A DNA stretch of 64,000 nucleotides, from the NCBI GenBank assembly GCA_963783055.1, contig CAWAMB010000004.1, forward strand, positions 40,442-104,441, written 5' to 3'. Source of the DNA: an uncultured Chloroflexia bacterium (GTDB lineage: Bacteria > Chloroflexota > Limnocylindria > Limnocylindrales > CSP1-4). This document shows positions 1 through 64,000 of the stretch, one piece after another. The notes below the pieces were generated by a model. That model worked only from the letters and a program-made list of their open reading frames with translations, made no database searches and was not told the DNA's origin. Within the stretch, counting starts at the first letter, position 1, and each line of letters opens with the position of its first letter. The translations under genes were made by a program, and so were the position numbers.

Positions 1-155
1 CCGATCTGCCGGGCGTGATCCTCGAGACGGTCGCTCGGCCGGGCGGCCAAGCCGACCGCGCCGCCCTCGGCGGCCACGACGGTCGCGATCGCCGCACCGA
101 GGCCGCTCGACCCGCCGCCGACGAGTGCTCGGAGTCCGGTCAGTCCGAGGTCCAT
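1..155 (-). CDS. short-chain dehydrogenase/reductase (SDR), N-terminal fragment running off the window
   Basis: Minus-strand ATG at 155. The translation MDLGLTGLRALVGGGSSGLGAAIATVVAAEGGAVGLAARP... contains the SDR Rossmann glycine motif. Confidence 0.6.
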   Translation of the reverse strand, partial: MDLGLTGLRALVGGGSSGLGAAIATVVAAEGGAVGLAARPSDRLEDHARQI

Positions 156-164
156 GGGGTCATG

Positions 165-1004
165 CTACGGGCTCGCCCGGTCGATGGTCGCCGCGGCCGG
201 CTCCGGATCCGTCGTCGGGGCTGCCGGCGGCGGCTCCGTGAGGAGGTCCCGGTCCGGCCGGGAGACCTGGACGGCCCACCACCGTTCCCAATCCGGCGCG
301 CGGAGCGCGAACACGTAGCGGCCGGCCGGCCAGCCGGTCGGCGCTGGCGACGTGCCGGGTCCCGTGCCCGAGCTCGTCGCAGCAGCGCTCGGGACGGGCC
401 CGACGGTCGAGCCCGGGCCGGCAGCGGCGCCATCCAGTCCGCCGAAGAGGGCTCCGAGGACGGTCGGCTCATCGGGCTCGATCACGCGGAGGCGAACCAT
501 GGTCGGGTCGCTCTCGTCGTCTGCCGCGACCTGCCAGCCGGTGATCCGCGCGTCCGCCGGCGGCCGCTCCGCTCCCCGCCACGGGCTGCAGTACCCGAGC
601 GCGTCGACGAACGGTCCGAGCCGGATGACCGGGATCGCCGGGTCCACGGGTCCCTTCGATCGTGCGACTGGCTCGACGCTGCTCCAGGTCCGGACCGGGC
701 GGCCGATCCAGGTCTCGAGGCTGTAGACGCGCCACCCGAGCGGCTCCTGACAGTGCTCGCGGAGCCCGGCCAGCGGATCGGGCCCGGCCGACACATCCGG
801 CGCGGGCGCGACCGTGGCCGCCTCGTCGAACGCGGACGATCCGGTCGCCGGACCCTGCCACGGCTTGAGGAGGGCGCCGACGAGGAACAGCCCCATCAGG
901 GCGGCCCAGGCGATCGGCCAGCGATCGCGGGCGACGATGCGGACCGTCGGCGTGGAGCGGGCGAGGTGGTCTTGGACGGCGGGGTGCTCGCGGTCGGGAC
1001 CCAT
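165..1004 (-). CDS. hypothetical membrane-anchored protein
   Basis: ORF 165-1043 minus, with an internal ATG at 1004. It has one N-terminal hydrophobic helix (WPIAWAALMGLFLVGALL) followed by a Pro/Ala-rich extracytoplasmic part. I recognise no family. Confidence 0.45.
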   Translation of the reverse strand: MGPDREHPAVQDHLARSTPTVRIVARDRWPIAWAALMGLFLVGALLKPWQGPATGSSAFDEAATVAPAPDVSAGPDPLAGLREHCQEPLGWRVYSLETWIGRPVRTWSSVEPVARSKGPVDPAIPVIRLGPFVDALGYCSPWRGAERPPADARITGWQVAADDESDPTMVRLRVIEPDEPTVLGALFGGLDGAAAGPGSTVGPVPSAAATSSGTGPGTSPAPTGWPAGRYVFALRAPDWERWWAVQVSRPDRDLLTEPPPAAPTTDPEPAAATIDRASP

Positions 1005-1379
1005 CGTTCGCTTGCAACCCCTATGGCGCGGCCCGCTGATCATGGGTTTTCCGGCAGCTGACGTCTAGCCACGGGCTCTTGTTAGCGGCAGCGACAGACG
1101 AAAGTCGGATGGCCGAGCGCGGGGCGACCCGCCCACGGCAGCGGTTGCCACCGCTGTAATCGCTCAGCTTCGAGCCATCGATACAGAGCGCACCGGCGTG
1201 TATTCTGAGCAAGTCATGGATGCACGCGAGAAGATGAACGTGGCCCTCGGGCACACGTCGCTGGTGGTGGCGGCCAGCGACGGCCCTGGTGGATAGGCAC
1301 GACCAAACCTCGTACCACCACACATTTGATCGTCCAGCCGGCCTGATCGAGCGTCCGCGCGCGCCCGAGGCGCGCTGAC

Positions 1380-2646
1380 GTGGACGTCTTCCTCGCCGGT
1401 GCCATCTTCCTCGTCGCCTACGCACTGATCGCGTCTGAGCGGCTTGACCGCACCCTGATCGCGCTCCTCGGCGGCCTGCTCGTCGTGGTGCTCGGCATCA
1501 TCGATCAGGAAGAGGCCTTCGCGGCCATCGACTTCAATGTCATCTTCCTGCTGGCCGGGATGATGGTGCTGGCGGGCGGCCTGAGCAGGACCGGCTTCTT
1601 CGAGTAGGTCGCCGGCTACGCCATCCACTTCTCGCGCGGGCAACCCTTCCGGCTGCTGATCATCCTGTCGATCCTCACCGCGCTCCTGGCCGCCGTCCTC
1701 GACAACGTGACGACGGTGGTCCTGCTCACGCCCGTGACGCTGTCGATCGCGCGGACCCTGAAGGTCAACCCCTTCCCGTACCTGATCAGCCAGATCTTCG
1801 CCTCGAACATCGGCGGCACCGCGACCCTCATCGGCGACCCGCCCAACATCCTGATCGGCTCCGCTGCGGGGCTCGACTTCGGCGCCTTCCTGGTCAACCT
1901 GGCGCCAGTCGTCGTCATCATCATGTTCGCCTTCGTCGGGATCATGTGGCTGACCTTTGGCCGGAACATGGAAGACGACGCCGACCGCCTCGACATCCTG
2001 GCGACCGTGGATCCCGGAGCGGCCATCACGGACCGTCCGCTGATGATCCGGGCGCTGGTCGTCCTCGTCCTGACCCTCGTCGGCTTCCTGTTCCACTCGG
2101 TGCTGGGCCTCGAGGCGGCGACCATCGCGTTGCTCGGTGCGACGGTCCTGATGCTCGTCGGCCCGCTCGACCCACACGAAGCCCTGCGCGACATCGAGTG
2201 GAACACCCTGTTCTTCTTCGTCGGGCTGTTCATGCTCATCGAGGCCGTCGTCCATGTCGGCATCGTGGGGGGAGTCGCCGACGCCCTGGCCGAGGCCGCC
2301 GGTGGGAATCTGACGTTTGCGACGATGGGGATCTTGTGGTTCTCCGCCCTCGCCTCGGCGGTCGTCGACAACATCCCCTACACCGCGACGGCGATCCCGA
2401 TCGTCCAGCAGCTGGCCGCAACCGGGCTCGATGCGGAGCCGATGTGGTGGGCCCTCGCCCTCGGCGCCTGCCTCGGCGGCAACCTGACCATCGTCGGGGC
2501 ATCGGCCAACATCGTGGTCGCCAACCTGGCCGCCCGCGACGGCCACCCGATCACCTTCATGCAGTTCTTCCGCTACGGCCTCGGAGTCGTCGCGGCATCG
2601 CTGGCGATCTCGACCGGTGTACCTCTGGATCCGCTATCTGGGGTGA
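1380..2646 (+). pseudogene. ArsB/NhaD-family anion permease, interrupted by an in-frame TAG and a 3' frameshift
   Basis: ORFs 1380-1607 and 1707-2792 share a frame and read through as one permease (..TGFFE*VAGYAIHFSRGQPFRLL..LDNVTTVVLLTPVT..DNIPYTA..GGNLTIVGASANIV). The TAG is at 1605-1607. Removing one G at 2616/2617 gives ..ISTVYLWIRYLG-stop at 2644-2646. Confidence 0.8.
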
Positions 2647-3006
2647 TGGACGTACGTGACAAAGGTGAACCAATGAGCCGGGACAGCTCGATCGGCGTAC
2701 GGCGGAGGCGCGGGCGCTCCGGAATCACTCGATGGTTCGGCCGGGAGCGAGGATTGAGTTCCTCCGCGCAACAATCGGCGCGGCGCAGCTAATGGCTTGC
2801 CCTCGTCGTCTACGCGACCATCACGGTCCTGGGCAGCACCTTGACACGGTCGGCGCTGGCGGCTGCCGCCACGAGCGATGAGACTGCGTAACGCTCGGCG
2901 TTCGCCAGGTCGAAATGGACGGCCACCCACCCGGCGAGACCGCTCTCGCTCGACGACGTGCGCTCGAGTTGGCAGGCCGTGATGCATCCGCCCTCGGGCA
3001 CCAAGC

Positions 3007-4323
3007 TTGACGGCTGACCTCCCGCCGCAGCCGGTCGACCGCCTGCTGGCTCCGTTTCGCGAGTTCAGCGCCCGAGAGGCCTCGGGCGGGCTCCTGCTGA
3101 TCGCCGCTGCGCTGATCGCGCTGGTCTGGGCCAACTCGCCCTTCGCGGACTCCTACGCCGCGTTGTGGCGGACGCCGCTGGCCATCGGGCTCGGCGACCT
3201 GGCCATCTCCAAGTCGCTTCATCTCTGGATCAACGATGGCCTGATGGCCATCTTCTTCCTGGTCGTCGGGCTGGAGATCAAGCGCGAGGTCCTCGTCGGA
3301 GAGTTGGCGTCGCCCCGGCGGGCCATCCTCCCGATCGCCGCCGCCATCGGCGGCGCCGTGCTCCCGGCGATCCTCTTCCTGGTCATCGCAGGGACCGACC
3401 CGGAAGCGGCGCGAGGGTGGGGGGTTCCGATGGCGACCGACATCGCCTTCGCGCTCGGCATCCTGGCGTTGCTCGGGTCACGGGTCCCGGTCGGCCTGAA
3501 GATCTTCCTGACCGCGCTTGCCATCGTTGATGACCTGCTGGCGGTCATGGTCATCGCCCTCTTCTATTCATCCGACACCTCGCTGCCGGCCTTGGCGGCG
3601 ACCGGGGTGATCCTCGTGGTCCTGGTCGCGGTCAACCGTCTCGGCGTGCGTCGGCCGCTGGTCTATGCGCTGCTGGGCATCGCCCTGTGGGTCGCGATCC
3701 TGCAGTCCGGCATCCACGCCACCATCGCCGGGGTCCTGTTGGCGATGACCATCCCGGCTCGCACTCGAATTGATCCTACCGACTTCCTCGACCGCGCCCG
3801 CGGCTTCATCGCCGACTTCGGCAGCGACATCGGATGCGATCCCGACGCGGCGCACCACGCCGCGCTCTGGGAACTCGAGGACCTGACCGAGAGCGCGCAG
3901 GCCCCGATGCTCCGGATGGAACACGCCCTGCATCCTTGGGTGGCGTTCCTGATCGTCCCACTATTCGCGCTCTCGAACGCCGGCGTACCGGTTGCGGGTG
4001 ACCCGCTGGCGATCTTGACGGAACCGCTGGTCCTCGGCGTCATCGTCGCGTTGATCGTCGGCAAACAGGTCGGCATCACCCTGGCCGCTTGGCTTGTCGT
4101 CCGGTCGGGCCTGGCGACGCTGCCCCACGGCGTCTCGTGGTGGCACGTCTACGGCGCGGCCTGGCTTGGGGGAATCGGCTTCACGATGTCCCTCTTCGTG
4201 GGCGACCTGGCCTACGGCGAGTCGCCAGCCCTGGGTCTTGCCAAGATCGGCATCCTGGCGGCGTCGGTGATCGCCGGCGCCGTCGGCTACCTGATCCTGA
4301 GAAGGACCCGCCCCGTTCGGTGA
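3007..4323 (+). CDS. nhaA: Na+/H+ antiporter NhaA
   Basis: 438-aa ORF with a TTG start and NhaA hallmarks (..LHLWINDGLMAIFFLVVGLEIKRE.., WGVPMATDIAFALG, multiple TM helices). Confidence 0.95.
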   Translation: MTADLPPQPVDRLLAPFREFSAREASGGLLLIAAALIALVWANSPFADSYAALWRTPLAIGLGDLAISKSLHLWINDGLMAIFFLVVGLEIKREVLVGELASPRRAILPIAAAIGGAVLPAILFLVIAGTDPEAARGWGVPMATDIAFALGILALLGSRVPVGLKIFLTALAIVDDLLAVMVIALFYSSDTSLPALAATGVILVVLVAVNRLGVRRPLVYALLGIALWVAILQSGIHATIAGVLLAMTIPARTRIDPTDFLDRARGFIADFGSDIGCDPDAAHHAALWELEDLTESAQAPMLRMEHALHPWVAFLIVPLFALSNAGVPVAGDPLAILTEPLVLGVIVALIVGKQVGITLAAWLVVRSGLATLPHGVSWWHVYGAAWLGGIGFTMSLFVGDLAYGESPALGLAKIGILAASVIAGAVGYLILRRTRPVR

Positions 4324-4359
4324 AGGAAGACGCGTCCTGCTGGTCACAGCGCGCCAGGA

Positions 4360-5110
4360 TCACTCCTCTCCGAGATACGCCTTGCGGACCATCTCGTTCG
4401 TGATCAGCTCGCTGGCCGGCCCGGTCAGGACGACGTCGCCGGTCTGGAGGACGTAGCCGCGGTGGGCGATCGACAGCGCCTGGAGCGCGTTCTGCTCGAC
4501 GAGGAGGATCGTCGTGCCCTGCTCGTTGATCTCCCGGATCGTCTGGAAGACCTGCTGGACGAGGATCGGGGCGAGGCCCAGCGACGGCTCGTCGAGGAGC
4601 AGCAGGCGCGGCCGCGACATCATCGCCCGGCCGATCGCGAGCATCTGCTGCTCGCCGCCGGACAGCGTCCCGCCGAGCTGGTCGATCCGCTCGCGAAGCC
4701 GCGGGAACAGCGTGAAGACGCGCTCGATGTCCGGGCCGGTCTCGGCCAGGTTGCGGGTGAACGCGCCCATCAGGAGGTTCTCGTTGACGGTCATCCGCGA
4801 GAAGATCCGGCGGCCTTCGGGCGACTGCCCGATCCCGGCCCGGACCAGGGCATGGGCCGCCGTCCGCGAGATGTCCTGGCCCTCGAACAGGACGCGGCCG
4901 GTCCGGGGATGGAGGAGGCCGCTGATCGTCTTGAGGGTCGTCGTCTTGCCGGCCCCGTTGGCCCCGATCAGGGTCACGATCTCGCCCTGCTCGACGGTCA
5001 TGCGAGATCCCGCGCAGGGCGTGGATGTTGCCGTAGTAGGTGTTGACGTCCTCGAGCTCGAGCATCGTGGTCGAGGTCGGGGCGGGCGTGATGGCGGGCT
5101 GGGCGGTCAT
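4360..5110 (-). CDS. livF: branched-chain amino-acid ABC transporter ATP-binding protein LivF, apparent +1 frameshift near 5002
   Basis: The frame from ATG 5110 (ATGA overlap with the livG stop) reads MTAQ..MLELEDVNTYYGNIHALRGIS. The rest (MTVEQGEIVTLIGANGAGKTT..LSGGEQQML..LLLLDEPS) lies in the next frame from 5001. One extra base separates ..ATC TCG and ATG ACC. Confidence 0.85.
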
Positions 5111-6090
5111 ACCGGCGGTGCCCCCAGGTAGGCCTCGATGACCTTGGGATCGCGGCGCACCTCGTCCGGCGTCCCTTCGGCGATCTTCTCGCCGTGGTCG
5201 AGGACCGTGACCCGGTCGCTGATCCCCATCACGACCCGCATGTCGTGCTCGATCAGGAGGATCGTCAGCCCGAGCTCGGCGCGGAGCTTGCTGATCAGGC
5301 TCGTGAGCTGGATCGTCTCGCGCGGGTTCATCCCGGCGGTCGGCTCGTCGAGCAGGAGCAGGGTCGGGTTCGAGCCGAGGGCGCGGGCGATCTCCAGGCG
5401 GCGCTGGTCGCCGTACGGCAGGTTCTTCGCCACCAGCTCATCGCGGCCCTTCAGACCGACGAGCGCCAGCAGCTCCTGGGCCCGGACGCGCGACGACTGC
5501 TCCTCACGCCGATCGCGCGGCGTCGACAACAGGGCGTCGACCCACGACGTCTGCAGGCGGCAGTGCATCCCGACGAGGACGTTCTCGAGGGCGGTCATGT
5601 TCGCGAACAGGCGGATGTTCTGGAACGTCCGCCCGAGGCCGGCCACGACCATGTCGTTGGGTCTGGCGCTCTTGAAGATCCCGAGGTTGACGAGGAGCCG
5701 GTTGTAGGCCGGTGGCCGCGACACGCCGACGAGCAGGACGAGGACGAGGGTCGCGACCATGGCCGCGACGCCGAGGACGTTGACGACCGTGTTGTTCGAC
5801 CCGATCAGGGTCAGCACCACGGCGAGCAGGATCGGCGGCAGGACCCACAGCACCGGCTCGAGCCAGGCCCGGCGCGGCCGGGCGATCATCGGCGTGCCGT
5901 GGAACTCGATCCGGCCGGCGGTCGGGTCGTAGATGCCGGCGATGATGTTGAAGAACGTCGTCTTGCCCGCGCCGTTCGGCCCGATCAGGCTGACGATCGA
6001 GCGCTCCGGGATCGTGAACTCGACGTTGTTGACCGCGATCAGGCCACCGAAGCGCTTGGTGACCTTGGCCGCGTGGAGGACGTCGCTCAT
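5107..6090 (-). CDS. livG: branched-chain amino-acid ABC transporter ATP-binding protein LivG with a ~65-aa hydrophobic insertion
   Basis: Start ATG at 6090 (MSDVLHAAKVTKRFGGLIAVNNV..GPNGAGKTT..YGDQRRLEIARAL..LLLLDEPTAGMNP). The longer ORF upstream of this start has noncoding-like composition. Confidence 0.9.
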   Translation of the reverse strand: MSDVLHAAKVTKRFGGLIAVNNVEFTIPERSIVSLIGPNGAGKTTFFNIIAGIYDPTAGRIEFHGTPMIARPRRAWLEPVLWVLPPILLAVVLTLIGSNNTVVNVLGVAAMVATLVLVLLVGVSRPPAYNRLLVNLGIFKSARPNDMVVAGLGRTFQNIRLFANMTALENVLVGMHCRLQTSWVDALLSTPRDRREEQSSRVRAQELLALVGLKGRDELVAKNLPYGDQRRLEIARALGSNPTLLLLDEPTAGMNPRETIQLTSLISKLRAELGLTILLIEHDMRVVMGISDRVTVLDHGEKIAEGTPDEVRRDPKVIEAYLGAPPV

Positions 6091-7355
6091 GGCCGGTCTC
6101 CGGACTGCTCGGACGAGCTCGGGTCCGGCGCGGCCGCGGGCGCTGCCGCCTGCGCCGCGTCGGGTGGGACGACCGGCACGTCGGTGGTCTCGTCGAAGCC
6201 CTCGTCGAGCTCCTCGGCGATGTGGAGCTCCTGGGCCCGGCGTTTGCTCGGGAACAGGCCCTCGGGCCGCAACAGCATCATCAGGACCAGGGCGATGCCG
6301 TAGAGCAGGAACTGGTACTCGACGAACTTCACGTTGACGAGATCGATGCGGCCGATGAGCGGCAGGTCGAACGCCGGGATGCCCAGCGTCTCGATGACCG
6401 TGTTGATGTTCTTCAGCACGACGACCTGGATCATGTAGACGACGAACGCGCCGATGGCGACGCCCCAGATGTTGCCCATCCCGCCGAGGATGACCATCGC
6501 GAGGACCGTGAACGAGACCGTGAACGAGAACTGGTCGGGCGACACGATCGTCAGCTTCGAGGCGTTGAACGCCCCGGCCAGGCCGGCGGTCGTCGCGCCG
6601 AGGGCGAACGCCAGGAGCTTCGTCGTGACGGTATTGATCCCGTTCGCGGCCGCGGCCAGCTCGTCCTCGCGAATCGCGTTCCACGCCCGGCCCACGCGCG
6701 AATCCTGGAGCCGGTACAGGAGAATCATCGCGATCGTGACGATTCCGATCATGACCACGAAGTAGTTGAACGGCGTGATCGCCCCGAACGGCCCCAGGAC
6801 CGGCAGGGGCTCGGGCCGGTAGATCGCGCCGATCCCGTTCGTGCCGAGGGTGTAGGGCTCGAGGTTCAGGAACACGATCGGGACGATCTCGCCGAAGCCG
6901 AGGGTCATGATCGCCAGGTAGTCGCCCCGAAGCCGGAGGGTCGGAGCACCGAGCAGGATGCCGAACACGGCCGCGATGAACGCGCCGACGACGAGCATCG
7001 GGAAGAACGGCAGGTCGAGCTGGGTGAACGGCGAGTTGCTGTAGGCGTAGGTGTACGCGCCGATCGCGAAGAACGCGGCGTAGCCCAGGTCGAGCAGGCC
7101 GGCCATCCCGATGACGACATTGAGGCCCATCGCCAGGAGGACGAACACCCCGGCATTCGCGAAGGAGTCGTACCAGGTGCCCGGCTGCTGGATGAGGTTG
7201 AAGGGCGGGAACTGGGGCAGGATGTACATCAGGACCGTGAGCACGGCCATCGCGACCATGATCGTGATCGAGCGGTGGGCGTCGGTCCAGTCGCGCAGCT
7301 GGGCCCGGCTGGACCGCTGCGGGGGCGGGGCGGCGGGTCGAGCGACGGCGGTCAT
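6087..7355 (-). CDS. livM: branched-chain amino-acid ABC transporter permease LivM
   Basis: ATG at 7355. A polytopic permease (..LDLGYAAFFAIGAYT..RVGRAWNAIREDE..) with a 4-nt overlap with livG. Confidence 0.9.
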   Translation of the reverse strand: MTAVARPAAPPPQRSSRAQLRDWTDAHRSITIMVAMAVLTVLMYILPQFPPFNLIQQPGTWYDSFANAGVFVLLAMGLNVVIGMAGLLDLGYAAFFAIGAYTYAYSNSPFTQLDLPFFPMLVVGAFIAAVFGILLGAPTLRLRGDYLAIMTLGFGEIVPIVFLNLEPYTLGTNGIGAIYRPEPLPVLGPFGAITPFNYFVVMIGIVTIAMILLYRLQDSRVGRAWNAIREDELAAAANGINTVTTKLLAFALGATTAGLAGAFNASKLTIVSPDQFSFTVSFTVLAMVILGGMGNIWGVAIGAFVVYMIQVVVLKNINTVIETLGIPAFDLPLIGRIDLVNVKFVEYQFLLYGIALVLMMLLRPEGLFPSKRRAQELHIAEELDEGFDETTDVPVVPPDAAQAAAPAAAPDPSSSEQSGDRP

Positions 7356-8494
7356 GCGCGGTCTCCGGTCGCCTGGCCGAACAGGCCCGACGGCTTGAAG
7401 ATCAGAACCAGGGTCAGGACCATGAAGACGAGGAACTGCGACCAGCGCGACTGGCCCACCGACGAGGCGAAGTTCTCGACGAACCCGATGAAGAACCCGC
7501 CGAGGACGGCGCCCGTGATGTTGCCGATCCCGCCGAGGACGGCCGACGTGAACGCCTTCAGGCCGGCATTGAGTCCGAGGTCCTGGCGGACGTAGCCGAA
7601 CCGCAGACCCCACACGACCCCGGCCGCGGCGGCGAGGATGCCGCCCAGCAGGAACGTCAGCGCGATCGTCTGGTTCATGTCGACGCCCATGAGGGCCGCC
7701 GCCTCGCGATCCTGGGCCGTGGCGCGCATGGCGCGTCCGAGCCGGGTCCGGGTCACGAACGCCTGGAGCGCGAGCATCAGGCTCAGCGACAACGTGAAGA
7801 TGAAGATCGAGAGGACCGAGATCGACGCGCCCGCGATGTTCAGCTGCCAGCTGAGCGGGAAGACCTGGGGCGACGCACGGTCGCCGCTGCCGGCGACGAC
7901 CAGGGCCAGGTTCTGGAGGATGAATGACACGCCGATCGCCGTGATCAGGGGGGCGAGGCGCGGAGCGTTCCGGAGTGGCCGGTAGACGAGCCGCTCGATG
8001 CCGACGTTGAGCAGGCCGACGATGGGCATCGTGAATGCCAGGGCGCCGATCAGGAGGAGCGCCAGGAACAGGACGTTCTCGACCTGTCCGCTCTGACCCA
8101 TGATCCCGCCGAGGAAGACGATGGACGCAAACGCGCCGATCATGAAGATGTCGCCGTGGGCGAAGTTGATCAGCTCGATGATCCCGTAGACCATCGTGTA
8201 GCCGAGGGCGATCAGGGCGTAGATCGCGCCGATCGAGAGCGCGTTGACGGTTTGCTGGATCGCCTGCTGCAGGAAGCGGTTGGTGACGTCGTCGAAGCGG
8301 GTCAGCGCCTGGACGATGGCATCGCCGAGGCTGACGGCCGCCGTCCCCTCGGGCGGGCTCAGCGCCGCGCCGAGGACGAGGACCCGCCACAGGACGATCG
8401 CGTAGAGCGCGATGGCGACCGCGGCGAAGAACGTATAGCGGGTGGCTCGCCCGAAGCGGCGAGGCTGATGAGCCGGACTGCCGTGCGCGGTCAC
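7352..8494 (-). CDS. livH: branched-chain amino-acid ABC transporter permease LivH
   Basis: 380-aa ORF (..GYTMVYGIIELINFAHGD..RLGRAMRATAQDREAA..) with a 4-nt overlap with livM. Confidence 0.9.
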   Translation of the reverse strand: MTAHGSPAHQPRRFGRATRYTFFAAVAIALYAIVLWRVLVLGAALSPPEGTAAVSLGDAIVQALTRFDDVTNRFLQQAIQQTVNALSIGAIYALIALGYTMVYGIIELINFAHGDIFMIGAFASIVFLGGIMGQSGQVENVLFLALLLIGALAFTMPIVGLLNVGIERLVYRPLRNAPRLAPLITAIGVSFILQNLALVVAGSGDRASPQVFPLSWQLNIAGASISVLSIFIFTLSLSLMLALQAFVTRTRLGRAMRATAQDREAAALMGVDMNQTIALTFLLGGILAAAAGVVWGLRFGYVRQDLGLNAGLKAFTSAVLGGIGNITGAVLGGFFIGFVENFASSVGQSRWSQFLVFMVLTLVLIFKPSGLFGQATGDRA

Positions 8495-8549
8495 GCGGTG
8501 GTCCCTCGAGTCAACGAGTCAGGCGGATCAATGGGAGGCTGGTGAAGGA

Positions 8550-8578
8550 AGGCCGGGGATCACGGTGATCCCCGGCCT
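8550..8578 (-). terminator. intercistronic GC-rich hairpin between livJ and livH (attenuator or partial terminator)
   Basis: A 10-11 bp stem, GGCCGGGGAT/ATCCCCGGCC, with a 7-nt loop. It lies 17 nt after the livJ stop and is followed on the minus strand by UCCUUCACC. Confidence 0.45.
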
Positions 8579-8594
8579 CCCCTCAGCTGCTTGA

Positions 8595-9905
8595 CTACTT
8601 GTAGTCGACCTGGGTCTGGAACTTCCAGTCGCCCTTGCCGTTGCCGGCAGCGCCGTCGTACGAGTAGATCGAGACGATGCGCTGGCTGGTGTCGCCTTCA
8701 GCGGTGAAGGTGATGTCGCCGATGATCGTCTTGTACGTCACGTCGGTGGCCGTTCCGGCAACCCGGACCGACTCGCGAAGGGCCGTCATGTCGGCATTGG
8801 TGCCGGCGCCGGCGCGGGTCAGGGCGTCGATGACGACCTGGGCGCAGGCGAAGCCGGTCCCGGCGTAGCCGGTCGGGCTGGCCTTGTACTCGGCCTTGTA
8901 GTCGACTTCGAACTGGGCGCGGCCCGGGAAGTCGCCGATGCCGGCAAGGGTCGAGTACGAGTTCTTGGCGCCGGTCGAAGCGAGGTTCAGGAACGAGTCC
9001 TTGGTCTCACCGGAGCCGTCGTTGATGCCGTCCGGGCCGACGTACGGGATGTCGCCGAGGCCGGCCTGGGCAGCGGCGAGGAGGATCCGGGCGCCGCCGG
9101 TGGCGGTCACGCCGCCGAAGTAGATCGACTCGGGGTTGAGCGCCTTGGCGGCGGTCATGATCGAGACGTAGTCGGTGGTCGTCTTGGGGGCCGCGTCGTG
9201 CTTGACGACGGTGCCACCGCGCTTCTTGAACTCGGCCTCGAACGCGTCAGCGACGCCCTTCCCGAAGGTCTCGGTGTCGTCGATGATGTAGACCGACTTC
9301 TTCTTCAGGACGTCGATGATGTACTGCGCAGCGGCCGGACCCTGGACGTCATCGGTCGTGACGACGCGGATGTAGTTGTTCGGCTTCTTGCGGAGCTGCT
9401 TGGCCGGATCGCCCTTGGTCAGATCCGGGTTCGTGTTGGCCGGCGAGCACTGCAGCACGCCGCCCTCGTTCGAAATCGGGATCTGGGCCTTGGCGACGCT
9501 CGAGTTGAGCGGGCCGATGACCGCGATCACGTTCTTGTCGGCCGCGATCTTGCCCATGTTGTTGGCGCCGGTCTGCGGATCATGCGCGCCGTTGAGCGCG
9601 TCGTCGTAGATCGCCGACTGGGGGATCTCGATGGCGTAGCCGCCGGCCGTCCCGCCGGCCAGCTTCACGGCGAGCTTGATGCCGTTGATGATCGGGTCGG
9701 ACGCGGCCTTCTCACTGCCCTGCTGGGGAAGCTCGATGGCGATCGTGACCTTGCCCTTGGACGAGTCGCCGGCCGGCTTCGGCACGGTTGGCGTCAGGCC
9801 GGTCCCACCGCTCGCGGCGGGGGTCGACGCGGCCGGTGTCGACGTGCAGGCCGTGATGACCAGCAGCGATGCGCCGACGAGCGCGCCAAGTTTTCCGAAT
9901 CTCAT
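8595..9905 (-). CDS. livJ: branched-chain amino-acid ABC transporter substrate-binding lipoprotein
   Basis: 436-aa ORF with a lipobox (LLVITAC) and type-I periplasmic binding fold sequence. An AGGAGGAAAG RBS sits upstream. Confidence 0.9.
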   Translation of the reverse strand: MRFGKLGALVGASLLVITACTSTPAASTPAASGGTGLTPTVPKPAGDSSKGKVTIAIELPQQGSEKAASDPIINGIKLAVKLAGGTAGGYAIEIPQSAIYDDALNGAHDPQTGANNMGKIAADKNVIAVIGPLNSSVAKAQIPISNEGGVLQCSPANTNPDLTKGDPAKQLRKKPNNYIRVVTTDDVQGPAAAQYIIDVLKKKSVYIIDDTETFGKGVADAFEAEFKKRGGTVVKHDAAPKTTTDYVSIMTAAKALNPESIYFGGVTATGGARILLAAAQAGLGDIPYVGPDGINDGSGETKDSFLNLASTGAKNSYSTLAGIGDFPGRAQFEVDYKAEYKASPTGYAGTGFACAQVVIDALTRAGAGTNADMTALRESVRVAGTATDVTYKTIIGDITFTAEGDTSQRIVSIYSYDGAAGNGKGDWKFQTQVDYK

Positions 9906-10140
9906 GAACTCTTTCCTCCTCGTTCGCCGTCAACCGGGTGGCCCCGGTCGACCTCGGTCGGCGCCTCCTCCGTGACCATCCGGCCGCGCCCGCCAGTCGA
10001 CCGGCGTCCGATGCTCCGCACCCGGCGTCGGTCGATCGCGGTGGATCGGGTGACGTCGGGAGCGAGCGGCGGTACGTGACGGACGACGACGCAGAACGCT
10101 GGCTCGGACGGCGCGCAGGTTGCCGCCGAAGCGATGCCGT

Positions 10141-10168
10141 ATCATAGACATCAGCGGACCGAATGCAA
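10141..10168 (-). promoter_or_regulatory. candidate sigma-70-type promoter of the liv operon
   Basis: Minus strand reads TTGCAT-16 nt-TATGAT in the only AT-rich patch of the 9906-10323 gap. This implies a ~225-nt leader. Confidence 0.4.
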
Positions 10169-10323
10169 CAATCGGTCGACGCGACCCGGGCGTGTGCTGT
10201 CGAGCCATCTGGCTCGCCCTCCCGCGTGGTCCCGTCGACGACCGTGGCCCCGGTCGGCTCCCGACTCGGCGATGGACGCGAATCCCATTGCTCCCGCCGA
10301 CCGCACGAGGTGCCCTCGCCAGC

Positions 10324-10794
10324 GTGGAATACCTGATCCGACCGGCTCGCATCACGGACATCGAACGGCTCGTCGCGCTCAGCGGCGGCTCGGTTCGGTC
10401 GCCCGGGGCTGCGGGATCGATGGATTCGGGAGACCTGCTCCGACAGCTCGTCTACCTCCCGCAGGCCAGCATCTTCATCGCCGAGGCCCGGCGCGAGGTC
10501 GTCGGAGGCGCGGTTCTCGCCCTCCGTCCATCCGTCCGGGCCGGTGGCTTCGTCGGCGTCGTGGACCTGATCGTGGTCGATCCCGACCATGACGCGGACC
10601 GCGTCACCGATGCGTTGCTGGAGGAGATCCTCCGGTCAGCGCGCAACAAGGGCTGCAGCATCGTCGAGGCGGCCCTCTCGGATGACCCGGCGGAGCGGAC
10701 CCGCCTGGAGCGTCACGGGTTCGTCGAATCCGGTCCGCGTGCTGAGCGCCGGGTGGCCACGGTCGGAGCCGCCGGGGGACGCAGCAGGAACTGA
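10324..10794 (+). CDS. GNAT-family N-acetyltransferase
   Basis: GTG 10324 within ORF 10120-10794. GNAT core: ..IFIAEARREVVGGAVLAL..VVDLIVVDPDHDADRVTDALLEEILRSARNKGCSIVEA. Confidence 0.7.
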   Translation: MEYLIRPARITDIERLVALSGGSVRSPGAAGSMDSGDLLRQLVYLPQASIFIAEARREVVGGAVLALRPSVRAGGFVGVVDLIVVDPDHDADRVTDALLEEILRSARNKGCSIVEAALSDDPAERTRLERHGFVESGPRAERRVATVGAAGGRSRN

Positions 10795-10858
10795 CCCGGG
10801 ACCGTCAGGCAGCGCAATTCGCGCCGACGGCCCTCGAACATCAATCTGAGGAGTCAAG

Positions 10859-11767
10859 GTGGGCAAGAACGTCGCCGTCTTCGTGGACGTTGCGAACATC
10901 TTCTATGCGGCCAAGGCGGCCGGCACGGACATCGATTACGTCACGCTGCTCCAGGCGGCCACCGCCGGGCGCGACTTCGTCCGGGCGTACGCCTACACGG
11001 GGCTCGACCCCGACAACGAGAATCAGCGCAACTTCCATGCCTTCCTGGCCCGCAACCACTACAAGGTGGTCAGCAAGGACATCCGCAAGTACGGCGACGG
11101 CAAGGTCAAGGCGAACCTCGACATCGAGCTCGTCGTCGACCTGATGAAGACCGCCCGCAACCTCGACATCGCGATCGTGATCTCCGGCGACGGCGACTTC
11201 GCCCCGGCGATCCGCGCGGTCCAGGAGATGGGCGTCCGGGTCGAGGTCATCAGCTTCCGCGGCAACACCTCGAGCGACCTGATCGAGGTCGCCGACCTGT
11301 TCACCGACATCACCCAGCTGGCCCGCGTCGACAAGACCTCGTCGCGCTCGGGACGGCGGGTCGCCGGCGACCAGGAGGACCTGTCGATGACCGAGGTCCC
11401 CGACAAGCAGACCGAGGGCACCGGCCAGCGCAGCCGGGGCCGGGGACGCGGACGGGGTCGGCCGGGTGAGGCCGAGCCGGTCGCCGCCCGCGGCCGGACG
11501 GGCGGCCGCACGAGCGGGTCGCGCACGGCCGCGCCGGCCGAGCCGGTCGCAGCCGCCGCATCCGGCCGGCAACGGCGCGATGACGGTTCTGCCCGGCGAG
11601 AAGCTCTCGCGCGTCTCGCCGGCATCCGCGGCAGCCGCAGCGGCCGCTGCTTCCGCCGCGCCGGGCGTCGACCTCGACGACGAGGAGCTCACCCCGTTCG
11701 ACATCGATCCGGAGTCCATGCCCGGTGGCGCGAGCGAGGGCTCGGCCGATGGGGACGGCGACGGTGA
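10859..11767 (+). CDS. NYN (LabA/PIN-like) domain protein; the reading frame probably continues into the next ORF after a +1 indel near 11567
   Basis: GTG start with a GAGGAG RBS. NYN domain: VAVFVDVANIFYAAK..ELVVDLM..IAIVISGDGDFAPAIRAVQEMGVRVEVISF. GC3 in this frame collapses after ~11570. Confidence 0.8.
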   Translation: MGKNVAVFVDVANIFYAAKAAGTDIDYVTLLQAATAGRDFVRAYAYTGLDPDNENQRNFHAFLARNHYKVVSKDIRKYGDGKVKANLDIELVVDLMKTARNLDIAIVISGDGDFAPAIRAVQEMGVRVEVISFRGNTSSDLIEVADLFTDITQLARVDKTSSRSGRRVAGDQEDLSMTEVPDKQTEGTGQRSRGRGRGRGRPGEAEPVAARGRTGGRTSGSRTAAPAEPVAAAASGRQRRDDGSARREALARLAGIRGSRSGRCFRRAGRRPRRRGAHPVRHRSGVHARWRERGLGRWGRRR

Positions 11768-12887
11768 GACCGATGGCGAGGGCGAGGCCGGCCGGCGCCG
11801 CCGCCGGCGCCGCGGTGGACGCGGACGTGGACGCGGCCGTGGTCGCGACGGCGAGGCTCTGCCCGCCGGCGACAGCGCGGCACCGACCGAACCGGCCGCC
11901 TTCGACGACGACGAGGACGCCGACGAGGAAGAGGACGTCGCACCGGCCCCGCGCGGGCCACGGACGACGCCGTTCGGGTCGGTCTGGGACTCCCAGATCG
12001 GTACCCCGACCTCGGCTCCTGCCTCGCTCGGACCCGTCGCCGACGACGAGGACTTCGACGAGCCGGAGATCCCCGAGTACCTGATCGCCGAGCAGCGACG
12101 CGGTCGCCAGGGCCAGGCCCAGGGCGGTCCCGGCAGCCGTGGCGGCCAGGGACGCGGTGGGCCGCGCGGCGGGCGGAGTGCCTACAACGCCGCGATCGAT
12201 CGCGAGCGCTACGGTCGTGGTGGCGGGGGTGGAATCAACCGCTATCCCGACGTGAGCGGACGGACCGGCCAGGGTGGCCGACCAGCCGGCCAGCCAGGCG
12301 GCGCGTACGCCCGCCAGGACGCCAGCTACTCGCGGCCCCAGGGCGACCGCCCCGAGCGATCGGCGCCGCGCTCGAACGGCGATCCGTGGAGCGAGGTCCC
12401 GCCCGAGCTCGAGCAGCAGCTCCGGGCCCAGCTTGCCCAATCGCCGAAGGCACGCCGCCCGGAGCGGGCACCCGCCCCGTCGCGGATCGAGGCGGCGGAC
12501 GCGGCCGGCGAGATCGAGACGATGACGGTCGACGCGCTCGAGGCGATCGACACGGCGCCGAAGCGACGCGCATCGACCCGCCGCAAGGCAGGCGACCCGA
12601 CGGCCGCCGCTCCGGAGGCCGCGTCCGACACGGCTGCCGCGTCGGCCCCGAAGCGTCGGGCCACCACGCGCAAGAAGGCGGACGACGCCGGCACGGCAGC
12701 GGCCGCGGCCGTGGACGGCGCCGGCGAGGCAGCCACGGCTGCCCCGAAGCGTCGGGCGACGACCCGCAAGAAGGCCGATCCGTCCGACGCGGCCGGCACG
12801 ACCGCCACCGAGGCCGTCGACAGTGCCGCGCAGACCGACGCCGCACCCAAGCGTCGCGCGCCGCGCAACAAGGCCGACCCGGCCTGA
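11580..12887 (+). CDS. low-complexity acidic/RGG/basic-repeat protein (likely the C-terminal tail of the NYN protein)
   Basis: High GC3 in the frame of ORF 11466-12887; first ATG is at 11580. It has RGG blocks, a DEDFDEPEIPEYLIAEQRRG motif and four APKRRA(S/T)TR(K/R)KA repeats at ~32-aa spacing. Confidence 0.6.
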   Translation: MTVLPGEKLSRVSPASAAAAAAAASAAPGVDLDDEELTPFDIDPESMPGGASEGSADGDGDGETDGEGEAGRRRRRRRGGRGRGRGRGRDGEALPAGDSAAPTEPAAFDDDEDADEEEDVAPAPRGPRTTPFGSVWDSQIGTPTSAPASLGPVADDEDFDEPEIPEYLIAEQRRGRQGQAQGGPGSRGGQGRGGPRGGRSAYNAAIDRERYGRGGGGGINRYPDVSGRTGQGGRPAGQPGGAYARQDASYSRPQGDRPERSAPRSNGDPWSEVPPELEQQLRAQLAQSPKARRPERAPAPSRIEAADAAGEIETMTVDALEAIDTAPKRRASTRRKAGDPTAAAPEAASDTAAASAPKRRATTRKKADDAGTAAAAAVDGAGEAATAAPKRRATTRKKADPSDAAGTTATEAVDSAAQTDAAPKRRAPRNKADPA

Positions 12888-12918
12888 CGGCGGCCCGCCG
12901 GCCGCGATCGTCGACGCC

Positions 12919-14250
12919 GTGACCCGCGCGTCAGCGGTTCAGCCCCCCGAGCCCGTGGCACCCGCCGCGGGCTCGCTGCGCACCCGCGGCCACGATCGGG
13001 CCGTGGCCATGGTCCGGGCGATGATCGCCGGGCGCGTCCCGCACGCGATCCTGATCAGCGGCCCGGCCGGCATCGGCAAGACGACTCTCGCCCTCGACCT
13101 GGCCGCAGGATTGCTGTGCGACGACCCGGATCCGGCCGCCCGGCCGTGTCGCGGCTGCCGCGGCTGCCGGCTCGTCGACCGCGGCCGCCATCCGGACGTC
13201 CACCGCCTCGCGCCGGCCGGCCCCGGTGACCAGATCCGGATCGGCAGCCGCGATCGGCCCGAGGACGGGACCATCCGCCGGCTGTCGTCGGACCTCGTGC
13301 TGCTGCCCGTCGAGGGCGGGGCACGGGTCGCCATCGTCGAGCGCGCCGACCGCCTGACCGACGACGCCCAGACGGCGCTCCTCAAGACGCTCGAGGAGCC
13401 ACCGTCCGGGGTCACGATCGTCCTCTGCGCCGACGACGAGGATCGGCTCCTGCCGACCGTTCGCTCACGCGCCGCCCGGATCCGGCTCGGACCGGTGGCA
13501 ACCCGCGAGATCGAGGCGATCCTGGCCGACGGCGGGGTGGCCGAGCCGCCCCTCGCGGCCCGGCTCGCTCGGATTGCCGGGGGACGCCCCGGCGCAGCCC
13601 GGATCCTGGCCGCCGCTCCGGAGGCGGTCGCCGCCCGGGACGAGGTCGCCCGGATCCTGCTCGACCTGCTGACCGCCACGCCGGCGCCACGCCTGGCCGC
13701 CGTCCGCGACCTCACGGCCCGGGCGACCGACCTCGCTCGCGCGGTCGACCGGGTCGCGAGCGAGGGCGGGGCCTCCGATGCCCTCGACGGCGCGGCCGGG
13801 CCTGCCAAGCGTGGCCGCGGTGCGCGGACGAAGGGCGCCGCCGGTACCGCCGCGACTGAGCGCCCGGTGACGCGTCCGCCCGGCGACGGCACGCCCGATC
13901 CGGACGCAACCGGCGAGGACGCCGACGCGGCCGACGATCCCGGCGCGGCGCGCACGGCCGTCCCTGCCGCCGAACGGCGGCGGGCCGCCGGGATCGTGAT
14001 CGGGTTGTGGCGTGAGCTGACCCGCGACCTCCTGGTCGTCGTCCTCGGCGAGGAGCGCCAGGTCCGGGATCCGGCGTTGCTCGACGATCTGCGCTCGGCC
14101 GCGAAGCCCCTCAGCGCCACCGGCGGCGCGGCGCTCGGGGCGTTCCTGATCCGGCTCGACGCGGCCGGCGAGCTCCTCGAAGCCAATGTCCGTCCGGAGC
14201 TCGTGCTCGACAGCCTTCTCCTCAACTGGCCATCGGTGGCCGCGCGGTGA
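12919..14250 (+). CDS. holB: DNA polymerase III subunit delta' (HolB)
   Basis: ..GRVPHAILISGPAGIGKTTLALDLAAGLLC..CRGCRGCRLV..LLKTLEEPP..RSRA. The GTG start is chosen at 12919 within ORF 12823-14250. Confidence 0.85.
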   Translation: MTRASAVQPPEPVAPAAGSLRTRGHDRAVAMVRAMIAGRVPHAILISGPAGIGKTTLALDLAAGLLCDDPDPAARPCRGCRGCRLVDRGRHPDVHRLAPAGPGDQIRIGSRDRPEDGTIRRLSSDLVLLPVEGGARVAIVERADRLTDDAQTALLKTLEEPPSGVTIVLCADDEDRLLPTVRSRAARIRLGPVATREIEAILADGGVAEPPLAARLARIAGGRPGAARILAAAPEAVAARDEVARILLDLLTATPAPRLAAVRDLTARATDLARAVDRVASEGGASDALDGAAGPAKRGRGARTKGAAGTAATERPVTRPPGDGTPDPDATGEDADAADDPGAARTAVPAAERRRAAGIVIGLWRELTRDLLVVVLGEERQVRDPALLDDLRSAAKPLSATGGAALGAFLIRLDAAGELLEANVRPELVLDSLLLNWPSVAAR

Positions 14251-14582
14251 GTGAGGCAAGTCGGCGGCCGGGCGAGGACGAGGTGGTCGCGGTGACCCGT
14301 CTGGAGGCCACGATCCGCGGTCGGGTCCAGGGCGTCGGATTCCGCTACTTCGTCGTGCGCCGGGCGATGGAGCTGGGGCTCGTCGGCTGGGTCGCCAACA
14401 CGGCCGACGGCAGCGTCCGGTGCGTCGCCGAAGGCCCGACCGCGACCCTGGACACGTTCGAGGCGGGCCTGCGAGAGGGCCCGGTCGGCGCGATCGTCGA
14501 CGCGGTCGACCTGGTCCGGATGCCCGGGACCGGCCGATTCGACCGCTTCGCGATCCGATCTGGGGCCCACACCGGCGATTGA
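14247..14582 (+). CDS. acyP: acylphosphatase
   Basis: ..IRGRVQGVGFRYFVVRRAMELGLVGWVANTADGSV.. with a GTGA overlap with the holB stop. Confidence 0.9.
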   Translation: MSEASRRPGEDEVVAVTRLEATIRGRVQGVGFRYFVVRRAMELGLVGWVANTADGSVRCVAEGPTATLDTFEAGLREGPVGAIVDAVDLVRMPGTGRFDRFAIRSGAHTGD

Positions 14583-14745
14583 CGAACGCGGATTCGCGGG
14601 CGTCCTGGCGCGCCCGGATTCGGAGCCGCGACTCCCGAGCGTTGCCTGCGCGAACCGAAACGGGGTGAATCGGGACCTTTGGCGTCAGGCGACCGGACGT
14701 GTTTCCCGTACTTCGCTGATCGTCCATGGCCCATCGTCCACAGTG

Positions 14746-15150
14746 ATGGAGTCCCGGCCGTCCCCTGACACTCTGGTCCCCGAAGAGACCGTCGTCACGC
14801 TCGCCGAGGATCTGCCCGAGATCTATCGGGCGATTCTCGATCGCGTGGCCGAGCTCGAGCAGCTGGGCGCCCGTCGCGAGGCGGGCCGGATCCGGCTGGC
14901 CGCGACGCAGGCCTACTCCGACGCCTGGAACGAGTCGGCGCGACGCCACCTGATCCGGCTGCTCGGCGCAAGCCCAGCGCGGTCTGGTCGTCAGCGAGCG
15001 ACCCCGCGGTTGGACGATCCGACGGAGATCCGCGCCGGCCCGCTGACCCGCCGACTCGCCGGCGAGCCCCGCGCTAGTCTTGGCGCGTGGAATCGATCGA
15101 CACGATCGGCGACGCGATCGCCGCGGCCCGGCCTGCCTACGATGCCCTGA
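14746..15150 (+). CDS. hypothetical helical protein
   Basis: ATG 14746 in ORF 14665-15150. GC3 decays in the last ~60 nt, where it overlaps the next gene. Confidence 0.4.
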   Translation: MESRPSPDTLVPEETVVTLAEDLPEIYRAILDRVAELEQLGARREAGRIRLAATQAYSDAWNESARRHLIRLLGASPARSGRQRATPRLDDPTEIRAGPLTRRLAGEPRASLGAWNRSTRSATRSPRPGLPTMP

Positions 15151-15392
15151 CCGGGCTCGCGGAGGACGTCGAGGACGAGTGGTCATACATCAACGACCTG
15201 ACCACCGCCTGGCACGAGCGGCTCGACGCGGTGGCCGCGGCGCGCGGCCACGAGCCAGCGCCCGGAGGGGTCGGCGCCGCGGTCCCAGCCCTCGTCGCAG
15301 AGGTCGAAGCGCTCGACGATCCGCACCGTGCCATCGACTGGCTGTCGACGTTCCCGCAGGTCCTGCTGATCGCCCTCGGCGAGCGACCGTGA
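15087..15392 (+). CDS. hypothetical acidic protein
   Basis: 101-aa ORF with a GTG start and high GC3. Its stop overlaps the next start (GTGA). Confidence 0.5.
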   Translation: MESIDTIGDAIAAARPAYDALTGLAEDVEDEWSYINDLTTAWHERLDAVAAARGHEPAPGGVGAAVPALVAEVEALDDPHRAIDWLSTFPQVLLIALGERP

Positions 15393-16078
15393 GGTTCCAG
15401 GACGCCGCGCCGGACGCCCGGGCCGTCGTCTACGCCGGGATCCAGGCCGACCCGCTCGTGGGACGCGCCGCGAGCCTGCTTGCCGACGCGAGCCACGACC
15501 AGCGAATCCTCGCCCGGGCCGTGATGAACGGGATGTCGACCACGCCGGCGACGTGGCTGGCGATGTTCCCGAGCCTGTTCGGCCCGGCCGCAACCGCTGC
15601 CGCCGACGGGGCCGAGCGGACACGGTCCGAGGCGATCCTGGCCGCATCGCTCGAGGTCGCCGAGCGCGGCGAGCAGGTCCGCTCCCAGTTCCGCGGCGCG
15701 ATCGTGGAGGCATTGACCGAGGCGCTGGTCCGGCGCCGGCCAGGGGTGGCGGCCGGTCCTGCCGTTCGGCGCGAGCGGCGGATCCTGTTCGACGGCGTCC
15801 GGGCCGAGATCCACCCGTACGACGTGACGGTCGAGACCCCCGGCGCCGCACAGGCGATCGACTGCAAATGGGGCGCGCGCGGGATCAACGCCGACGTCCT
15901 GCACCAGCTCGATGACGCGCGGTCCCATGCCGCCGAGGAGGACGAGGCCCTTGTCGCCGCAATCGTCGTCTTCGACGCGGAGCGATCGTGCCGGGTGCGG
16001 CTCGACCGCGAGACCGCGCCACACGAGGCGACGCAGCTCATCGGCCTGGAGAGCCTCGATCGGCTGGCCGCGCCATGA
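15389..16078 (+). CDS. hypothetical protein with a PD-(D/E)xK-like C-terminal motif
   Basis: GTG 15389 in ORF 15080-16078. The C-terminal half reads ..EIHPYDVTVETPGAAQAIDCKWG.., a D..(D/E)xK arrangement; this is motif-level inference only. Confidence 0.5.
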   Translation: MRFQDAAPDARAVVYAGIQADPLVGRAASLLADASHDQRILARAVMNGMSTTPATWLAMFPSLFGPAATAAADGAERTRSEAILAASLEVAERGEQVRSQFRGAIVEALTEALVRRRPGVAAGPAVRRERRILFDGVRAEIHPYDVTVETPGAAQAIDCKWGARGINADVLHQLDDARSHAAEEDEALVAAIVVFDAERSCRVRLDRETAPHEATQLIGLESLDRLAAP

Positions 16079-16905
16079 AGGCCAGCGACGCCACGGGAGT
16101 CCTGGACGATGGCCGGCCCGCCTGGCAGACGTCGTATCGGGTCCGGTTCGACGAGGCCGGGCCGGACGGCCGGCTTCGGACGTCCGGCTTCATGCGCTAT
16201 GCCCAGGACCTCGCCTGGCAGCACTCGGCCGATCTCGGCTTCGGGCGGGCGTGGTACGCCGAGCGTGGGCTCACGTGGCTGGTCCGAGCCGCCGAGCTGG
16301 TGATCCACCAGGCGCCGGAGATGGGCTCGACCCTGACCGCCCGGACGGCGATCGTCGGCATCCGGCGCGTGTTCGCCCGGCGCCGCGGCGAATTCCTCCT
16401 GGCCGATGGCACGTCGGCCGGCTGGGTGCACACCGATTGGGTGCTGATCGATGCCCGCGGCGCCTTGACCCGGATCCCGTCGATCTTTCCTGAAGTGTTC
16501 GGCGGAACCGACGACATGGGTCCGGTCGGGCGGATCCCGCTGCCGCCGACGCCCCCGGACGCGACCCATCGCCGGTTCGCCGTCCGGCCGCACGAGCTCG
16601 ACCCCATGGACCACGCCAACAACGCGATCTATCTCGACTGGCTCGAGGAGGCGATTCTCGCCGTCGCCGAGCCGGCGGAGGCGCGAGCCGCGACCACCGA
16701 TCTGCCCCGGCGCTACCGGATGGAGTTCGCCCTCGCGGTGGACGCGGGAGCCGAGCTCGACGGCGCCGCCTGGCGTGACGGGCCGGGCTGGAGCTACCGG
16801 CTGGCCGGCGCCGACGGCGCCACGGACCGGTTCCGGGCCCGCGTCGCAACCGGCGCGGCCGCGACGGCCGACGATGAGCCCAGCGACACGAAGGAGCCGC
16901 AGTGA
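16075..16905 (+). CDS. acyl-ACP thioesterase family protein
   Basis: ATG 16075 (ATGA overlap). Double hot-dog pattern: ..YRVRFDEAGPDGRLRTSGFMRYAQD..VRPHELDPMDHANNAIYLDWLEE. Confidence 0.75.
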   Translation: MKASDATGVLDDGRPAWQTSYRVRFDEAGPDGRLRTSGFMRYAQDLAWQHSADLGFGRAWYAERGLTWLVRAAELVIHQAPEMGSTLTARTAIVGIRRVFARRRGEFLLADGTSAGWVHTDWVLIDARGALTRIPSIFPEVFGGTDDMGPVGRIPLPPTPPDATHRRFAVRPHELDPMDHANNAIYLDWLEEAILAVAEPAEARAATTDLPRRYRMEFALAVDAGAELDGAAWRDGPGWSYRLAGADGATDRFRARVATGAAATADDEPSDTKEPQ

Positions 16906-18104
16906 CCCGAACGGTGCTCACCGGTGGCCGCGTGTTCGACGGGACGGGCAGCGCCCCGGACCACGCCGACGTCGCGGTCGAGAACGGCCGGATCGTCGGG
17001 CTCGGCACCGGCCTCGATGGCGACGCCGAGATCGACGTTCGGGATCGCACGATCCTGCCGGGCCTGTTCGACTGCCACGTCCATGTCTGCGTCTCGAACG
17101 TCGACCTGTGGGGCAGCGTCCAGCAGCCGTTCTCGCGCCAGTTCTACGAGGCCGCGGTCAACCTCCGGAAGACGCTCTCGATCGGGATCACGTCGGTCCG
17201 CGACGCCGGCGGCGCCGATCTCGGGATCAAGGAGGCCGTCGCCGACGGCACGATCGCCGGTCCGCGCCTCCAGATCTCGATCACGATGCTCAGCCAGACC
17301 GGCGGCCATGGCGACGACTGGTATCCGTCCGGCGCCGAGGTCCCGTTCATGGGCGTCCACCCGGGCCGTCCGTCGGGGATCGTCGACGGGGTCGACGCGG
17401 TCCGGAAGAAGGTCCGCGAGCTCCATCGCAACGGCGCGGACGTGATCAAGGTCGCCACGTCCGGCGGGGTCCTGTCGGCCCGGGACGACCCACGCCACGC
17501 CCACTTCCGGCCGTCCGAGCTCGATGCCCTCGTCGAGGAGGCGACCGCGGCCGGGATGTTCGTCATGGCCCATGCCCAGGGCGCCGACGGCATCAAGAAC
17601 GCGGTGCGGGCCGGAATCCGCTCGATCGACCACGGGATCTACCTCGACGACGAGGCGATCGAGCTGATGCTCCGGCGCGGGACGTGGTTCGTCCCGACGC
17701 TCATGGCCCCGCAGGGGGTCCTCGACGCGGTCGATGCGGGCGTCAGCCTCCCGCCCGCCGTGGTCGACAAGGCAAGGATGGTCATCGAGATCCACCGGGC
17801 GGCGTTCCGGCGGGCGGTGGAGGCCGGCGTCCGGGTCGCGATGGGCACCGACAGCGGGGTCACGCCCCACGGCCACAACCTGCGCGAGCTCCAGCTCATG
17901 GCGGACGGCGGCATGGCCCCGGCCGCCGTCCTCGAGGCGACGACCCGGTCCGCTGCCGAATTGCTGGGCGTCGACGACGACCTCGGCACGATCGCGGAAG
18001 GCAAGCTGGCCGACCTGGTCGTGGTTGCGGGCGATCCGTATGACTTCACGGATCTCGGCGATCGGGTCGAGCAGGTCTGGCAGGGCGGCCGCCGGGTCGT
18101 CTGA
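16902..18104 (+). CDS. amidohydrolase family metallo-hydrolase
   Basis: 400-aa ORF: ..ILPGLFDCHVHV..VIKVATSGGV..MAHAQG..IDHG..GTDSG. GTGA overlap with the thioesterase stop. Confidence 0.9.
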   Translation: MTRTVLTGGRVFDGTGSAPDHADVAVENGRIVGLGTGLDGDAEIDVRDRTILPGLFDCHVHVCVSNVDLWGSVQQPFSRQFYEAAVNLRKTLSIGITSVRDAGGADLGIKEAVADGTIAGPRLQISITMLSQTGGHGDDWYPSGAEVPFMGVHPGRPSGIVDGVDAVRKKVRELHRNGADVIKVATSGGVLSARDDPRHAHFRPSELDALVEEATAAGMFVMAHAQGADGIKNAVRAGIRSIDHGIYLDDEAIELMLRRGTWFVPTLMAPQGVLDAVDAGVSLPPAVVDKARMVIEIHRAAFRRAVEAGVRVAMGTDSGVTPHGHNLRELQLMADGGMAPAAVLEATTRSAAELLGVDDDLGTIAEGKLADLVVVAGDPYDFTDLGDRVEQVWQGGRRVV

Positions 18105-18420
18105 CCGCCGACGGCGCTGCGACCGAGGCGGCCGGCGCGGGCTGCCGCGACAGCGAAGCTGGCACGCGCGAGGCGCATGGTGCCGGCATGTCCCGACGGC
18201 CCGACCCCTCCGGATCGAGACGGCCCGCCGTGCGGCCACCGTCGCGCGCTGATCTCCGGCGGCCGCCCGGCGCCGGCCGCCGCCGCCCGGTCGCCCAGTG
18301 GGAGGCCGATCAGAGCGCGCCGGCCGACCGCCGGCCCGGGCCGACTGGGAGAGCTTCGATCGCTGGCTGGCGAGCCGGGCGCGGCCGCCCTGAGGGCGAC
18401 CCGTCAGATCGAAGGATGTC

Positions 18421-18453
18421 CGCCGACGGCCGGGAGGAGCTCGGCCGTCGGCG
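18421..18453 (-). terminator. GC-rich hairpin just downstream of the GH13 gene
   Basis: A 12-bp perfect stem, CGCCGACGGCCG/CGGCCGTCGGCG, with a 9-nt loop, 10 nt after the stop at 18463. No clear U-tract. Confidence 0.45.
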
Positions 18454-18462
18454 GGCCCGGGA

Positions 18463-21400
18463 TCAGTTGCCGCAGGGCGCGACGTTGCGCCAGTTGTCGA
18501 CGGTGTCGGACACGATCTGGGTGCCGGTCGCGCCGTAGGTCAGCGTGAGCTGGCGGTTCGCGATCTCACCGCAGGAGGCGTCCTTCTCGACGTAGTCCCA
18601 CGAACCGAGGGCGTACTTGTACTCGAGCTGGGTCGCCTCCTTGCCGGTGAACGTGATCGTCCAATGCGTCGCGTCGACCCGGGTCAGGCTCGACCCGCCC
18701 GGATCCCATTGCGGGTGGTTGCCGTCGAGGCGGTCGAGGAAGCCCGCGATGTTCACCGTCGCGGGCAGTCCCGTCCGTTCCCGCCGGGACCGTCACGGTT
18801 GACGACGAGCGTCACCGTTCGGAGCTCGGCCGTCGCGGACACCTCGAAGCTGAGCTCGCCGGAGCGGTTGAAGGACGTGTCGACCGAGCGAACGGCGTAC
18901 CAGTAGGTCGCGCCCTTCGTCGACCGCCGTGTCGGTGAAGCGCGGCCGATGCCGTCGACCCGATCAGCGTCGAACGGGCCGCCGGCCGAATCGCCGCGGA
19001 CGGACCTCGTAGCGCGAACAGGCTGGGATCGCCGGCGACGGCATCCCAGGCGAGCTCGATGCCGGCCGGTGAGGCACGTGACGGCGGTGCAGCCCGGTCG
19101 GGACGGCCGGCGCCGTGGTGTCGCTGCTCGGCGTCACGGTCAGGGCACCCGGCCTGGGCCGGGCGAGTAGCCGTTGCCGATCCCATCGAGGTCGGCATAG
19201 ATCCAGTCGCGACCGCTCGTGACCGAGTAGCGCTAGGCGTAGTCGAAGGTGCCGATCGTCTCCGGCTGCAGCGACGCGACGAACTCGTCGTTGTTGCCGG
19301 CATCGGTGTTGAACGCGCGCGTCGACCCACTGCCAGGCCGGCGTTGCGCGTCCGGGTCGCGAGCCGTCCGGCCCGAAGCCCGAGCTGGGCGATCAGGCTC
19401 GGGCGTCGGGCCGGGCTGGTTCGTCTCGCCGTCGATCCAGACCTGGCCGTAGATGTTCGTCGGTCCGGTCGGTCGGCGCTGATCGTGTGGGTGATCGTCG
19501 GCGGCCACTGGAGGTTCGCCCAGCCGATCATCGAGATGCGGCAGGCCGAGGGCCTCGTTCGACGGGCGCGCTCGCGGTTGCCGGCCGAATCGAGGGCCCG
19601 GACGACGAAGTAATACGTCCGGGCATTGTCGAGCCCGGTGATCGTGAACGTGGTGCTGGCGATCGGGCGTGGCGTTGGCCTTGACGTAGCCGCCACCGGT
19701 GAGCGGGCTGCGCGAACACGTCGATAGCCGGCCGCGCCGGCCGACGGCGTTCCAGGCGAGATCGCACAGCTGGTTGGCCGCCTCGGCGGTGACATGGAGG
19801 TTGGCCGGGGCCGGCCGGCCGGCGTCAGGTCGACGGTCGCCGCTCGACCAGGAGGAGGCCGGACATGGCCGGGCAAGCGTGACGCTGAGGTGCCGCCCGT
19901 CGACGCGTGACGGAGCCGCTCGCCGGCGACGCCGACGCCGAAGCGCCGGGCCAGGGACGTGCCGATCGGGAACGTAGCCGCCGACCGGGATCGATGAGCG
20001 TCGCTGGCGCCGGACGCGGTTGATGGCCACGAGGGCCGCCGCCTGGCTCGCGGTCTCCGAGGCCGTAGGCCACGGTCTCGGCCGAGTCGTCGGCAAGCAG
20101 CGACCCGGAAGTCGCCGCTGATCGAAGCGGCCGGATCGGCCCGTCGCGCAGGTCGGCGAGACCCGTGTAGTGGGTCGCGGAGCGCCGTGTCCGGCGAGCC
20201 GCCGAGATCGGCCCACGGATACGTCCGGCGGTCGTCCGGATCGTCGTCGCCGGTCACCCCGACCTCGTCGCCGTAGTAGACGGTCGGGGCGCCGGGCACG
20301 GTGAACTGGATCAGCGAGGCGAGGCGGAGCGCGGAGCTTGCCCTCCGCCACGTTGGCCGCGTTCGCTTCCTTGCGCCGCGGTCGTCTCGACGCCCGGCGT
20401 GAGCGTCCAGAGCAGCCGCTCCGTGTCGTGGCTGTCGAGCAGGTTCATCAGCCGAGTAGTAGGCCGCGTCGGCGTAGTCCTCGCGGATCGACTGCAAGCC
20501 GGTCGGCGAAGTCGCGACGGCTCGATCTGGTGGCCGCTGTCGGCGAAGCCCTTCGAGATCGAAGGCCTGCGGCGCGAGCAGGCCGAGGACCGCGTCGCGG
20601 AAGCCGGTAGTTCATCGTGCGTGTCGAGGCGGTCGCCGCGGACCATCCGGAGCAGCGTCGAGTCCTTCTGCCAGGTCTCGCTGATCGTGAGCGCCTGCGG
20701 GGTCGGTCGCCTTGACGACCGTCGCGGAACGACTCCCAGTAGCCGTCCGGGAAGGACGCGTCGCCCGAGACGTCCAGCCGCCAGCCGGAGGCGCCCGCGC
20801 CGCCAACCAGCGCTTGGCGATGCTGTCGGGCGTTCGTCAGGAAGTAGGCCTGGACGGCGGCCTGCGCCTTGCGGAGGACCGGGATCGAGTCGAAGCCGAA
20901 CCAGCCTTCGTAGGCGTCGCGTAGGGGCCGCGCGGGCCCGGCGCACGGCCCGTTCCGGCCAGGGCCGTGAAGCACGAACCACGCCCGATACGGCGACGTG
21001 ATCGACTCGCAGGCGCCGGCCGTCGGGTAGTGGTGATACCGATCGAAGAGCGGGCTGTCCGACGACATGTGGTTGAAGACGCCGTCGAGGATGACCCGGA
21101 TGCCGAGCTTCTCGGCGTGCTTGACGAGGTTCTCGAAGTCCTTCTCGGTGCCGAAGTACGGATCGATCTTCGTGTAGTCCTGGCGTGTCGTAGCGAGTGG
21201 TTCGACCCGGCGTCGAAGATCGGGTTGAAGTAGATCGCTGTTGACGCCGAGTCGCCTCGAGGTAGGCCAGCTGCTGGTCGACGCCCTTGAGGTCGCCGCC
21301 GAAGTAGTCGCGGCCGCGCGGCTTCTCCTTGGTCGGGCTGTCGGCCGGTGGCGTCGTGTCGAACCGCCACGGGCAGTTCGTCGCTCCGTCGGCGTAGTTC

Positions 21401-22797
21401 CGGCAGTAGCCCTCGGGCTTCCGCCCCACGGCAGCTTGATGACCGGGTCGTCGTAGCGGACCGTCGCCGGTCTGCGGGTCGTTGTTCGGCGCGCCGTTGC
21501 GGAAGCGGTCGGGGAAGATCTGATAGATGACGGCGTCGCTTCGCCCAGGCCGGCGACGTGAAGCCCGGGCTCGCTGGACGCATCAGGGCCCAGACTCTGA
21601 TCGAGCGGCATCGTCGGTCGCGGCGCCCGAGGCCGCCGTCGAGCGCGGCCGTGTCGTCGCCGTAGTAGTCGGTGTCGGCGCCGTCGCGTGACGACGAACC
21701 GATACCAGAGGTTGTCCGGCTGCGAGCGTCTCGGGCAGGGTCGTCTCCCAGAAGTCGCAACGCTCGGCGGCAAGGGCCGGCCTCGTAGCACGACACGCCG
21801 GCCGCGGCTCGGGCCATCGTCACGACCCGCTGGCCGCCGGCGTTCACGCAGTAGACGCGCAGGCCTGCACGCCCGTGACGTCGTCGTGGAAGGTCCGGAG
21901 GCGGAGCGTGACCGGCGTGCCGGCCGGCGACGGCGCCGCCGGGCGTCCGGTAGAGGTCGTCGCGCGAGTCGTGGCGGAGGCCGTCCCACTCGACGTTGCC
22001 GTCGTGGCCGTGGCCGGCCGCTGATCGTCAGGACGTGGCGTCGCGGCGACGTAGCGGAACACGACCTTGGCGCCCGTCGGCCGGGACGGTGAAGGCGATG
22101 TTGGCGCCGCCCGGGCACGCCGCCCTGGCCGTAGTTCTCGTCCCAGGCCTCGTTGATCGCGACCTTGCGCCTCGTACGCTGCCGGCAGGGATCGCGTGGT
22201 CGTCGAGGGTGTAGATGCCGTCGCCATCGGCGTCCTGGAGCCAGGAGCGGAGGCAGCCCGGCTGCCAGTCGCCGGGGCAGCCGAGCTCGCTCTGGAAGCT
22301 GCCGGGGGCGACCGCGATGACGCGAGCGCGACGTTGTCCGTGACCCAGTGCGTGTCGTGGTCGTAGTAGAACTTGACGGTCCGATCGGCGCCGAGGCTCA
22401 GCGGGATGTTGGCGCCACCGGCGACCGCATGGAGCGCCGTAGTTCTCGTCCCAGCGAGTCGTTGAGCGGCGGCCTTGTACTCGTACCCTCCGGCGGGCAG
22501 GGCGAAGGAGCCCTGCCAGACGCCGTCGCCGGGGTCGAGCGTCAGGCCGCTCGCGTCGCACGCCGGATTCCAGTCGCTCGCGCAGCCCATCTCGCTCTGG
22601 AGGCTGCCGGCGATCGTGACGCTCGTCGGGCCCGGTGTGTGGGACGCCACGGCTGGTCCCGCGCCCGCCGCCGGAAGGAGGCCGGCGAGCAGACCGGCGA
22701 TCCCGATGACGGTCGCCAGGCGGCGCCGTGGGGAGCGGACGCCGAGCCGCCGTCGTGGACCGCGAGGCGAATGGCTGGACAGGGCTGCGACGCGCAT
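18463..22797 (-). pseudogene. secreted GH13 alpha-glucan hydrolase (pullulanase/amylopullulanase-like) broken by dozens of single-base indels
   Basis: Recognisable fragments are spread over all three minus-strand frames.
- Signal peptide: MRVAALSS..RRRLATVIGIAGLLAGLL.
- Two N-terminal CBM-like modules: AGSLQSEMGCASDWNP, PGSFQSELGCPGDWQP, WDENYG twice.
- GH13 core: DYFGGDLKGV, IYFNPIFDAGSNH, YTKIDPYFGTEKDF..GIRVILDGVFNH, GWRLDV, ISETWQ, LLDSHDTER, YYGDEVG.
- FN3: YYFVVRALDSAGN.
- C-terminal CBM20-like module: 18463-18756. Confidence 0.85.
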
Positions 22798-23099
22798 CGA
22801 CCGGACCTCCGACGACCCTTGACCGTAGGCGGGTGGCAAGGCTGGAGCGGGTTGCGCGCGGTCGTCGCCGGCTTCGTGCGGGCGGGCAACCGCGCGAGTT
22901 CCGCCGGCCCGGTCGGCGCCGCTGGGTGCGCAACTAAACCGGTTAAGCAGGCGGTCCGGTCAGGATGCGACCGGGTCGCGCCGGTGTCAACGCCCGATGG
23001 CGGTTTAGTTCGCGTTTAGCACCGGATCCGGTCGCGAGAGTGTCGCCGGGCGGCGTCGGACCGAGCTCGCCGCCCGGTCGGGCCGCTGGCCGGAGGTCG

Positions 23100-23555
23100 T
23101 CAGCCGGTGGGACGCCACGAGGTATAGACCGGAGGCCAATCGTCGGCGGTCGCGCGCTCGCCGAAGACGGCGTGGTCGATCGAGAGCTCATACAGCGTGT
23201 AGCCGTCGTCGACCTCGAACGACCACTCCGCCGCCGCGGCCGCCCGGTCGTCCGGGTCGGTCACCGCCGTGGCCTGCCCGCGCACGAGGAACTCATGCGG
23301 CACGGCCGGATCCTGGTGGGCGTGGAGGGCATACCGCCCGTCGGCGGCCAGGTCGCCGGCCTTCGCCGAGCCGACGATCACGAACGTCAGCAGTCGGCCC
23401 GCCACGATCCGCACGTGGACCGGGTGGATCCGCGGCGGGCGGTCGCCGCGGACCGTCGCGAGCAGGCCCTCGCCGATCCCCGTTCGCTCGAGGAGGGTGC
23501 GGCCGCCCGCCGCAATCGTCGGGTTGCCGCCGGCCAGGTCGGCCCAGGTCGTCAT
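23100..23555 (-). CDS. pyridoxamine 5'-phosphate oxidase-family (split beta-barrel) protein
   Basis: ATG 23555. 151 aa: ..GLLATVRGDRPPRIHPVHVRIV..YALHAHQDP..EFLVRGQA. Confidence 0.65.
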   Translation of the reverse strand: MTTWADLAGGNPTIAAGGRTLLERTGIGEGLLATVRGDRPPRIHPVHVRIVAGRLLTFVIVGSAKAGDLAADGRYALHAHQDPAVPHEFLVRGQATAVTDPDDRAAAAAEWSFEVDDGYTLYELSIDHAVFGERATADDWPPVYTSWRPTG

Positions 23556-23712
23556 GCGCGCTCCTTTCCAGATCGGCGGCGCCGCGCCAGGACCGCGACC
23601 ACCCTTGGCGATCGATCGTCGGCGACCCCGGCGAGACTGTCCACACCGACGGTCGCCCGGCGGCGGGCGGGACGCCGGCTCCGACCACCATCTGACGTGC
23701 GAGACTGCCGCG

Positions 23713-24138
23713 GTGAATCCCGCGCTGCCGATCGATCTCGCCGTGTACGGCACGCTCCGCCGCGGCGAGCAGAACGCCTCCTTCCTCGCCGAGGCGACGT
23801 ACCTCGGGGTCGGCGTCGTTCTCGGTCGCCTCCATGAGATGCCGCGTTCGAGCCTGCGCGCCTACGCGTTTCCGGCGCTCGACCTGGACGGGGCCAGCCG
23901 GATCGTGGTCGAGCTCTACCGGCTGCGCGACGCCGCGGCGCTTCGGACGATCGACCAGCTCGAAGCCTACGACCCGCTGGACGAGGCGGCCTCGCAGTAC
24001 GTGCGCCGCTCCGTGGCGGTGGTCGATGGGCCGGTGGCGACGGCCTGGACGTACGTCTACAACGGGTCGTGGGACGACGTGGGCGCCGCGATCGGGAGCG
24101 GGGACTGGGTCGAGCACCGGGTGCGTTCGACGGGCTGA
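23713..24138 (+). CDS. gamma-glutamylcyclotransferase (AIG2-like) family protein
   Basis: GTG 23713. ..LAVYGTLRRGE..LGRLHEMP..YPALD..VELY..LDQLEAYDP..YVRR. Confidence 0.7.
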   Translation: MNPALPIDLAVYGTLRRGEQNASFLAEATYLGVGVVLGRLHEMPRSSLRAYAFPALDLDGASRIVVELYRLRDAAALRTIDQLEAYDPLDEAASQYVRRSVAVVDGPVATAWTYVYNGSWDDVGAAIGSGDWVEHRVRSTG

Positions 24139-24205
24139 GGGACGGGCGGGCGGGGCCGACGCTGGCGGCCCGTCCATTGCCCTTGCGGACAACATTTCCT
24201 GTCTT

Positions 24206-24221
24206 GACAACAGAAGTTGTC
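24206..24221. promoter_or_regulatory. palindromic operator overlapping a TTGACA -35-like box upstream of the ArsR gene
   Basis: GACAAC-AGAA-GTTGTC is a perfect 6-4-6 palindrome. TTGACA is at 24204-24209, an extra GGACAACA half-site is at 24188-24195, and the ATG lies only ~18 nt downstream. Confidence 0.5.
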
Positions 24222-24238
24222 GGTGACAGACTGGCGCC

Positions 24239-24864
24239 ATGCTTGACGTGACGGTCATCGAGAACGCGGCAGCGGCCGAGGCATCGCTCGACCCGGTCCG
24301 GTCGCGCCTCCTCGCCGAGCTCGCGATCCCGGGCTCGGCGACGACCCTTGCCGTGAAGGTCGGGCTGCCCCGGCAGCAGGTGAACTACCACCTCCGGACC
24401 CTCGAGCGCCACGGCCTCGTGGAGCTCGTCGAGGAGCGCCGTCGGGGCAACATGACCGAGCGGGTCATGCAGGCCACGGCCGCGTCCTACGTGATCTCGC
24501 CGACGGCTCTCGCGGCGGTCGAGCCGGATCCCGATCGGGCGCCCGACCGACTGTCGGCGTTCTGGATGCTGGCCCTCGCCGCTCGGCTGGTCCGTGACGT
24601 CGGCTCGCTCCTGATCGGGTCACGGCGGGCCGGCAAGCGGCTCGCGACCTTTGCCCTGGACGGCGAGGTCCGCTTCGCCTCCGCGGCGACCGCGCGGCGT
24701 TCGCCGAAGAGCTGTCGCACGCCGTCGCGGGCCTCGTCGCCAAGTACCACGACGACGCCGCCGCGGGCGGCCGGTCGCACCGGATCGTCGTCGCCATCCA
24801 CCCGAGCGTCCCCGCGGCCGTGATCGACGCCGCCGCGGTTCCCGAGATCGAGGAGGAATCCTGA
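24239..24864 (+). CDS. ArsR-family HTH transcriptional regulator, apparent 1-nt deletion near 24687
   Basis: N-terminal wHTH: ..RSRLLAELA..TTLAVKVGLPRQQVNYHLRTLERHGLVE. After ..RFASAA the plausible continuation (DRAAFAEELSHAVAGLVAKYHDD..IEEES-stop at 24862-24864) lies in the -1 frame. Confidence 0.8.
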
Positions 24865-24865
24865 C

Positions 24866-25604
24866 ATGGCCCATCCCTTCGAGGTCCGCGGCGAGCAGAT
24901 CGTCAACGCCACGCCCGAGCAGGTCTGGGAGGCGCTCGTCGACGGGCGCCCTTCTCGACGGCTGGTGGATGGGCGAGAACGAGGTCGAGCCGCGCCTCGG
25001 CGGCGCCTTCCGGACCCATCTGCCCGGCTTCACGATGGACTCGACGATCACGACGTGGGACCCGCCCCATCGCTTCGCGAACACGAGCCCGGAGGCCGAC
25101 GACGGCCGGCTGATGACCTTCGCGTTCGAGATCGAGGGCCGGGCCGGCGGGACGACGACCCTTCGATTCGTCCACAGCGGCTTCCTGCCGGGCGATGACT
25201 GGGAGCAGGAGTACGAGGCCCTGAAGATCGGCGACCCGGCGTACGTCGCCAAGCTCGCCGAGTACGTCGAGCACTTCTTCGGCCGGACCGCGGTGCCGAT
25301 CACGTTGTGGGGCCCGCAGGTCGGCGATGAGCGCGCCTGGGCCGGCTTCCGGGACGCGCTCGGTGTCGGCCCGGACGTGGCGGTCGGCGATCCGGCCCGC
25401 TTCCGCGCCGACGGCCTGCCTGAGCTCGAGGGCGAGATCGACTACCTGTCATCGCATTTCATCGGCCTCCGCACGGCCGACGGGATGTACCGCTTCATCC
25501 ACGGGATGGGGACGGTCGCCATCGGCCACCACCTGTACACGCCCGTCGATCGGGCGGCCACCGAGCGGGCCTGGCAGGCCTGGCTCGACCGCACCTTCGC
25601 CTGA
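24866..25604 (+). CDS. SRPBCC/AHSA1-family protein, apparent +1 insertion in the GGG run at 24944-24946
   Basis: MAHPFEVRGEQIVNATPEQVWEALVDG then shifts frame to ALLDGWWMGENEVEPRLGGAFRTHLPGF..ITTWDPPHRFA..LRFVHSGF. A GAGGAGGA RBS lies upstream. Confidence 0.8.
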
Positions 25605-25632
25605 TGCACCCGAGTTCGAAAGGAGCCCACCC

Positions 25633-26424
25633 ATGAGCGCTGACACCCTGCAGACCGTTGCCTCCGCTGACGGCACGGCGATCGTCGTCGAGGTCTCGGG
25701 CAGCGGCCCGGCCGTCGTCCTCGTCAGCGGTGGCTCGGTCGACCGCGGCGCGAACGCCGGTCTCGCGGCCGCCCTCGAGTCCGACTTCACGGTCTACAAC
25801 TACGACCGCCGCGGTCGGGGCGACAGCGGCGACACGCCGCCGTACGCGGTCCAGCGCGAGATCGAAGACATCGAGGCCGTGATCGGCCAGGCCGGTGGGA
25901 CGGCCCACCTCTACGGCTCGTCGTCGGGCGCCGGGCTGGCGCTCGAGGCCGCCGCTGCCGGTGCGCCGGTCGCCAAGCTCGTCCTCTGGGAGCCGCCCTA
26001 CAACCTCGATCCGACTGGTCGCCCGCCGGCCGACTCGGTCGAGCAGCTCGACCGGATGGTCGGCGACGGCCGACGCGGCGACGCGGCCGAGTTCTTCATG
26101 ACCCAGATGGTCCGGCTGCCGGCCGAGTTCGTGGCCTTCGCCCGGACGCAGCCGTGGTGGGCCGCCCAGGAGGCGATCGCCCACACCCTGGCCTACGACG
26201 CGCGAGTCATGGGCGACTACTCGGTGCCGACCGAGACCGCCGCCCGGGTGACGGTGCCGACGATCATCCTCACCGGCGGCGCGAGCTTCGCGCTCTTCCG
26301 GCCCACGGCGGAAGCCCTTGCCGCCGCGATGCCCGACGCCCGGACTCAGGTGCTCGAGGGCCAGGAGCACAACGTCGACCCGGCGGTACTCGGACCGGCG
26401 ATGAAGGCGTTCCTGACCACCTGA
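25633..26424 (+). CDS. alpha/beta hydrolase
   Basis: ATG 25633 with a GAAAGGAG RBS. ..VVLVSGG..NYDRRGRGDS..HLYGSSSGAGLALEAA.. contains the nucleophile elbow G-S-S-S-G. Confidence 0.85.
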   Translation: MSADTLQTVASADGTAIVVEVSGSGPAVVLVSGGSVDRGANAGLAAALESDFTVYNYDRRGRGDSGDTPPYAVQREIEDIEAVIGQAGGTAHLYGSSSGAGLALEAAAAGAPVAKLVLWEPPYNLDPTGRPPADSVEQLDRMVGDGRRGDAAEFFMTQMVRLPAEFVAFARTQPWWAAQEAIAHTLAYDARVMGDYSVPTETAARVTVPTIILTGGASFALFRPTAEALAAAMPDARTQVLEGQEHNVDPAVLGPAMKAFLTT

Positions 26425-26467
26425 TCGACCGTCGGCGGCGACCGCGCCGCCCGACCCCGACCTCATC

Positions 26468-26502
26468 GGCGCCCCCCGGCGAACCTTCGCCGGCGGGGCG
26501 CC
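26468..26502 (+). terminator. GC-rich hairpin downstream of the hydrolase gene
   Basis: GGCGCCCCCCGGCGAA..TTCGCCGGCGGGGCGCC is a near-perfect long inverted repeat. No U-tract. Confidence 0.4.
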
Positions 26503-26555
26503 TCCGCGTTCCGACGGCGGGCCCGTCCGGCGCAGTCGCGTCGCCCTCCGGTACC

Positions 26556-27197
26556 GTGGCGGCCGTGACGACGCCTCCGACTGCTCCGATCCGGACCGAC
26601 CGCCTCGACCTCGTCCCGCTTCGCGTCGCCGACGCCGCGGAGATGGTCCGGGTCCTGGCCGATCCGGACCTCTACACGTTCATCGGCGGCGCGCCACCGG
26701 CCCGGGCGGAGCTCGCCGATCGGTACCGCGCGCAGGTGGCCGGCCCGTCGGCCAACGCGCGGGAGGCGTGGCACAACTGGATCATCCGCGAGCGGCTGAC
26801 CGGCGCCGCGATCGGGTTCGTCCAGGCGACCATCGTCGACTCGGTCGTCACGGCCCCGGGGACCGGCCATGGCTCGGGCGCCGGCCATGGCTCGAGCGCG
26901 GGCACCGACCCGGCCCGCACCGGCGCGGACGCCGGTACCGACGCGGACGAACGATCGCCATCGGCCGAGATCGCATGGGTCATCGGCGCCGCCTGGCAGG
27001 GTCGCGGCTATGCGTCCGAGGCGGCGCGCGGGCTCGTGGGCTGGCTCGACGACGCCGGCGTCCGGTCGATCGTCGCCCACGTCCACCCGGACCACGAAGC
27101 TTCGGCGGCCGTTGCCAGGAACGCCGGGCTCGAGCCGACGGAGACCTGGGTCGAGGGCGAGCGCGCCTGGCGTCGGGTCAGCGCCGCTCCCGGCTGA
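26556..27197 (+). CDS. GNAT-family N-acetyltransferase (RimJ/RimL-like) with a low-complexity insertion
   Basis: ..TDRLDLVPLRVADAAEM..WIIRER..AIGFVQ..EIAWVIGAAWQGRGYASEAARGLVGWL. The GTG start (26556 or 26565) is uncertain. Confidence 0.75.
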   Translation: MAAVTTPPTAPIRTDRLDLVPLRVADAAEMVRVLADPDLYTFIGGAPPARAELADRYRAQVAGPSANAREAWHNWIIRERLTGAAIGFVQATIVDSVVTAPGTGHGSGAGHGSSAGTDPARTGADAGTDADERSPSAEIAWVIGAAWQGRGYASEAARGLVGWLDDAGVRSIVAHVHPDHEASAAVARNAGLEPTETWVEGERAWRRVSAAPG

Positions 27198-27540
27198 GTG
27201 CCTTCGGGGCATGACAGCGCCACGCCGCGGTGAGGACCTCGCGGAGCAGCTCGGCATCGATCGCCGGCAGCCGGACGAGGACCGCCGGGTAGCCGTCGTC
27301 GTGCGGCTCGGTGAAGAAGACGTCGCCGTCGACCGCCAGCAGGGCGTCCTTCTCGGTCTCGTTCGCAACTCGCACCGCGATGACGTCGGGGTTCGGCTGG
27401 CGTCTGGCCTTCGGCGCGCTGCGCTCCAGCCAGACCCACGCGAATCCCTTGCCGGCCACCCGGAAGTGGAAGCCGTCGGCGTCCTCGGTCGTCGCCGGCA
27501 GGCTCAGCGCGATCCGGCGGACGTCGTCCTGGCTGGCCAT
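27178..27540 (-). CDS. MmcQ/YjbR-family DNA-binding protein
   Basis: 120 aa: ..VRRIALSLPATTED..FRVAGKGFAW..IAVRV... Confidence 0.75.
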   Translation of the reverse strand: MASQDDVRRIALSLPATTEDADGFHFRVAGKGFAWVWLERSAPKARRQPNPDVIAVRVANETEKDALLAVDGDVFFTEPHDDGYPAVLVRLPAIDAELLREVLTAAWRCHAPKALSRERR

Positions 27541-27567
27541 CGCGCTCCGCGGCTCCGAGTGTCGCCG

Positions 27568-29940
27568 TCAGGCGCCGACGTAGGCGGCGAGGTGCTCGCC
27601 CGTGAGGGTGGAGCGGCCGGCGACGAGATCGGCCGGCGTCCCCTCGAAAACGATCCGCCCGCCGTCGTGGCCGGCGCCCGGACCGAGGTCGATGATCCAG
27701 TCCGCATGGGCCATGACCGCCTGGTGATGGGCGATGACGATGACCGACTTGCCGGCGTCGACGAGCCGATCGAGCAGGCCGAGCAGGTGATCGACGTCAG
27801 CGAGATGGAGGCCGGTCGTCGGCTCGTCGAGGACGTAGACGCCGCCCTTCTCGGCCATCCGGATGGCGAGCTTGAGCCGCTGCCGCTCGCCACCGGACAG
27901 GGTCGTGAGCGGTTGCCCGAGCTTGAGGTAGCCGAGCCCGACGTCCGCGAGACGGGCCAGGATCGACGCGGCCGCCGGAGTCCTGGCCTCGCCATCACTG
28001 AAGAAGGCGTGCGCCTCGGCGACGGACAGGTCGAGCACCTCCGCGATGTTCAGCTTGCCGAGCCGCAGCTCCAGCACCGACGCCTGAAAGCGCTTGCCCT
28101 GGCAGTCCTCGCACGTCGTCGCGACGGTCTCCATGAAGCTGAGCTCCGTGTAGATCATCCCGTTGCCGTTGCAGGTCGGGCAGGCGCCCTCGGAATTCGA
28201 GGAGAACAGCGCAGGCTTGACGCCGTTGGCCTTCGCGAACGCGGTGCGGATGGGGTCGAGCAGTCCCGTGTACGTCGCGGGGTTGCTCCGGCGCGAGCCG
28301 TGGATCGCGCCCTGGTCGATCGACACCACGTCTGCGCCGGCGGGGATGGACCCGTGCACGAGCGAGCTCTTGCCGGAACCCGCGACGCCCGTCACGACAC
28401 ACAGCACCCCGAGCGGGACGTCGACGTCCACGTTGCGCAGATTGTGTTCGTCCGCGCCGCGAATCTCGAGCGTTCCCGTCGGTGTCCGAACGGTCTCCTT
28501 GAGCGCCGCTCGATGGTCGAGGTGACGACCGGTGAGGGTGTCCGACGCCTTCAGCCCGTCGACCGTCCCCTCGAAGCAGATCGTCCCGCCGCCGGTGCCC
28601 GCCCCGGGGCCGAGGTCGACGACGTGGTCGGCGATCGCGATCGTCTCCGGCTTGTGCTCGACGACGAGCACGGTGTTGCCCTTGTCGCGCAGCTCGAGGA
28701 GCAGCTTGTTCATCCGCTCGATGTCGTGCGGGTGCAGGCCGATCGAGGGCTCGTCGAAGACGTAGGTGACGTCGGTCAGCGCCGACCCGATGTGGCGGAC
28801 CATCTTCGTTCGCTGCGATTCTCCGCCGGACAGGGTGCCCGACGGGCGGTCGAGCGAGAGATAGCCCAGGCCGATCTCGGCGAACGAGTCGAAGAGGTGG
28901 AGCAGGTTGGCGACGAGCGGCGCCACGCCCTTGTCGGCGATGCCGCGCAGCCACTCGGCGGCGTCGGTGACCTGCATCGCGCACACGTCGGCGATGCTGA
29001 GACCGTTGATCTTCGAGGAGCGCGCCGCCTCGTTGAGCCGGGTGCCATCACACACCGGACAGGTCTTGAAGACCGCGGCCCGCTCGACGAAGGCCTTGAT
29101 GTGGGGCTGCAGCGAGTCGACGTCCTTGCTGAACATCGACTTGCGGATCTTGGGGATCAGCCCGTCGTAGGTGATGTTGATGCCCCGGGCCTTGACCTTC
29201 GTCGTCTGCCGGTACAGGAGATCGTGGCGCTCCTTCTCCGTGTAATCGGAGATCGGCTTGTTCGCGTCGAAGAAGCCGGACTCGGCGAACTGGGTCACCA
29301 TCCAGCCTTCCGCGGTGTAGCCCGGGACGAGGATGGCCCCCTCGAGGAGGGACTTCGACTCGTCGAGGATCACGGACAGGTCGAGGTCGGAGATCGTGCC
29401 GCGGCCCTCGCATTCGGCACACATCCCGCCGAGGTAGACCGCGTCCTGGACGATCTTCTTCTCGCCCTTGGGACCGGTCATCACGCCGCTCGCGCGGGTC
29501 GTGGGGATGTTGAACGAGAATGCCGTCGGCCCGCCGATGAAGGGCTTGCCGAGGCGGCTGAACAGGCTCCGCAGCATCGCGTTGGCGTCGGTCACGGTTC
29601 CAAGGGTCGAGCGCGGGTTCGCCCCGAGTCGCTCCTGGTCGACGAGGATCGCGGTGGTCAACCCCTCGAGGACGTCGACCTCGGGCCGGGCCAGGTTCGG
29701 CATGAAGACCTGGACGAACGTCGAGTAGGTCTCGTCGATCAGCCGGCGCGACTCCGCGGCGATCGTGTCGAAGACGAGCGAGCTCTTGCCCGAGCCGGAG
29801 ACTCCCGTGAAGACCGTCAGGCGGCGCTTCGGGATCTCGATGCTGACGTCCTTGAGGTTGTTCACGCGCGCGCCCTGCACGCGGATCAGATCGTGGGTGT
29901 CGGCGCGAGGCGGCGCAGTGGTGATGTCCATGGCCGTCAC
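27568..29940 (-). CDS. UvrA-like ABC ATPase lacking the UvrB-binding domain (UvrA2 / drug-resistance type)
   Basis: 790 aa compared with ~950 for canonical UvrA. It has two ABC modules ([47 protein letters not shown]) and zinc-finger Cys pairs ([32 protein letters not shown]). Confidence 0.95.
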
Positions 29941-30048
29941 TCTAGCCGCGGCTCGCCGATCGGTGCTTCTCCGATCCTGACGAGCCCACCCGCTCCGGGC
30001 GAGCCTGCCCGTTCGCCGCCGCTTCGCAGCGGCGGCGCGGGCTGCCGG

Positions 30049-30453
30049 TCAGGCAGTGGCTGCGCTGACTCCGCCGCGGGCGGCGCGCGCCGAGCCGTCG
30101 GGCCCGGCAACGACGTACGCCACCATCGCGAGGAAGCCGAAGTTGAAGATGCCGGTCAGGAGCAGGACGGCGAACCAGGTCTTGCTGTCGAGCTGCCAGG
30201 TGTTGAAGAGGGCGCCGATCCAGGCGACGAGACCGGCGACGAGTGCGCCGGCGATGGCGATCCCACCGAGGGCGGCCAGCCCGAGCGTCGACCAGGCGAC
30301 GGCGCCGCCGTGGATGCCGACGATGTCGGACCCGGCCATGACGAAGACGTCGTTGGCGATGGCCAGCGCGATGCCGGTGATGGCGAGGACGGCGCCCGCG
30401 GCGAAGGCCACGAGGCTGCCGAGGAAGAGACGGATGACGGTGGACTTGAACAT
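30049..30453 (-). CDS. small integral membrane protein (4 predicted TM helices)
   Basis: 134-aa hydrophobic ORF between the oxidoreductase and UvrA2 genes, on the same strand. Confidence 0.6.
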   Translation of the reverse strand: MFKSTVIRLFLGSLVAFAAGAVLAITGIALAIANDVFVMAGSDIVGIHGGAVAWSTLGLAALGGIAIAGALVAGLVAWIGALFNTWQLDSKTWFAVLLLTGIFNFGFLAMVAYVVAGPDGSARAARGGVSAATA

Positions 30454-30507
30454 GGCGCGTTCCTTTCCGAAGGTCCTGGGGAGATGGATGGGGCGACGAG
30501 GACCGGG

Positions 30508-31467
30508 TCAGACCGTGATGACCACCGTCCCTCGGGCGTGTCCCTCGGCGACATGGGCGATCGCCGCCGGGGTCTCCGGCAGGCGGTAGGTCCGGTCGAT
30601 CACGGGCATCACGCTGCCGGCCTCGATCAGGCCCTTCAGGGCGACCAGGTCGTCGTGGTTGGTCGACTTGACCGAGGGGGCCGCCTGCTGGCGGACGACC
30701 ATCGAGGCGAACATCGCCCGGACGGTCCGGCCGAGCTTGCCGTCGGCGTGGCCGCCGCCGTTCGAGATCAGCGTCCCGGTCGGGTTGAGCGCGCGCCGGG
30801 TCTCGGCCATCGAGTGGTTGCCGACGTTGTCCAGGATCAGGTCGTAGCGCGGCCCGCCCGTCGTGAAGTCCTCGCGGGTGTAGTCGATCACGTGGTCGGC
30901 GCCGATCGAGCGAACCAGGTCCACGTTCTTCGTGCTCGTGACACCGGTCACCTCGGCGCCGAGGGCCTTGGCGATCTGGACGGCGAACGTGCCGACGCCG
31001 CCGGACGCACCGTTGATCAGGACCTTCTGGCCGGGCCCGACCTTGCCGTCGTCGCGCAGCAGCTGGAGGGCGGTGGAAGCGGAGACGCCGACTGCCGACG
31101 CCTGCTCGAACGTGAGGCTTGCCGGCTTCTTGAGGAACTGGCTCGCCGGCGCATGGACGTACTCGGCAAACGCGCCGGCGCCCCAGCCGAAGACCTCGTC
31201 GCCCGGCTTGAAGCCCGCGACCGCGCTGCCGACCTGCTCGATCGTGCCCGCGACATCCGTTCCCGGGACCCGGTTCTTCGGCTTGCGGAGACCGGTCGCG
31301 AAGCGCATGACGAAGGGCGATCCCGTCATGAGGATCCAGTCGCCGACGTGGATGGACGCGGCGTGGACGCGGACGAGGATCTCGTCGGCGGCGATCTCGG
31401 GCTTGGCGACGTCGTCGAGCCGGAGCGCTTCGTGGGAGCCGTAGCTGTCCTGGACGATGGCCTGCAT
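30508..31467 (-). CDS. NAD(P)H-dependent quinone oxidoreductase / MDR-family zinc-type dehydrogenase
   Basis: 319 aa: ..EILVRVHAASIHVGDW..GTDVAGTIEQVG..VLINGASGGVGTFAVQIAK... Confidence 0.9.
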   Translation of the reverse strand: MQAIVQDSYGSHEALRLDDVAKPEIAADEILVRVHAASIHVGDWILMTGSPFVMRFATGLRKPKNRVPGTDVAGTIEQVGSAVAGFKPGDEVFGWGAGAFAEYVHAPASQFLKKPASLTFEQASAVGVSASTALQLLRDDGKVGPGQKVLINGASGGVGTFAVQIAKALGAEVTGVTSTKNVDLVRSIGADHVIDYTREDFTTGGPRYDLILDNVGNHSMAETRRALNPTGTLISNGGGHADGKLGRTVRAMFASMVVRQQAAPSVKSTNHDDLVALKGLIEAGSVMPVIDRTYRLPETPAAIAHVAEGHARGTVVITV

Positions 31468-31505
31468 GGGAGTTTGCCTCGGTTCTTGCGGTTGGCACCT
31501 TGCCT

Positions 31506-31559
31506 GCGTACGATGTACGCTGACGGTGTACGGCGTACGCTAATGCGTACGATGTACGC
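31506..31559. promoter_or_regulatory. three tandem palindromic operators in the divergent oxidoreductase/TetR intergenic region
   Basis: GCGTAC-GAT-GTACGC (31506-31520), GTGTAC-GGC-GTACGC (31526-31540) and GCGTAC-GAT-GTACGC (31545-31559). Centres are ~20 bp apart. Confidence 0.7.
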
Positions 31560-31608
31560 TGTCAACCCGCAATCTCAACATCGTCATCGCGAACACAGGA
31601 GCGTCTCC

Positions 31609-32274
31609 ATGGCGACCCGCACCATCTCCAGCCCCGAGCCGCGCATCCGTCTGACCCGGGAGCGCGTGCTGGCGGCGGCGATCGTCCATGCCGATGCCGG
31701 CGGGCTCGAGGCGCTGACGATGCGGAAGCTGGCCGATGAGCTCGGCGTCGCGCCGATGGCGCTCTATCGCCACGTCGCCAACAAGGACGACCTGATCGAC
31801 GGGATGGTCGACCTCGTCTTCGCCGAGATCGACCTGCCGCCGGACGGCGCGGACTGGAGAGCCGCCATGCGCACTCGCGCGATGTCCGTCTACGCGGCGC
31901 TCCTGCGCCACCGCTGGGCGATCGGCCTCATGGAGTCGCGGACGAACCCGGGGCCGGCCAACCTGCGCCACCACGACGCGGTCATCGGCAGCCTGCGTGC
32001 TGCCGGATTCGCGATGGATCGGGTCGCGGCCGCCTACTCCGTGCTGGACAGCTACATCTACGGCTACGCCCTCACGAAGCTGAATCTCCCGTTCGACGAC
32101 ACGTCGGACATCGCGGACGTCGCCCAGGAGATGCTCGAGCCGTTCCCGGCCGGCGAGTACCCCAACCTCCTCGCGTTCATCACCGACTACGCGATGCTGC
32201 CCGGCTACGACTACGCGAACGAGTTCGAGCGGGGCCTCGACATCGTCCTCGATGGGCTCGCGCGCGCCGGTTGA
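31609..32274 (+). CDS. TetR-family transcriptional regulator
   Basis: ATG 31609 at the end of the artefactual 1801-aa ORF. ..LTRERVLAAAIVHADAGGLEALTMRKLADELGVAPMALYRHVANKDDLI... Confidence 0.9.
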   Translation: MATRTISSPEPRIRLTRERVLAAAIVHADAGGLEALTMRKLADELGVAPMALYRHVANKDDLIDGMVDLVFAEIDLPPDGADWRAAMRTRAMSVYAALLRHRWAIGLMESRTNPGPANLRHHDAVIGSLRAAGFAMDRVAAAYSVLDSYIYGYALTKLNLPFDDTSDIADVAQEMLEPFPAGEYPNLLAFITDYAMLPGYDYANEFERGLDIVLDGLARAG

Positions 32275-32305
32275 AATCGGGTCCTCGGCCACGTACCGTG
32301 GCCGA

Positions 32306-32827
32306 GTGCTGAGACGGAGACTGCTTCGGGGAGCGTTCGTCGCGGCCGTCGTGACGTTGGCCCTTGCGTCGCCGGTCCTGGCCCACGGGGATCATGACGC
32401 ACGGCCGCTCGCTCGCGGCCTGACCGCCGGGCCGTACAGCATCTCGCTCTGGCAGGTCTACCCCGACGCGGGCACGGCGATGACGCCGCACCTGATCGTG
32501 CTGTTCGACGGATCGGCGGCGCCCACGACGGCCGGGGTTAGCGTCGCCCTGAACGCGACGCCGATGGAGGTCCGGCCATCGGCCACGACCGCCAACGGTT
32601 GGGAGACGACGGACGGGGTTGCCGAGGGCGATACGGTCAGCGTGACCATCACGGACGGCGGCCAGGCGTGGGATCTCGCTCCCGTCGTCGTTCCTGCGGC
32701 ACCGAGCTCGATGATCCCGATGGAAGAGCTGATCTACGCGTCGATCGTCCTGACGGCCGGAACGGCCTGGTGGATGGCCGGCCGGACCGTCAGAGCATGG
32801 CGACGACCCGCGTTGCGATCGGGTTGA
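32306..32827 (+). CDS. secreted, C-terminally membrane-anchored protein with a His-rich mature N-terminus
   Basis: GTG 32306. Signal peptide ..VVTLALASPVLA/HGDHDA.., a beta-rich body and a C-terminal TM helix (LIYASIVLTAGTAWWMAG). Confidence 0.55.
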   Translation: MLRRRLLRGAFVAAVVTLALASPVLAHGDHDARPLARGLTAGPYSISLWQVYPDAGTAMTPHLIVLFDGSAAPTTAGVSVALNATPMEVRPSATTANGWETTDGVAEGDTVSVTITDGGQAWDLAPVVVPAAPSSMIPMEELIYASIVLTAGTAWWMAGRTVRAWRRPALRSG

Positions 32828-32857
32828 TCAAACGGCAACGATGAGAGGAGACCTGGG

Positions 32858-33436
32858 TTGACTCAGGCGACGACGGCACCCAGGCAGGGCTTCCTCGACA
32901 AGCTCAACACCACCTGGCACGAACGCGCTCTCTGGATCTATCTCGCGATCGTGATCCTGCATTGGGTCGAGCACCTGTTCCAGGCCGCCCAGATCTGGAT
33001 CCTCGGGATGCCGCGGCCGCAGGCCCTCGGTGCCCTGGGGTACGTGTTCCCGTGGCTGGTGAAGTCCGAGGTGATGCACTTCACCTACGCGGTCCTGATG
33101 CTGATCGGCCTCGTCCTGCTCCGATCCGGATTCCATGGCACGGCCCGGGGATGGTGGACGGCGTCGCTGGCGATCCAGGCCTGGCACCTGGTGGAGCATT
33201 CGTTGCTCCAGCTCCAGGCGCTCGTGGGCCAGAACCTGTTCGGGTCGCCGGTCCCGACCAGCATCCTCCAGCAGTACGTCCCACGCCCCGAGCTGCACCT
33301 GCTCTACAACCTGGCCGTATTCGTTCCGATGGTCGTCGCCATGTGGCTCCACACCCGGCCGAATCAGGCGGCTGTGAACGAGTGCACCTGCGCCGACGCC
33401 CCGGTCCGGGTGGGGCAGGCGGGGTCGACCGCTTAG
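32858..33436 (+). CDS. integral membrane protein with a duplicated H-x-V-E-H motif
   Basis: TTG start after a GAGAGGAG RBS. Internal repeat: LHWVEHLFQ..SEVMHFTY vs WHLVEHSLLQ..PELHLLYN. C-terminal NECTCAD. Confidence 0.6.
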   Translation: MTQATTAPRQGFLDKLNTTWHERALWIYLAIVILHWVEHLFQAAQIWILGMPRPQALGALGYVFPWLVKSEVMHFTYAVLMLIGLVLLRSGFHGTARGWWTASLAIQAWHLVEHSLLQLQALVGQNLFGSPVPTSILQQYVPRPELHLLYNLAVFVPMVVAMWLHTRPNQAAVNECTCADAPVRVGQAGSTA

Positions 33437-34881
33437 CGGTCTGTCGCGAGCGGCGCGCCGGTCCGGCGACGGTCCCGGGCCAGGCGGATCGGAGCGCGCG
33501 CCGCGGACTGCGTGCGTCGCCGCTTGTTGGCGTACATCGAACGATCGGCGAGCGTTCGCGCGCCCTCCAGATCACCGCCGACGACGGGCGCGAGGCCGAT
33601 CGAGAGCTGTGGGGTGAGGCTGTGCTCGGTCACGCGCCAGGCTCGCTGCGCGCGCTGAATGTGGCGAAGGACGCGTCGCGCACCGGCCTCGTCGGCCCGG
33701 CGCAGGATGACCACGAACTCGTCGCCCCCGACGCGAGCGACGAGATCGGTGTCGCGCACGCTCGACCGGAGCAGGTTGGCGGCTCCCCGGATCAGCGCGT
33801 CGCCGGCCGCGTGTCCGTAGCGATCGTTCACGGTCTTCAGGCCGTCCAGGTCGCACGACAGGACGAATCCGCCGGCCTCGGCATCCCCCGCGGCGGCGTC
33901 CGCCGGCGCGGCATCCGGCTGCCCGACTTCCTCGTCCCAGGCCCGCCGATTGGCAACGCCGGTCAGGGCATCGGTTCGAACGAGCCGGGCGAGGAGGTCG
34001 CGCTCGGCGGCGAGCTGTTCGCGCGCGTGTGCCTGGCCGATCAGCAGTTCGGAGGCGTCTGCGATGGCTCGGCCGATCCGCTGGCACAGCGACGTGAAGC
34101 CGCGCGCCCGAGCGACCGTGTGGCCCAGGGCGAGGGCGCCCGTGACGTCACCGGCGAACGGCAGCGTGAGGTGGGACGCGACGGCCACGCCGAAGATGTT
34201 GGGATCCGTGGCAGCCGTCTGCTCGAGCCGCGGCTCCGCTCCGAAGGCTGCCAGATGGCCGCCCGCATCCGGATTGGCGAGCGCCGAGCTCGACAGGACA
34301 TCGAGTCCCTCGACCAGCGATTGAGCATCGATGTCCACGCGGACGACGGCCACCTCGCACGACAACGCCTGGCCCGCCACCGTCGCGATGTGGCGCATGG
34401 TGTCGCGGATCGTCATCGGGCGGTAGGCCATGAGTGCCCGGAGGGCGTGGACGAGCTCGAGCTCGTCCGCCAGGAGCTTGTCCGCCGCCACGCCGTGCGT
34501 TCGATCGACTTCCGCCGCGGCGACGCGCACGAGCTGGCTATCGGTCGGGGCAATCGTTCTCCCGCTCCCGAACACCACGACGTGGCGTTGACCGACGGGC
34601 ACCGCAGCCGCATGCCGGGCGTAATACGGTCCCGCGACATGCATGAGGCGGCGACCGGCCAGCCGCTCGGCCGTCCCACGCCGCCACGCCCGCCCGACGA
34701 GGCCCTCATCCAGGGCGTTCAGCTCCACGATTCCGGCCCAGCCGGCACGACGGCCGGTACTGCCGACCAGGGTGAAGCCGCCGGCAAGATGTTCGAAGAC
34801 GAGGACGTCGTCGGCAAAGGCCGCTCCCTGCTCGCGCAGGGCTCCCGCGGACGCCTCGCTCAGGTCGAGTTCACCGATCAT
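33433..34881 (-). CDS. GAF-domain diguanylate cyclase (GGDEF)
   Basis: C-terminal GGDEF domain (..LTGVANRRAW..DLDGLKTVNDRYGHAAGD..VARVGGDEFVVIL..SMYANKRR). The start could be 34881 or 34926. Confidence 0.85.
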   Translation of the reverse strand: MIGELDLSEASAGALREQGAAFADDVLVFEHLAGGFTLVGSTGRRAGWAGIVELNALDEGLVGRAWRRGTAERLAGRRLMHVAGPYYARHAAAVPVGQRHVVVFGSGRTIAPTDSQLVRVAAAEVDRTHGVAADKLLADELELVHALRALMAYRPMTIRDTMRHIATVAGQALSCEVAVVRVDIDAQSLVEGLDVLSSSALANPDAGGHLAAFGAEPRLEQTAATDPNIFGVAVASHLTLPFAGDVTGALALGHTVARARGFTSLCQRIGRAIADASELLIGQAHAREQLAAERDLLARLVRTDALTGVANRRAWDEEVGQPDAAPADAAAGDAEAGGFVLSCDLDGLKTVNDRYGHAAGDALIRGAANLLRSSVRDTDLVARVGGDEFVVILRRADEAGARRVLRHIQRAQRAWRVTEHSLTPQLSIGLAPVVGGDLEGARTLADRSMYANKRRRTQSAARAPIRLARDRRRTGAPLATDR

Positions 34882-35081
34882 GGGCGGGATCGTAGAGGTG
34901 CCCTGCCGAGGGCGGCCACGGTCCAATGGTCACGTCGGTCCCGGCTATGGTCTGACCGGCTTCCCGCGGACGCCGCCGCGCGCCACGGACGCACGGCTCT
35001 TGACACCGTCGCCGGATCGGCTATGGTGCGCGTCCGCACCAGGGTCCGAGCGCGCAACACCGGCCGGGAGCGAAACCACTC

Positions 35082-35351
35082 ATGCCAGCGTGCACAACCT
35101 GTGGTGGGACCGACGACGTCCACCTGTACGAACGTCACGACTCGCGCTACGAGCCACGAACGTGGTGGTGGTGTCGCGACTGTTCGTACTTCGCGGTCCG
35201 CCTGAACGGAATCGCGGCCGATCCCGTGGCGGGTTGGGTCGAGCGGGCAGCCCTTCATGGACTGCCCCCTGAGTCACCTGCCGGTTCGCGAGACCGCCGC
35301 GTGTCCGCCGGTCGACGGGCGACGGACCGGCGCCACGGAGTCGAAGCCTAA
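35082..35351 (+). CDS. small zinc-ribbon-like protein (CxxC..CxxC)
   Basis: 89-aa ORF MPACTTCGG..WWCRDCSYF. GC3 is high only in the first ~60 codons. Confidence 0.35.
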   Translation: MPACTTCGGTDDVHLYERHDSRYEPRTWWWCRDCSYFAVRLNGIAADPVAGWVERAALHGLPPESPAGSRDRRVSAGRRATDRRHGVEA

Positions 35352-35371
35352 GGTCGGGCCGGCCTCCTCAC

Positions 35372-35995
35372 TCACGCGCCGGATGGTCGCCACGGCTCGC
35401 GCTCGTGCGCGAGCCAGACGAGCTCCGGGTCGAGTGCCCGCACCAGCGTTCGGCCTTCGGTCGGCGGCTCGTCGAACTCACCGTGCCACACGGCGACATC
35501 GCCGCCGATGACGACCGGGCGCCCGCCGTTGTCGACGACCACCACCTGGGTGCCGGGCGTGTGGCCCGGCGCCGGGACGAGCCGGACCCCGGGAAGCAGC
35601 TCGAGCTCGCCGTCGACCGGCACGTACCGAACACCGGGCGCGTCGACCCAGTCGCGGATCGTGTAGTCGTCCTGGTTGCGCGCGTCGTCGAGCTCCCGAC
35701 GCTGGACGTAGGTCGGCTTGCCGGCGAACAGGTGATTGCCGCCGCAGTGATCGGCGTGCAGGTGGGTGTTGACGACGACGTCGATGCCGGCGAGATCGAA
35801 GTCCTGCTCGTTCAGTGGCCGGAGGACGGGGTCCATGTCGGCCAGCAGGGGATGCAATTCGGTCATGCCGGTGTCGACCAGGACGCGGGCATCGGGGTGG
35901 TCGATCACGTGCACGTAGATCGGCATCAGCTCGCCTTCGACGTGCAGGTCGGCGACGTGAACCGGCGTGATGGTGATCGATGGAAGGGCGTTCAT
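35372..35995 (-). CDS. MBL-fold metallo-hydrolase (lactonase-like)
   Basis: ..VVNTHLHADHCGGNHLF..PAPGHTPG... Confidence 0.85.
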   Translation of the reverse strand: MNALPSITITPVHVADLHVEGELMPIYVHVIDHPDARVLVDTGMTELHPLLADMDPVLRPLNEQDFDLAGIDVVVNTHLHADHCGGNHLFAGKPTYVQRRELDDARNQDDYTIRDWVDAPGVRYVPVDGELELLPGVRLVPAPGHTPGTQVVVVDNGGRPVVIGGDVAVWHGEFDEPPTEGRTLVRALDPELVWLAHEREPWRPSGA

Positions 35996-36043
35996 CGTGG
36001 ACGGACCGTCGCGGTAGCGGTGACCGGCTTCCGCACGCGACGC

Positions 36044-36562
36044 CTACCGACGCGTGCTCGTGCCCAGCTTGACGAGCAGCTCGTCCAGCTGGTCGAACGT
36101 CTCGGAATTCCAGCTCGTCGCCCCGGAAGCGACCGCGTCGTCCAGCGCCTCCTTCGAGGGGTAGAGGTCGTGGACGACCAACCGTGTCCGGCCGTGATCC
36201 TCCTCGAAGGTCGCGGTCGTCACGACGTGCCCGCCATCGTCCTCCTCGTTCGTCCAGACCAGGCGCGATGGCGGCGACACCTCGAGGTAGCGGCCGAAGA
36301 ACGCCATCGGTTCCGCGGTCCCGGTGTCGAACGTGAGCCGGTAGCCGCCGCCGACGCGTGCATCGATCTCGCACGACAGAAGCGTCAGGCCCAACGACTT
36401 CGGCACCCACCACTGCCGGAACTGGTCCGCGTCGGTCCACGCCTCGAACACGCTCGGCGGCGGGCCATCGATCGTCCGGGTGACGACGAGCTCGCGCTCC
36501 GATGTCCGCTCGACCGTCGTGCGGTTCCGGGTGGCGGGCTCAGCGGCGCTTCGGGTGTTCAT
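36044..36562 (-). CDS. SRPBCC/AHSA1-family protein
   Basis: ..RELVVTRTIDGPPPSVFEAWTDADQFRQWW..GGGYRLTF..FGRYLEVSPPSRLVWT... Confidence 0.85.
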   Translation of the reverse strand: MNTRSAAEPATRNRTTVERTSERELVVTRTIDGPPPSVFEAWTDADQFRQWWVPKSLGLTLLSCEIDARVGGGYRLTFDTGTAEPMAFFGRYLEVSPPSRLVWTNEEDDGGHVVTTATFEEDHGRTRLVVHDLYPSKEALDDAVASGATSWNSETFDQLDELLVKLGTSTRR

Positions 36563-36914
36563 CGATCTGCTCCTTCCGTCGTCGCTCCGCGACGACCTGC
36601 TCCAACGCGTCGAACCGGGCGTCCCACATCCGGCGCTGCTGCTCGATCCACGTGGTCTCTTCTTCGAGCTGGCGCGGCCCGAGCCGGCAGGTCCGCACGC
36701 GCCCGAGCTTCTCGGTCGTGACGAGCCCGGCCTGCTCCAGCACCCCGACGTGCTTGCGCATGCCCGTGAGGGTCATGCGGAACGATCCGGCCAGCTCCGT
36801 GATCGACGCGTCGCCTCGTCCGAGCCGCTCCAGGACGCCCCGCCGGGTGGCGTCGGACAGCGCCGCGAACGAGACGTCGAGTCGACCATCGGAATACTGA
36901 ACCATATGGTTCAC
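36540..36914 (-). CDS. ArsR/SmtB-family HTH transcriptional regulator
   Basis: ..FAALSDATRRGVLERLGRGDASITELAGSFRMTLTGMRKHVGVLEQAGLV... Starts at GTG 36914 or the in-frame ATG 36905. Confidence 0.85.
   Translation of the reverse strand: MNHMVQYSDGRLDVSFAALSDATRRGVLERLGRGDASITELAGSFRMTLTGMRKHVGVLEQAGLVTTEKLGRVRTCRLGPRQLEEETTWIEQQRRMWDARFDALEQVVAERRRKEQIDEHPKRR
36898..36913. promoter_or_regulatory. perfect 16-bp palindrome overlapping the ArsR start codon, preceded by a TATAAA -10-like box
   Basis: TGAACCATATGGTTCA at 36898-36913. TATAAA lies on the minus strand at 36915-36920, which suggests a leaderless transcript starting at ATG 36905. Confidence 0.55.
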
Positions 36915-37178
36915 TTTATACGCCGGTCGCTCGCCGATTGCAAGCTCTGCTCGGGCGAGCGCTGGATCGGGCCGCGCCGGACCGAACCAATCCGTTCAAG
37001 AGCAGCCGCGGCGAACAACAAACGCCGGCGGGGCGGTCGTCCTCGCCCAATTCAGCAGGCCGAGCTCGTCCCCGCCATCCACGACCGGATCGTGGTGGCC
37101 GGGCTGCGGATCATGTCCGCAAGGCTCACGGCGGCCGCCAGTCGTCGACAGCCCGCACCGGCTTCGCGTCCCGGTCGA

Positions 37179-37637
37179 TCAACGGCGGAGGCGGGACCAG
37201 GCTGCGGCGATCAGGCCGAACCGCAGGAGCGCCAGGGCGGGCGGGATAGGCAGGGCGTATCCGTACCAGAAGAGTGCCTCGATCGGGATCATGGCGACGG
37301 CAAGCACGGCTCCAGAGCGGCGTCCCCGCCACATCAACCACCCGCCCCACGCGACCGCTGCGGTGACACCCGCGTATCCGACGAGCGTCGCGGTGAACGC
37401 TTCGGGACTCAACGGGCCCCACCACGGGCCGCCATACATCGGGAACAGGTCGCCGAGCCACGGCAGTGCCCGTTCACGGAGTGCATAGGCCGCGATCGGC
37501 AACGCGGGCAGCCCGAATCCGGCCGCGTACACCCAGCACACCACCGCGGCACCACGCGCGGCACCGGGGACCGCCGCCGTCGCGGTCACGCGGTCCGCAG
37601 CCCCAGGGCCATCCCGATCCACATGAACACCGGTCAT
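37179..37637 (-). CDS. hypothetical integral membrane protein
   Basis: 152-aa hydrophobic ORF with a 4-nt overlap with the upstream SRPBCC gene. Confidence 0.5.
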   Translation of the reverse strand: MTGVHVDRDGPGAADRVTATAAVPGAARGAAVVCWVYAAGFGLPALPIAAYALRERALPWLGDLFPMYGGPWWGPLSPEAFTATLVGYAGVTAAVAWGGWLMWRGRRSGAVLAVAMIPIEALFWYGYALPIPPALALLRFGLIAAAWSRLRR

Positions 37638-38089
37638 GTCCTGGCCGACGCCTCCGCTTCCAGCAGGGCCCGTAGCACCAGATCATCCCGTTCGACGTCG
37701 CGGCGCAGGACCCGTCCCATGAACGGCTCGATGAGCCGACCCAGTCCGGAGAAGCGGAGTTGAACGCGACTGGTCAACGCGCTGGTGGAGGCGCTGGTCG
37801 GCTCGACGAGGTAGGACGCCTCTCCGGTCGCTCCGCCCCCGGGCGGGATGTCGAAGGCGACGAAGCGACCGGGCTCGAACGCGACGAACTTGTTCCGCGA
37901 CTCGATCCGCCGACCGGCGAACCGGCGAACGAAGGTGTGCTCTGACCCGATCCGGATCGGACCCGGTGTCAGGCGATGGACCTCGTCGAGCCCGGACTGC
38001 CAGCGCGGCGCGTTCGTCTGGTCGCTGACGAACGCAAACACGTCGGCGGCCGGCCGCCCGATCTCGATCCGTGTCTCCACGCTGATCAT
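37634..38089 (-). CDS. SRPBCC (polyketide cyclase/dehydrase-like) family protein
   Basis: MISVETRIEIGRPAADVFAFVSDQTNAPRWQSGL... Confidence 0.75.
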   Translation of the reverse strand: MISVETRIEIGRPAADVFAFVSDQTNAPRWQSGLDEVHRLTPGPIRIGSEHTFVRRFAGRRIESRNKFVAFEPGRFVAFDIPPGGGATGEASYLVEPTSASTSALTSRVQLRFSGLGRLIEPFMGRVLRRDVERDDLVLRALLEAEASART

Positions 38090-38117
38090 CCGTGAGCCCC
38101 TCCTAAGTGACTGGCGG

Positions 38118-38143
38118 TCTCACTAGTGTGCACTCTAGTGAGA
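38118..38143. promoter_or_regulatory. inverted-repeat operator in the divergent SRPBCC/TetR intergenic region
   Basis: TCTCACTAG-8 nt-CTAGTGAGA with 9-bp perfect arms. A TAGTAT -10-like box lies at 38151-38156. Confidence 0.55.
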
Positions 38144-38187
38144 GGTCGGATAGTATCGCCGTCGCGACGGATGTCAAGAGGTTCCGC

Positions 38188-38850
38188 ATGCCCAGCCTGA
38201 CCCGACGGGAGCGGTCCCGCGCCACCCACTGGAAGATCGTCGAGGCGTCGCACCGCCTGTTCTCGACCCAGGGCTATGCCGCCACGACGATGGCGCAGGT
38301 CGCCGAGGCTGCCGGCGTCGCCGTCCAGACGGTCTATTTCGTGTTCCACACAAAGCCGGCCCTGCTCGCTCGGGCCATCGACTTCGCCGTGATGGGCCGG
38401 GATGACCCGCGTCCTCCTGAGGAGCAGCCGTGGTACCTGGCGATGACCGATGCCTCGGGGATCGCTGAGGCGGTTCGCCACCTGGTGACCGGTGTCGGCT
38501 CGATCATGCCAAGGGTGATCCCGCTCAATCTCGCGGCGCGGGCGAGCGACGATCCCGACCTGGCCAGGGTCATGGCGGAATCCGAGGCCTGGCGGGCCGA
38601 TGGCTACCGGGTCATCCTCGAGATCCTCCGGAAGAAGGCACCGCTGCGCGATGGGCTCGATCCGGAGAGAGCAGCGCACCTGCTGCTCTTCTACGTTGGC
38701 GAGGACGCCTACCACGTCCTCGTCGGGACGTACGGTTGGCCGCACGACGACTGGGTGGATTGGTGCGTCGCTACGCTCCTGGATCAGGTATTCGGTCTGG
38801 CCACGCCATCCGAAGGCGTCCTCTCGGGCACTCGGCCGACGAACCACTGA
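38188..38850 (+). CDS. TetR-family transcriptional regulator
   Basis: ATG 38188. ..RATHWKIVEASHRLFSTQGYAATTMAQVAEAAGVAVQTVYFVFHTKPALL... Confidence 0.85.
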   Translation: MPSLTRRERSRATHWKIVEASHRLFSTQGYAATTMAQVAEAAGVAVQTVYFVFHTKPALLARAIDFAVMGRDDPRPPEEQPWYLAMTDASGIAEAVRHLVTGVGSIMPRVIPLNLAARASDDPDLARVMAESEAWRADGYRVILEILRKKAPLRDGLDPERAAHLLLFYVGEDAYHVLVGTYGWPHDDWVDWCVATLLDQVFGLATPSEGVLSGTRPTNH

Positions 38851-38853
38851 CGG

Positions 38854-38888
38854 TCGCCGGCCCCGAGATCGTGGGTGTCCGACTGACC
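38854..38888 (+). repeat. partial copy (A) of the tRNA-Arg downstream flank
   Basis: 30/35 identical to 45688-45722 (TCGCCGGCCCCGAGAT..TGGG.GT.CG.CTGACC), in direct orientation. Confidence 0.7.
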
Positions 38889-38926
38889 GCCTGCGCTGAC
38901 CCTGCGGAAGGGTCCACACTGACCCC

Positions 38927-39739
38927 GTGAGGGCTTCCGTGCTGTCGAAGGTTCCCAGGCCATTGGCGCGGGCGATCAACGCGCGCCTTCGCACCAGGCA
39001 GGAAGTCCTTCGCGATCACAAGCTGATCCGAATGCTCGAGATCGGCACAAAGCACTGCAAGCCGCGAGCGATCGATGTGATCTTCGAGATCGGCGCCAAT
39101 CACGGACAGGATGCCGAGCTCTTGCGCGAGTACTACGACGTGCGCCCCGAGCATGTGTTCGTGTTCGAGCCCCATCCCGACCTTGCCGCCGAGATCTCGC
39201 GACGCTTTCCCGCGTTCAACCTGTTTCGCTGTGCGCTGTCCGATCGGCCGGGCCGCGGCACGTTCAACATCGCGCCCGTTGGCTCGCGCAATGACGGCGT
39301 GTCCACACTTGGGGAACGCGTGCTCGTGAAAGGCGATGAAGCCTTCCGGCCGGTCGAAGTCGACATCGACACGCTCGATCACGTGATGGAGCAGCTGCCG
39401 TACGTCTCGATGATCGATCTGCTGAAGATCGACGTCGAAGGCTTCAGTCTCGAAGTCATCGACGGCGCCACGCACACGCTCTCCGAACGAGTCGCGGTGC
39501 TCCAGCTCGAGTGCGAGGTCGTCGAGGTCTTCAAGGGTCAGAAGCTGTACCCGGAAGTCGCCGACCGGCTGCGGAAGCTCGGGTTCCTCGAGACCTACAA
39601 GGAGCAGCACGTCACCCAGAACGACACGGTCTGGGTGCACGAACGCTTCTGGCGGAAGCCCGAGGAGTTCTATACGTCAGGCGTCCCTGCGCGGCAGGAC
39701 GACCGAGGCCCGACGCCGCCCACGGGATCGACCGGCTGA
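38927..39739 (+). CDS. FkbM-family methyltransferase
   Basis: 270 aa: ..VIFEIGANHGQDAE..VFVFEPHP..DTLDHVM..IDLLKIDVEGFSLEVIDGA... The gene is visibly less GC-rich than its neighbours. Confidence 0.8.
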   Translation: MRASVLSKVPRPLARAINARLRTRQEVLRDHKLIRMLEIGTKHCKPRAIDVIFEIGANHGQDAELLREYYDVRPEHVFVFEPHPDLAAEISRRFPAFNLFRCALSDRPGRGTFNIAPVGSRNDGVSTLGERVLVKGDEAFRPVEVDIDTLDHVMEQLPYVSMIDLLKIDVEGFSLEVIDGATHTLSERVAVLQLECEVVEVFKGQKLYPEVADRLRKLGFLETYKEQHVTQNDTVWVHERFWRKPEEFYTSGVPARQDDRGPTPPTGSTG

Positions 39740-39877
39740 CGCGCGCCGAAGCGGTGCGGACGGCCCTGGCCGGAACGCCGATCGCGATCGGCCGGCCCGG
39801 AATTCGAGCCGCTTCTGAGATCACCATCAGCGAACTCACATGGTCCAACGGCAACCATCCCGGCCACATGGCTCCAG

Positions 39878-39983
39878 CTATGGGAGGTTGGAGGACGATC
39901 GTGGCGATCAGGCTGACGCCGGCGGCGCCCACGGCCTAGCAGTCGCGCTGCCCGCAAAGGGTTGAACTGGCGCGCCCGACAGG
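39878..39983 (+). repeat. degenerate copy (C) of the tRNA-Arg flank ending in a perfect 16-bp copy of the tRNA 3' end
   Basis: 39968-39983 TGGCGCGCCCGACAGG equals 45775-45790. The upstream ~90 bp share the blocks GGCTGAC, GGCGGC, CCCACGG and TGCCCG with 45699-45774. Confidence 0.75.
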
Positions 39984-40030
39984 TGTTGGGCGCGCGGCTG
40001 CAACCTTGACCATCCCGATCGAGAGGCGGG

Positions 40031-40360
40031 ATGAGTGGTTGGCGGCAGCGAGGCGGGAGGCATGACGACCACCGCCTACGGGGCGACCTGCCGCAGCACG
40101 CGACGCGGCGCCAGCTGGACGTGCTGGCGGCCTACGAAGAAGCCGGGGGATCGGTGCCGAGGGCGGCTGCGCGCGCGGGCGTCCGGCCGAGCACCGCGAA
40201 GCGCCACCTCGCCGATCTGCGCGCGCGAACCGGGCTGACGACCGAGCAACTCATCTACGTTGGCCGCGCCGCGGGCTGGCTGGTCATCGACGCCTATGAA
40301 CACAGCTCAATCCCGGGTCGGGCGGCGGCTCGAGCATCGGACCGCCCGCCTGGTGAATGA
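40031..40360 (+). CDS. small LuxR/GerE-type HTH protein
   Basis: ..TRRQLDVLAAYEEAGGSVPRAAARAGVRPSTAKRHLADLRARTGLTTEQLIYVGRAAGWL matches the LuxR C-terminal HTH pattern. Confidence 0.5.
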   Translation: MSGWRQRGGRHDDHRLRGDLPQHATRRQLDVLAAYEEAGGSVPRAAARAGVRPSTAKRHLADLRARTGLTTEQLIYVGRAAGWLVIDAYEHSSIPGRAAARASDRPPGE

Positions 40361-40486
40361 GGTCCTCGTGGCCAACACCTCCTACCCGCGATACACCATG
40401 GAGCCGTGGGTCCGCGATCGTCTCGCCGAGCGATACGGACAACGGTTGTCGCCGACGGAACGCGGAAGGGCGCTGGGTACAGCCAT

Positions 40487-43400
40487 CTACGGAGCGCTGC
40501 CGACCTTGACGGCGCTCACGAGGTGGCGGTCGGTGAGCCCGCCGGTGCCGGCGGAGAAGCCGACGAGGACGTTGGCCGGCAGGCTGACCGCGGTGTCGAG
40601 GACCTGGACCCCGGCGACCTTGACCTGGAGGCGACCGCCCACGACGGCGACCTCGACCTGGCGGGGCCCGCCGTTGTGGAGGGTCGGGATGGCCGTGCTG
40701 GTCGAGAGGTAGTGGAGGGCGTTCGCGGTGCCGGAGTCGGCGATGCCCGCGAAGTTGGCCGACGGGTCGCCGATGCCCGAGTCGTACGTGTCGAGGGCGA
40801 CCGCGTAGCCGGCCAGGCCGCCGAACCCCAGGCCCGAGCCGGTCGCGCCGAGGGCTCCCCCGCCGGCCGCCGGGTTGAGCAGCAGCAGGGCCATCCCGTC
40901 GGCGCCCGTGCCGGTGCCGATGTCGGCGGTGAAGCAGACGCGCAGGGCGGCGCTGGCCTGGGCGGTCGTGTAGATGACGCTGCCGGCCTGGTTCGTGGTC
41001 GCGGGGGTCAACTGGACCGCCGTGCCCGAGACCGTGGCCGAGCCGTTGCGCTGCCAGCCGGCGGCGGTCACCGCGGGCAGCGTGTCGGGACAGCTCGACG
41101 AAGGGGCGACGCCGGACCCGGACAGGGGCACGGTGATCGCGCCCTGGCCGGTGTTGGGCGTCACGACGAGGCTGCCTGACGCCGCCCCGACCGCGGTCGG
41201 TGCGAAGCGGACCACCTGGGTCACCGAGCCGCCGGCCGGGATGACCGTGCCGGTCGTGAGGACCGGGGCGACGGCGCTGAAGGGCGCGGCCGGGAGGGTC
41301 ACCGCCGAGAGGGTCAGGCTGCTCGCGCCGGTGTTGGAGAGGACGACGTTGGCGGTGGTGCTGGTGCCGGTCGTGAGCGAGCCGAAGGCGACACTCGTGG
41401 GGGCAACGGCGAGGAACGCCGGCGCGGGGGCGGCGGCGCTGCCGACCTTGACGGCGCTCACGAGGTGGCGGTCGGTGAGCCCGCCGGTGCCGGCGGAGAA
41501 GCCGACGAGGACGTTGGCCGGCAGGCTGACCGCGGTGTCGAGGACCTGGACCCCGGCGACCTTGACCTGGAGGCGACCGCCCACGACGGCGACCTCGACC
41601 TGGCGGGGCCCGCCGTTGTGGAGGGTCGGGATGGCCGTGCTGGTCGAGAGGTAGTGGAGGGCGTTCGCGGTGCCGGAGTCGGCGATGCCCGCGAAGTTGG
41701 CCGACGGGTCGCCGATGCCCGAGTCGTACGTGTCGAGGGCGACCGCGTAGCCGGCCAGGCCGCCGAACCCCAGGCCCGAGCCGGTCGCGCCGAGGGCTCC
41801 CCCGCCGGCCGCCGGGTTGAGCAGCAGCAGGGCCATCCCGTCGGCGCCCGTGCCGGTGCCGATGTCGGCGGTGAAGCAGACGCGCAGGGCGGCGCTGGCC
41901 TGGGCGGTCGTGTAGATGACGCTGCCGGCCTGGTTCGTGGTCGCGGGGGTCAACTGGACCGCCGTGCCCGAGACCGTGGCCGAGCCGTTGCGCTGCCAGC
42001 CGGCGGCGGTCACCGCGGGCAGCGTGTCGGGACAGCTCGACGAAGGGGCGACGCCGGACCCGGACAGGGGCACGGTGATCGCGCCCTGGCCGGTGTTGGG
42101 CGTCACGACGAGGCTGCCTGACGCCGCCCCGACCGCGGTCGGTGCGAAGCGGACCACCTGGGTCACCGAGCCGCCGGCCGGGATGACCGTGCCGGTCGTG
42201 AGGACCGGGGCGACGGCGCTGAAGGGCGCGGCCGGGAGGGTCACCGCCGAGAGGGTCAGGCTGCTCGCGCCGGTGTTGGAGAGGACGACGTTGGCGGTGG
42301 TGCTGGTGCCGGTCGTGAGCGAGCCGAAGGCGACACTCGTGGGGGCAACGGCGAGGAACGCCGGCGCGGGGGCGGCGGCGCTGCCGACCTTGACGGCGCT
42401 CACGAGGTGGCGGTCGGTGAGCCCGCCGGTGCCGGCGGAGAAGCCGACGAGGACGTTGGCCGGCAGGCTGACCGCGGTGTCGAGGACCTGGACCCCGGCG
42501 ACCTTGACCTGGAGGCGACCGCCCACGACGGCGACCTCGACCTGGCGGGGCCCGCCGTTGTGGAGGGTCGGGATGGCCGTGCTGGTCGAGAGGTAGTGGA
42601 GGGCGTTCGCGGTGCCGGAGTCGGCGATGCCCGCGAAGTTGGCCGACGGGTCGCCGATGCCCGAGTCGTACGTGTCGAGGGCGACCGCGTAGCCGGCCAG
42701 GCCGCCGAACCCCAGGCCCGAGCCGGTCGCGCCGAGGGCTCCCCCGCCGGCCGCCGGGTTGAGCAGCAGCAGGGCCATCCCGTCGGCGCCCGTGCCGGTG
42801 CCGATGTCGGCGGTGAAGCAGACGCGCAGGGCGGCGCTGGCCTGGGCGGTCGTGTAGATGACGCTGCCGGCCTGGTTCGTGGTCGCGGGGGTCAACTGGA
42901 CCGCCGTGCCCGAGACCGTGGCCGAGCCGTTGCGCTGCCAGCCGGCGGCGGTCACCGCGGGCAGCGTGTCGGGACAGCTCGACGGGTTTGTCGGCACGAA
43001 GGTGGCCGTGTACGTCGCGGCCGTCGCGGGCGCGCTGATCGTGTGGGATCGCGTCCCGCCATCCGACCACGACGAGAACGTGTACGAGGTCCCCCCACCC
43101 GTCACCTGGGGAGAATCGACGGAGATCGAGTTGCTCGAGCCGACGATGAACGTCTTCGTGAACGGTGTCGCTTGCGCGTTGGCGCCACCGACGATCACGC
43201 TGAGCCCGGCGGGATTCGTTCCGAAGGTGAGGTCGACCGTCTTCGGGTCGATCCTCGTCGAGGCCGTCGCGGTGGCGCCCGACGAATCCGCGACCGTGGC
43301 CTTCAGCTCGAGGTACGACGGGTACTCGTGGTCTGGCGCATCAAAGGCCCCGGATGCCGTGTCCGGGAAGCTCGTGATGGTGTGGGTATGACAGATCGCC

Positions 43401-45322
43401 CCCTGGCAGTGATGGAGGATGAGGTCCCAGTCGATCTGGCTGGAGATGTTGCCGTCCTGCGGGTCGGTGGCCGTCCCGGAGAAGGTGATGTGCTCCCCGA
43501 CCGACCACTCGAGCGACGCCTGCGGCGCGTCGATCGTGATCCCGGGCAGGTTGTTATCGACCTGGATGAGCACGGAATCCGTGTCGGTCTCGCCGCCCGG
43601 GTCCGTGACCCGGAGTCGCGCCCGCTTCTGCCCGGTCGTCTGGTACGTGAATGAGGCCGTGGAGTCCGTTCCATCGTCGAACGAGCCGTCGTCGTCCAGG
43701 TCCCACGCGTAGGTGAGCGGATGGCCCTCGGGGTCCGTCGAGCCCTGGCTGTCGAACGAGACGGTCAGGGGCGTAGGCCCACTCAGCGGGCTGGCCGCCA
43801 TGCTCGCGGTCGGGGGGAGGTTGACGGTGTAGCGGATGCGTCGGATGCCACCGAGGAAGTCCACGTAGTAGAGCGCGCCGTCGGGTCCCATCTTGAGGCC
43901 GATCGGGTTCGGGGCCGCCGGCTGGAATGCCTGGATGGTGGCGGCATCGGGCACGCCGTTCGAGCCGGCCAGCATCACCCAGATGCAGTTCCGCGAGTAG
44001 TCCGCCCCGAACAGCGCGTCTTGATAGACCGCCGGGAACGCCGTGCCGGTGTAGAAGGCAAGGCCCGTGATCGAGGAGCTGACCGGCGCCGGTGGAGCGG
44101 CCGGCGGGCAGTCGTCGGGCGGCGCGATGTCGAGCGAGTGACTGTAGGTGAAGAACGGCGAGCGCACGGCATTCGACTGACCGTAGAGCGTCTCGCAGAT
44201 GTCGAGATCCAGCGAGTCGTAGCCGGGCTGTCGATCCGTTCCCTCGTAGCACGGCCAGCCGAAGTTCACGACACTGGCCGGGGTCGAATCGGTGATCCGA
44301 TCGACCTCTTCCCAGTTGTTCCAGCCGACGTCGCCGGCCCAGATCTCGTCGGTGCCCGGCCGGAACGTGAACCGGAAGGGGTTGCGGAGGCCTTCGGCGA
44401 TGATCCGGCGGGCGTTGGCATCGGCGTTGCCGAACAAGGGGTTGCCGGACAGCCCGGCGCCGGTGGCTGGGTCGACCCGGAGGATCGCGCCGTCGAGCGT
44501 GACCGGGTCGCCGCTGGTGCGAAGGTCCTGCGATCGGAGTGCCCCGCCGGCGGCCGTCGGCGGAGTCTGCGTCCCTCCGACTCCGCCCGGGGGATCGCCG
44601 CAGGGGTTCAGCGGGCTGCCCTTCTGGCCGTAGTCGGCGACGTTGAAGTCGGCGCCGTCACCGCCGCTGACATAGAGGGCGCCGTCGGGACCGAACTCCA
44701 GGTCGCCGATCGAGTGGCTTGGGTACTGCTGGCACCAGTCCTCGATCAGCACGGTCTCGCCGGTCGACACGTTGCCGCTCGCGGTGAGACGCGAGACACG
44801 ACTGGAAACCACGCACCCATTGGCCGTGGCGCCGGGCGGCGTCGGACAGCCATCGGACGTCTGGTCGGCGGTCCCCCAGCGCGGCGCCGTGCCGCCGATC
44901 GCGGCGTCGAACGTGTAGGCGACGTAGACGTACGGCGTCGCCGGAAAGTTCGGGTCGAGGGCCAGCCCGAGCAGGCCCCGGTCCCAGAAGTTGTGGACCT
45001 GGGTGCGGAGATCCGCAAACACGGTCGGCGTCGTGTCCGAGAGGTTGTCGAAGACAAGCACGCGGCCACTCTTTTCGGTGACGAAGACGCGGCCGTCCGA
45101 GGCGAACTCGAGGTTGGTGGGGTTGGTCAGTCCGCTGAAGACGCTCTCGTCGACGAAGTTGGAAGGCAGGGGTGCCTGGGCTGCCATACCGGCTTCACGC
45201 GCGGGCGTGACCTCTGTCGCCAGCGAGGCCGGCGCAAGCGGGGCGAGAGCCACCAAGGCGAGTGCGAGCGCGATGGCCGGCGACGCCCCACGCCTGCGCA
45301 TGGTTGACCCGCTGTCGGGCAT
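40487..45322 (-). CDS. secreted multidomain protein: PQQ-dependent sugar dehydrogenase-like beta-propeller, PKD, a beta-rich module and three lectin (ConA-like) modules with Ig-like spacers
   Basis: Single intact frame.
- Signal peptide: MRRRGASPAIALALALVALAPLAPASLA; start at 45322 or 45301.
- Propeller motifs: NLEFASDGRVFVTEKSGRV, RGLLGLALDPNF, GDLEFGPDGALYVSGGDG, LRNPFRFTFRP, NFGWPCYEG.
- PKD: LTVSFDSQGSTDPEG..YAWDLDDDG.
- Lectin-like units: GADGMALLLLN..GSGLGFGGLAGYAVALDTYDSG. Confidence 0.9.
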   Translation of the reverse strand: MPDSGSTMRRRGASPAIALALALVALAPLAPASLATEVTPAREAGMAAQAPLPSNFVDESVFSGLTNPTNLEFASDGRVFVTEKSGRVLVFDNLSDTTPTVFADLRTQVHNFWDRGLLGLALDPNFPATPYVYVAYTFDAAIGGTAPRWGTADQTSDGCPTPPGATANGCVVSSRVSRLTASGNVSTGETVLIEDWCQQYPSHSIGDLEFGPDGALYVSGGDGADFNVADYGQKGSPLNPCGDPPGGVGGTQTPPTAAGGALRSQDLRTSGDPVTLDGAILRVDPATGAGLSGNPLFGNADANARRIIAEGLRNPFRFTFRPGTDEIWAGDVGWNNWEEVDRITDSTPASVVNFGWPCYEGTDRQPGYDSLDLDICETLYGQSNAVRSPFFTYSHSLDIAPPDDCPPAAPPAPVSSSITGLAFYTGTAFPAVYQDALFGADYSRNCIWVMLAGSNGVPDAATIQAFQPAAPNPIGLKMGPDGALYYVDFLGGIRRIRYTVNLPPTASMAASPLSGPTPLTVSFDSQGSTDPEGHPLTYAWDLDDDGSFDDGTDSTASFTYQTTGQKRARLRVTDPGGETDTDSVLIQVDNNLPGITIDAPQASLEWSVGEHITFSGTATDPQDGNISSQIDWDLILHHCQGAICHTHTITSFPDTASGAFDAPDHEYPSYLELKATVADSSGATATASTRIDPKTVDLTFGTNPAGLSVIVGGANAQATPFTKTFIVGSSNSISVDSPQVTGGGTSYTFSSWSDGGTRSHTISAPATAATYTATFVPTNPSSCPDTLPAVTAAGWQRNGSATVSGTAVQLTPATTNQAGSVIYTTAQASAALRVCFTADIGTGTGADGMALLLLNPAAGGGALGATGSGLGFGGLAGYAVALDTYDSGIGDPSANFAGIADSGTANALHYLSTSTAIPTLHNGGPRQVEVAVVGGRLQVKVAGVQVLDTAVSLPANVLVGFSAGTGGLTDRHLVSAVKVGSAAAPAPAFLAVAPTSVAFGSLTTGTSTTANVVLSNTGASSLTLSAVTLPAAPFSAVAPVLTTGTVIPAGGSVTQVVRFAPTAVGAASGSLVVTPNTGQGAITVPLSGSGVAPSSSCPDTLPAVTAAGWQRNGSATVSGTAVQLTPATTNQAGSVIYTTAQASAALRVCFTADIGTGTGADGMALLLLNPAAGGGALGATGSGLGFGGLAGYAVALDTYDSGIGDPSANFAGIADSGTANALHYLSTSTAIPTLHNGGPRQVEVAVVGGRLQVKVAGVQVLDTAVSLPANVLVGFSAGTGGLTDRHLVSAVKVGSAAAPAPAFLAVAPTSVAFGSLTTGTSTTANVVLSNTGASSLTLSAVTLPAAPFSAVAPVLTTGTVIPAGGSVTQVVRFAPTAVGAASGSLVVTPNTGQGAITVPLSGSGVAPSSSCPDTLPAVTAAGWQRNGSATVSGTAVQLTPATTNQAGSVIYTTAQASAALRVCFTADIGTGTGADGMALLLLNPAAGGGALGATGSGLGFGGLAGYAVALDTYDSGIGDPSANFAGIADSGTANALHYLSTSTAIPTLHNGGPRQVEVAVVGGRLQVKVAGVQVLDTAVSLPANVLVGFSAGTGGLTDRHLVSAVKVGSAP
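40494..42984. repeat. perfect tandem repeat, 942-bp unit x 2.64
   Basis: Units 40494-41435, 41436-42377 and 42378-42984. Compared line by line, I found no mismatches. Plus-strand ORFs 40974-41654 and 41916-42596 translate identically. Confidence 0.95.
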
Positions 45323-45687
45323 CGCCGTGTGCCGTCCCCTTCCTCGACGGGAGCCCCCAGCACCATCCGGCGCATGACCCGGCCCGAGGCCGCAGTATGA
45401 CCCATCCGAAGTGCACCGGAGTGTCAATTTCCGATGCTGATGCGCGTGGGCACCGGGAAACACGTGGCATCGACGCTTCGCCCGAGCGGACCGATCGTCG
45501 CGGTGCTTCCGTAGCCGGCGCCCGCTCGCCGCGCCACCGCTGCGTGGGCCTTTCGCATTCGACGGTAAGGCACCACTTGCAGAGCGTGCGCACGAGTGGC
45601 TCCGCGCCCCGGGCGAGTCGCTCGAAGCGCCCGAGAAGTCGAAGGAGAATGCAGACGTGCTCCACGCCATCTACGACCGAATCACGC

Positions 45688-45790
45688 TCGCCGGCCCCGA
45701 GATTTTGGGAGTTCGGCTGACCCAGGCGGCCTACGCCCACGGATTCGCGCTAGCAATGCCCGAGAAGGTGGTTATGGCGCGCCCGACAGG
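45688..45790 (+). repeat. reference copy (B) of the flank repeat, contiguous with the tRNA-Arg 3' end
   Basis: See copies A and C. It includes the 16-bp core at 45775-45790. Confidence 0.7.
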
Positions 45791-45850
45791 ATTCGAACCT
45801 GCGACCTTCGGCTCCGGAGGCCGACGCTCTATCCACTGAGCTACAGGCGC
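45775..45850 (-). tRNA. tRNA-Arg (anticodon CCG)
   Basis: 76-nt cloverleaf: GCGCCTG-TA-GCTC-AGTGGATA-GAGC-G-TCGGC-CTCCGGA-GCCGA-AGGTC-GCAGG-TTCGAAT-CCTGT-CGGGCGC-G-CCA. The CCA is encoded. Confidence 0.92.
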
Positions 45851-46013
45851 GCGGACGCCGATGATACCGGCTCAGGTCCGGATGGAGCGTCGGACCGGGC
45901 GACCGCGCTCCGACGGCTCGCGCCGTTAGACGTCGCGTCGCCAACAGTCGTTCGCCGACGTGTCTTCGCGTCGCGATGTCACCTTTTGCGCCAATCTCGC
46001 CCCTTTGTCAGTG

Positions 46014-46496
46014 ATGGACAGCGCAATGGCCGTGGTCGAACCGCATGAGAGCGTCGAAGCCGTCTATCGGGCCGACGCCGAGCGGCTGTGGCGCGCGATC
46101 TACGCCTTCGCCGGCGACGCCGAGATCGCCAGCGACGCGGTGGCCGAAGCCTTCGCCCAGGTCCTCAACCGCGGGGCGGCCGTCCGTGACCCCGCTGCCT
46201 GGACCTGGCGGACCTCGTTCCGGATCGCTGCCGGCGCCCTGAAAGCACGCGGTGCGGAAGGGCAGGCGCCCGCCGCCCACGGCGACCACCTCGACCGGTA
46301 CGGCGATCCGGACCTCCTCGCAGCCCTACGCCAGCTCCCCGACGCCCAGCGCGCCGCGGTGATCCTCTTCTACTACGCCGACCTCCCGATCAGTGGCATC
46401 GCGGCGCGCCTCGGATCGAACCGCGTCGCGGTGCGCGCCAACCTGAGCCGCGGCAGGAGCCGCCTTCGCCAGCTTCTGGGTGACCACGATGAATGA
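46014..46496 (+). CDS. ECF-type sigma-70 family RNA polymerase sigma factor
   Basis: Region 2 and region 4 signatures: ..AERLWRAIYAFAGDAEIASDAVAEAF.. and ..LPDAQRAAVILFYYADLPISGIAARLGSNRVAVRANLSRGRSRL. The start could be 46014, 46011 or 45960. Confidence 0.8.
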   Translation: MDSAMAVVEPHESVEAVYRADAERLWRAIYAFAGDAEIASDAVAEAFAQVLNRGAAVRDPAAWTWRTSFRIAAGALKARGAEGQAPAAHGDHLDRYGDPDLLAALRQLPDAQRAAVILFYYADLPISGIAARLGSNRVAVRANLSRGRSRLRQLLGDHDE

Positions 46497-47886
46497 CCTT
46501 CGCACGCGGTTCGCCACGCTCGACGCCGTGCCGGTGCCCGACATCTGGAGCGAGGTCGAGCGGCGCCTCGACGCGCTCGGGACCGGCGCGCCGACGGGCC
46601 GCCTCCAAGTCGTTCGGCCCGCATGGCGAGGACCGCGAGCCGACGAAGTCGGACGCGATCGGGGAACGACGCGGAACCGGCGAACGATCGCGTTGCTGGT
46701 GGCCGCCGCGCTCACGGTCGCGCTCATCGGCGGCGCCCTCGCCGTGGGCTCAGGGTTCGTCCGTCTACCCTCCGTCGTGGCGCCCTCGCCGGACGCGACG
46801 ATCACGCAGCCACCGGCGCCGACGTCGACACCTGCCGAGCCGTCGCCAAGCCCCGTGATCTCGCCGACGCCGTCCCTGATCGCGTTCCCGACTCTGCTCC
46901 CGCAGGCTCGCGCAGTCCGGCTGACATCGGACACGGCCGGGTGGCTCGCGACAACGGACGCGATCTATCGGACCGCCGACACGGGCCGGACGTGGGCCGA
47001 GGTTCGAGAGCAGGGGTTCACGACGACATCGGTGGCCGCGTTTCTCGACGACGACACGATGTTCGTCGCGTCGGGCGGCTCGCCGGCGACGATCACCGCC
47101 ACCCACGACGGGGGCGCCTCCTGGGTCGAGGTCACGCTGGACGTCGGGCCGATCAGCGGCGGGCCGGTCTTCTCGTTCCGGACCTCGCTCGTCGGGTTCG
47201 CGACGTTCTACGACCCGGCCGGCACGGCCCCGATCCGCGTCTACGGAACGGTGGACGGCGGGGCCACCTGGACGGGGCCGAAGAACGGCGACGTGCCGCC
47301 GATGGCGGGCAGCTTCGACAAGCTCAGCGACTCACGCGGCGGGTTCCTCTGGCAGAGCGCCGGGAAGTTCGACGGCCAGCCGTTCGACGATCGGTTCTTC
47401 CTGTCGGCCGATGGCGGCGCGGCATGGACGCAGCACCGCTTCCCGACCGGGCCGCTCGGCTCACGGAACACGCTGAAGACCATCGTGGACGTCGTCCAGG
47501 ACGATGGCGGTCCGATCACGATCGCCATCATGGCCGGGGGCCCCGCGTCGATCTTCGAGAGCACCGACGATCCGGCGTCGTGGCGACTGGTCCGCACCCT
47601 GCCCGACGGCGACGCGCAGCTTCTGTCCGCGCAGACCTGGGTGGTCACGAGCGGCAACGAGTTCCGATCCACGGTCGATGCCGGTGCGCATTGGCGGACC
47701 ACGGCGACCCCGATCGGCTACCGCGAACGGCCGAGCTTCGCGACGCCGGACACGGCCTGGGTGACCGTCACCTGCAATCCCGACTCGATCCTGCCCCAGG
47801 ACCGGCATTGCGATGGGACGACCAAGGAAGGCATGTTCCTGCTCACGCGCGATGGCGGCGCGACCTGGACGAGAGTCGACGAGTGA
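46489..47886 (+). CDS. single-pass membrane protein with an extracytoplasmic BNR/Ycf48-like propeller (putative anti-sigma factor)
   Basis: ATG 46489 overlaps the sigma stop (ATGA). It has a TM helix (IALLVAAALTVALIGGALAV), a Pro-rich linker and repeated DxGxxW motifs (DTGRTW, DGGASW, DGGATW, DGGAAW, DAGAHW, DGGATW). Confidence 0.7.
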   Translation: MNDLRTRFATLDAVPVPDIWSEVERRLDALGTGAPTGRLQVVRPAWRGPRADEVGRDRGTTRNRRTIALLVAAALTVALIGGALAVGSGFVRLPSVVAPSPDATITQPPAPTSTPAEPSPSPVISPTPSLIAFPTLLPQARAVRLTSDTAGWLATTDAIYRTADTGRTWAEVREQGFTTTSVAAFLDDDTMFVASGGSPATITATHDGGASWVEVTLDVGPISGGPVFSFRTSLVGFATFYDPAGTAPIRVYGTVDGGATWTGPKNGDVPPMAGSFDKLSDSRGGFLWQSAGKFDGQPFDDRFFLSADGGAAWTQHRFPTGPLGSRNTLKTIVDVVQDDGGPITIAIMAGGPASIFESTDDPASWRLVRTLPDGDAQLLSAQTWVVTSGNEFRSTVDAGAHWRTTATPIGYRERPSFATPDTAWVTVTCNPDSILPQDRHCDGTTKEGMFLLTRDGGATWTRVDE

Positions 47887-47918
47887 CGCCGACCCGTCGC
47901 ATCGTGCAAGGAGGAACC

Positions 47919-48800
47919 GTGATCCGTCGGCCGGTGTCCCTGTTGATCGCTTCGGTCCTGATCGTTGCCGCCTGCGGCGGGTCGGGGGCCTCGTCGAACC
48001 TCGATCCGATCGGTTCCGCGCCAGCGTCGGCGCCGACGGCGAGCGACACTGCGTCGCCCAGCCCTCTGGCGACCGCAAGCGCCGGCGCTCTGCCGTCGGT
48101 CGACCCGGTCCCGAGCGGCTCACAGAGCGGGCGCGTCGCCGTCGACAAGGACGGGCGGCAGCTCGCCTATGTGTGCTGGGGCGAGGGCAGCCCGACCGTG
48201 ATCCTGGAGACGGGCGGCGACAACATCGAGGAGTGGAGTGGATCGGGCGTCGTCCGCCGGCTCGCCGGCCTGACGCGCGTGTGCACGTACGATCGCGCTG
48301 GGACCGGCTCGAGTGACCCTCCGCCGTACGAGAAGCGGGACGCGGACGACGTCGTGCGCGACCTGAAGGCCCTGCTCGCAGCGGCCCACTTGGATGGGCC
48401 GTATGTGCTCGTCGGCCTGTCGTTCGGCGGGATGGTCGTGACCCACTACGCGGAAAGCGAGCCCGACCACGTCGTCGGCGTTGTCGTCCTCGACACGCCG
48501 GCGCCGTCGGCGACCTTCACGCCGGAGAGCGAACCCGAGCTCGTCTGGGATTACCCCGGCAACACCGAGCGGCTCGACGTCGTCGGCGGCTTCGAGAATC
48601 GCTTTGCCAAGGATCCCCCGAAGTTTGACCTGCCCCTGCTCATCGTCACCCCGGTTCCCGGCGAGGCGAGCGCCGCCGATGAGAGCTTCTGGCTTCAGAC
48701 CAGCCCGCAGTCCCGACAGATCGCGGTCCAATCCGGCGGAGGGGCGACGGGGCGCGCGTGCGCCAACGAGATCGCCGCGTTCGTCGAAGGCCTCGGCTGA
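47919..48800 (+). CDS. alpha/beta hydrolase lipoprotein
   Basis: GTG 47919 after an AAGGAGGA RBS. Lipobox LIVAAC. ..YVLVGLSFGGMVV.. is the nucleophile elbow. Confidence 0.8.
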   Translation: MIRRPVSLLIASVLIVAACGGSGASSNLDPIGSAPASAPTASDTASPSPLATASAGALPSVDPVPSGSQSGRVAVDKDGRQLAYVCWGEGSPTVILETGGDNIEEWSGSGVVRRLAGLTRVCTYDRAGTGSSDPPPYEKRDADDVVRDLKALLAAAHLDGPYVLVGLSFGGMVVTHYAESEPDHVVGVVVLDTPAPSATFTPESEPELVWDYPGNTERLDVVGGFENRFAKDPPKFDLPLLIVTPVPGEASAADESFWLQTSPQSRQIAVQSGGGATGRACANEIAAFVEGLG

Positions 48801-48822
48801 CGGGGCGGTCGCGGGGACCTCG

Positions 48823-49692
48823 CTACGGCCCGACCGTGACCGACGCGGTGCACGGGAACGTGCCGCCGGCCGCCCGACTCTGGGTGGCGATCGTGTAGTT
48901 GCCGTGCCCGTCCAGCATCGTGACGCTGCCGCTGAACCCGGCATCGCGCCACATTCGGGGGGCGCTCGACTTCTTCTGGCCGACGAGCTTCGGCGCGACG
49001 CACTGCTCGGGCGTTGGCGTTGGCGCCACCGTCGGACGCGGGGTCACCCTCGGCGTCGGCGCAGGCGTGCGGGCCGGAGTCGGTGCGGGCGTGGCCCTTG
49101 GGGTCCGGTTCGGGCGCGGTGTCGATTCACCGACCGTGTCGGGCGACGAGGTTCTGGTCGCGGTTGGTCGTTGGGGCTTTGGCGACGGCGTCGGGCCGGC
49201 GACCGGGTCCGGCGACGAAGCGGCCCGCGACGCGCTCGGCAGCACGGCGATCGCTCCCGGGGTCCCGGTGGCGCTATCGACCCCACCCGTCGGGCGGAAC
49301 GGACCAGCGAGCGCGAATCCGACGACCGACAGCGCGAAGATCGTGACGATCACGGCAATGGCGCCAGACCGGTCCGTCCGACGTCCGCCGGGTCCCGGGC
49401 GAGCGGCGGCGGACCCGGCCACGCCCTGAGGTCCGCCACTGACCGGCCGGCTCGGCGCACCCCGACCGGACCGGAACGCGGCGACGATCGACGCTCCTGC
49501 CGGCGAGAAGCCACAGCCTGGACACGCTCCGGAAGCCTTCGCCCAGCACCGCTGGCAGGCGTGGACGTTGCAGGACGAGCAGCGCGTCAGTCCGACGCGC
49601 CGGAGGGAGGTCGCCTCGCCGGCCACGTCCCCGCAGCGCTCGCAGTACTGGCTGTCCGCGCCCGGCGGACGGCTGGCGACCGGCCGGGTCAT
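48823..49692 (-). CDS. zinc-ribbon / TM / Pro-Thr-rich linker / PASTA-like domain protein
   Basis: ATG 49692. CERCG..CSSC..CQRC..CPGC cluster, a TM helix (AIAVIVTIFALSVVGFALAG), and a C-terminal ..CVAPKLVGQKKSSAPRMWRDAGF..VTVGP that resembles a PASTA module. Confidence 0.55.
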   Translation of the reverse strand: MTRPVASRPPGADSQYCERCGDVAGEATSLRRVGLTRCSSCNVHACQRCWAKASGACPGCGFSPAGASIVAAFRSGRGAPSRPVSGGPQGVAGSAAARPGPGGRRTDRSGAIAVIVTIFALSVVGFALAGPFRPTGGVDSATGTPGAIAVLPSASRAASSPDPVAGPTPSPKPQRPTATRTSSPDTVGESTPRPNRTPRATPAPTPARTPAPTPRVTPRPTVAPTPTPEQCVAPKLVGQKKSSAPRMWRDAGFSGSVTMLDGHGNYTIATQSRAAGGTFPCTASVTVGP

Positions 49693-50036
49693 GGGGCTCG
49701 CCGGCGCGGGCAGGGAAGCGGGAGCCCGGCATGTCGGGCTCGACCGTTCGCAAGGGTGCTTTGGCCGACCTCCCCGGGACGCCACCGAACCGAAGCACAG
49801 CGCACGGCACCACCCTACTCCACTCACCTGCCTGCGCGGGCGGTCCGGTCAGCTCCTGTGGGTCAGCTGTGGTGCCTCCGAACACCGCCTCGACCCGGAG
49901 CCAGGACCCCGGTTGCACGGAATGACCGGCGGCGACTCGAGGAAATACCGCCTGGGCCTGGTGGAACCGCGACCGAGTCGGTCTAGGGCAACGGCCGAAC
50001 GTGTGCAACGCCGGCATCGTCGTCGGTCAGCCCCGC

Positions 50037-50078
50037 GGAGAAAAAGTTCGAGGCCGGGTCCCGAAAGACCCGGCCTCG
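50037..50078 (-). terminator. intrinsic terminator (minus strand)
   Basis: An 11-12 bp stem, (C)GAGGCCGGGTC/GACCCGGCCTC(G), with a 6-nt loop, followed on the minus strand by GAACUUUUUCUCC. Confidence 0.8.
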
Positions 50079-50360
50079 ATGCTGTCCCGGTGAAAGTCCG
50101 GCGAACCGGACACCCGCCACGCGCCAAGGGCATCTATCACGTCGGCTGTACCGACTACCCTGACCCTACCTACCCATGACCTTGGTTCTGGGGCAGCTTG
50201 GCTGACAAGCAGCGCAGTCGCCATGCTACTCGTCGGCCGCTCGAAATCCAAGAGTTTTGATGCAGGTCGCGATGTAAATTCCTTAACGTTCGTTGCGCGC
50301 GCATATCGGCGGTCGGCGAAATCGCCGCCTTCGAGCGGGCCGTCGTGCGTGAATCGGGCG
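50079..50360 (-). ncRNA. candidate structured 3'UTR or sRNA downstream of ppiB (family unassigned)
   Basis: ~280 nt with lower GC and no credible ORF. It contains a UUCG-tetraloop hairpin (GUCCGG-UUCG-CCGGAC), a GUCGG-UACAG-CCGAC hairpin and a 9-bp long-range pairing (CCGCUCGAA/UUCGAGCGG). It ends at the terminator. Confidence 0.3.
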
Positions 50361-50846
50361 TCAGCCCTCGTGAATCGTGATGCCGGTGATCGCCACCGGC
50401 TCGTCCGGCAGGTCACGCGAGTTGCGCGCTGCGGACGCGATCACGTCGACCACGTCCAACCCCTTGGTGACCTGGCCGAAGATCGTGTAGTTCTTCGGCA
50501 GGCCGTAGTCAGCGTGCATGATGAAGAACTGCGACCCGTTGGTGTTCGGCCCGGAATTCGCCATGGCCAGCGTGCCCCGGTTGTAGGACCCGGTCACCGG
50601 CTCGTCCGCGAACTTGTAGCCGGGTCCGCCCGTGCCGACCCGCCCGACGTTGAGCGACGCCTTCTTGCCGTGCTCGCCGTCGCCGCCCTGGATCATGAAA
50701 CCCGGGATGACGCGGTGGAAGATCACGTCGTCGTAGAAGCCCTTCTTGGCCAGGTCGAGGAAGTTCTGGGCCGTCTTGGGCGCGTCGTTCGTGAACAGGT
50801 CGACGTCGATGTCGCCCTTCTCGGTGGCAATCGTGAGGCTGGTCAT
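50361..50846 (-). CDS. ppiB: cyclophilin-type peptidyl-prolyl cis-trans isomerase
   Basis: 161 aa: ..NFLDLAKKGFYDDVIFHRVIPGFMIQGGD..GGPGYKFADE..RGTLAMANSGPNTNGSQFFI... AGGAGA RBS. Confidence 0.9.
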   Translation of the reverse strand: MTSLTIATEKGDIDVDLFTNDAPKTAQNFLDLAKKGFYDDVIFHRVIPGFMIQGGDGEHGKKASLNVGRVGTGGPGYKFADEPVTGSYNRGTLAMANSGPNTNGSQFFIMHADYGLPKNYTIFGQVTKGLDVVDVIASAARNSRDLPDEPVAITGITIHEG

Positions 50847-50872
50847 GGACTCTCCTGACTGGTGCGACGTGG

Positions 50873-51776
50873 CTAGGGAGTGGTCGAGCTCGACGGGCCC
50901 GCCGAGCTCGCTGCGGAGGGTGGCGGTGCGGATGACGACGGACGTGGCGTCGGCTGGCCGATCGTGACCTTGGTCATCACGACCGGATCGGCCGGGCTCT
51001 CCTGACCGTTGGCCGCGGTGTAGATGGCGTCGACGACATCCATCCCGACGGTGACCGAGCCGATGATCTGGTAGGTATTGGCGCTCTCGAGGACCGCCTG
51101 ATCCTTGTCGTCGAGGACGATGAAGAACTGCGAGCCCGACGGAGTTCGGCGCCGCGGTCCGGGCCATCGCCACGGTTCCGCGGACGTATTTGGCCGTGAC
51201 GGTCTCGTCCTGGATCTCGTAGCCGGGACCGCCGCCCCCGGTGCCATCCGGGTCGCCGCCCTGGATCACGAACGGCGTTCCATCCTGGAGCGTCGCGACC
51301 CGGTGGAAGACGATCCCGTCGTAGTAGCCGCAACCGACGAGTGCAGCGAAGTTGCCGACCGCGATCGGCGACAGGTCCGCATCGAGCGTGATCTGGATCG
51401 AGCCCTTCTCGGTTTCCATCGTCACCACGGACACCATGCCGGCGGCTGCCGCGGGCGGCTGGGACGTCGGGCAATTCACGCCGCGGCCCGCGGGGGAGGC
51501 GCCGGGTGAGGAGTTGGGACGGGCGCTCGAGCCACCGCCACCGCCTCCGCCGAACTGGATCGCGCCGCCGGCGAGGGCCGCCCCGATCGCGAACACGACG
51601 ACGCCGATGACGGCGAGCCAGGCGGTTGGAATGCCGCCGCTCGACGACGACCCGCCCCTGGTCGGCCCGGCCTTCGCCCGCTGGGTCGCAATCCCGCTCG
51701 CGCGGGCGGCGCCACCCTGACGGGCCCGCTGCTTCTTGGACGAGCGCGGGCGGGGTCGGTTCGAATCGGAGCTCAA
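50873..51776 (-). CDS. membrane-anchored cyclophilin-type PPIase, apparent +1 insertion at 51135-51137
   Basis: The TTG start overlaps the hisA-like stop (TTGA), with GGAGG 7 nt upstream. It has a basic N-terminus, a TM helix (WLAVIGVVVFAIGAALAGG), a Gly run and a cyclophilin core (..FHRVATLQDGTPFVIQGGDP..TVAMARTAAPNSVG). The frame then shifts to SQFFIVLDD..IGSVTVGMDVVDAI... Confidence 0.8.
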
Positions 51777-52474
51777 GCGGCTGCCTCCAGTGCGGCGCCG
51801 AAGTCGATGGCGCCCGACATCAGGGTCTCGCCGAGGATGATGCCCGCGATCCCCGCGTCGCGCAGGCGACGGATGCCGTCGAGGTCGGTCACACCACCGG
51901 CGACGAGGACGTCGATGTCGGCACGGGCGGCGAGCGGGCCGAGGACGGCGAGGTCCGGGGCATGGCCGCCGTGGGCCAGCACGAACCGGCTGACACCACG
52001 CTCGGCGAGCTCGGCGACGACGCCGGCGAGGGTCGGCGACCCGGTCCGCTGCCACGGAAACGCGGACAGCCGCTCGGGTCGTGGGTCCAGCCCGACTGCG
52101 AGCCATGCCCCGGCCACCTCGAGTCCGGCCGCGAGCGCTTCCGGATCGTCGGCAATGGCCATCGAGGTCACGACCCGCGTCGCGCCGGCCGCGAAGGCGA
52201 GCCGGATCCCGTCGGCGCTGTCGACGCCGCCGGCGACCTGGATCGGGATGGCGATCCGGGACGCGATCGTCCCGACGGCCTCCAGATTGCCGGGCACGCC
52301 GGTCCGTGCCCCGTCGAAGTCGACCAGGTGGATCAACCGGGCGCCACGCTCGACGAAGCTCTCCGCGATCCGGTCCGGCCGGTCCGTTGGCGCGCCGACG
52401 CCGGTCGAGGCGCCGGGCCAGAAGACGACGCGGGATCGGCCGCGATCGAGGTCGATCGAAGGGATGACCTGCAC
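51773..52474 (-). CDS. HisA/HisF-family (beta/alpha)8-barrel protein
   Basis: MQVIPSIDLDRGRSRVV..LIHLVDFDGARTG..IPIQVAGGV..VLVAGGVTDLDGIRRL..GIILGETL. No other his genes are nearby. Confidence 0.75.
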   Translation of the reverse strand: MQVIPSIDLDRGRSRVVFWPGASTGVGAPTDRPDRIAESFVERGARLIHLVDFDGARTGVPGNLEAVGTIASRIAIPIQVAGGVDSADGIRLAFAAGATRVVTSMAIADDPEALAAGLEVAGAWLAVGLDPRPERLSAFPWQRTGSPTLAGVVAELAERGVSRFVLAHGGHAPDLAVLGPLAARADIDVLVAGGVTDLDGIRRLRDAGIAGIILGETLMSGAIDFGAALEAAA

Positions 52475-52475
52475 G

Positions 52476-54239
52476 TCAGGCGCGCGCGGCCCGACTGGCG
52501 CCGCTGGCCGAGCCGGCTCCGGCGCCGTCCGCCCCGCGCTCCGCCCCGCCGGCGGTCCCGGCGGCGATCCGCTCGGACAGGATCCGGCGATGGAAGCTGA
52601 TCGGCAGGGAGCCGTTGTTGAGCAGCGTGTCGTGGAAGTCGCGCAGCGAGAACGAGCTGCCGAGCCGCGTCTGCTCGTCCGCCCGGAGCCCGAGCAGGAG
52701 CACCTTCCCGAGCAGGTAGGAGAGCTGGTACGTCGGGGTATACGTGTAGCGCCGGACCTCCGCCCGGGCGTTTGCCTCCTCGAAGCTCGTCTGCTCGACG
52801 AGGAACTTGATCGCCTCGTCGACGGCGACCTCGCCGCGATGCATCCGCACGTCGAGGATGATCCGGCAGGCCCGCCAGATCGCGTCGGTGTGCATGTTGA
52901 GCCGGAAGTTGGCGGCTGCGTCGAAGCCCTGCTCGCGCATCATCTGCTCGGAGTACATCCCCCAACCCTCGACGAACTCGGGGGCGTCGGTCATCAGCCG
53001 GGTCAGCGACGGGTGGCTGTTCGCGACGTGGAGCTGAAGGTGATGACCTGGGTATGCCTCGTGGATGCTCGTGTTGCTGATCGAGCTGAAGTTGTGCTCG
53101 AGCATCGCGTTCGCGTCGTTGCCGACCGACGGCGTGACGATGTAGATGCCCTTCGGCTTCGGGTCGAACTTGGGCGGCGAGAAGTACGCCGCGAACGGGA
53201 TGACGTTGCGGAGGTACTCGGGCGTCTCGACGACGTCGATCCGCTCGTCGGCGGGGACGGTGACGATGTCGTGGTCGATCAGGTGCTGACGGGCGCGGAC
53301 CATGACGTCGCGGTAGGCGTCGAGCGCCTCCTCGAACGTCGCCGGGTGGTCGGCCTTGAGGCGGCCGATGACCTCGGCCTCGGTCGCGTGGTCGTCGACC
53401 TCGGACGCCGCCCGGATCCGGGCGGCCTTGTTCGTCTCGAGCTGGTCCTCGCCGATCTCGAGGATGGCGTCGGCATCGAGGCCGTCGAAGGCGCGCAGGC
53501 TCACCAGCTCGTCGTAGTGCTCGCGCCCGAGGGCCCAGTCGTCGGTCCCCGTGGCGAGCGATTCCTTGAGCCAGGCGCCGTACTCGCTGATCGCCGTCCG
53601 GGCCGTGTCGGCGGCGGCGGCCAGGCGCCGTCGCTCGGCGTCGGGCAGGACCGCTCCGGCGGTGACGATCTCGTCGAAGAACGACGGCAGGTCGGCCGCC
53701 GACTCGATCTCGAGTGCCTGCCAACTCTGGACCTGCGGCACGACGGCCCGGTCGCGCGACTGCTCGAGCCACGTCGGGACGGCCTCGAGGCGGCTGGCGA
53801 TCGACTCCAGCCGCTCCGGCAGCGGGGCGAAGTCCTGGGCGAAGAGGAGGAACAGCGCGTCGCCCACGACATCGAGCGCCGTCGAGCGGCGCTCCCAGGT
53901 CCGGACGACCTCGGTGTCGAAGTTCTGGCGGCGGACGTTGTGGATCTCGAGATCGCGCTCGAACCGGACCTCGGGCGACAGGCCGGCTTCGTCGAGGGCC
54001 TCGATCGCGGCCAGGTGGTCCTTGTCGGCCGCCAGCTCGGCCAGGACCGCGTCGCGCGTCCCGTCGCCGAGCCGGTCGTCCTCGGTGTGGATGCCGATGT
54101 AGGTCCCGACGAGCGGGTTGTCGGCCAGGATCCGGCGGAAGCGGGCCTCGACCAGGTCGTAGAAGCGATCGTCGAGCGGGCCGGGTTCGGCCGCGACGTC
54201 GGGCCGGGTCAGGACGACGTCCTGGAGGGTGTCGGTCAC
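52476..54239 (-). CDS. DUF885-family protein (metallopeptidase-like HEAxPGHH motif)
   Basis: GTG 54239 after an AGGAGA RBS. ..IHEAYPGHHLQL..EGWGMYSEQMM..YTYTPTYQLSY... Confidence 0.85.
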   Translation of the reverse strand: MTDTLQDVVLTRPDVAAEPGPLDDRFYDLVEARFRRILADNPLVGTYIGIHTEDDRLGDGTRDAVLAELAADKDHLAAIEALDEAGLSPEVRFERDLEIHNVRRQNFDTEVVRTWERRSTALDVVGDALFLLFAQDFAPLPERLESIASRLEAVPTWLEQSRDRAVVPQVQSWQALEIESAADLPSFFDEIVTAGAVLPDAERRRLAAAADTARTAISEYGAWLKESLATGTDDWALGREHYDELVSLRAFDGLDADAILEIGEDQLETNKAARIRAASEVDDHATEAEVIGRLKADHPATFEEALDAYRDVMVRARQHLIDHDIVTVPADERIDVVETPEYLRNVIPFAAYFSPPKFDPKPKGIYIVTPSVGNDANAMLEHNFSSISNTSIHEAYPGHHLQLHVANSHPSLTRLMTDAPEFVEGWGMYSEQMMREQGFDAAANFRLNMHTDAIWRACRIILDVRMHRGEVAVDEAIKFLVEQTSFEEANARAEVRRYTYTPTYQLSYLLGKVLLLGLRADEQTRLGSSFSLRDFHDTLLNNGSLPISFHRRILSERIAAGTAGGAERGADGAGAGSASGASRAARA

Positions 54240-54369
54240 GAGGGTCTCCTGGTCGTGGGCTCGTGGCGCCGCCCGGAACGCATCCTGTCGGGCAGTGCCG
54301 CGGGACCGGGCGAGATGGGCCCGGCGCGTGGCCGTGAGTGTCGCCGATCGGGGCGGATCGTGCCAGCCG

Positions 54370-55503
54370 TCAGGCGGGGACGGCAGCCCTCGCTGGCCGG
54401 GTCTTGCCGTTCGAGCCGAGCTCGGCGAGGGCATCCGCCACGACCGCGGCCACGCGCTCGATATCCGACGCGGCGATCCCGCTGTTCGTCGCGGCCCGGA
54501 CCTGGTTGTGGGGATACCACTCGAGGCGAACCCCGCGGGAGGCCGCGGCGGCCAGGAAGGCCTGGCGGTCGGCGGCAACGCGGAACAGGACGAAGTTGGT
54601 CCGGACGCGCGTGGGATCGAGCGGCGCGTCGTCCGCGCCGGGCTGGGCGATGTCGCCGGGCGAGCGGACGCCGGGGATGGCCGTCAGGAGGTCCGCGAGC
54701 CGGCGGGCGTTGGCGTGGTCCTCCGCGAGCCGGTCGATCATCCCGGCGTCGCCGTCCCGCAGGGCGATCAGCCCGGCCGCCGCGAGGATGCCCGCCTGGC
54801 GCATCCCGCCGCCGAGCAGCTTCCGGGCCCGGCGCGCCTTCGCGATGAACGCCGTCGACCCGACGACCACGGAGCCCGCCGGGCAGGACAGGCCCTTCGA
54901 CAGGCAGAAGGTCACCGAGTCGGCCGAGGCGGCGAGGACCGCCGCCGGAACGTCGAGCGCCACGACGGCGTTGAAGAACCGCGCCCCGTCGACGTGGAGC
55001 GGCACGCCGCGGCCATGGGCCACGCCGGCGACCTGCTCGGTGTATTCCACGGTCAGCGGCTGGTTGCCGGAGTGGCTGTGGGCGTTCTCGATCGCGACGA
55101 GGGCCGTGGTCGGCTCGTGGGCGTCGGTCGGGTCGCGGAATGCGCCCGCGATCTCGAGCGGGTCGAGGGTGCCGTCCGGCCGGTCCCGAAGCTGGAGGAC
55201 GCTCGCGCCGACGACAACAGCATGGCCTGCCGCCTCGTCCCGGACGATGTGGCTCTGGGCGCCGGCGATGATCTCGCCGCCGCGCGGCACGTGGGCCATC
55301 AGCGACACGAGGTTGCCCATCGTCCCGGTCGAGACGAACAGGCCGGCCTCCTTGCCGAGCAGCTCGGCGGCCCGATCCTCGAGCGCGTTGACCGTCGGAT
55401 CCTCGCCGAAGACGTCGTCGCCGAGCTCGGCCGCCGCCATCGCCCGGCGCATCTCGGCGGTCGGATGGGTGACGGTGTCGGAGCGGAGATCGAGAACGGT
55501 CAT
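54370..55503 (-). CDS. ltaE: low-specificity L-threonine aldolase
   Basis: MTVLDLRSDTVTHPTAEMRRAMAAAELGDDVFGEDPTVNALE..STGTMGNL..FCLSKGL... Confidence 0.9.
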   Translation of the reverse strand: MTVLDLRSDTVTHPTAEMRRAMAAAELGDDVFGEDPTVNALEDRAAELLGKEAGLFVSTGTMGNLVSLMAHVPRGGEIIAGAQSHIVRDEAAGHAVVVGASVLQLRDRPDGTLDPLEIAGAFRDPTDAHEPTTALVAIENAHSHSGNQPLTVEYTEQVAGVAHGRGVPLHVDGARFFNAVVALDVPAAVLAASADSVTFCLSKGLSCPAGSVVVGSTAFIAKARRARKLLGGGMRQAGILAAAGLIALRDGDAGMIDRLAEDHANARRLADLLTAIPGVRSPGDIAQPGADDAPLDPTRVRTNFVLFRVAADRQAFLAAAASRGVRLEWYPHNQVRAATNSGIAASDIERVAAVVADALAELGSNGKTRPARAAVPA

Positions 55504-55596
55504 GGCCGCCGAGTATAGGCGCGGCCGCCGCGGAGTCGGCGCATCTGTGGTCCGCGGCGGTCCCGGCGTCAACCGCGGCAACGCGCACGCTGTACG

Positions 55597-57324
55597 GTGG
55601 GCGAGATGGACGAGCGACGCGCCGACCCCGGATTCACGGTCGCGCCACGGCGTCTCGGTGACGACCCGCACGGCCAGGGTCCGCGCCGCGGCCGCCGGCT
55701 CGGCGTGGCGCTCGTCACCGCCGCCGCGGCCGCGATCATCGCGATCGCGTTCCTCGGCCCGCGCCTGTCGGGCCGCCCGAATCTCGACGTGGCGTTCTTC
55801 GCGACTCCCACGCCGGCAGCCACGCCGACGCCCTCGCCGACCCTTGCCCCGACGCCAACGCCGGATCTCCGGGCGACGCCACTCCCCGTCGTGACGCCGG
55901 AGGATGGCGGGACGGCCTCCGGCCGCGTCGCGTTCGGGGCCGACGGGATGCGCGTCATCGACCTTGCCGACGGCACGATCGAGAAGGCGGCGGATGCGTA
56001 TGCCGGTCGCGACGCCGTCGTTCGGCATCCCGACGGCCTGGGCTGGATGTGCGTCTGCATGGTCGAAGAGGTCGTTGACGACAAGCCCATCCGCATCGTC
56101 CGGCTCATCGACATCGATTCGATCGGCCAGCAGACCGGCGCGACCGACCTCGCCACGCTGCCGGCGACGTATCCGGAGAGCGGTCCGAGCGAACCGCTCA
56201 CGGATGTCGACCTCGCAGCCGACGGACGGACCGGCCTGCTGGCCGTCGGCCACAAGGTCGGCCCGGCGTGGACCATCGCCATCGCGTCGCTCGACGTCGA
56301 CGGCCGGCGGCTGGGGCCGATGACGGAGCTTGGTGCGATCCCGTTTCCGACGGATCCGCCGGTCCCGGAGCCATCGGGATCTGCCGGCGCACCGCCCGCG
56401 CCGCCCGCCCCGTCACCGCCACCGGAGATCTACGTCGATGGCCCCCACGTCCGGATCGCACCGGGTCGCCGCGTCGCGTTCGTGTGGGCCGTCCTCGCTG
56501 AGGCGACCCCGGGAATACCCCCGAGCACCATTCGAGCGTGGCGCGTCGAGCTCGGAACCGATGGCGCGGTCGGCGAGGTGCGAGACGTCGCGGGGTTCGA
56601 CGACCTACCCTTTTTCTGCCCGTATGTCGGGTTCGCGGCCAGCGACCGCCTGGCCTGGCTGTGCCCGCGCGTGAGCGAGAACTCGATCCTTGACTGGCAG
56701 GTTGGCGCGATCGACCTCGACGGCCGGACCACCGGCATCGTCGATCTCCCCGTCCCCGCAGAGACCTACTTGAGCGAGCCCATGTTCGATCGGGCGAACG
56801 GGGTGGTCTACGTCTGGGAGGGGAGCCACCTCGTGCTCACCCGGGTCGATGCCCACACGCTGGATGTGGAGTCCGTCACCTTCGATCCCGCCACGACGGC
56901 CGCGCCCGGGAGGTCGCCCGGCGGCGGGACGAACGCGCCCGACTGGCACGACTCCGACTCGGCTGTTCAGCAGTACTTCTTCAGCCAGATGAGCGCGTCG
57001 CCCGACGGTTCGTCGATCTATCTCGTCGGCTACAAGCCGGCCAGCCCTGAGATGGAGTTCGGCCCCGCCAGTCTCGGGATCCTGGTCGTCGACCGGTCGA
57101 CGCTGGCCCTCGAGGCTCGCTGGGCGCCCGCGGCCGCGTATGTCTCGGTCGCGGTGACGCCTGATGGCCTGGTCCTGGCCAGTGGAGCCGCCGGAGTCGA
57201 CACCGATGGTCGGGAGGCTCAGTGGCAGGGCTCGCTGACTGTCCACGATCCGGCCGATGGTCGGATCCTCGTCCGCTACGGGCGGCTCTCCCAGGATTCG
57301 CCGCCGATCGTGTTCGATCGCTGA
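55597..57324 (+). CDS. hypothetical membrane-anchored extracytoplasmic protein
   Basis: 575-aa ORF (GTG 55597 or ATG 55606) with a TM helix (LGVALVTAAAAAIIAIAFLG), Pro/Thr linkers and a beta-rich body. I recognise no family. Confidence 0.6.
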   Translation: MGEMDERRADPGFTVAPRRLGDDPHGQGPRRGRRLGVALVTAAAAAIIAIAFLGPRLSGRPNLDVAFFATPTPAATPTPSPTLAPTPTPDLRATPLPVVTPEDGGTASGRVAFGADGMRVIDLADGTIEKAADAYAGRDAVVRHPDGLGWMCVCMVEEVVDDKPIRIVRLIDIDSIGQQTGATDLATLPATYPESGPSEPLTDVDLAADGRTGLLAVGHKVGPAWTIAIASLDVDGRRLGPMTELGAIPFPTDPPVPEPSGSAGAPPAPPAPSPPPEIYVDGPHVRIAPGRRVAFVWAVLAEATPGIPPSTIRAWRVELGTDGAVGEVRDVAGFDDLPFFCPYVGFAASDRLAWLCPRVSENSILDWQVGAIDLDGRTTGIVDLPVPAETYLSEPMFDRANGVVYVWEGSHLVLTRVDAHTLDVESVTFDPATTAAPGRSPGGGTNAPDWHDSDSAVQQYFFSQMSASPDGSSIYLVGYKPASPEMEFGPASLGILVVDRSTLALEARWAPAAAYVSVAVTPDGLVLASGAAGVDTDGREAQWQGSLTVHDPADGRILVRYGRLSQDSPPIVFDR

Positions 57325-57443
57325 TCGGCACGCCGAGGGGCCGGCGAGCCGGGTCGCAGCGGTATCCCACACGTCCGCGCCGGGCTTGACCGGCAGTAGC
57401 GGCGCGTGACGTGCAAGTGCTATCCTCCGCACTCGCCGCAACT

Positions 57444-57520
57444 GGACCCGTGGTGTAGCGGCCCAACATGCCAGCCTGTCACGCTGGAGATCGCCGGTTC
57501 GAATCCGGTCGGGTCCGCCA
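57444..57520 (+). tRNA. tRNA-Asp (anticodon GTC)
   Basis: 77-nt cloverleaf: GGACCCG-TG-GTGT-AGCGGCCCA-ACAT-G-CCAGC-CTGTCAC-GCTGG-AGATC-GCCGG-TTCGAAT-CCGGT-CGGGTCC-G-CCA. Confidence 0.9.
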
Positions 57521-57539
57521 TTCTTCGCATCTACCCACG

Positions 57540-57563
57540 CCCCGTCCGCCCGCCCGGACGGGG
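57540..57563 (+). terminator. hairpin downstream of tRNA-Asp
   Basis: CCCCGTCCG-6 nt-CGGACGGGG followed by CGTCCTTCTG. Confidence 0.5.
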
Positions 57564-57604
57564 CGTCCTTCTGCCCGGCGCACCCGCGTGGCATCATCGG
57601 CCCC

Positions 57605-59239
57605 GTGAAGCGCCTGTCCCTCTTGGGCGTCCTCGGCGCCGTGGTCGTCCTGGTCGGTGTGGTCGGCCTTGGCTGGGGGCGGTCGACGCCGCCGTCCGCT
57701 TCGCCGGGCCCGAGTGACGCGGCCCGCGCGACCGCCTCGCCAGCCACGATCCGCCCGACCGACCCCGGGTCGCCGACGGAGGCGCCGGGCGGATCCGCCA
57801 GCCAGCCACCGGTCGACGCCCCGCTCGCCGACGTCCCGATCGTGCCGGTGACGCAGTACCGCACGACCATCGAGAAGGTCACCCGGGCGGAGATCGCGGC
57901 CACACTCGACGGGACGAGCACGCGCTGGGACGCCCTCGAGCTGGTCGAGTCCGAGGCCGACGCGATCCTGGTCGCGCTCCGGGTCGAGGCGCCCGCCGGC
58001 GGCGACCACCTCGTCCTGGCTCCGTCGGCGGCCCGCCTCTCCCGCGACCTCGCCAGGAACCGCAAGCATCTCGGCGTGCTCCGGGCGGATGCCGTCGGGC
58101 CTGGCGTGCGCGCGCTCGGCTGGGGCGGCCACACGCTGTTCGGCGTGGATGCGGTCGAGACGGTCGCGGAGTGGGGACTCACGGCATCCCTGCCGCAGCG
58201 CGTCGACACGCCGATCTTCGATCCGGCCGCCTCGTGGACTGTCGTCGCAGGCGGCGACATCATGCTCGACCGCGGCGTCGCCCAGACCCTGAAGATCAAC
58301 GGCAAGGGCGCCGACTTCCCGTTCGACGGCGGGACCGCCGAGATCACGTCCATCTGCAAGGACTGCTCGCCGCTCGGCTGGGACACCCCCGTGACCCGGC
58401 GCACGGGCAACGCCGGCGTCGTGCGCCACCTGATCGAGTCGGCCGACATCGCGATTGCGAACTTCGAGAACCCGGCGCCGAACATCTTCCGCTACCACAC
58501 GTCGGGGACGGTCTTCTCGGCCGACCCGAAGCTGATCGCCGGTCTGGCGAACGCCGGAATCGACTGGGTCGGGCTGGCCAACAACCACATCCGCGACGCG
58601 GGCGGCGACGGAATCCTCCAGACGATCGCGAATCTCAAGCACTACGGAATCCGCTCGAGCGGCGCCGGGAAGAATCTGGCGGCCGCCCGAAAGCCGGCGA
58701 TCCTCGAGGCCGGTGGCGTGAAGGTCGCCTTCCTCGCGTACGACACGATCGCTCGCACCTACGGCGCCGGGTCCTCACGGGCAGGCAGCGCCCAGATGTC
58801 GCCGGCGGCGATGCGCGCGGACGTGAAGGCCGCCCGGACGGCCGGCGCCGAGGTCGTGATCATCTTTCCCCACTGGGGCACCGAGTACGACCCGACCCCG
58901 TTCAGCGGCCAGCAGACGCTCGCCCGGGCCGCGATCGACGCTGGAGCGGACCTCGTCATCGGCAACCATGCCCACTGGGCCGGTGCGGTCGAGGTCTACA
59001 AGGGCAAGCCGATCTGGTACGCGCTCGGCAACTTCGTCTTCGACCAGACGTGGTCCATCCCGACGATGGAGGGGATCACGCTCGAGCTCACGTTCCACGG
59101 CTCGAAGCTCGTCCAGGCCCGGATGCGGCCGCACATCATCCTCGACAAGGCCCAGCCGAACTTCCTCAACCCGGCCGGCGATGGGCGGATGGTGATGGGC
59201 CAGGTCTTCGACGCCTCGAAGGGTCTGTTGCCCTGGTAG
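57605..59239 (+). CDS. CapA-family (PGA_cap metallophosphatase-like) protein, membrane anchored
   Basis: GTG start, an N-terminal TM helix, and ..VVAGGDIMLDRGV..ADIAIANFENP..GIDWVGLANNHIRDAG..VIIFPHWGTEY..ADLVIGNHAHW... Confidence 0.85.
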   Translation: MKRLSLLGVLGAVVVLVGVVGLGWGRSTPPSASPGPSDAARATASPATIRPTDPGSPTEAPGGSASQPPVDAPLADVPIVPVTQYRTTIEKVTRAEIAATLDGTSTRWDALELVESEADAILVALRVEAPAGGDHLVLAPSAARLSRDLARNRKHLGVLRADAVGPGVRALGWGGHTLFGVDAVETVAEWGLTASLPQRVDTPIFDPAASWTVVAGGDIMLDRGVAQTLKINGKGADFPFDGGTAEITSICKDCSPLGWDTPVTRRTGNAGVVRHLIESADIAIANFENPAPNIFRYHTSGTVFSADPKLIAGLANAGIDWVGLANNHIRDAGGDGILQTIANLKHYGIRSSGAGKNLAAARKPAILEAGGVKVAFLAYDTIARTYGAGSSRAGSAQMSPAAMRADVKAARTAGAEVVIIFPHWGTEYDPTPFSGQQTLARAAIDAGADLVIGNHAHWAGAVEVYKGKPIWYALGNFVFDQTWSIPTMEGITLELTFHGSKLVQARMRPHIILDKAQPNFLNPAGDGRMVMGQVFDASKGLLPW

Positions 59240-59251
59240 ACGCTCCCAGCG

Positions 59252-60262
59252 TCAGCCGAGACCGGCGAACAGGTCGTCCTCGGGCTTGGTCGTCTCGACC
59301 GTCGACTCGCGCAGGATGTAGGCCTCCTTGGCCCAGTGCGCCTTCCAGCCCTCCTCGCCGAAGACCATGAAGCCGCTGTCCATCGCGATCTGAGTCGCGT
59401 GACGCTGGATCGCCCGCCACTTCCGGTCGAGCGGGTCGCCGGAGACGTCGATCCAGGTCGTGATCTGGTCGTCCGGGACGAGCATCTTGGCAAGGAACGC
59501 TTCGTGCTCGGCGCGTTGCTCCGGCGTCGCATCCTCGGGCGGATCCCAGAAGCTCGGCATGCCGGCCTCCTTCATCGCCTCGCGGATCGCTTCGCGGACG
59601 GACGCCGGGATCGCGGTCTCGTAGAGCTTCTTCGGCGCCCACGGCACGACGCCGTTCTCGAGCTGCTTCGGGTACCACGCCGGATCGCCAGCCCGGGCGA
59701 ACGCCCGGATCGACACGTCGTGGACGCGGATGTGGTCGGGGTGGCCGTACCCGCCGAAGCTGTTGTAGGTCGTGACCACGTCGGGCTGGTAGCGCCGGAT
59801 CAGCCAGGTCAGGCGGCCGGCGGCCTCGTCGAGGTCGGCCTGCCAGAACGTCCGCGGGTCGTCGTTGCCGGGCCGGCCCATCATGTCCGAGTCGCGATAG
59901 CCGAGGTTCTCCCACTCGGTCACGCCGAGCTCGCCCATCGCCGCCTCGAGCTCGGCCGCCCGGATCTCGCCGAGCTTGCGGTGGTTCTCCGGCGTGTCCA
60001 TCGCCTTGATGACGATCTCGCCCTGCTCGCCGCGGGTGCCGGTCACGAGGACGACCCGGTGACCGGCGGCGACCGCCTTGGCCATCGCGCCACCGGCGCT
60101 GATCGTCTCGTCGTCCGGGTGGGCGTGGACGGACATCAAGGTCAGGACGTGCGGATTCGAGGGTTCCGGGAGAGGGTTGGCCGGGGGGTTGGTCGCGCGC
60201 GCGTCGCCGGCTGACGATTCGGGCGGAGCGGTCGGGTCGGTGGGAGTCGGGTCATCGGTCAT
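59252..60262 (-). CDS. LmbE/PIG-L-family deacetylase (MshB/Mca-like)
   Basis: ATG 60262. ..LMSVHAHPDDETI..GGYGHPDHIRVH... Confidence 0.85.
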   Translation of the reverse strand: MTDDPTPTDPTAPPESSAGDARATNPPANPLPEPSNPHVLTLMSVHAHPDDETISAGGAMAKAVAAGHRVVLVTGTRGEQGEIVIKAMDTPENHRKLGEIRAAELEAAMGELGVTEWENLGYRDSDMMGRPGNDDPRTFWQADLDEAAGRLTWLIRRYQPDVVTTYNSFGGYGHPDHIRVHDVSIRAFARAGDPAWYPKQLENGVVPWAPKKLYETAIPASVREAIREAMKEAGMPSFWDPPEDATPEQRAEHEAFLAKMLVPDDQITTWIDVSGDPLDRKWRAIQRHATQIAMDSGFMVFGEEGWKAHWAKEAYILRESTVETTKPEDDLFAGLG

Positions 60263-60338
60263 GGCCGCATGATCGCACCGACTCCACTCGACTGGGTATG
60301 CACGGCCCGGTCGATCGCCGGGCGGCCTACCATCGAGC

Positions 60339-61598
60339 GTGATGGCCACTCCCGCCCACGCCACCCAGGCTCCAGGGCCTCTCGCCGGCATCCGCGTCGT
60401 CGACTGCTCGAGCGTGCTCGCCGGACCGTACGCGACGACGCTCCTGGCGGACCTCGGGGCCGACGTGATCAAGGTCGAGCCGCCCGATGGCGACACGACC
60501 CGTGGCTGGGGCCCGCCGTGGGTCGGGTCGGAGGTCGATGGCACGCGGACCGCCGCATACGCCCTCGCCGTCAATCGCAACAAGCGCTCGATCCGGCTCG
60601 ATCTCCGCCGGCCCGATGGGGCAGCCGTCCTGCGCCGTCTCCTCGCCGGCGCCGACGTCCTCGTCGAGAACCTCCGGCCGGGCAGCCTCGACCGGCTCGG
60701 ATTCGACGACGCGACCCTCGCCGCGATCAACCCGGCTCTCGTCCACTGCTCCATCACGGGCTACGGGCCCGACTCGCCGGATCCCGCCCGGCCCGGCTAC
60801 GACTTCGTCATCCAGGCCGAGTCGGGGCTCATGTCGATCACCGGTACGCCCGATTCAGACGGCGGGCGCCCGACGAAGGTCGGCGTCGCGATCAGCGACG
60901 TCCTCACCGGGCTCAACGCCGCGGTCGCCGTCCTCGCGGCGCTGCTCGGGCGCGAGCGCGAGGGTGGCGCGACGGGCTCGTCCGACGGGGGCGCCGGCCA
61001 GCGCATCGACGTGTCGCTTCTCGGCTCGGCCCTGGCGGCCCTCGTCAACCAGGCCCAGAACGCGTTCGCCGGCGACGTTCCGGGCCGGCTCGGCAACGCC
61101 CATCCGAACATCGTTCCCTACCAGGCGTTCGAGACGCTCGACGGCTCGCTCGCGGTCGCGGTCGGGAGCGAGCGCCAGTGGCCGCGGTTCTGTCGGGCGC
61201 TCGGCTTGCCCGCGCTCGCCGACGACCCGGACTACGCCTCGAATGGCGACCGCGTCGCCAACCGCGGCGACCTCATTCCAACGCTCGCCGCCCGCCTCGC
61301 CGAGAGAACGACGGCCGAGTGGCTGGCCGCATTCGATGCCGCCGACGTCCCGGCCGGCCCGATCAACGACGTGGCGGAGGCGTTCGCGTCGCCGTGGGCC
61401 GCCGGTCGGACGGTCGAGCTCGAACACCCGAAGCTCGGCCGCACCCGTCAGGTCCGGCCGCCGTTCGAGCTGTCCCGGACGCCCGCAACCGTCCGAACTC
61501 CGCCGCCGCTCCTTGGCGAGCAGACGGACGAGATCCTCGCCGAGCTCGGATTTCGCCCGGAGGACGTGGCGCGATTGCGCGCGGCCGGTATCGTCTGA
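60339..61598 (+). CDS. CaiB/BaiF family III CoA-transferase
   Basis: ..GIRVVDCSSVLAGPYATTLLADLGADVIKVEPP.GD..R.. and ..GNAHPNIVPYQAF... Confidence 0.9.
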   Translation: MMATPAHATQAPGPLAGIRVVDCSSVLAGPYATTLLADLGADVIKVEPPDGDTTRGWGPPWVGSEVDGTRTAAYALAVNRNKRSIRLDLRRPDGAAVLRRLLAGADVLVENLRPGSLDRLGFDDATLAAINPALVHCSITGYGPDSPDPARPGYDFVIQAESGLMSITGTPDSDGGRPTKVGVAISDVLTGLNAAVAVLAALLGREREGGATGSSDGGAGQRIDVSLLGSALAALVNQAQNAFAGDVPGRLGNAHPNIVPYQAFETLDGSLAVAVGSERQWPRFCRALGLPALADDPDYASNGDRVANRGDLIPTLAARLAERTTAEWLAAFDAADVPAGPINDVAEAFASPWAAGRTVELEHPKLGRTRQVRPPFELSRTPATVRTPPPLLGEQTDEILAELGFRPEDVARLRAAGIV

Positions 61599-61646
61599 GC
61601 CGACGATCGGGGCGGGGGCGTCGGCCGCCCTGGGCAGGAAGGTGCA

Positions 61647-62522
61647 ATGGCGGCCCGATTCCACAACCGGTCCATCCGTGCGGTCGAGATCGCGCTGGCA
61701 GCCGCGACGTTGCTGACGGCGTGCGGCAGCTCAACGCCGCCCCGGCCGACCGATCCACGTGCGATCCTCGCCCATTCGATCGCCGCCACGGCAGCCCTCC
61801 CCACAGCGCGGCTCCACATCGAGATCACCGCGCCGTTCGCCACGATCGGTGGCCAGGATAGGCCCGGCATGGCGTTCCAGATCGCGATCGACGCCGACGT
61901 CGAGATCGCGACCCGCCAGCTCACGGGTCGGGCCGCGGCGCAGATGCCAGAAGGATTCGGCCAGCCCGACGCGCCGCAGGTGATGGACCTGATCGTGATC
62001 AACGGGGCAGCGTTCGCACGGGAGGCTGGGACCGCTCGGTGGATGAAGGCTCCGGCGCGCGGAGCGGCGCCCGGCAGCAACCTGACCAATGCCGAGGTTG
62101 CGGCGATGCTGACCGCCCTGCTCTCGAAGTCGTCCGTCACGGTCGAGCTCGGGGAAGCCTCGCCATGCTCGCTCGGAACCTGTGACCATGTCATCGCCCA
62201 GGTCTCCGGGGAGTCCCTGTGGGCTCTGCTCGGGCCGATCCTCGGGATGCCGAACGCGCTGCCGGCCGACGCGGCGTCGAGCATCACGCTCGACCTCCTC
62301 GTCGACCAGGCGACCTCGATCTTCAGCGAGGTGCGGGCCGAGGACTTGACCGCAGGGCAGGCGACCCGCCTGAACGTGACGATCAGCAACCCAGGCGAGG
62401 CGGTGCTCATCGCCCCGCCGCCGCCTGCCTTGATCGAAGACGACATGACCGGCGGCGCCGAGCCGCCCGTGCCGAACGAGACCTCCCCGCCATCCGCGGT
62501 CGAGTCGCCGGTGACGCCCTGA
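61647..62522 (+). CDS. hypothetical lipoprotein
   Basis: Lipobox AATLLTAC. 291 aa with a Pro-rich C-terminus. Confidence 0.65.
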   Translation: MAARFHNRSIRAVEIALAAATLLTACGSSTPPRPTDPRAILAHSIAATAALPTARLHIEITAPFATIGGQDRPGMAFQIAIDADVEIATRQLTGRAAAQMPEGFGQPDAPQVMDLIVINGAAFAREAGTARWMKAPARGAAPGSNLTNAEVAAMLTALLSKSSVTVELGEASPCSLGTCDHVIAQVSGESLWALLGPILGMPNALPADAASSITLDLLVDQATSIFSEVRAEDLTAGQATRLNVTISNPGEAVLIAPPPPALIEDDMTGGAEPPVPNETSPPSAVESPVTP

Positions 62523-62651
62523 TCGCGGTCGGGATCGGGTCGGCGCCGGTCGCGCGTCACGCCGGTGCGGCGCCGTTGCGCGACTGGAGATCGGCTGCAG
62601 GACTGCACGGGATGGCTCCCAGTCGACGTCCTCACCGCTGCTAGACTCGGC

Positions 62652-62696
<45 letters not shown>

Positions 62697-62767
62697 CAGT
62701 CGCAACCGCCACCGGCCCCGCCGACAGCGCCATGGCCCATGATCCGGCCACTCCCGGAGGACACCCG

Positions 62768-63586
62768 ATGACCGACGACCGCGAGCGCTGGGCGCTCATC
62801 CTCGGTGCCTCGAGCGGCATGGGCGAGGCGACCGGCCTCGCGCTCGCCAAGGCGGGCTACAAGATCGCCGGCATCCACCTCGACTTTCGGGCAGCCCTCG
62901 CCCACGTCGACGAGGTCAAGGCCGCGATCGACGCGGCCGGCAGCGAATCGCTGTTCATCAACATGAACGCTGCCGACGACGAGAAACGGGCCGGTGCCCT
63001 CGCCCAGCTCCGCGCCCGGTTCGATGAGAGCACCGCGGCGGGCAGGAAGCCGTACGTCCGGATCGTCATGCACTCGCTCGCGTTCGGGTCACTCGTGCCG
63101 TTCCTGGCCGACGACCCGAAGGACGCCGTCGACCGCAAGAAGATGGAGATGACCCAGGACGTCATGGCGAACAGCCTCGTGTACTGGGTCCAGGACCTGT
63201 ATCACGGCGGGTTCCTCGATCGCGGCTCGAAGATCTACGCGATGACGTCGGAGGGAACGAGCCGCGTCGTGCCGTCCTACGGCGTCGTCTCCGGCGCCAA
63301 GTCGGCAATGGAGTCGCACATTCGGCAGCTGGCCATGGAGTTCGCCCGGCGCGGCACGGGTATCGCCGCCAACTCGATCCGGGCCGGCGTCACCGACACG
63401 CCCGCGCTGCGCAAGATTCCCGAGAACCAGCGGATGATCGACGTCACCCTCGCCCGCAACCCGCACGGCCGGATGACGACCACCCAGGACGTGGCCGACG
63501 CGATCGTCACCCTGAGCGCGACGGATTCCGACTGGATCAGCGGCAACATCATCTCGGTCGACGGCGGCGAGTTCGTCACCGGCTGA
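62768..63586 (+). CDS. SDR-family oxidoreductase (FabL-like enoyl reductase type)
   Basis: ATG 62768 after a GGAGGA RBS. ..ALILGASSGMGEATGLALAKAGY..SYGVVSGAKSAMES... Confidence 0.8.
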   Translation: MTDDRERWALILGASSGMGEATGLALAKAGYKIAGIHLDFRAALAHVDEVKAAIDAAGSESLFINMNAADDEKRAGALAQLRARFDESTAAGRKPYVRIVMHSLAFGSLVPFLADDPKDAVDRKKMEMTQDVMANSLVYWVQDLYHGGFLDRGSKIYAMTSEGTSRVVPSYGVVSGAKSAMESHIRQLAMEFARRGTGIAANSIRAGVTDTPALRKIPENQRMIDVTLARNPHGRMTTTQDVADAIVTLSATDSDWISGNIISVDGGEFVTG

Positions 63587-63818
63587 CGGGCGACCGAGCG
63601 CGGCCTCGACGGCGAACCGATCCGGAGCGTCGTGAACGGTCTCGGGCCGGTCATCCGGCGTCGCTAGCGGTGCCCGCCGCGGCGGCGTCATCGCCGATCG
63701 TACGGAGCCTCGCCGGACCTTCGGATGACACCCGGCCGCACCTCTGACGCCGACACTGCCCTCGACGGCACCTTGCCGCCGGCATGGTTGCTCCGAGCCC
63801 GAGGGAGGCTCCACCCGA

Positions 63819-64000
63819 ATGACAGTCGACGTCGCTCGCCGGTCGCGCCGGCGCGCGTCCGCAGCGATCCCGCCGCCCGATCCGGAGCCGATGTACGCGC
63901 CGCCCCCGACCATCGCGATCGGTGAGTTCGACCAAACCGTCTTCGACTGCCCATCGTGCTCGCGCCCGCTCGCCCTCGGCGCGCGCCGCTGCCCCGGCTG
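63819..64000 (+). CDS. zinc-ribbon protein, N-terminal fragment running off the window
   Basis: ATG 63819 after GAGGGAGG. MTVDVARRSRRR..FDCPSCSRPLALGARRCPGC. Not in the ORF track because no stop lies inside the window. Confidence 0.4.
   Translation, partial: MTVDVARRSRRRASAAIPPPDPEPMYAPPPTIAIGEFDQTVFDCPSCSRPLALGARRCPG

Follow-up and report, generated by a model that had tools for sequence, protein, structure and literature searches.

Long tandem arrays of folded domains encoded by identical or nearly identical DNA are characteristic of the Periscope Proteins, which include SasG/Aap, Rib, Sgo_0707 and CdrA (Whelan et al. 2021, PMC8201768). A similar array, with 100% DNA identity among its copies, is present in the 64,000-nucleotide stretch of DNA analyzed here (the window). 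In both cases the rule that adjacent domains diverge is violated, and recombination within the gene has been proposed as the driver; repeat number varies among relatives of the Periscope Proteins and appears to vary among those of the window protein. However, Periscope Proteins are anchored to the wall or membrane and their repeats form a rod-like stalk with an N-terminal binding head, whereas the window protein has no recognizable anchor and its head is an enzyme-like propeller. The window repeat itself also contains a putative binding module, so changes in copy number would alter valency rather than reach.

Tandem carbohydrate-binding modules (CBMs) also occur on secreted carbohydrate-active enzymes, and a CBM accompanies a fungal AA12 PQQ pyranose dehydrogenase. 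The window protein shares with this group a secreted, here putatively catalytic domain that is connected to glycan-binding modules, putative here, through linkers or Ig-like spacers, and multiple copies are expected to raise avidity in both. It differs in that its module has an L-type lectin fold belonging to no classified CBM family and in that the copies are identical at the DNA level. On our analysis, the array looks more like the tandem modules of a secreted enzyme than like an adhesin.

Each half of the protein has its own relatives. [quoted passage not shown] The GADG aspartate is conserved, as is a GGLxDxH histidine found in ERGIC-53 and VIP36. Unlike these prokaryotic lectins, the window module has several of its metal ligands replaced and is present as an identical triplicate C-terminal to a propeller. 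The N-terminal domain matches Pfam GSDH and the bacterial six-bladed PQQ-dependent sugar dehydrogenases (sGDH, Asd/YliI, 2ism and 3a9g), with aligned His-containing 'HSxG' and 'RNP' motifs, but the window protein adds a PKD domain, an extra domain and the lectin array to this core. We assign a probability of about 0.65 to the reading that the locus encodes a recently homogenized, in-frame array of lectin-Ig cassettes on a secreted, unanchored protein of the PQQ-type sugar dehydrogenase family, and that this array is driven by recombination and tunes avidity.

Geometry of the array and the encoded protein

The array has a period of 942 nt, spans 2.64 units and contains no mismatches in a direct string comparison, exactly as the preliminary description had claimed for positions 40494-42984. 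The two complete units (40494-41435 and 41436-42377) agree at all 942 positions, the partial unit (42378-42984) agrees with the leading 607 nt of the unit, and the identity s[i]==s[i+942] holds over a continuous run of 1549 nt from position 40494. String comparison was applied in place of TRF, which is silent on the array solely because its longest period is 500; a separate repeat search of the window also recovered the 942-nt spacing. There are no N's in the window, and tblastn found no further L or Ig copies elsewhere in its 64 kb. A perfect repeat of 2.5 kb cannot occur by chance.

The unit corresponds to 314 codons and is in frame with the minus-strand gene. Two plus-strand frames of 226 aa that had been reported over the array (40974-41654 and 41916-42596) are present, and they are antisense shadows of the real gene. 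The repeat ends at ...GGCAGCGC/TCCGTAG, within the last Ala codon, and one Pro codon remains. The earlier account of this end ('VKVGSA/P-stop') is correct at the protein level, but the end had been placed three codons before the stop and the real distance is 4 nt. Coordinates of all features are collected in Table 1.

Table 1. Window positions of the gene, its domains, the array and neighboring elements
Feature	Position	Strand	Evidence
Whole gene, 1611 aa	40487..45322	-	ORF, translation, Pfam and NCBIfam domains
Signal peptide, aa 1-35 (MPDSGSTMRRRGASPAIALALALVALAPLAPASLA/TEV)	45218..45322	-	Read from sequence
Six-bladed beta-propeller, glucose/sorbosone dehydrogenase (PQQ-type)	43853..45163	-	Pfam GSDH
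PKD domain	43565..43819	-	Pfam PKD_4, 50 bits vs cut-off 27
Unassigned ~190-aa domain between PKD and array, HHCQGAICHTH... motif	42983..43555	-	Conserved in homologues
Perfect tandem array, period 942 nt, 2.64 units	40494..42984	-	String comparison and repeat search
Lectin module L1, 205 aa	42368..42982	-	tblastn, Pfam PF18483, model and Foldseek
Ig-like module Ig1, 109 aa, choice-of-anchor D / HYDIN-like	42050..42376	-	Pfam, NCBIfam, tblastn
Lectin module L2, identical to L1	41426..42040	-	String comparison, tblastn
Ig-like module Ig2, identical to Ig1	41108..41434	-	String comparison, tblastn
Lectin module L3, 202 aa, then Pro and TAG	40493..41098	-	Sequence, tblastn
Conserved upstream ~100-140 nt, presumed promoter/5' leader	45323..45464	-	blastn boundaries and alignment; shared with L001, L002 and L003
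tRNA-Arg(CCG), between the gene and a divergent ECF sigma-factor gene	45775..45850	-	ARAGORN; Rfam 72 bits
16-nt exact direct copy of tRNA-Arg 3' end (TGGCGCGCCCGACAGG), weak candidate att remnant	39968..39983	+	

The protein is ordered as a signal peptide, the GSDH propeller, the PKD domain, the unassigned domain and an L-Ig-L-Ig-L array that makes up the C-terminal half and ends just before the stop. The frame of the gene has a GC3 of 0.92, and its start agrees with the N-termini of homologues P0003 and P0002. Secretion, suggested at the outset in the form 'surface/secreted', is in keeping with a signal peptide that has a basic n-region, a hydrophobic core of ~20 residues and an SLA motif; this peptide is conserved in homologues P0001-P0003. 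An intact frame and dN/dS values under 1 (0.58 in L and 0.28 in Ig) lead us to reject a pseudogene or junk DNA. The PKD domain also matches collagenase PKD structures, and the ~190-aa domain of the window protein has no Pfam match.

The propeller scores well above the cut-off for Pfam GSDH (PF07995, 94.1 bits versus 25). Its sequence matches in the PDB are weak (best E = 6e-16) and include 2ism, 3a9g, sGDH 1c9u and HHIP; at the level of motifs, 'PSHSIGD' and 'GLRNPFR' align to 2ism. The score for the TIGR03606 subfamily is 41 bits, far short of the cut-off of 434.55. The propeller may carry out PQQ-dependent catalysis. AA12 and CcPDH have been mentioned together with a nine-residue CcPDH signature (bioRxiv 10.64898/2026.07.10.737718).

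Profiles, model and structure search concur with the original description of each unit as one lectin and one Ig-like module. Pfam Lectin_L-type_dom (PF18483) matches three stretches of the protein (162.2 bits versus a cut-off of 78.3), and PF03388 and PF00139 likewise exceed their cut-offs; L3 departs from L1 and L2 only after ...VKVGSA. The Ig-like module matches NCBIfam NF012200, choice-of-anchor D, in two stretches (69.6 bits versus 45) and Pfam PF22544, HYDIN/VesB-like Ig (65.4 bits versus 25.5). An AlphaFold (AF2) model of one L-Ig unit has a pLDDT of 91.6 and two domains, with ~75 at the L-Ig linker, and in this model the unit boundaries are predicted to lie in linkers between confidently folded domains. 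Foldseek returns 7elv as the best match (TM 0.80, rmsd 2.4 Å, E = 5e-11), followed by SraP, VIP36, ERGIC-53, YwfG and pea lectin. At the level of the predicted structure, the beta-sandwich L-type lectin fold of the module is thus confirmed.

Sixteen diverse L units all keep D67 (GADG), D103 and H192, and the last of these falls on the GGLADDH histidine of ERGIC-53 in an alignment. Ser occupies the position equivalent to the Asn of the sugar-binding loops in a HMMER alignment to 7elv. The canonical Mn/Ca ligands are incomplete (AVALDTYDSGIGDPSANFAGIAD in the window versus VAVEVDTWLNDFDAPATTDHIAIDV in 7elv): Leu/Ala stands in place of Glu, Ser in place of Asn and Phe in place of His, and the metal loop retains only the Asp of LDT (D103), plus a 'DPxxNF' motif that is the family's own. 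Bacterial domains with L-type lectin folds can be non-carbohydrate binders (PMC9999234). The L modules of the window protein may bind a glycan.

Copy number in related contigs

Close relatives of the gene come from three or four related metagenome contigs rather than strains, and their loci are partly non-syntenic. One of them is L001, an independent 198-kb contig ('contig_2083') from ENA sample ERZ25039492 that is named in the style of a long-read assembler and encodes a protein 94% identical to the window protein. It has a perfect array of its own, with a period of 1266 nt, a 1878-nt run without mismatches and an L-Ig-Ig-L-Ig-Ig-L plan that includes a nested perfect 324-nt Ig duplication. 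This array starts and ends at the same gene positions as that of the window. At the locus orthologous to that of L001, with which it shares both flanks at 84-93% nucleotide identity, L002 encodes one L without any Ig, and this contig, a MEGAHIT assembly, reads straight through the site. In L003 there is a period-942 L-Ig-L plan whose second L matches the first at 216 of 217 nt; this contig carries indels and stops inside the second L, within the array. A k141 contig (L005) stops ~130 nt into its first L.

Relatives with 90-94% identity carry one L (L002) or three L with two Ig per spacer (L001), and the window, as assembled, has three L with one Ig per spacer. This comparison of orthologous copy number, which had been proposed as a check, fits the suggestion of recent amplification, gene conversion and a variable number of copies. 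Compared with the L001 unit, the window unit shows 20 differences over the 615 nt of L and 10 over the 327 nt of Ig (~3%; 3.2% between lineages), and copies within either genome do not differ at all. Zero differences over 1549 sites gives a 95% upper bound of ~0.19% on the divergence between copies, which is at most ~6% of the divergence between lineages. The separate perfect array in L001, its ~3% offset from the window and the single L of L002 argue for homogenization within each lineage and for a copy number that varies between lineages. As read from these sequences, the copies probably undergo concerted evolution within lineages, with copy number differing between them.

More distant members of the family repeat the L(-Ig1-5-L)n plan, nearly always ending in L, with copies that are 33-81% identical. 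These copies are often closer within one protein than between proteins (P0004, P0010, P0011), which indicates repeated lineage-specific amplification. A scan of JGI metagenome contigs gave only relatives with 37-57% identity and no further close orthologues. No identical record turned up in the genome scan, whose nearest matches were a 2.3-kb Ca. Limnocylindrales contig (91%) and a Chloroflexota MAG (70%). Exact look-ups of the window protein, with its start at 45322 or at 45670, likewise matched no recorded protein.

The array could instead reflect an assembly graph in which an L-Ig-L cycle or a single L formed a loop that was traversed arbitrarily, so that the 2.64 units and their identity would both come from the assembly. 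A collapsed de Bruijn cycle emits exactly perfect identity, loop resolution in a short-read graph could generate both the count and the zero divergence, and the L003 and L005 contigs break at the repeat. However, L001, from another sample, has an array that is also perfect and shares the end points of the window's, and the nested plan of that array, two L-Ig-Ig units plus L, is unreachable by simple traversal of a loop in the window sequence. The window contig also crosses the array, extends past it by over 20 kb in each direction and preserves the reading frame, and the L(-Ig-L)n plan found across the family indicates that such arrays are biological. We therefore consider an artefact unlikely. 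In practice the locus still calls for caution with metagenome assemblies: the relatives' contigs break or collapse exactly at the array.

Genomic neighborhood

The tRNA-Arg gene lies 450 nt upstream of the lectin gene, and an Rfam scan detected nothing besides this tRNA. A scan for promoter and terminator consensus sequences was empty, with no sigma-70 match upstream of the gene. One relative (L085) is syntenic with window positions 45961-54618, and in it a GGDEF gene replaces the GSDH-lectin gene upstream of the sigma-factor gene; the window therefore has a tRNA-adjacent insertion that is missing from a syntenic relative. The 16-nt copy of the tRNA 3' end may be an att remnant, but 6 of 200 shuffled tRNAs also gave a 16-nt match somewhere in the window. 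No integrase is present among the open reading frames scanned at 33.4-47.9 kb (GGDEF, MBL, HTH_20, cyclase, TetR, FkbM, sigma and BNR). With no integrase and only a weak att-like repeat, a classical integrase-bearing genomic island is rejected. The gene lies in a variable region beside the tRNA and looks as if it has been exchanged horizontally.

A more elaborate scenario, which we regard as quite doubtful, is that promoter and gene move together as a horizontally exchanged cassette beside tRNA-Arg, with the lectin array serving as a recombination-driven 'valency dial' whose copy number determines how tightly the secreted PQQ-type enzyme binds a glycan surface, perhaps the envelope of the producer. 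If that surface were the envelope, the array would be a non-covalent anchor of variable length and avidity in Chloroflexota, a counterpart of the Periscope Proteins that lacks a covalent anchor.

Proposed turnover and function of the array

If the array is recently homogenized as we propose, its turnover is most likely explained by its geometry. The host is probably an uncultured high-GC soil bacterium, with Chloroflexota (Ca. Limnocylindrales) as the closest genome match, and the ancestral plan of the family would have been L(-Ig(n)-L)m with a lectin at both ends. The 615-nt L copies would then serve as long direct repeats that flank the Ig spacer, and because of this arrangement unequal homologous recombination or gene conversion between them could gain or lose whole 942-nt (314-codon) units while the frame is kept. 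The identical process could hold the copies identical. As an outcome, the proteins would differ in how many glycan-binding modules they carry (one for L002, three each for the window and L001), with the Ig domains as spacers. Like tandem carbohydrate-binding modules, the array would set the avidity that holds the N-terminal enzyme on a polysaccharide or glycan surface. Both the recombination mechanism and the avidity function are inferred. The array itself is real, and as a probably recombination-driven repeat of variable copy number it is fairly ordinary.

A single recent expansion per lineage from a minimal ancestor, with no continuing conversion or turnover, seems very unlikely. Zero divergence is compatible with one recent event, and the related contigs number only three or four. 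However, such duplications would have to occur recently and independently in at least two lineages (942 nt in the window; 1266 nt and the nested 324 nt in L001), with loss or absence in L002, and even in a minimal L-Ig-L ancestor the two L copies would need prior homogenization. Turnover is the simpler account.

If the reading of a recently homogenized enzyme-lectin array is correct, then the locus is a clean natural case of concerted evolution inside a bacterial gene, in which two lineages are each internally perfect and ~3% apart. Identical folded-domain repeats with variable copy number have mostly been described in anchored surface proteins of cultured pathogens. The pattern would thereby reach secreted enzyme-lectin fusions of uncultured soil Chloroflexota, where the repeated part is a binding module and not a stalk. 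Should the lectins recognize a defined glycan, the family would also supply natural variants with valencies of 1, 3 and up to 6 for studies of avidity targeting with a PQQ-type oxidoreductase.

The preliminary description had called the gene adhesin-type, which disagrees with both ends of the protein. The N-terminal 780 residues are the GSDH propeller and PKD domain, and the C-terminal sequence of the window protein (...LVSAVKVGSAP) has no LPXTG signal, transmembrane or hydrophobic segment, or other anchor. The C-termini of P0001 and P0002 likewise lack a sorting motif or hydrophobic segment, and close relatives also end in ...VKVGSAP/GP. With no anchor and an enzyme-like head, an adhesin is rejected. 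A Periscope-type stalk, in which a rod of variable length holds a functional head away from the cell, is highly improbable here: highly identical folded-domain DNA repeats with copy-number variation are the Periscope signature (PMC8201768), but neither the window protein nor its close relatives have an anchor at the end, the repeated unit holds a globular, putative ligand-binding domain besides the rod-forming Ig, and the head is enzyme-like rather than an adhesin domain. In favor of such a stalk, the distant homologues P0004, P0035, P0054 and P0111 have a C-terminal hydrophobic segment and a basic tail past the last L; with this topology the array would separate the enzyme from the membrane.

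The repeat array and its gene product

Direct comparison within the window shows that the identity s[i]=s[i+942] runs unbroken over 1549 nt from position 40494, with the first two units identical to each other and the third identical to the part of the unit that it covers. A repeat search of the window agrees, reporting three copies at 942-nt spacing; TRF did not report the array because its longest period is 500. The window has a G+C content of 70.8% and contains no N's. Because the unit is 314 codons long, every unit boundary is in frame. The array starts with TCGAGCTGTCC (Ser-Ser-Cys-Pro), directly past the unassigned domain, and ends with ...GGCAGCGC followed by TCCGTAG, which places its end 4 nt ahead of the stop codon and not three codons as the preliminary description had it. 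The perfect array of 40494-42984 in that description is borne out, as is its reading of the unit as a lectin (L) plus an Ig-like (Ig) module, both of which score above their cut-offs. The plus-strand 226-aa ORFs that it listed do exist, and they are antisense shadows of the minus-strand coding frame.

Features of the array gene and its surroundings (window coordinates)
Feature	Position	Strand	Details
Array gene, coding frame	40487-45322	minus	GC3 0.92
Repeat unit	40494-41435		942 nt
Repeat unit	41436-42377		942 nt
Partial unit	42378-42984		first 607 nt of unit
Signal peptide	N-terminus of 1611-aa product		MPDSGSTMRRRGASPAIALALALVALAPLAPASLA followed by TEV; typical; kept in relatives
Glucose/sorbosone dehydrogenase (GSDH) six-bladed propeller	after signal peptide		PF07995, 94 bits vs cut-off 25
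PKD domain	after GSDH propeller
Unassigned domain	between PKD and array		~190 aa
Three L-type lectin domains	C-terminal, alternating with two Ig		PF18483, 162 bits vs 78.3
Two Ig-like domains	between lectins		PF22544; NCBIfam choice-of-anchor D 69.6 vs 45
tRNA-Arg(CCG)	45775-45850	minus	between array gene and divergent ECF sigma-factor gene
16-nt exact direct copy of tRNA-Arg 3' end	39968-39983		TGGCGCGCCCGACAGG; ~500 nt past the array gene's stop codon

The propeller sequence matches 2ism, 3a9g, sGDH 1c9u and HHIP. Its motifs 'PSHSIGD' and 'GLRNPFR' align to 2ism, and we take them to be the putative catalytic His and PQQ-contacting Arg-Asn of the GSDH family, respectively. Bacterial six-bladed PQQ propellers are widespread among soil bacteria, Chloroflexi included, according to a paper that makes no mention of lectin or PKD fusions (bioRxiv 10.64898/2026.07.10.737718). 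Our protein search recovers a large GSDH-PKD family, mainly from soil MAGs of Actinomycetota and Chloroflexota, only a minority of whose members carry lectin and Ig modules.

Array structure and concerted evolution among relatives

The closest relative, with 94% identity to the window protein, is P0001, encoded on the 198-kb contig L001 (ENA sample ERZ25039492), whose name, 'contig_2083', points to a long-read assembler. This gene has its own perfect array with a period of 1266 and a run of 1878 nt without mismatches. Its end point before the stop codon is that of the window array. Nested inside it is a perfect 324-nt repeat that doubles the Ig module and gives L-Ig-Ig-L-Ig-Ig-L. The protein P0002 (90% identity), from contig L002, has one L and no Ig. 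Its locus is orthologous to that of L001 because both flanks are shared (84-93% nt). The single L is probably real: L002 is a k141 contig that continues through the gene, and a de Bruijn assembler normally breaks at a higher-coverage repeat and does not skip over it.

Two other contigs end inside their lectin modules. L003, from a sister sample, follows the same period-942 plan as the window, and its second L matches the first at 216 of 217 nt before the contig ends within the array. Its protein, P0003, is truncated by a frameshift from a 1-nt insertion at gene nt 2433 (locus ~12434), which lies in the first lectin copy and is absent from the second. Two further small indels also occur, and L003 was probably assembled from noisy long reads at low coverage. 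L005, a k141 contig of the Chloroflexota MAG TY_HY_2_bin.42 that carries a 70% identical relative, stops ~130 nt (43 aa) into the first L. In a short-read graph, a contig that stops like this within the first copy usually marks a repeat boundary, which hints that near-identical lectin copies exist in this genome as well. More distant family members have the plan L(-Ig1-5-L)n, nearly always with L last, and their copies are 33-81% identical. In three of them (P0004, P0010 and P0011) the copies are closer within their own protein than to any other protein.

The main rival reading, though an unlikely one, is that the window's copy number, and with it a trivially perfect identity, is a product of assembly. 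L001 has an independent perfect array of different structure and relatives share the L(-Ig1-5-L)n plan; because of these two observations, the existence of such arrays is secure. Between the window and L001 units, 20 of the 615 nt of L and 10 of the 327 nt of Ig differ, whereas the copies inside each genome do not differ at all. With 0 of 1549 compared sites differing in the window, the 95% upper bound on copy divergence is ~0.19%, at most ~6% of the 3.2% divergence between the lineages. In both lineages the L>Ig and Ig>L junctions occupy identical positions in the protein, and the L-Ig-L plan is therefore older than their split. Since then the copies have been homogenised independently, while spacers have come to hold 0, 1 or 2 Ig and genes 1 or 3 L. 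The recurrence of the plan and the within-protein likeness of copies in distant homologues make cassette amplification a recurrent habit of the family, of which the window clade is the youngest instance. Comparison with relatives supports the earlier proposal that the array was recently amplified or has undergone gene conversion, and that its copy number varies.

Proposed mechanism, fold and function

The L copies are perfect direct repeats of 615 nt with a 327-nt spacer between them. Whole 942-nt units would be gained or lost in frame if L copies recombined unequally, by homologous recombination, or re-paired with slippage at replication forks, and variants would pass from copy to copy in the same way. 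Once an array has contracted to a single L, as in L002, both the recombination substrate and the Ig would be gone. Recombination or slippage of this kind is the standard account of such arrays (PMC8201768); it is the mechanism proposed here and fits all of the anatomy seen. The phenomenon is of a known kind: other extracellular bacterial proteins also have identical folded-domain repeats whose copy number varies. What is unusual here is the protein context, and the lineage is an uncultured one from soil.

An AlphaFold model of one unit, built from an alignment of 16 L-Ig units, is all-beta and confident (pLDDT 91.6). Its confidence dips at the L-Ig linker, so the repeat boundaries are domain boundaries. 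The best Foldseek match of L is the legume-lectin domain of Methanocaldococcus jannaschii (7elv, TM 0.80, rmsd 2.4 A), followed by SraP, VIP36, ERGIC-53, YwfG and pea lectin. D67 (in GADG), D103 (in LDT) and H192 (in GGLxDxH) are invariant in all 16 units, and H192 aligns to the ERGIC-53 histidine. In the canonical legume metal loop, however, other residues take the place of Glu, Asn and His, and staphylococcal L-type lectin folds bind non-canonically and were inactive on glycan arrays (PMC9999234). We therefore infer carbohydrate binding by L as reasonable and do not count it as a result. The array alters how many putative glycan-binding modules a secreted enzyme carries, and the Ig domains act as spacers between them. 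As in the analogous case of tandem carbohydrate-binding modules, their number would determine avidity towards polymeric or surface glycan.

That the array is instead a Periscope-type stalk or adhesin is very unlikely: although this topology occurs within the family, where some distant homologues carry a hydrophobic anchor C-terminal to their last L, the window protein ends in ...VKVGSAP with no anchor of any kind at its C-terminus and has an enzyme-like head, which leaves the 'adhesin' label of the preliminary description unsupported. In P0004, P0035, P0054 and P0111, a hydrophobic segment and basic tail follow the last lectin, and in some of these proteins one more L-Ig separates PKD from the unassigned domain. 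Some family members are thus probably held in the membrane by their C-terminus, unlike the window protein.

Divergence within the gene and its genomic context

Relative to orthologues, dS is 0.05-0.07 in the lectin and Ig region (40494-42984) and 0.16-0.22 in the core (42985-45322), 3-4 times lower in the repeat (Fisher's test, p = 2e-5). GC3 is 0.985 in L, 0.954 in Ig and 0.88-0.90 in the core. The single-L relative L002 shows the same contrast, and GC-biased gene conversion or a later exchange of the 3' half possibly lies behind it.

The gene with its upstream region (40488-45464) has 92-94% nt identity to the L001/L002 and L003 copies, with homology beginning 100-140 nt upstream of the ATG and ending at the stop codon. 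The three genomic contexts differ; the L003 flanks are unrelated to those of the window, and possible flank orthologues between the window and L001 have only 56% (ADH) and 63.5% (AHSA1) protein identity. The neighbouring BNR protein has its best database match (71%) on L085 (JGI 3300043667). Of the syntenic relatives of the right flank (window 45961-54618), L085 is the closest (78-85% nt). Directly upstream of its sigma-factor gene, L085 carries a GGDEF gene; it has no GSDH-lectin gene there. Its tRNA-Arg is located at 3996-4076, in another place than in the window, and part of the 5' half of this tRNA is copied at 5668-5726, next to an HTH_20-AHSA1 pair. The window has this pair in inverted orientation at 36062-36913. 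The surroundings of the tRNA are a hot spot of rearrangement. In the window, the tRNA-Arg and the 16-nt copy bracket the array gene only; a shuffle control, itself weak, gave a match of 16 nt for 6 of 200 shuffled tRNAs, and no integrase was found near the array gene. These observations suggest, and do not prove, that a promoter-plus-gene unit was exchanged horizontally or relocated into a variable region next to the tRNA.

The conserved upstream block (window 45380-45460, minus strand; L001 ~9870-9990) contains a palindrome, GGTGCGCAGACGCACC, that is perfect in L002 and L003, has one mismatch in L001 and is degenerate in the window. It is followed by TTGAAC/TTGACA ... CATACT, which a sigma-70 consensus scan did not call; the two elements could be an operator plus promoter. 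A 50-nt direct repeat with 80% identity also occurs at the end of the TetR gene (38839-38888) and beside the tRNA-Arg 3' end (45673-45722), and it may be what rearrangement left of a duplicated gene end.
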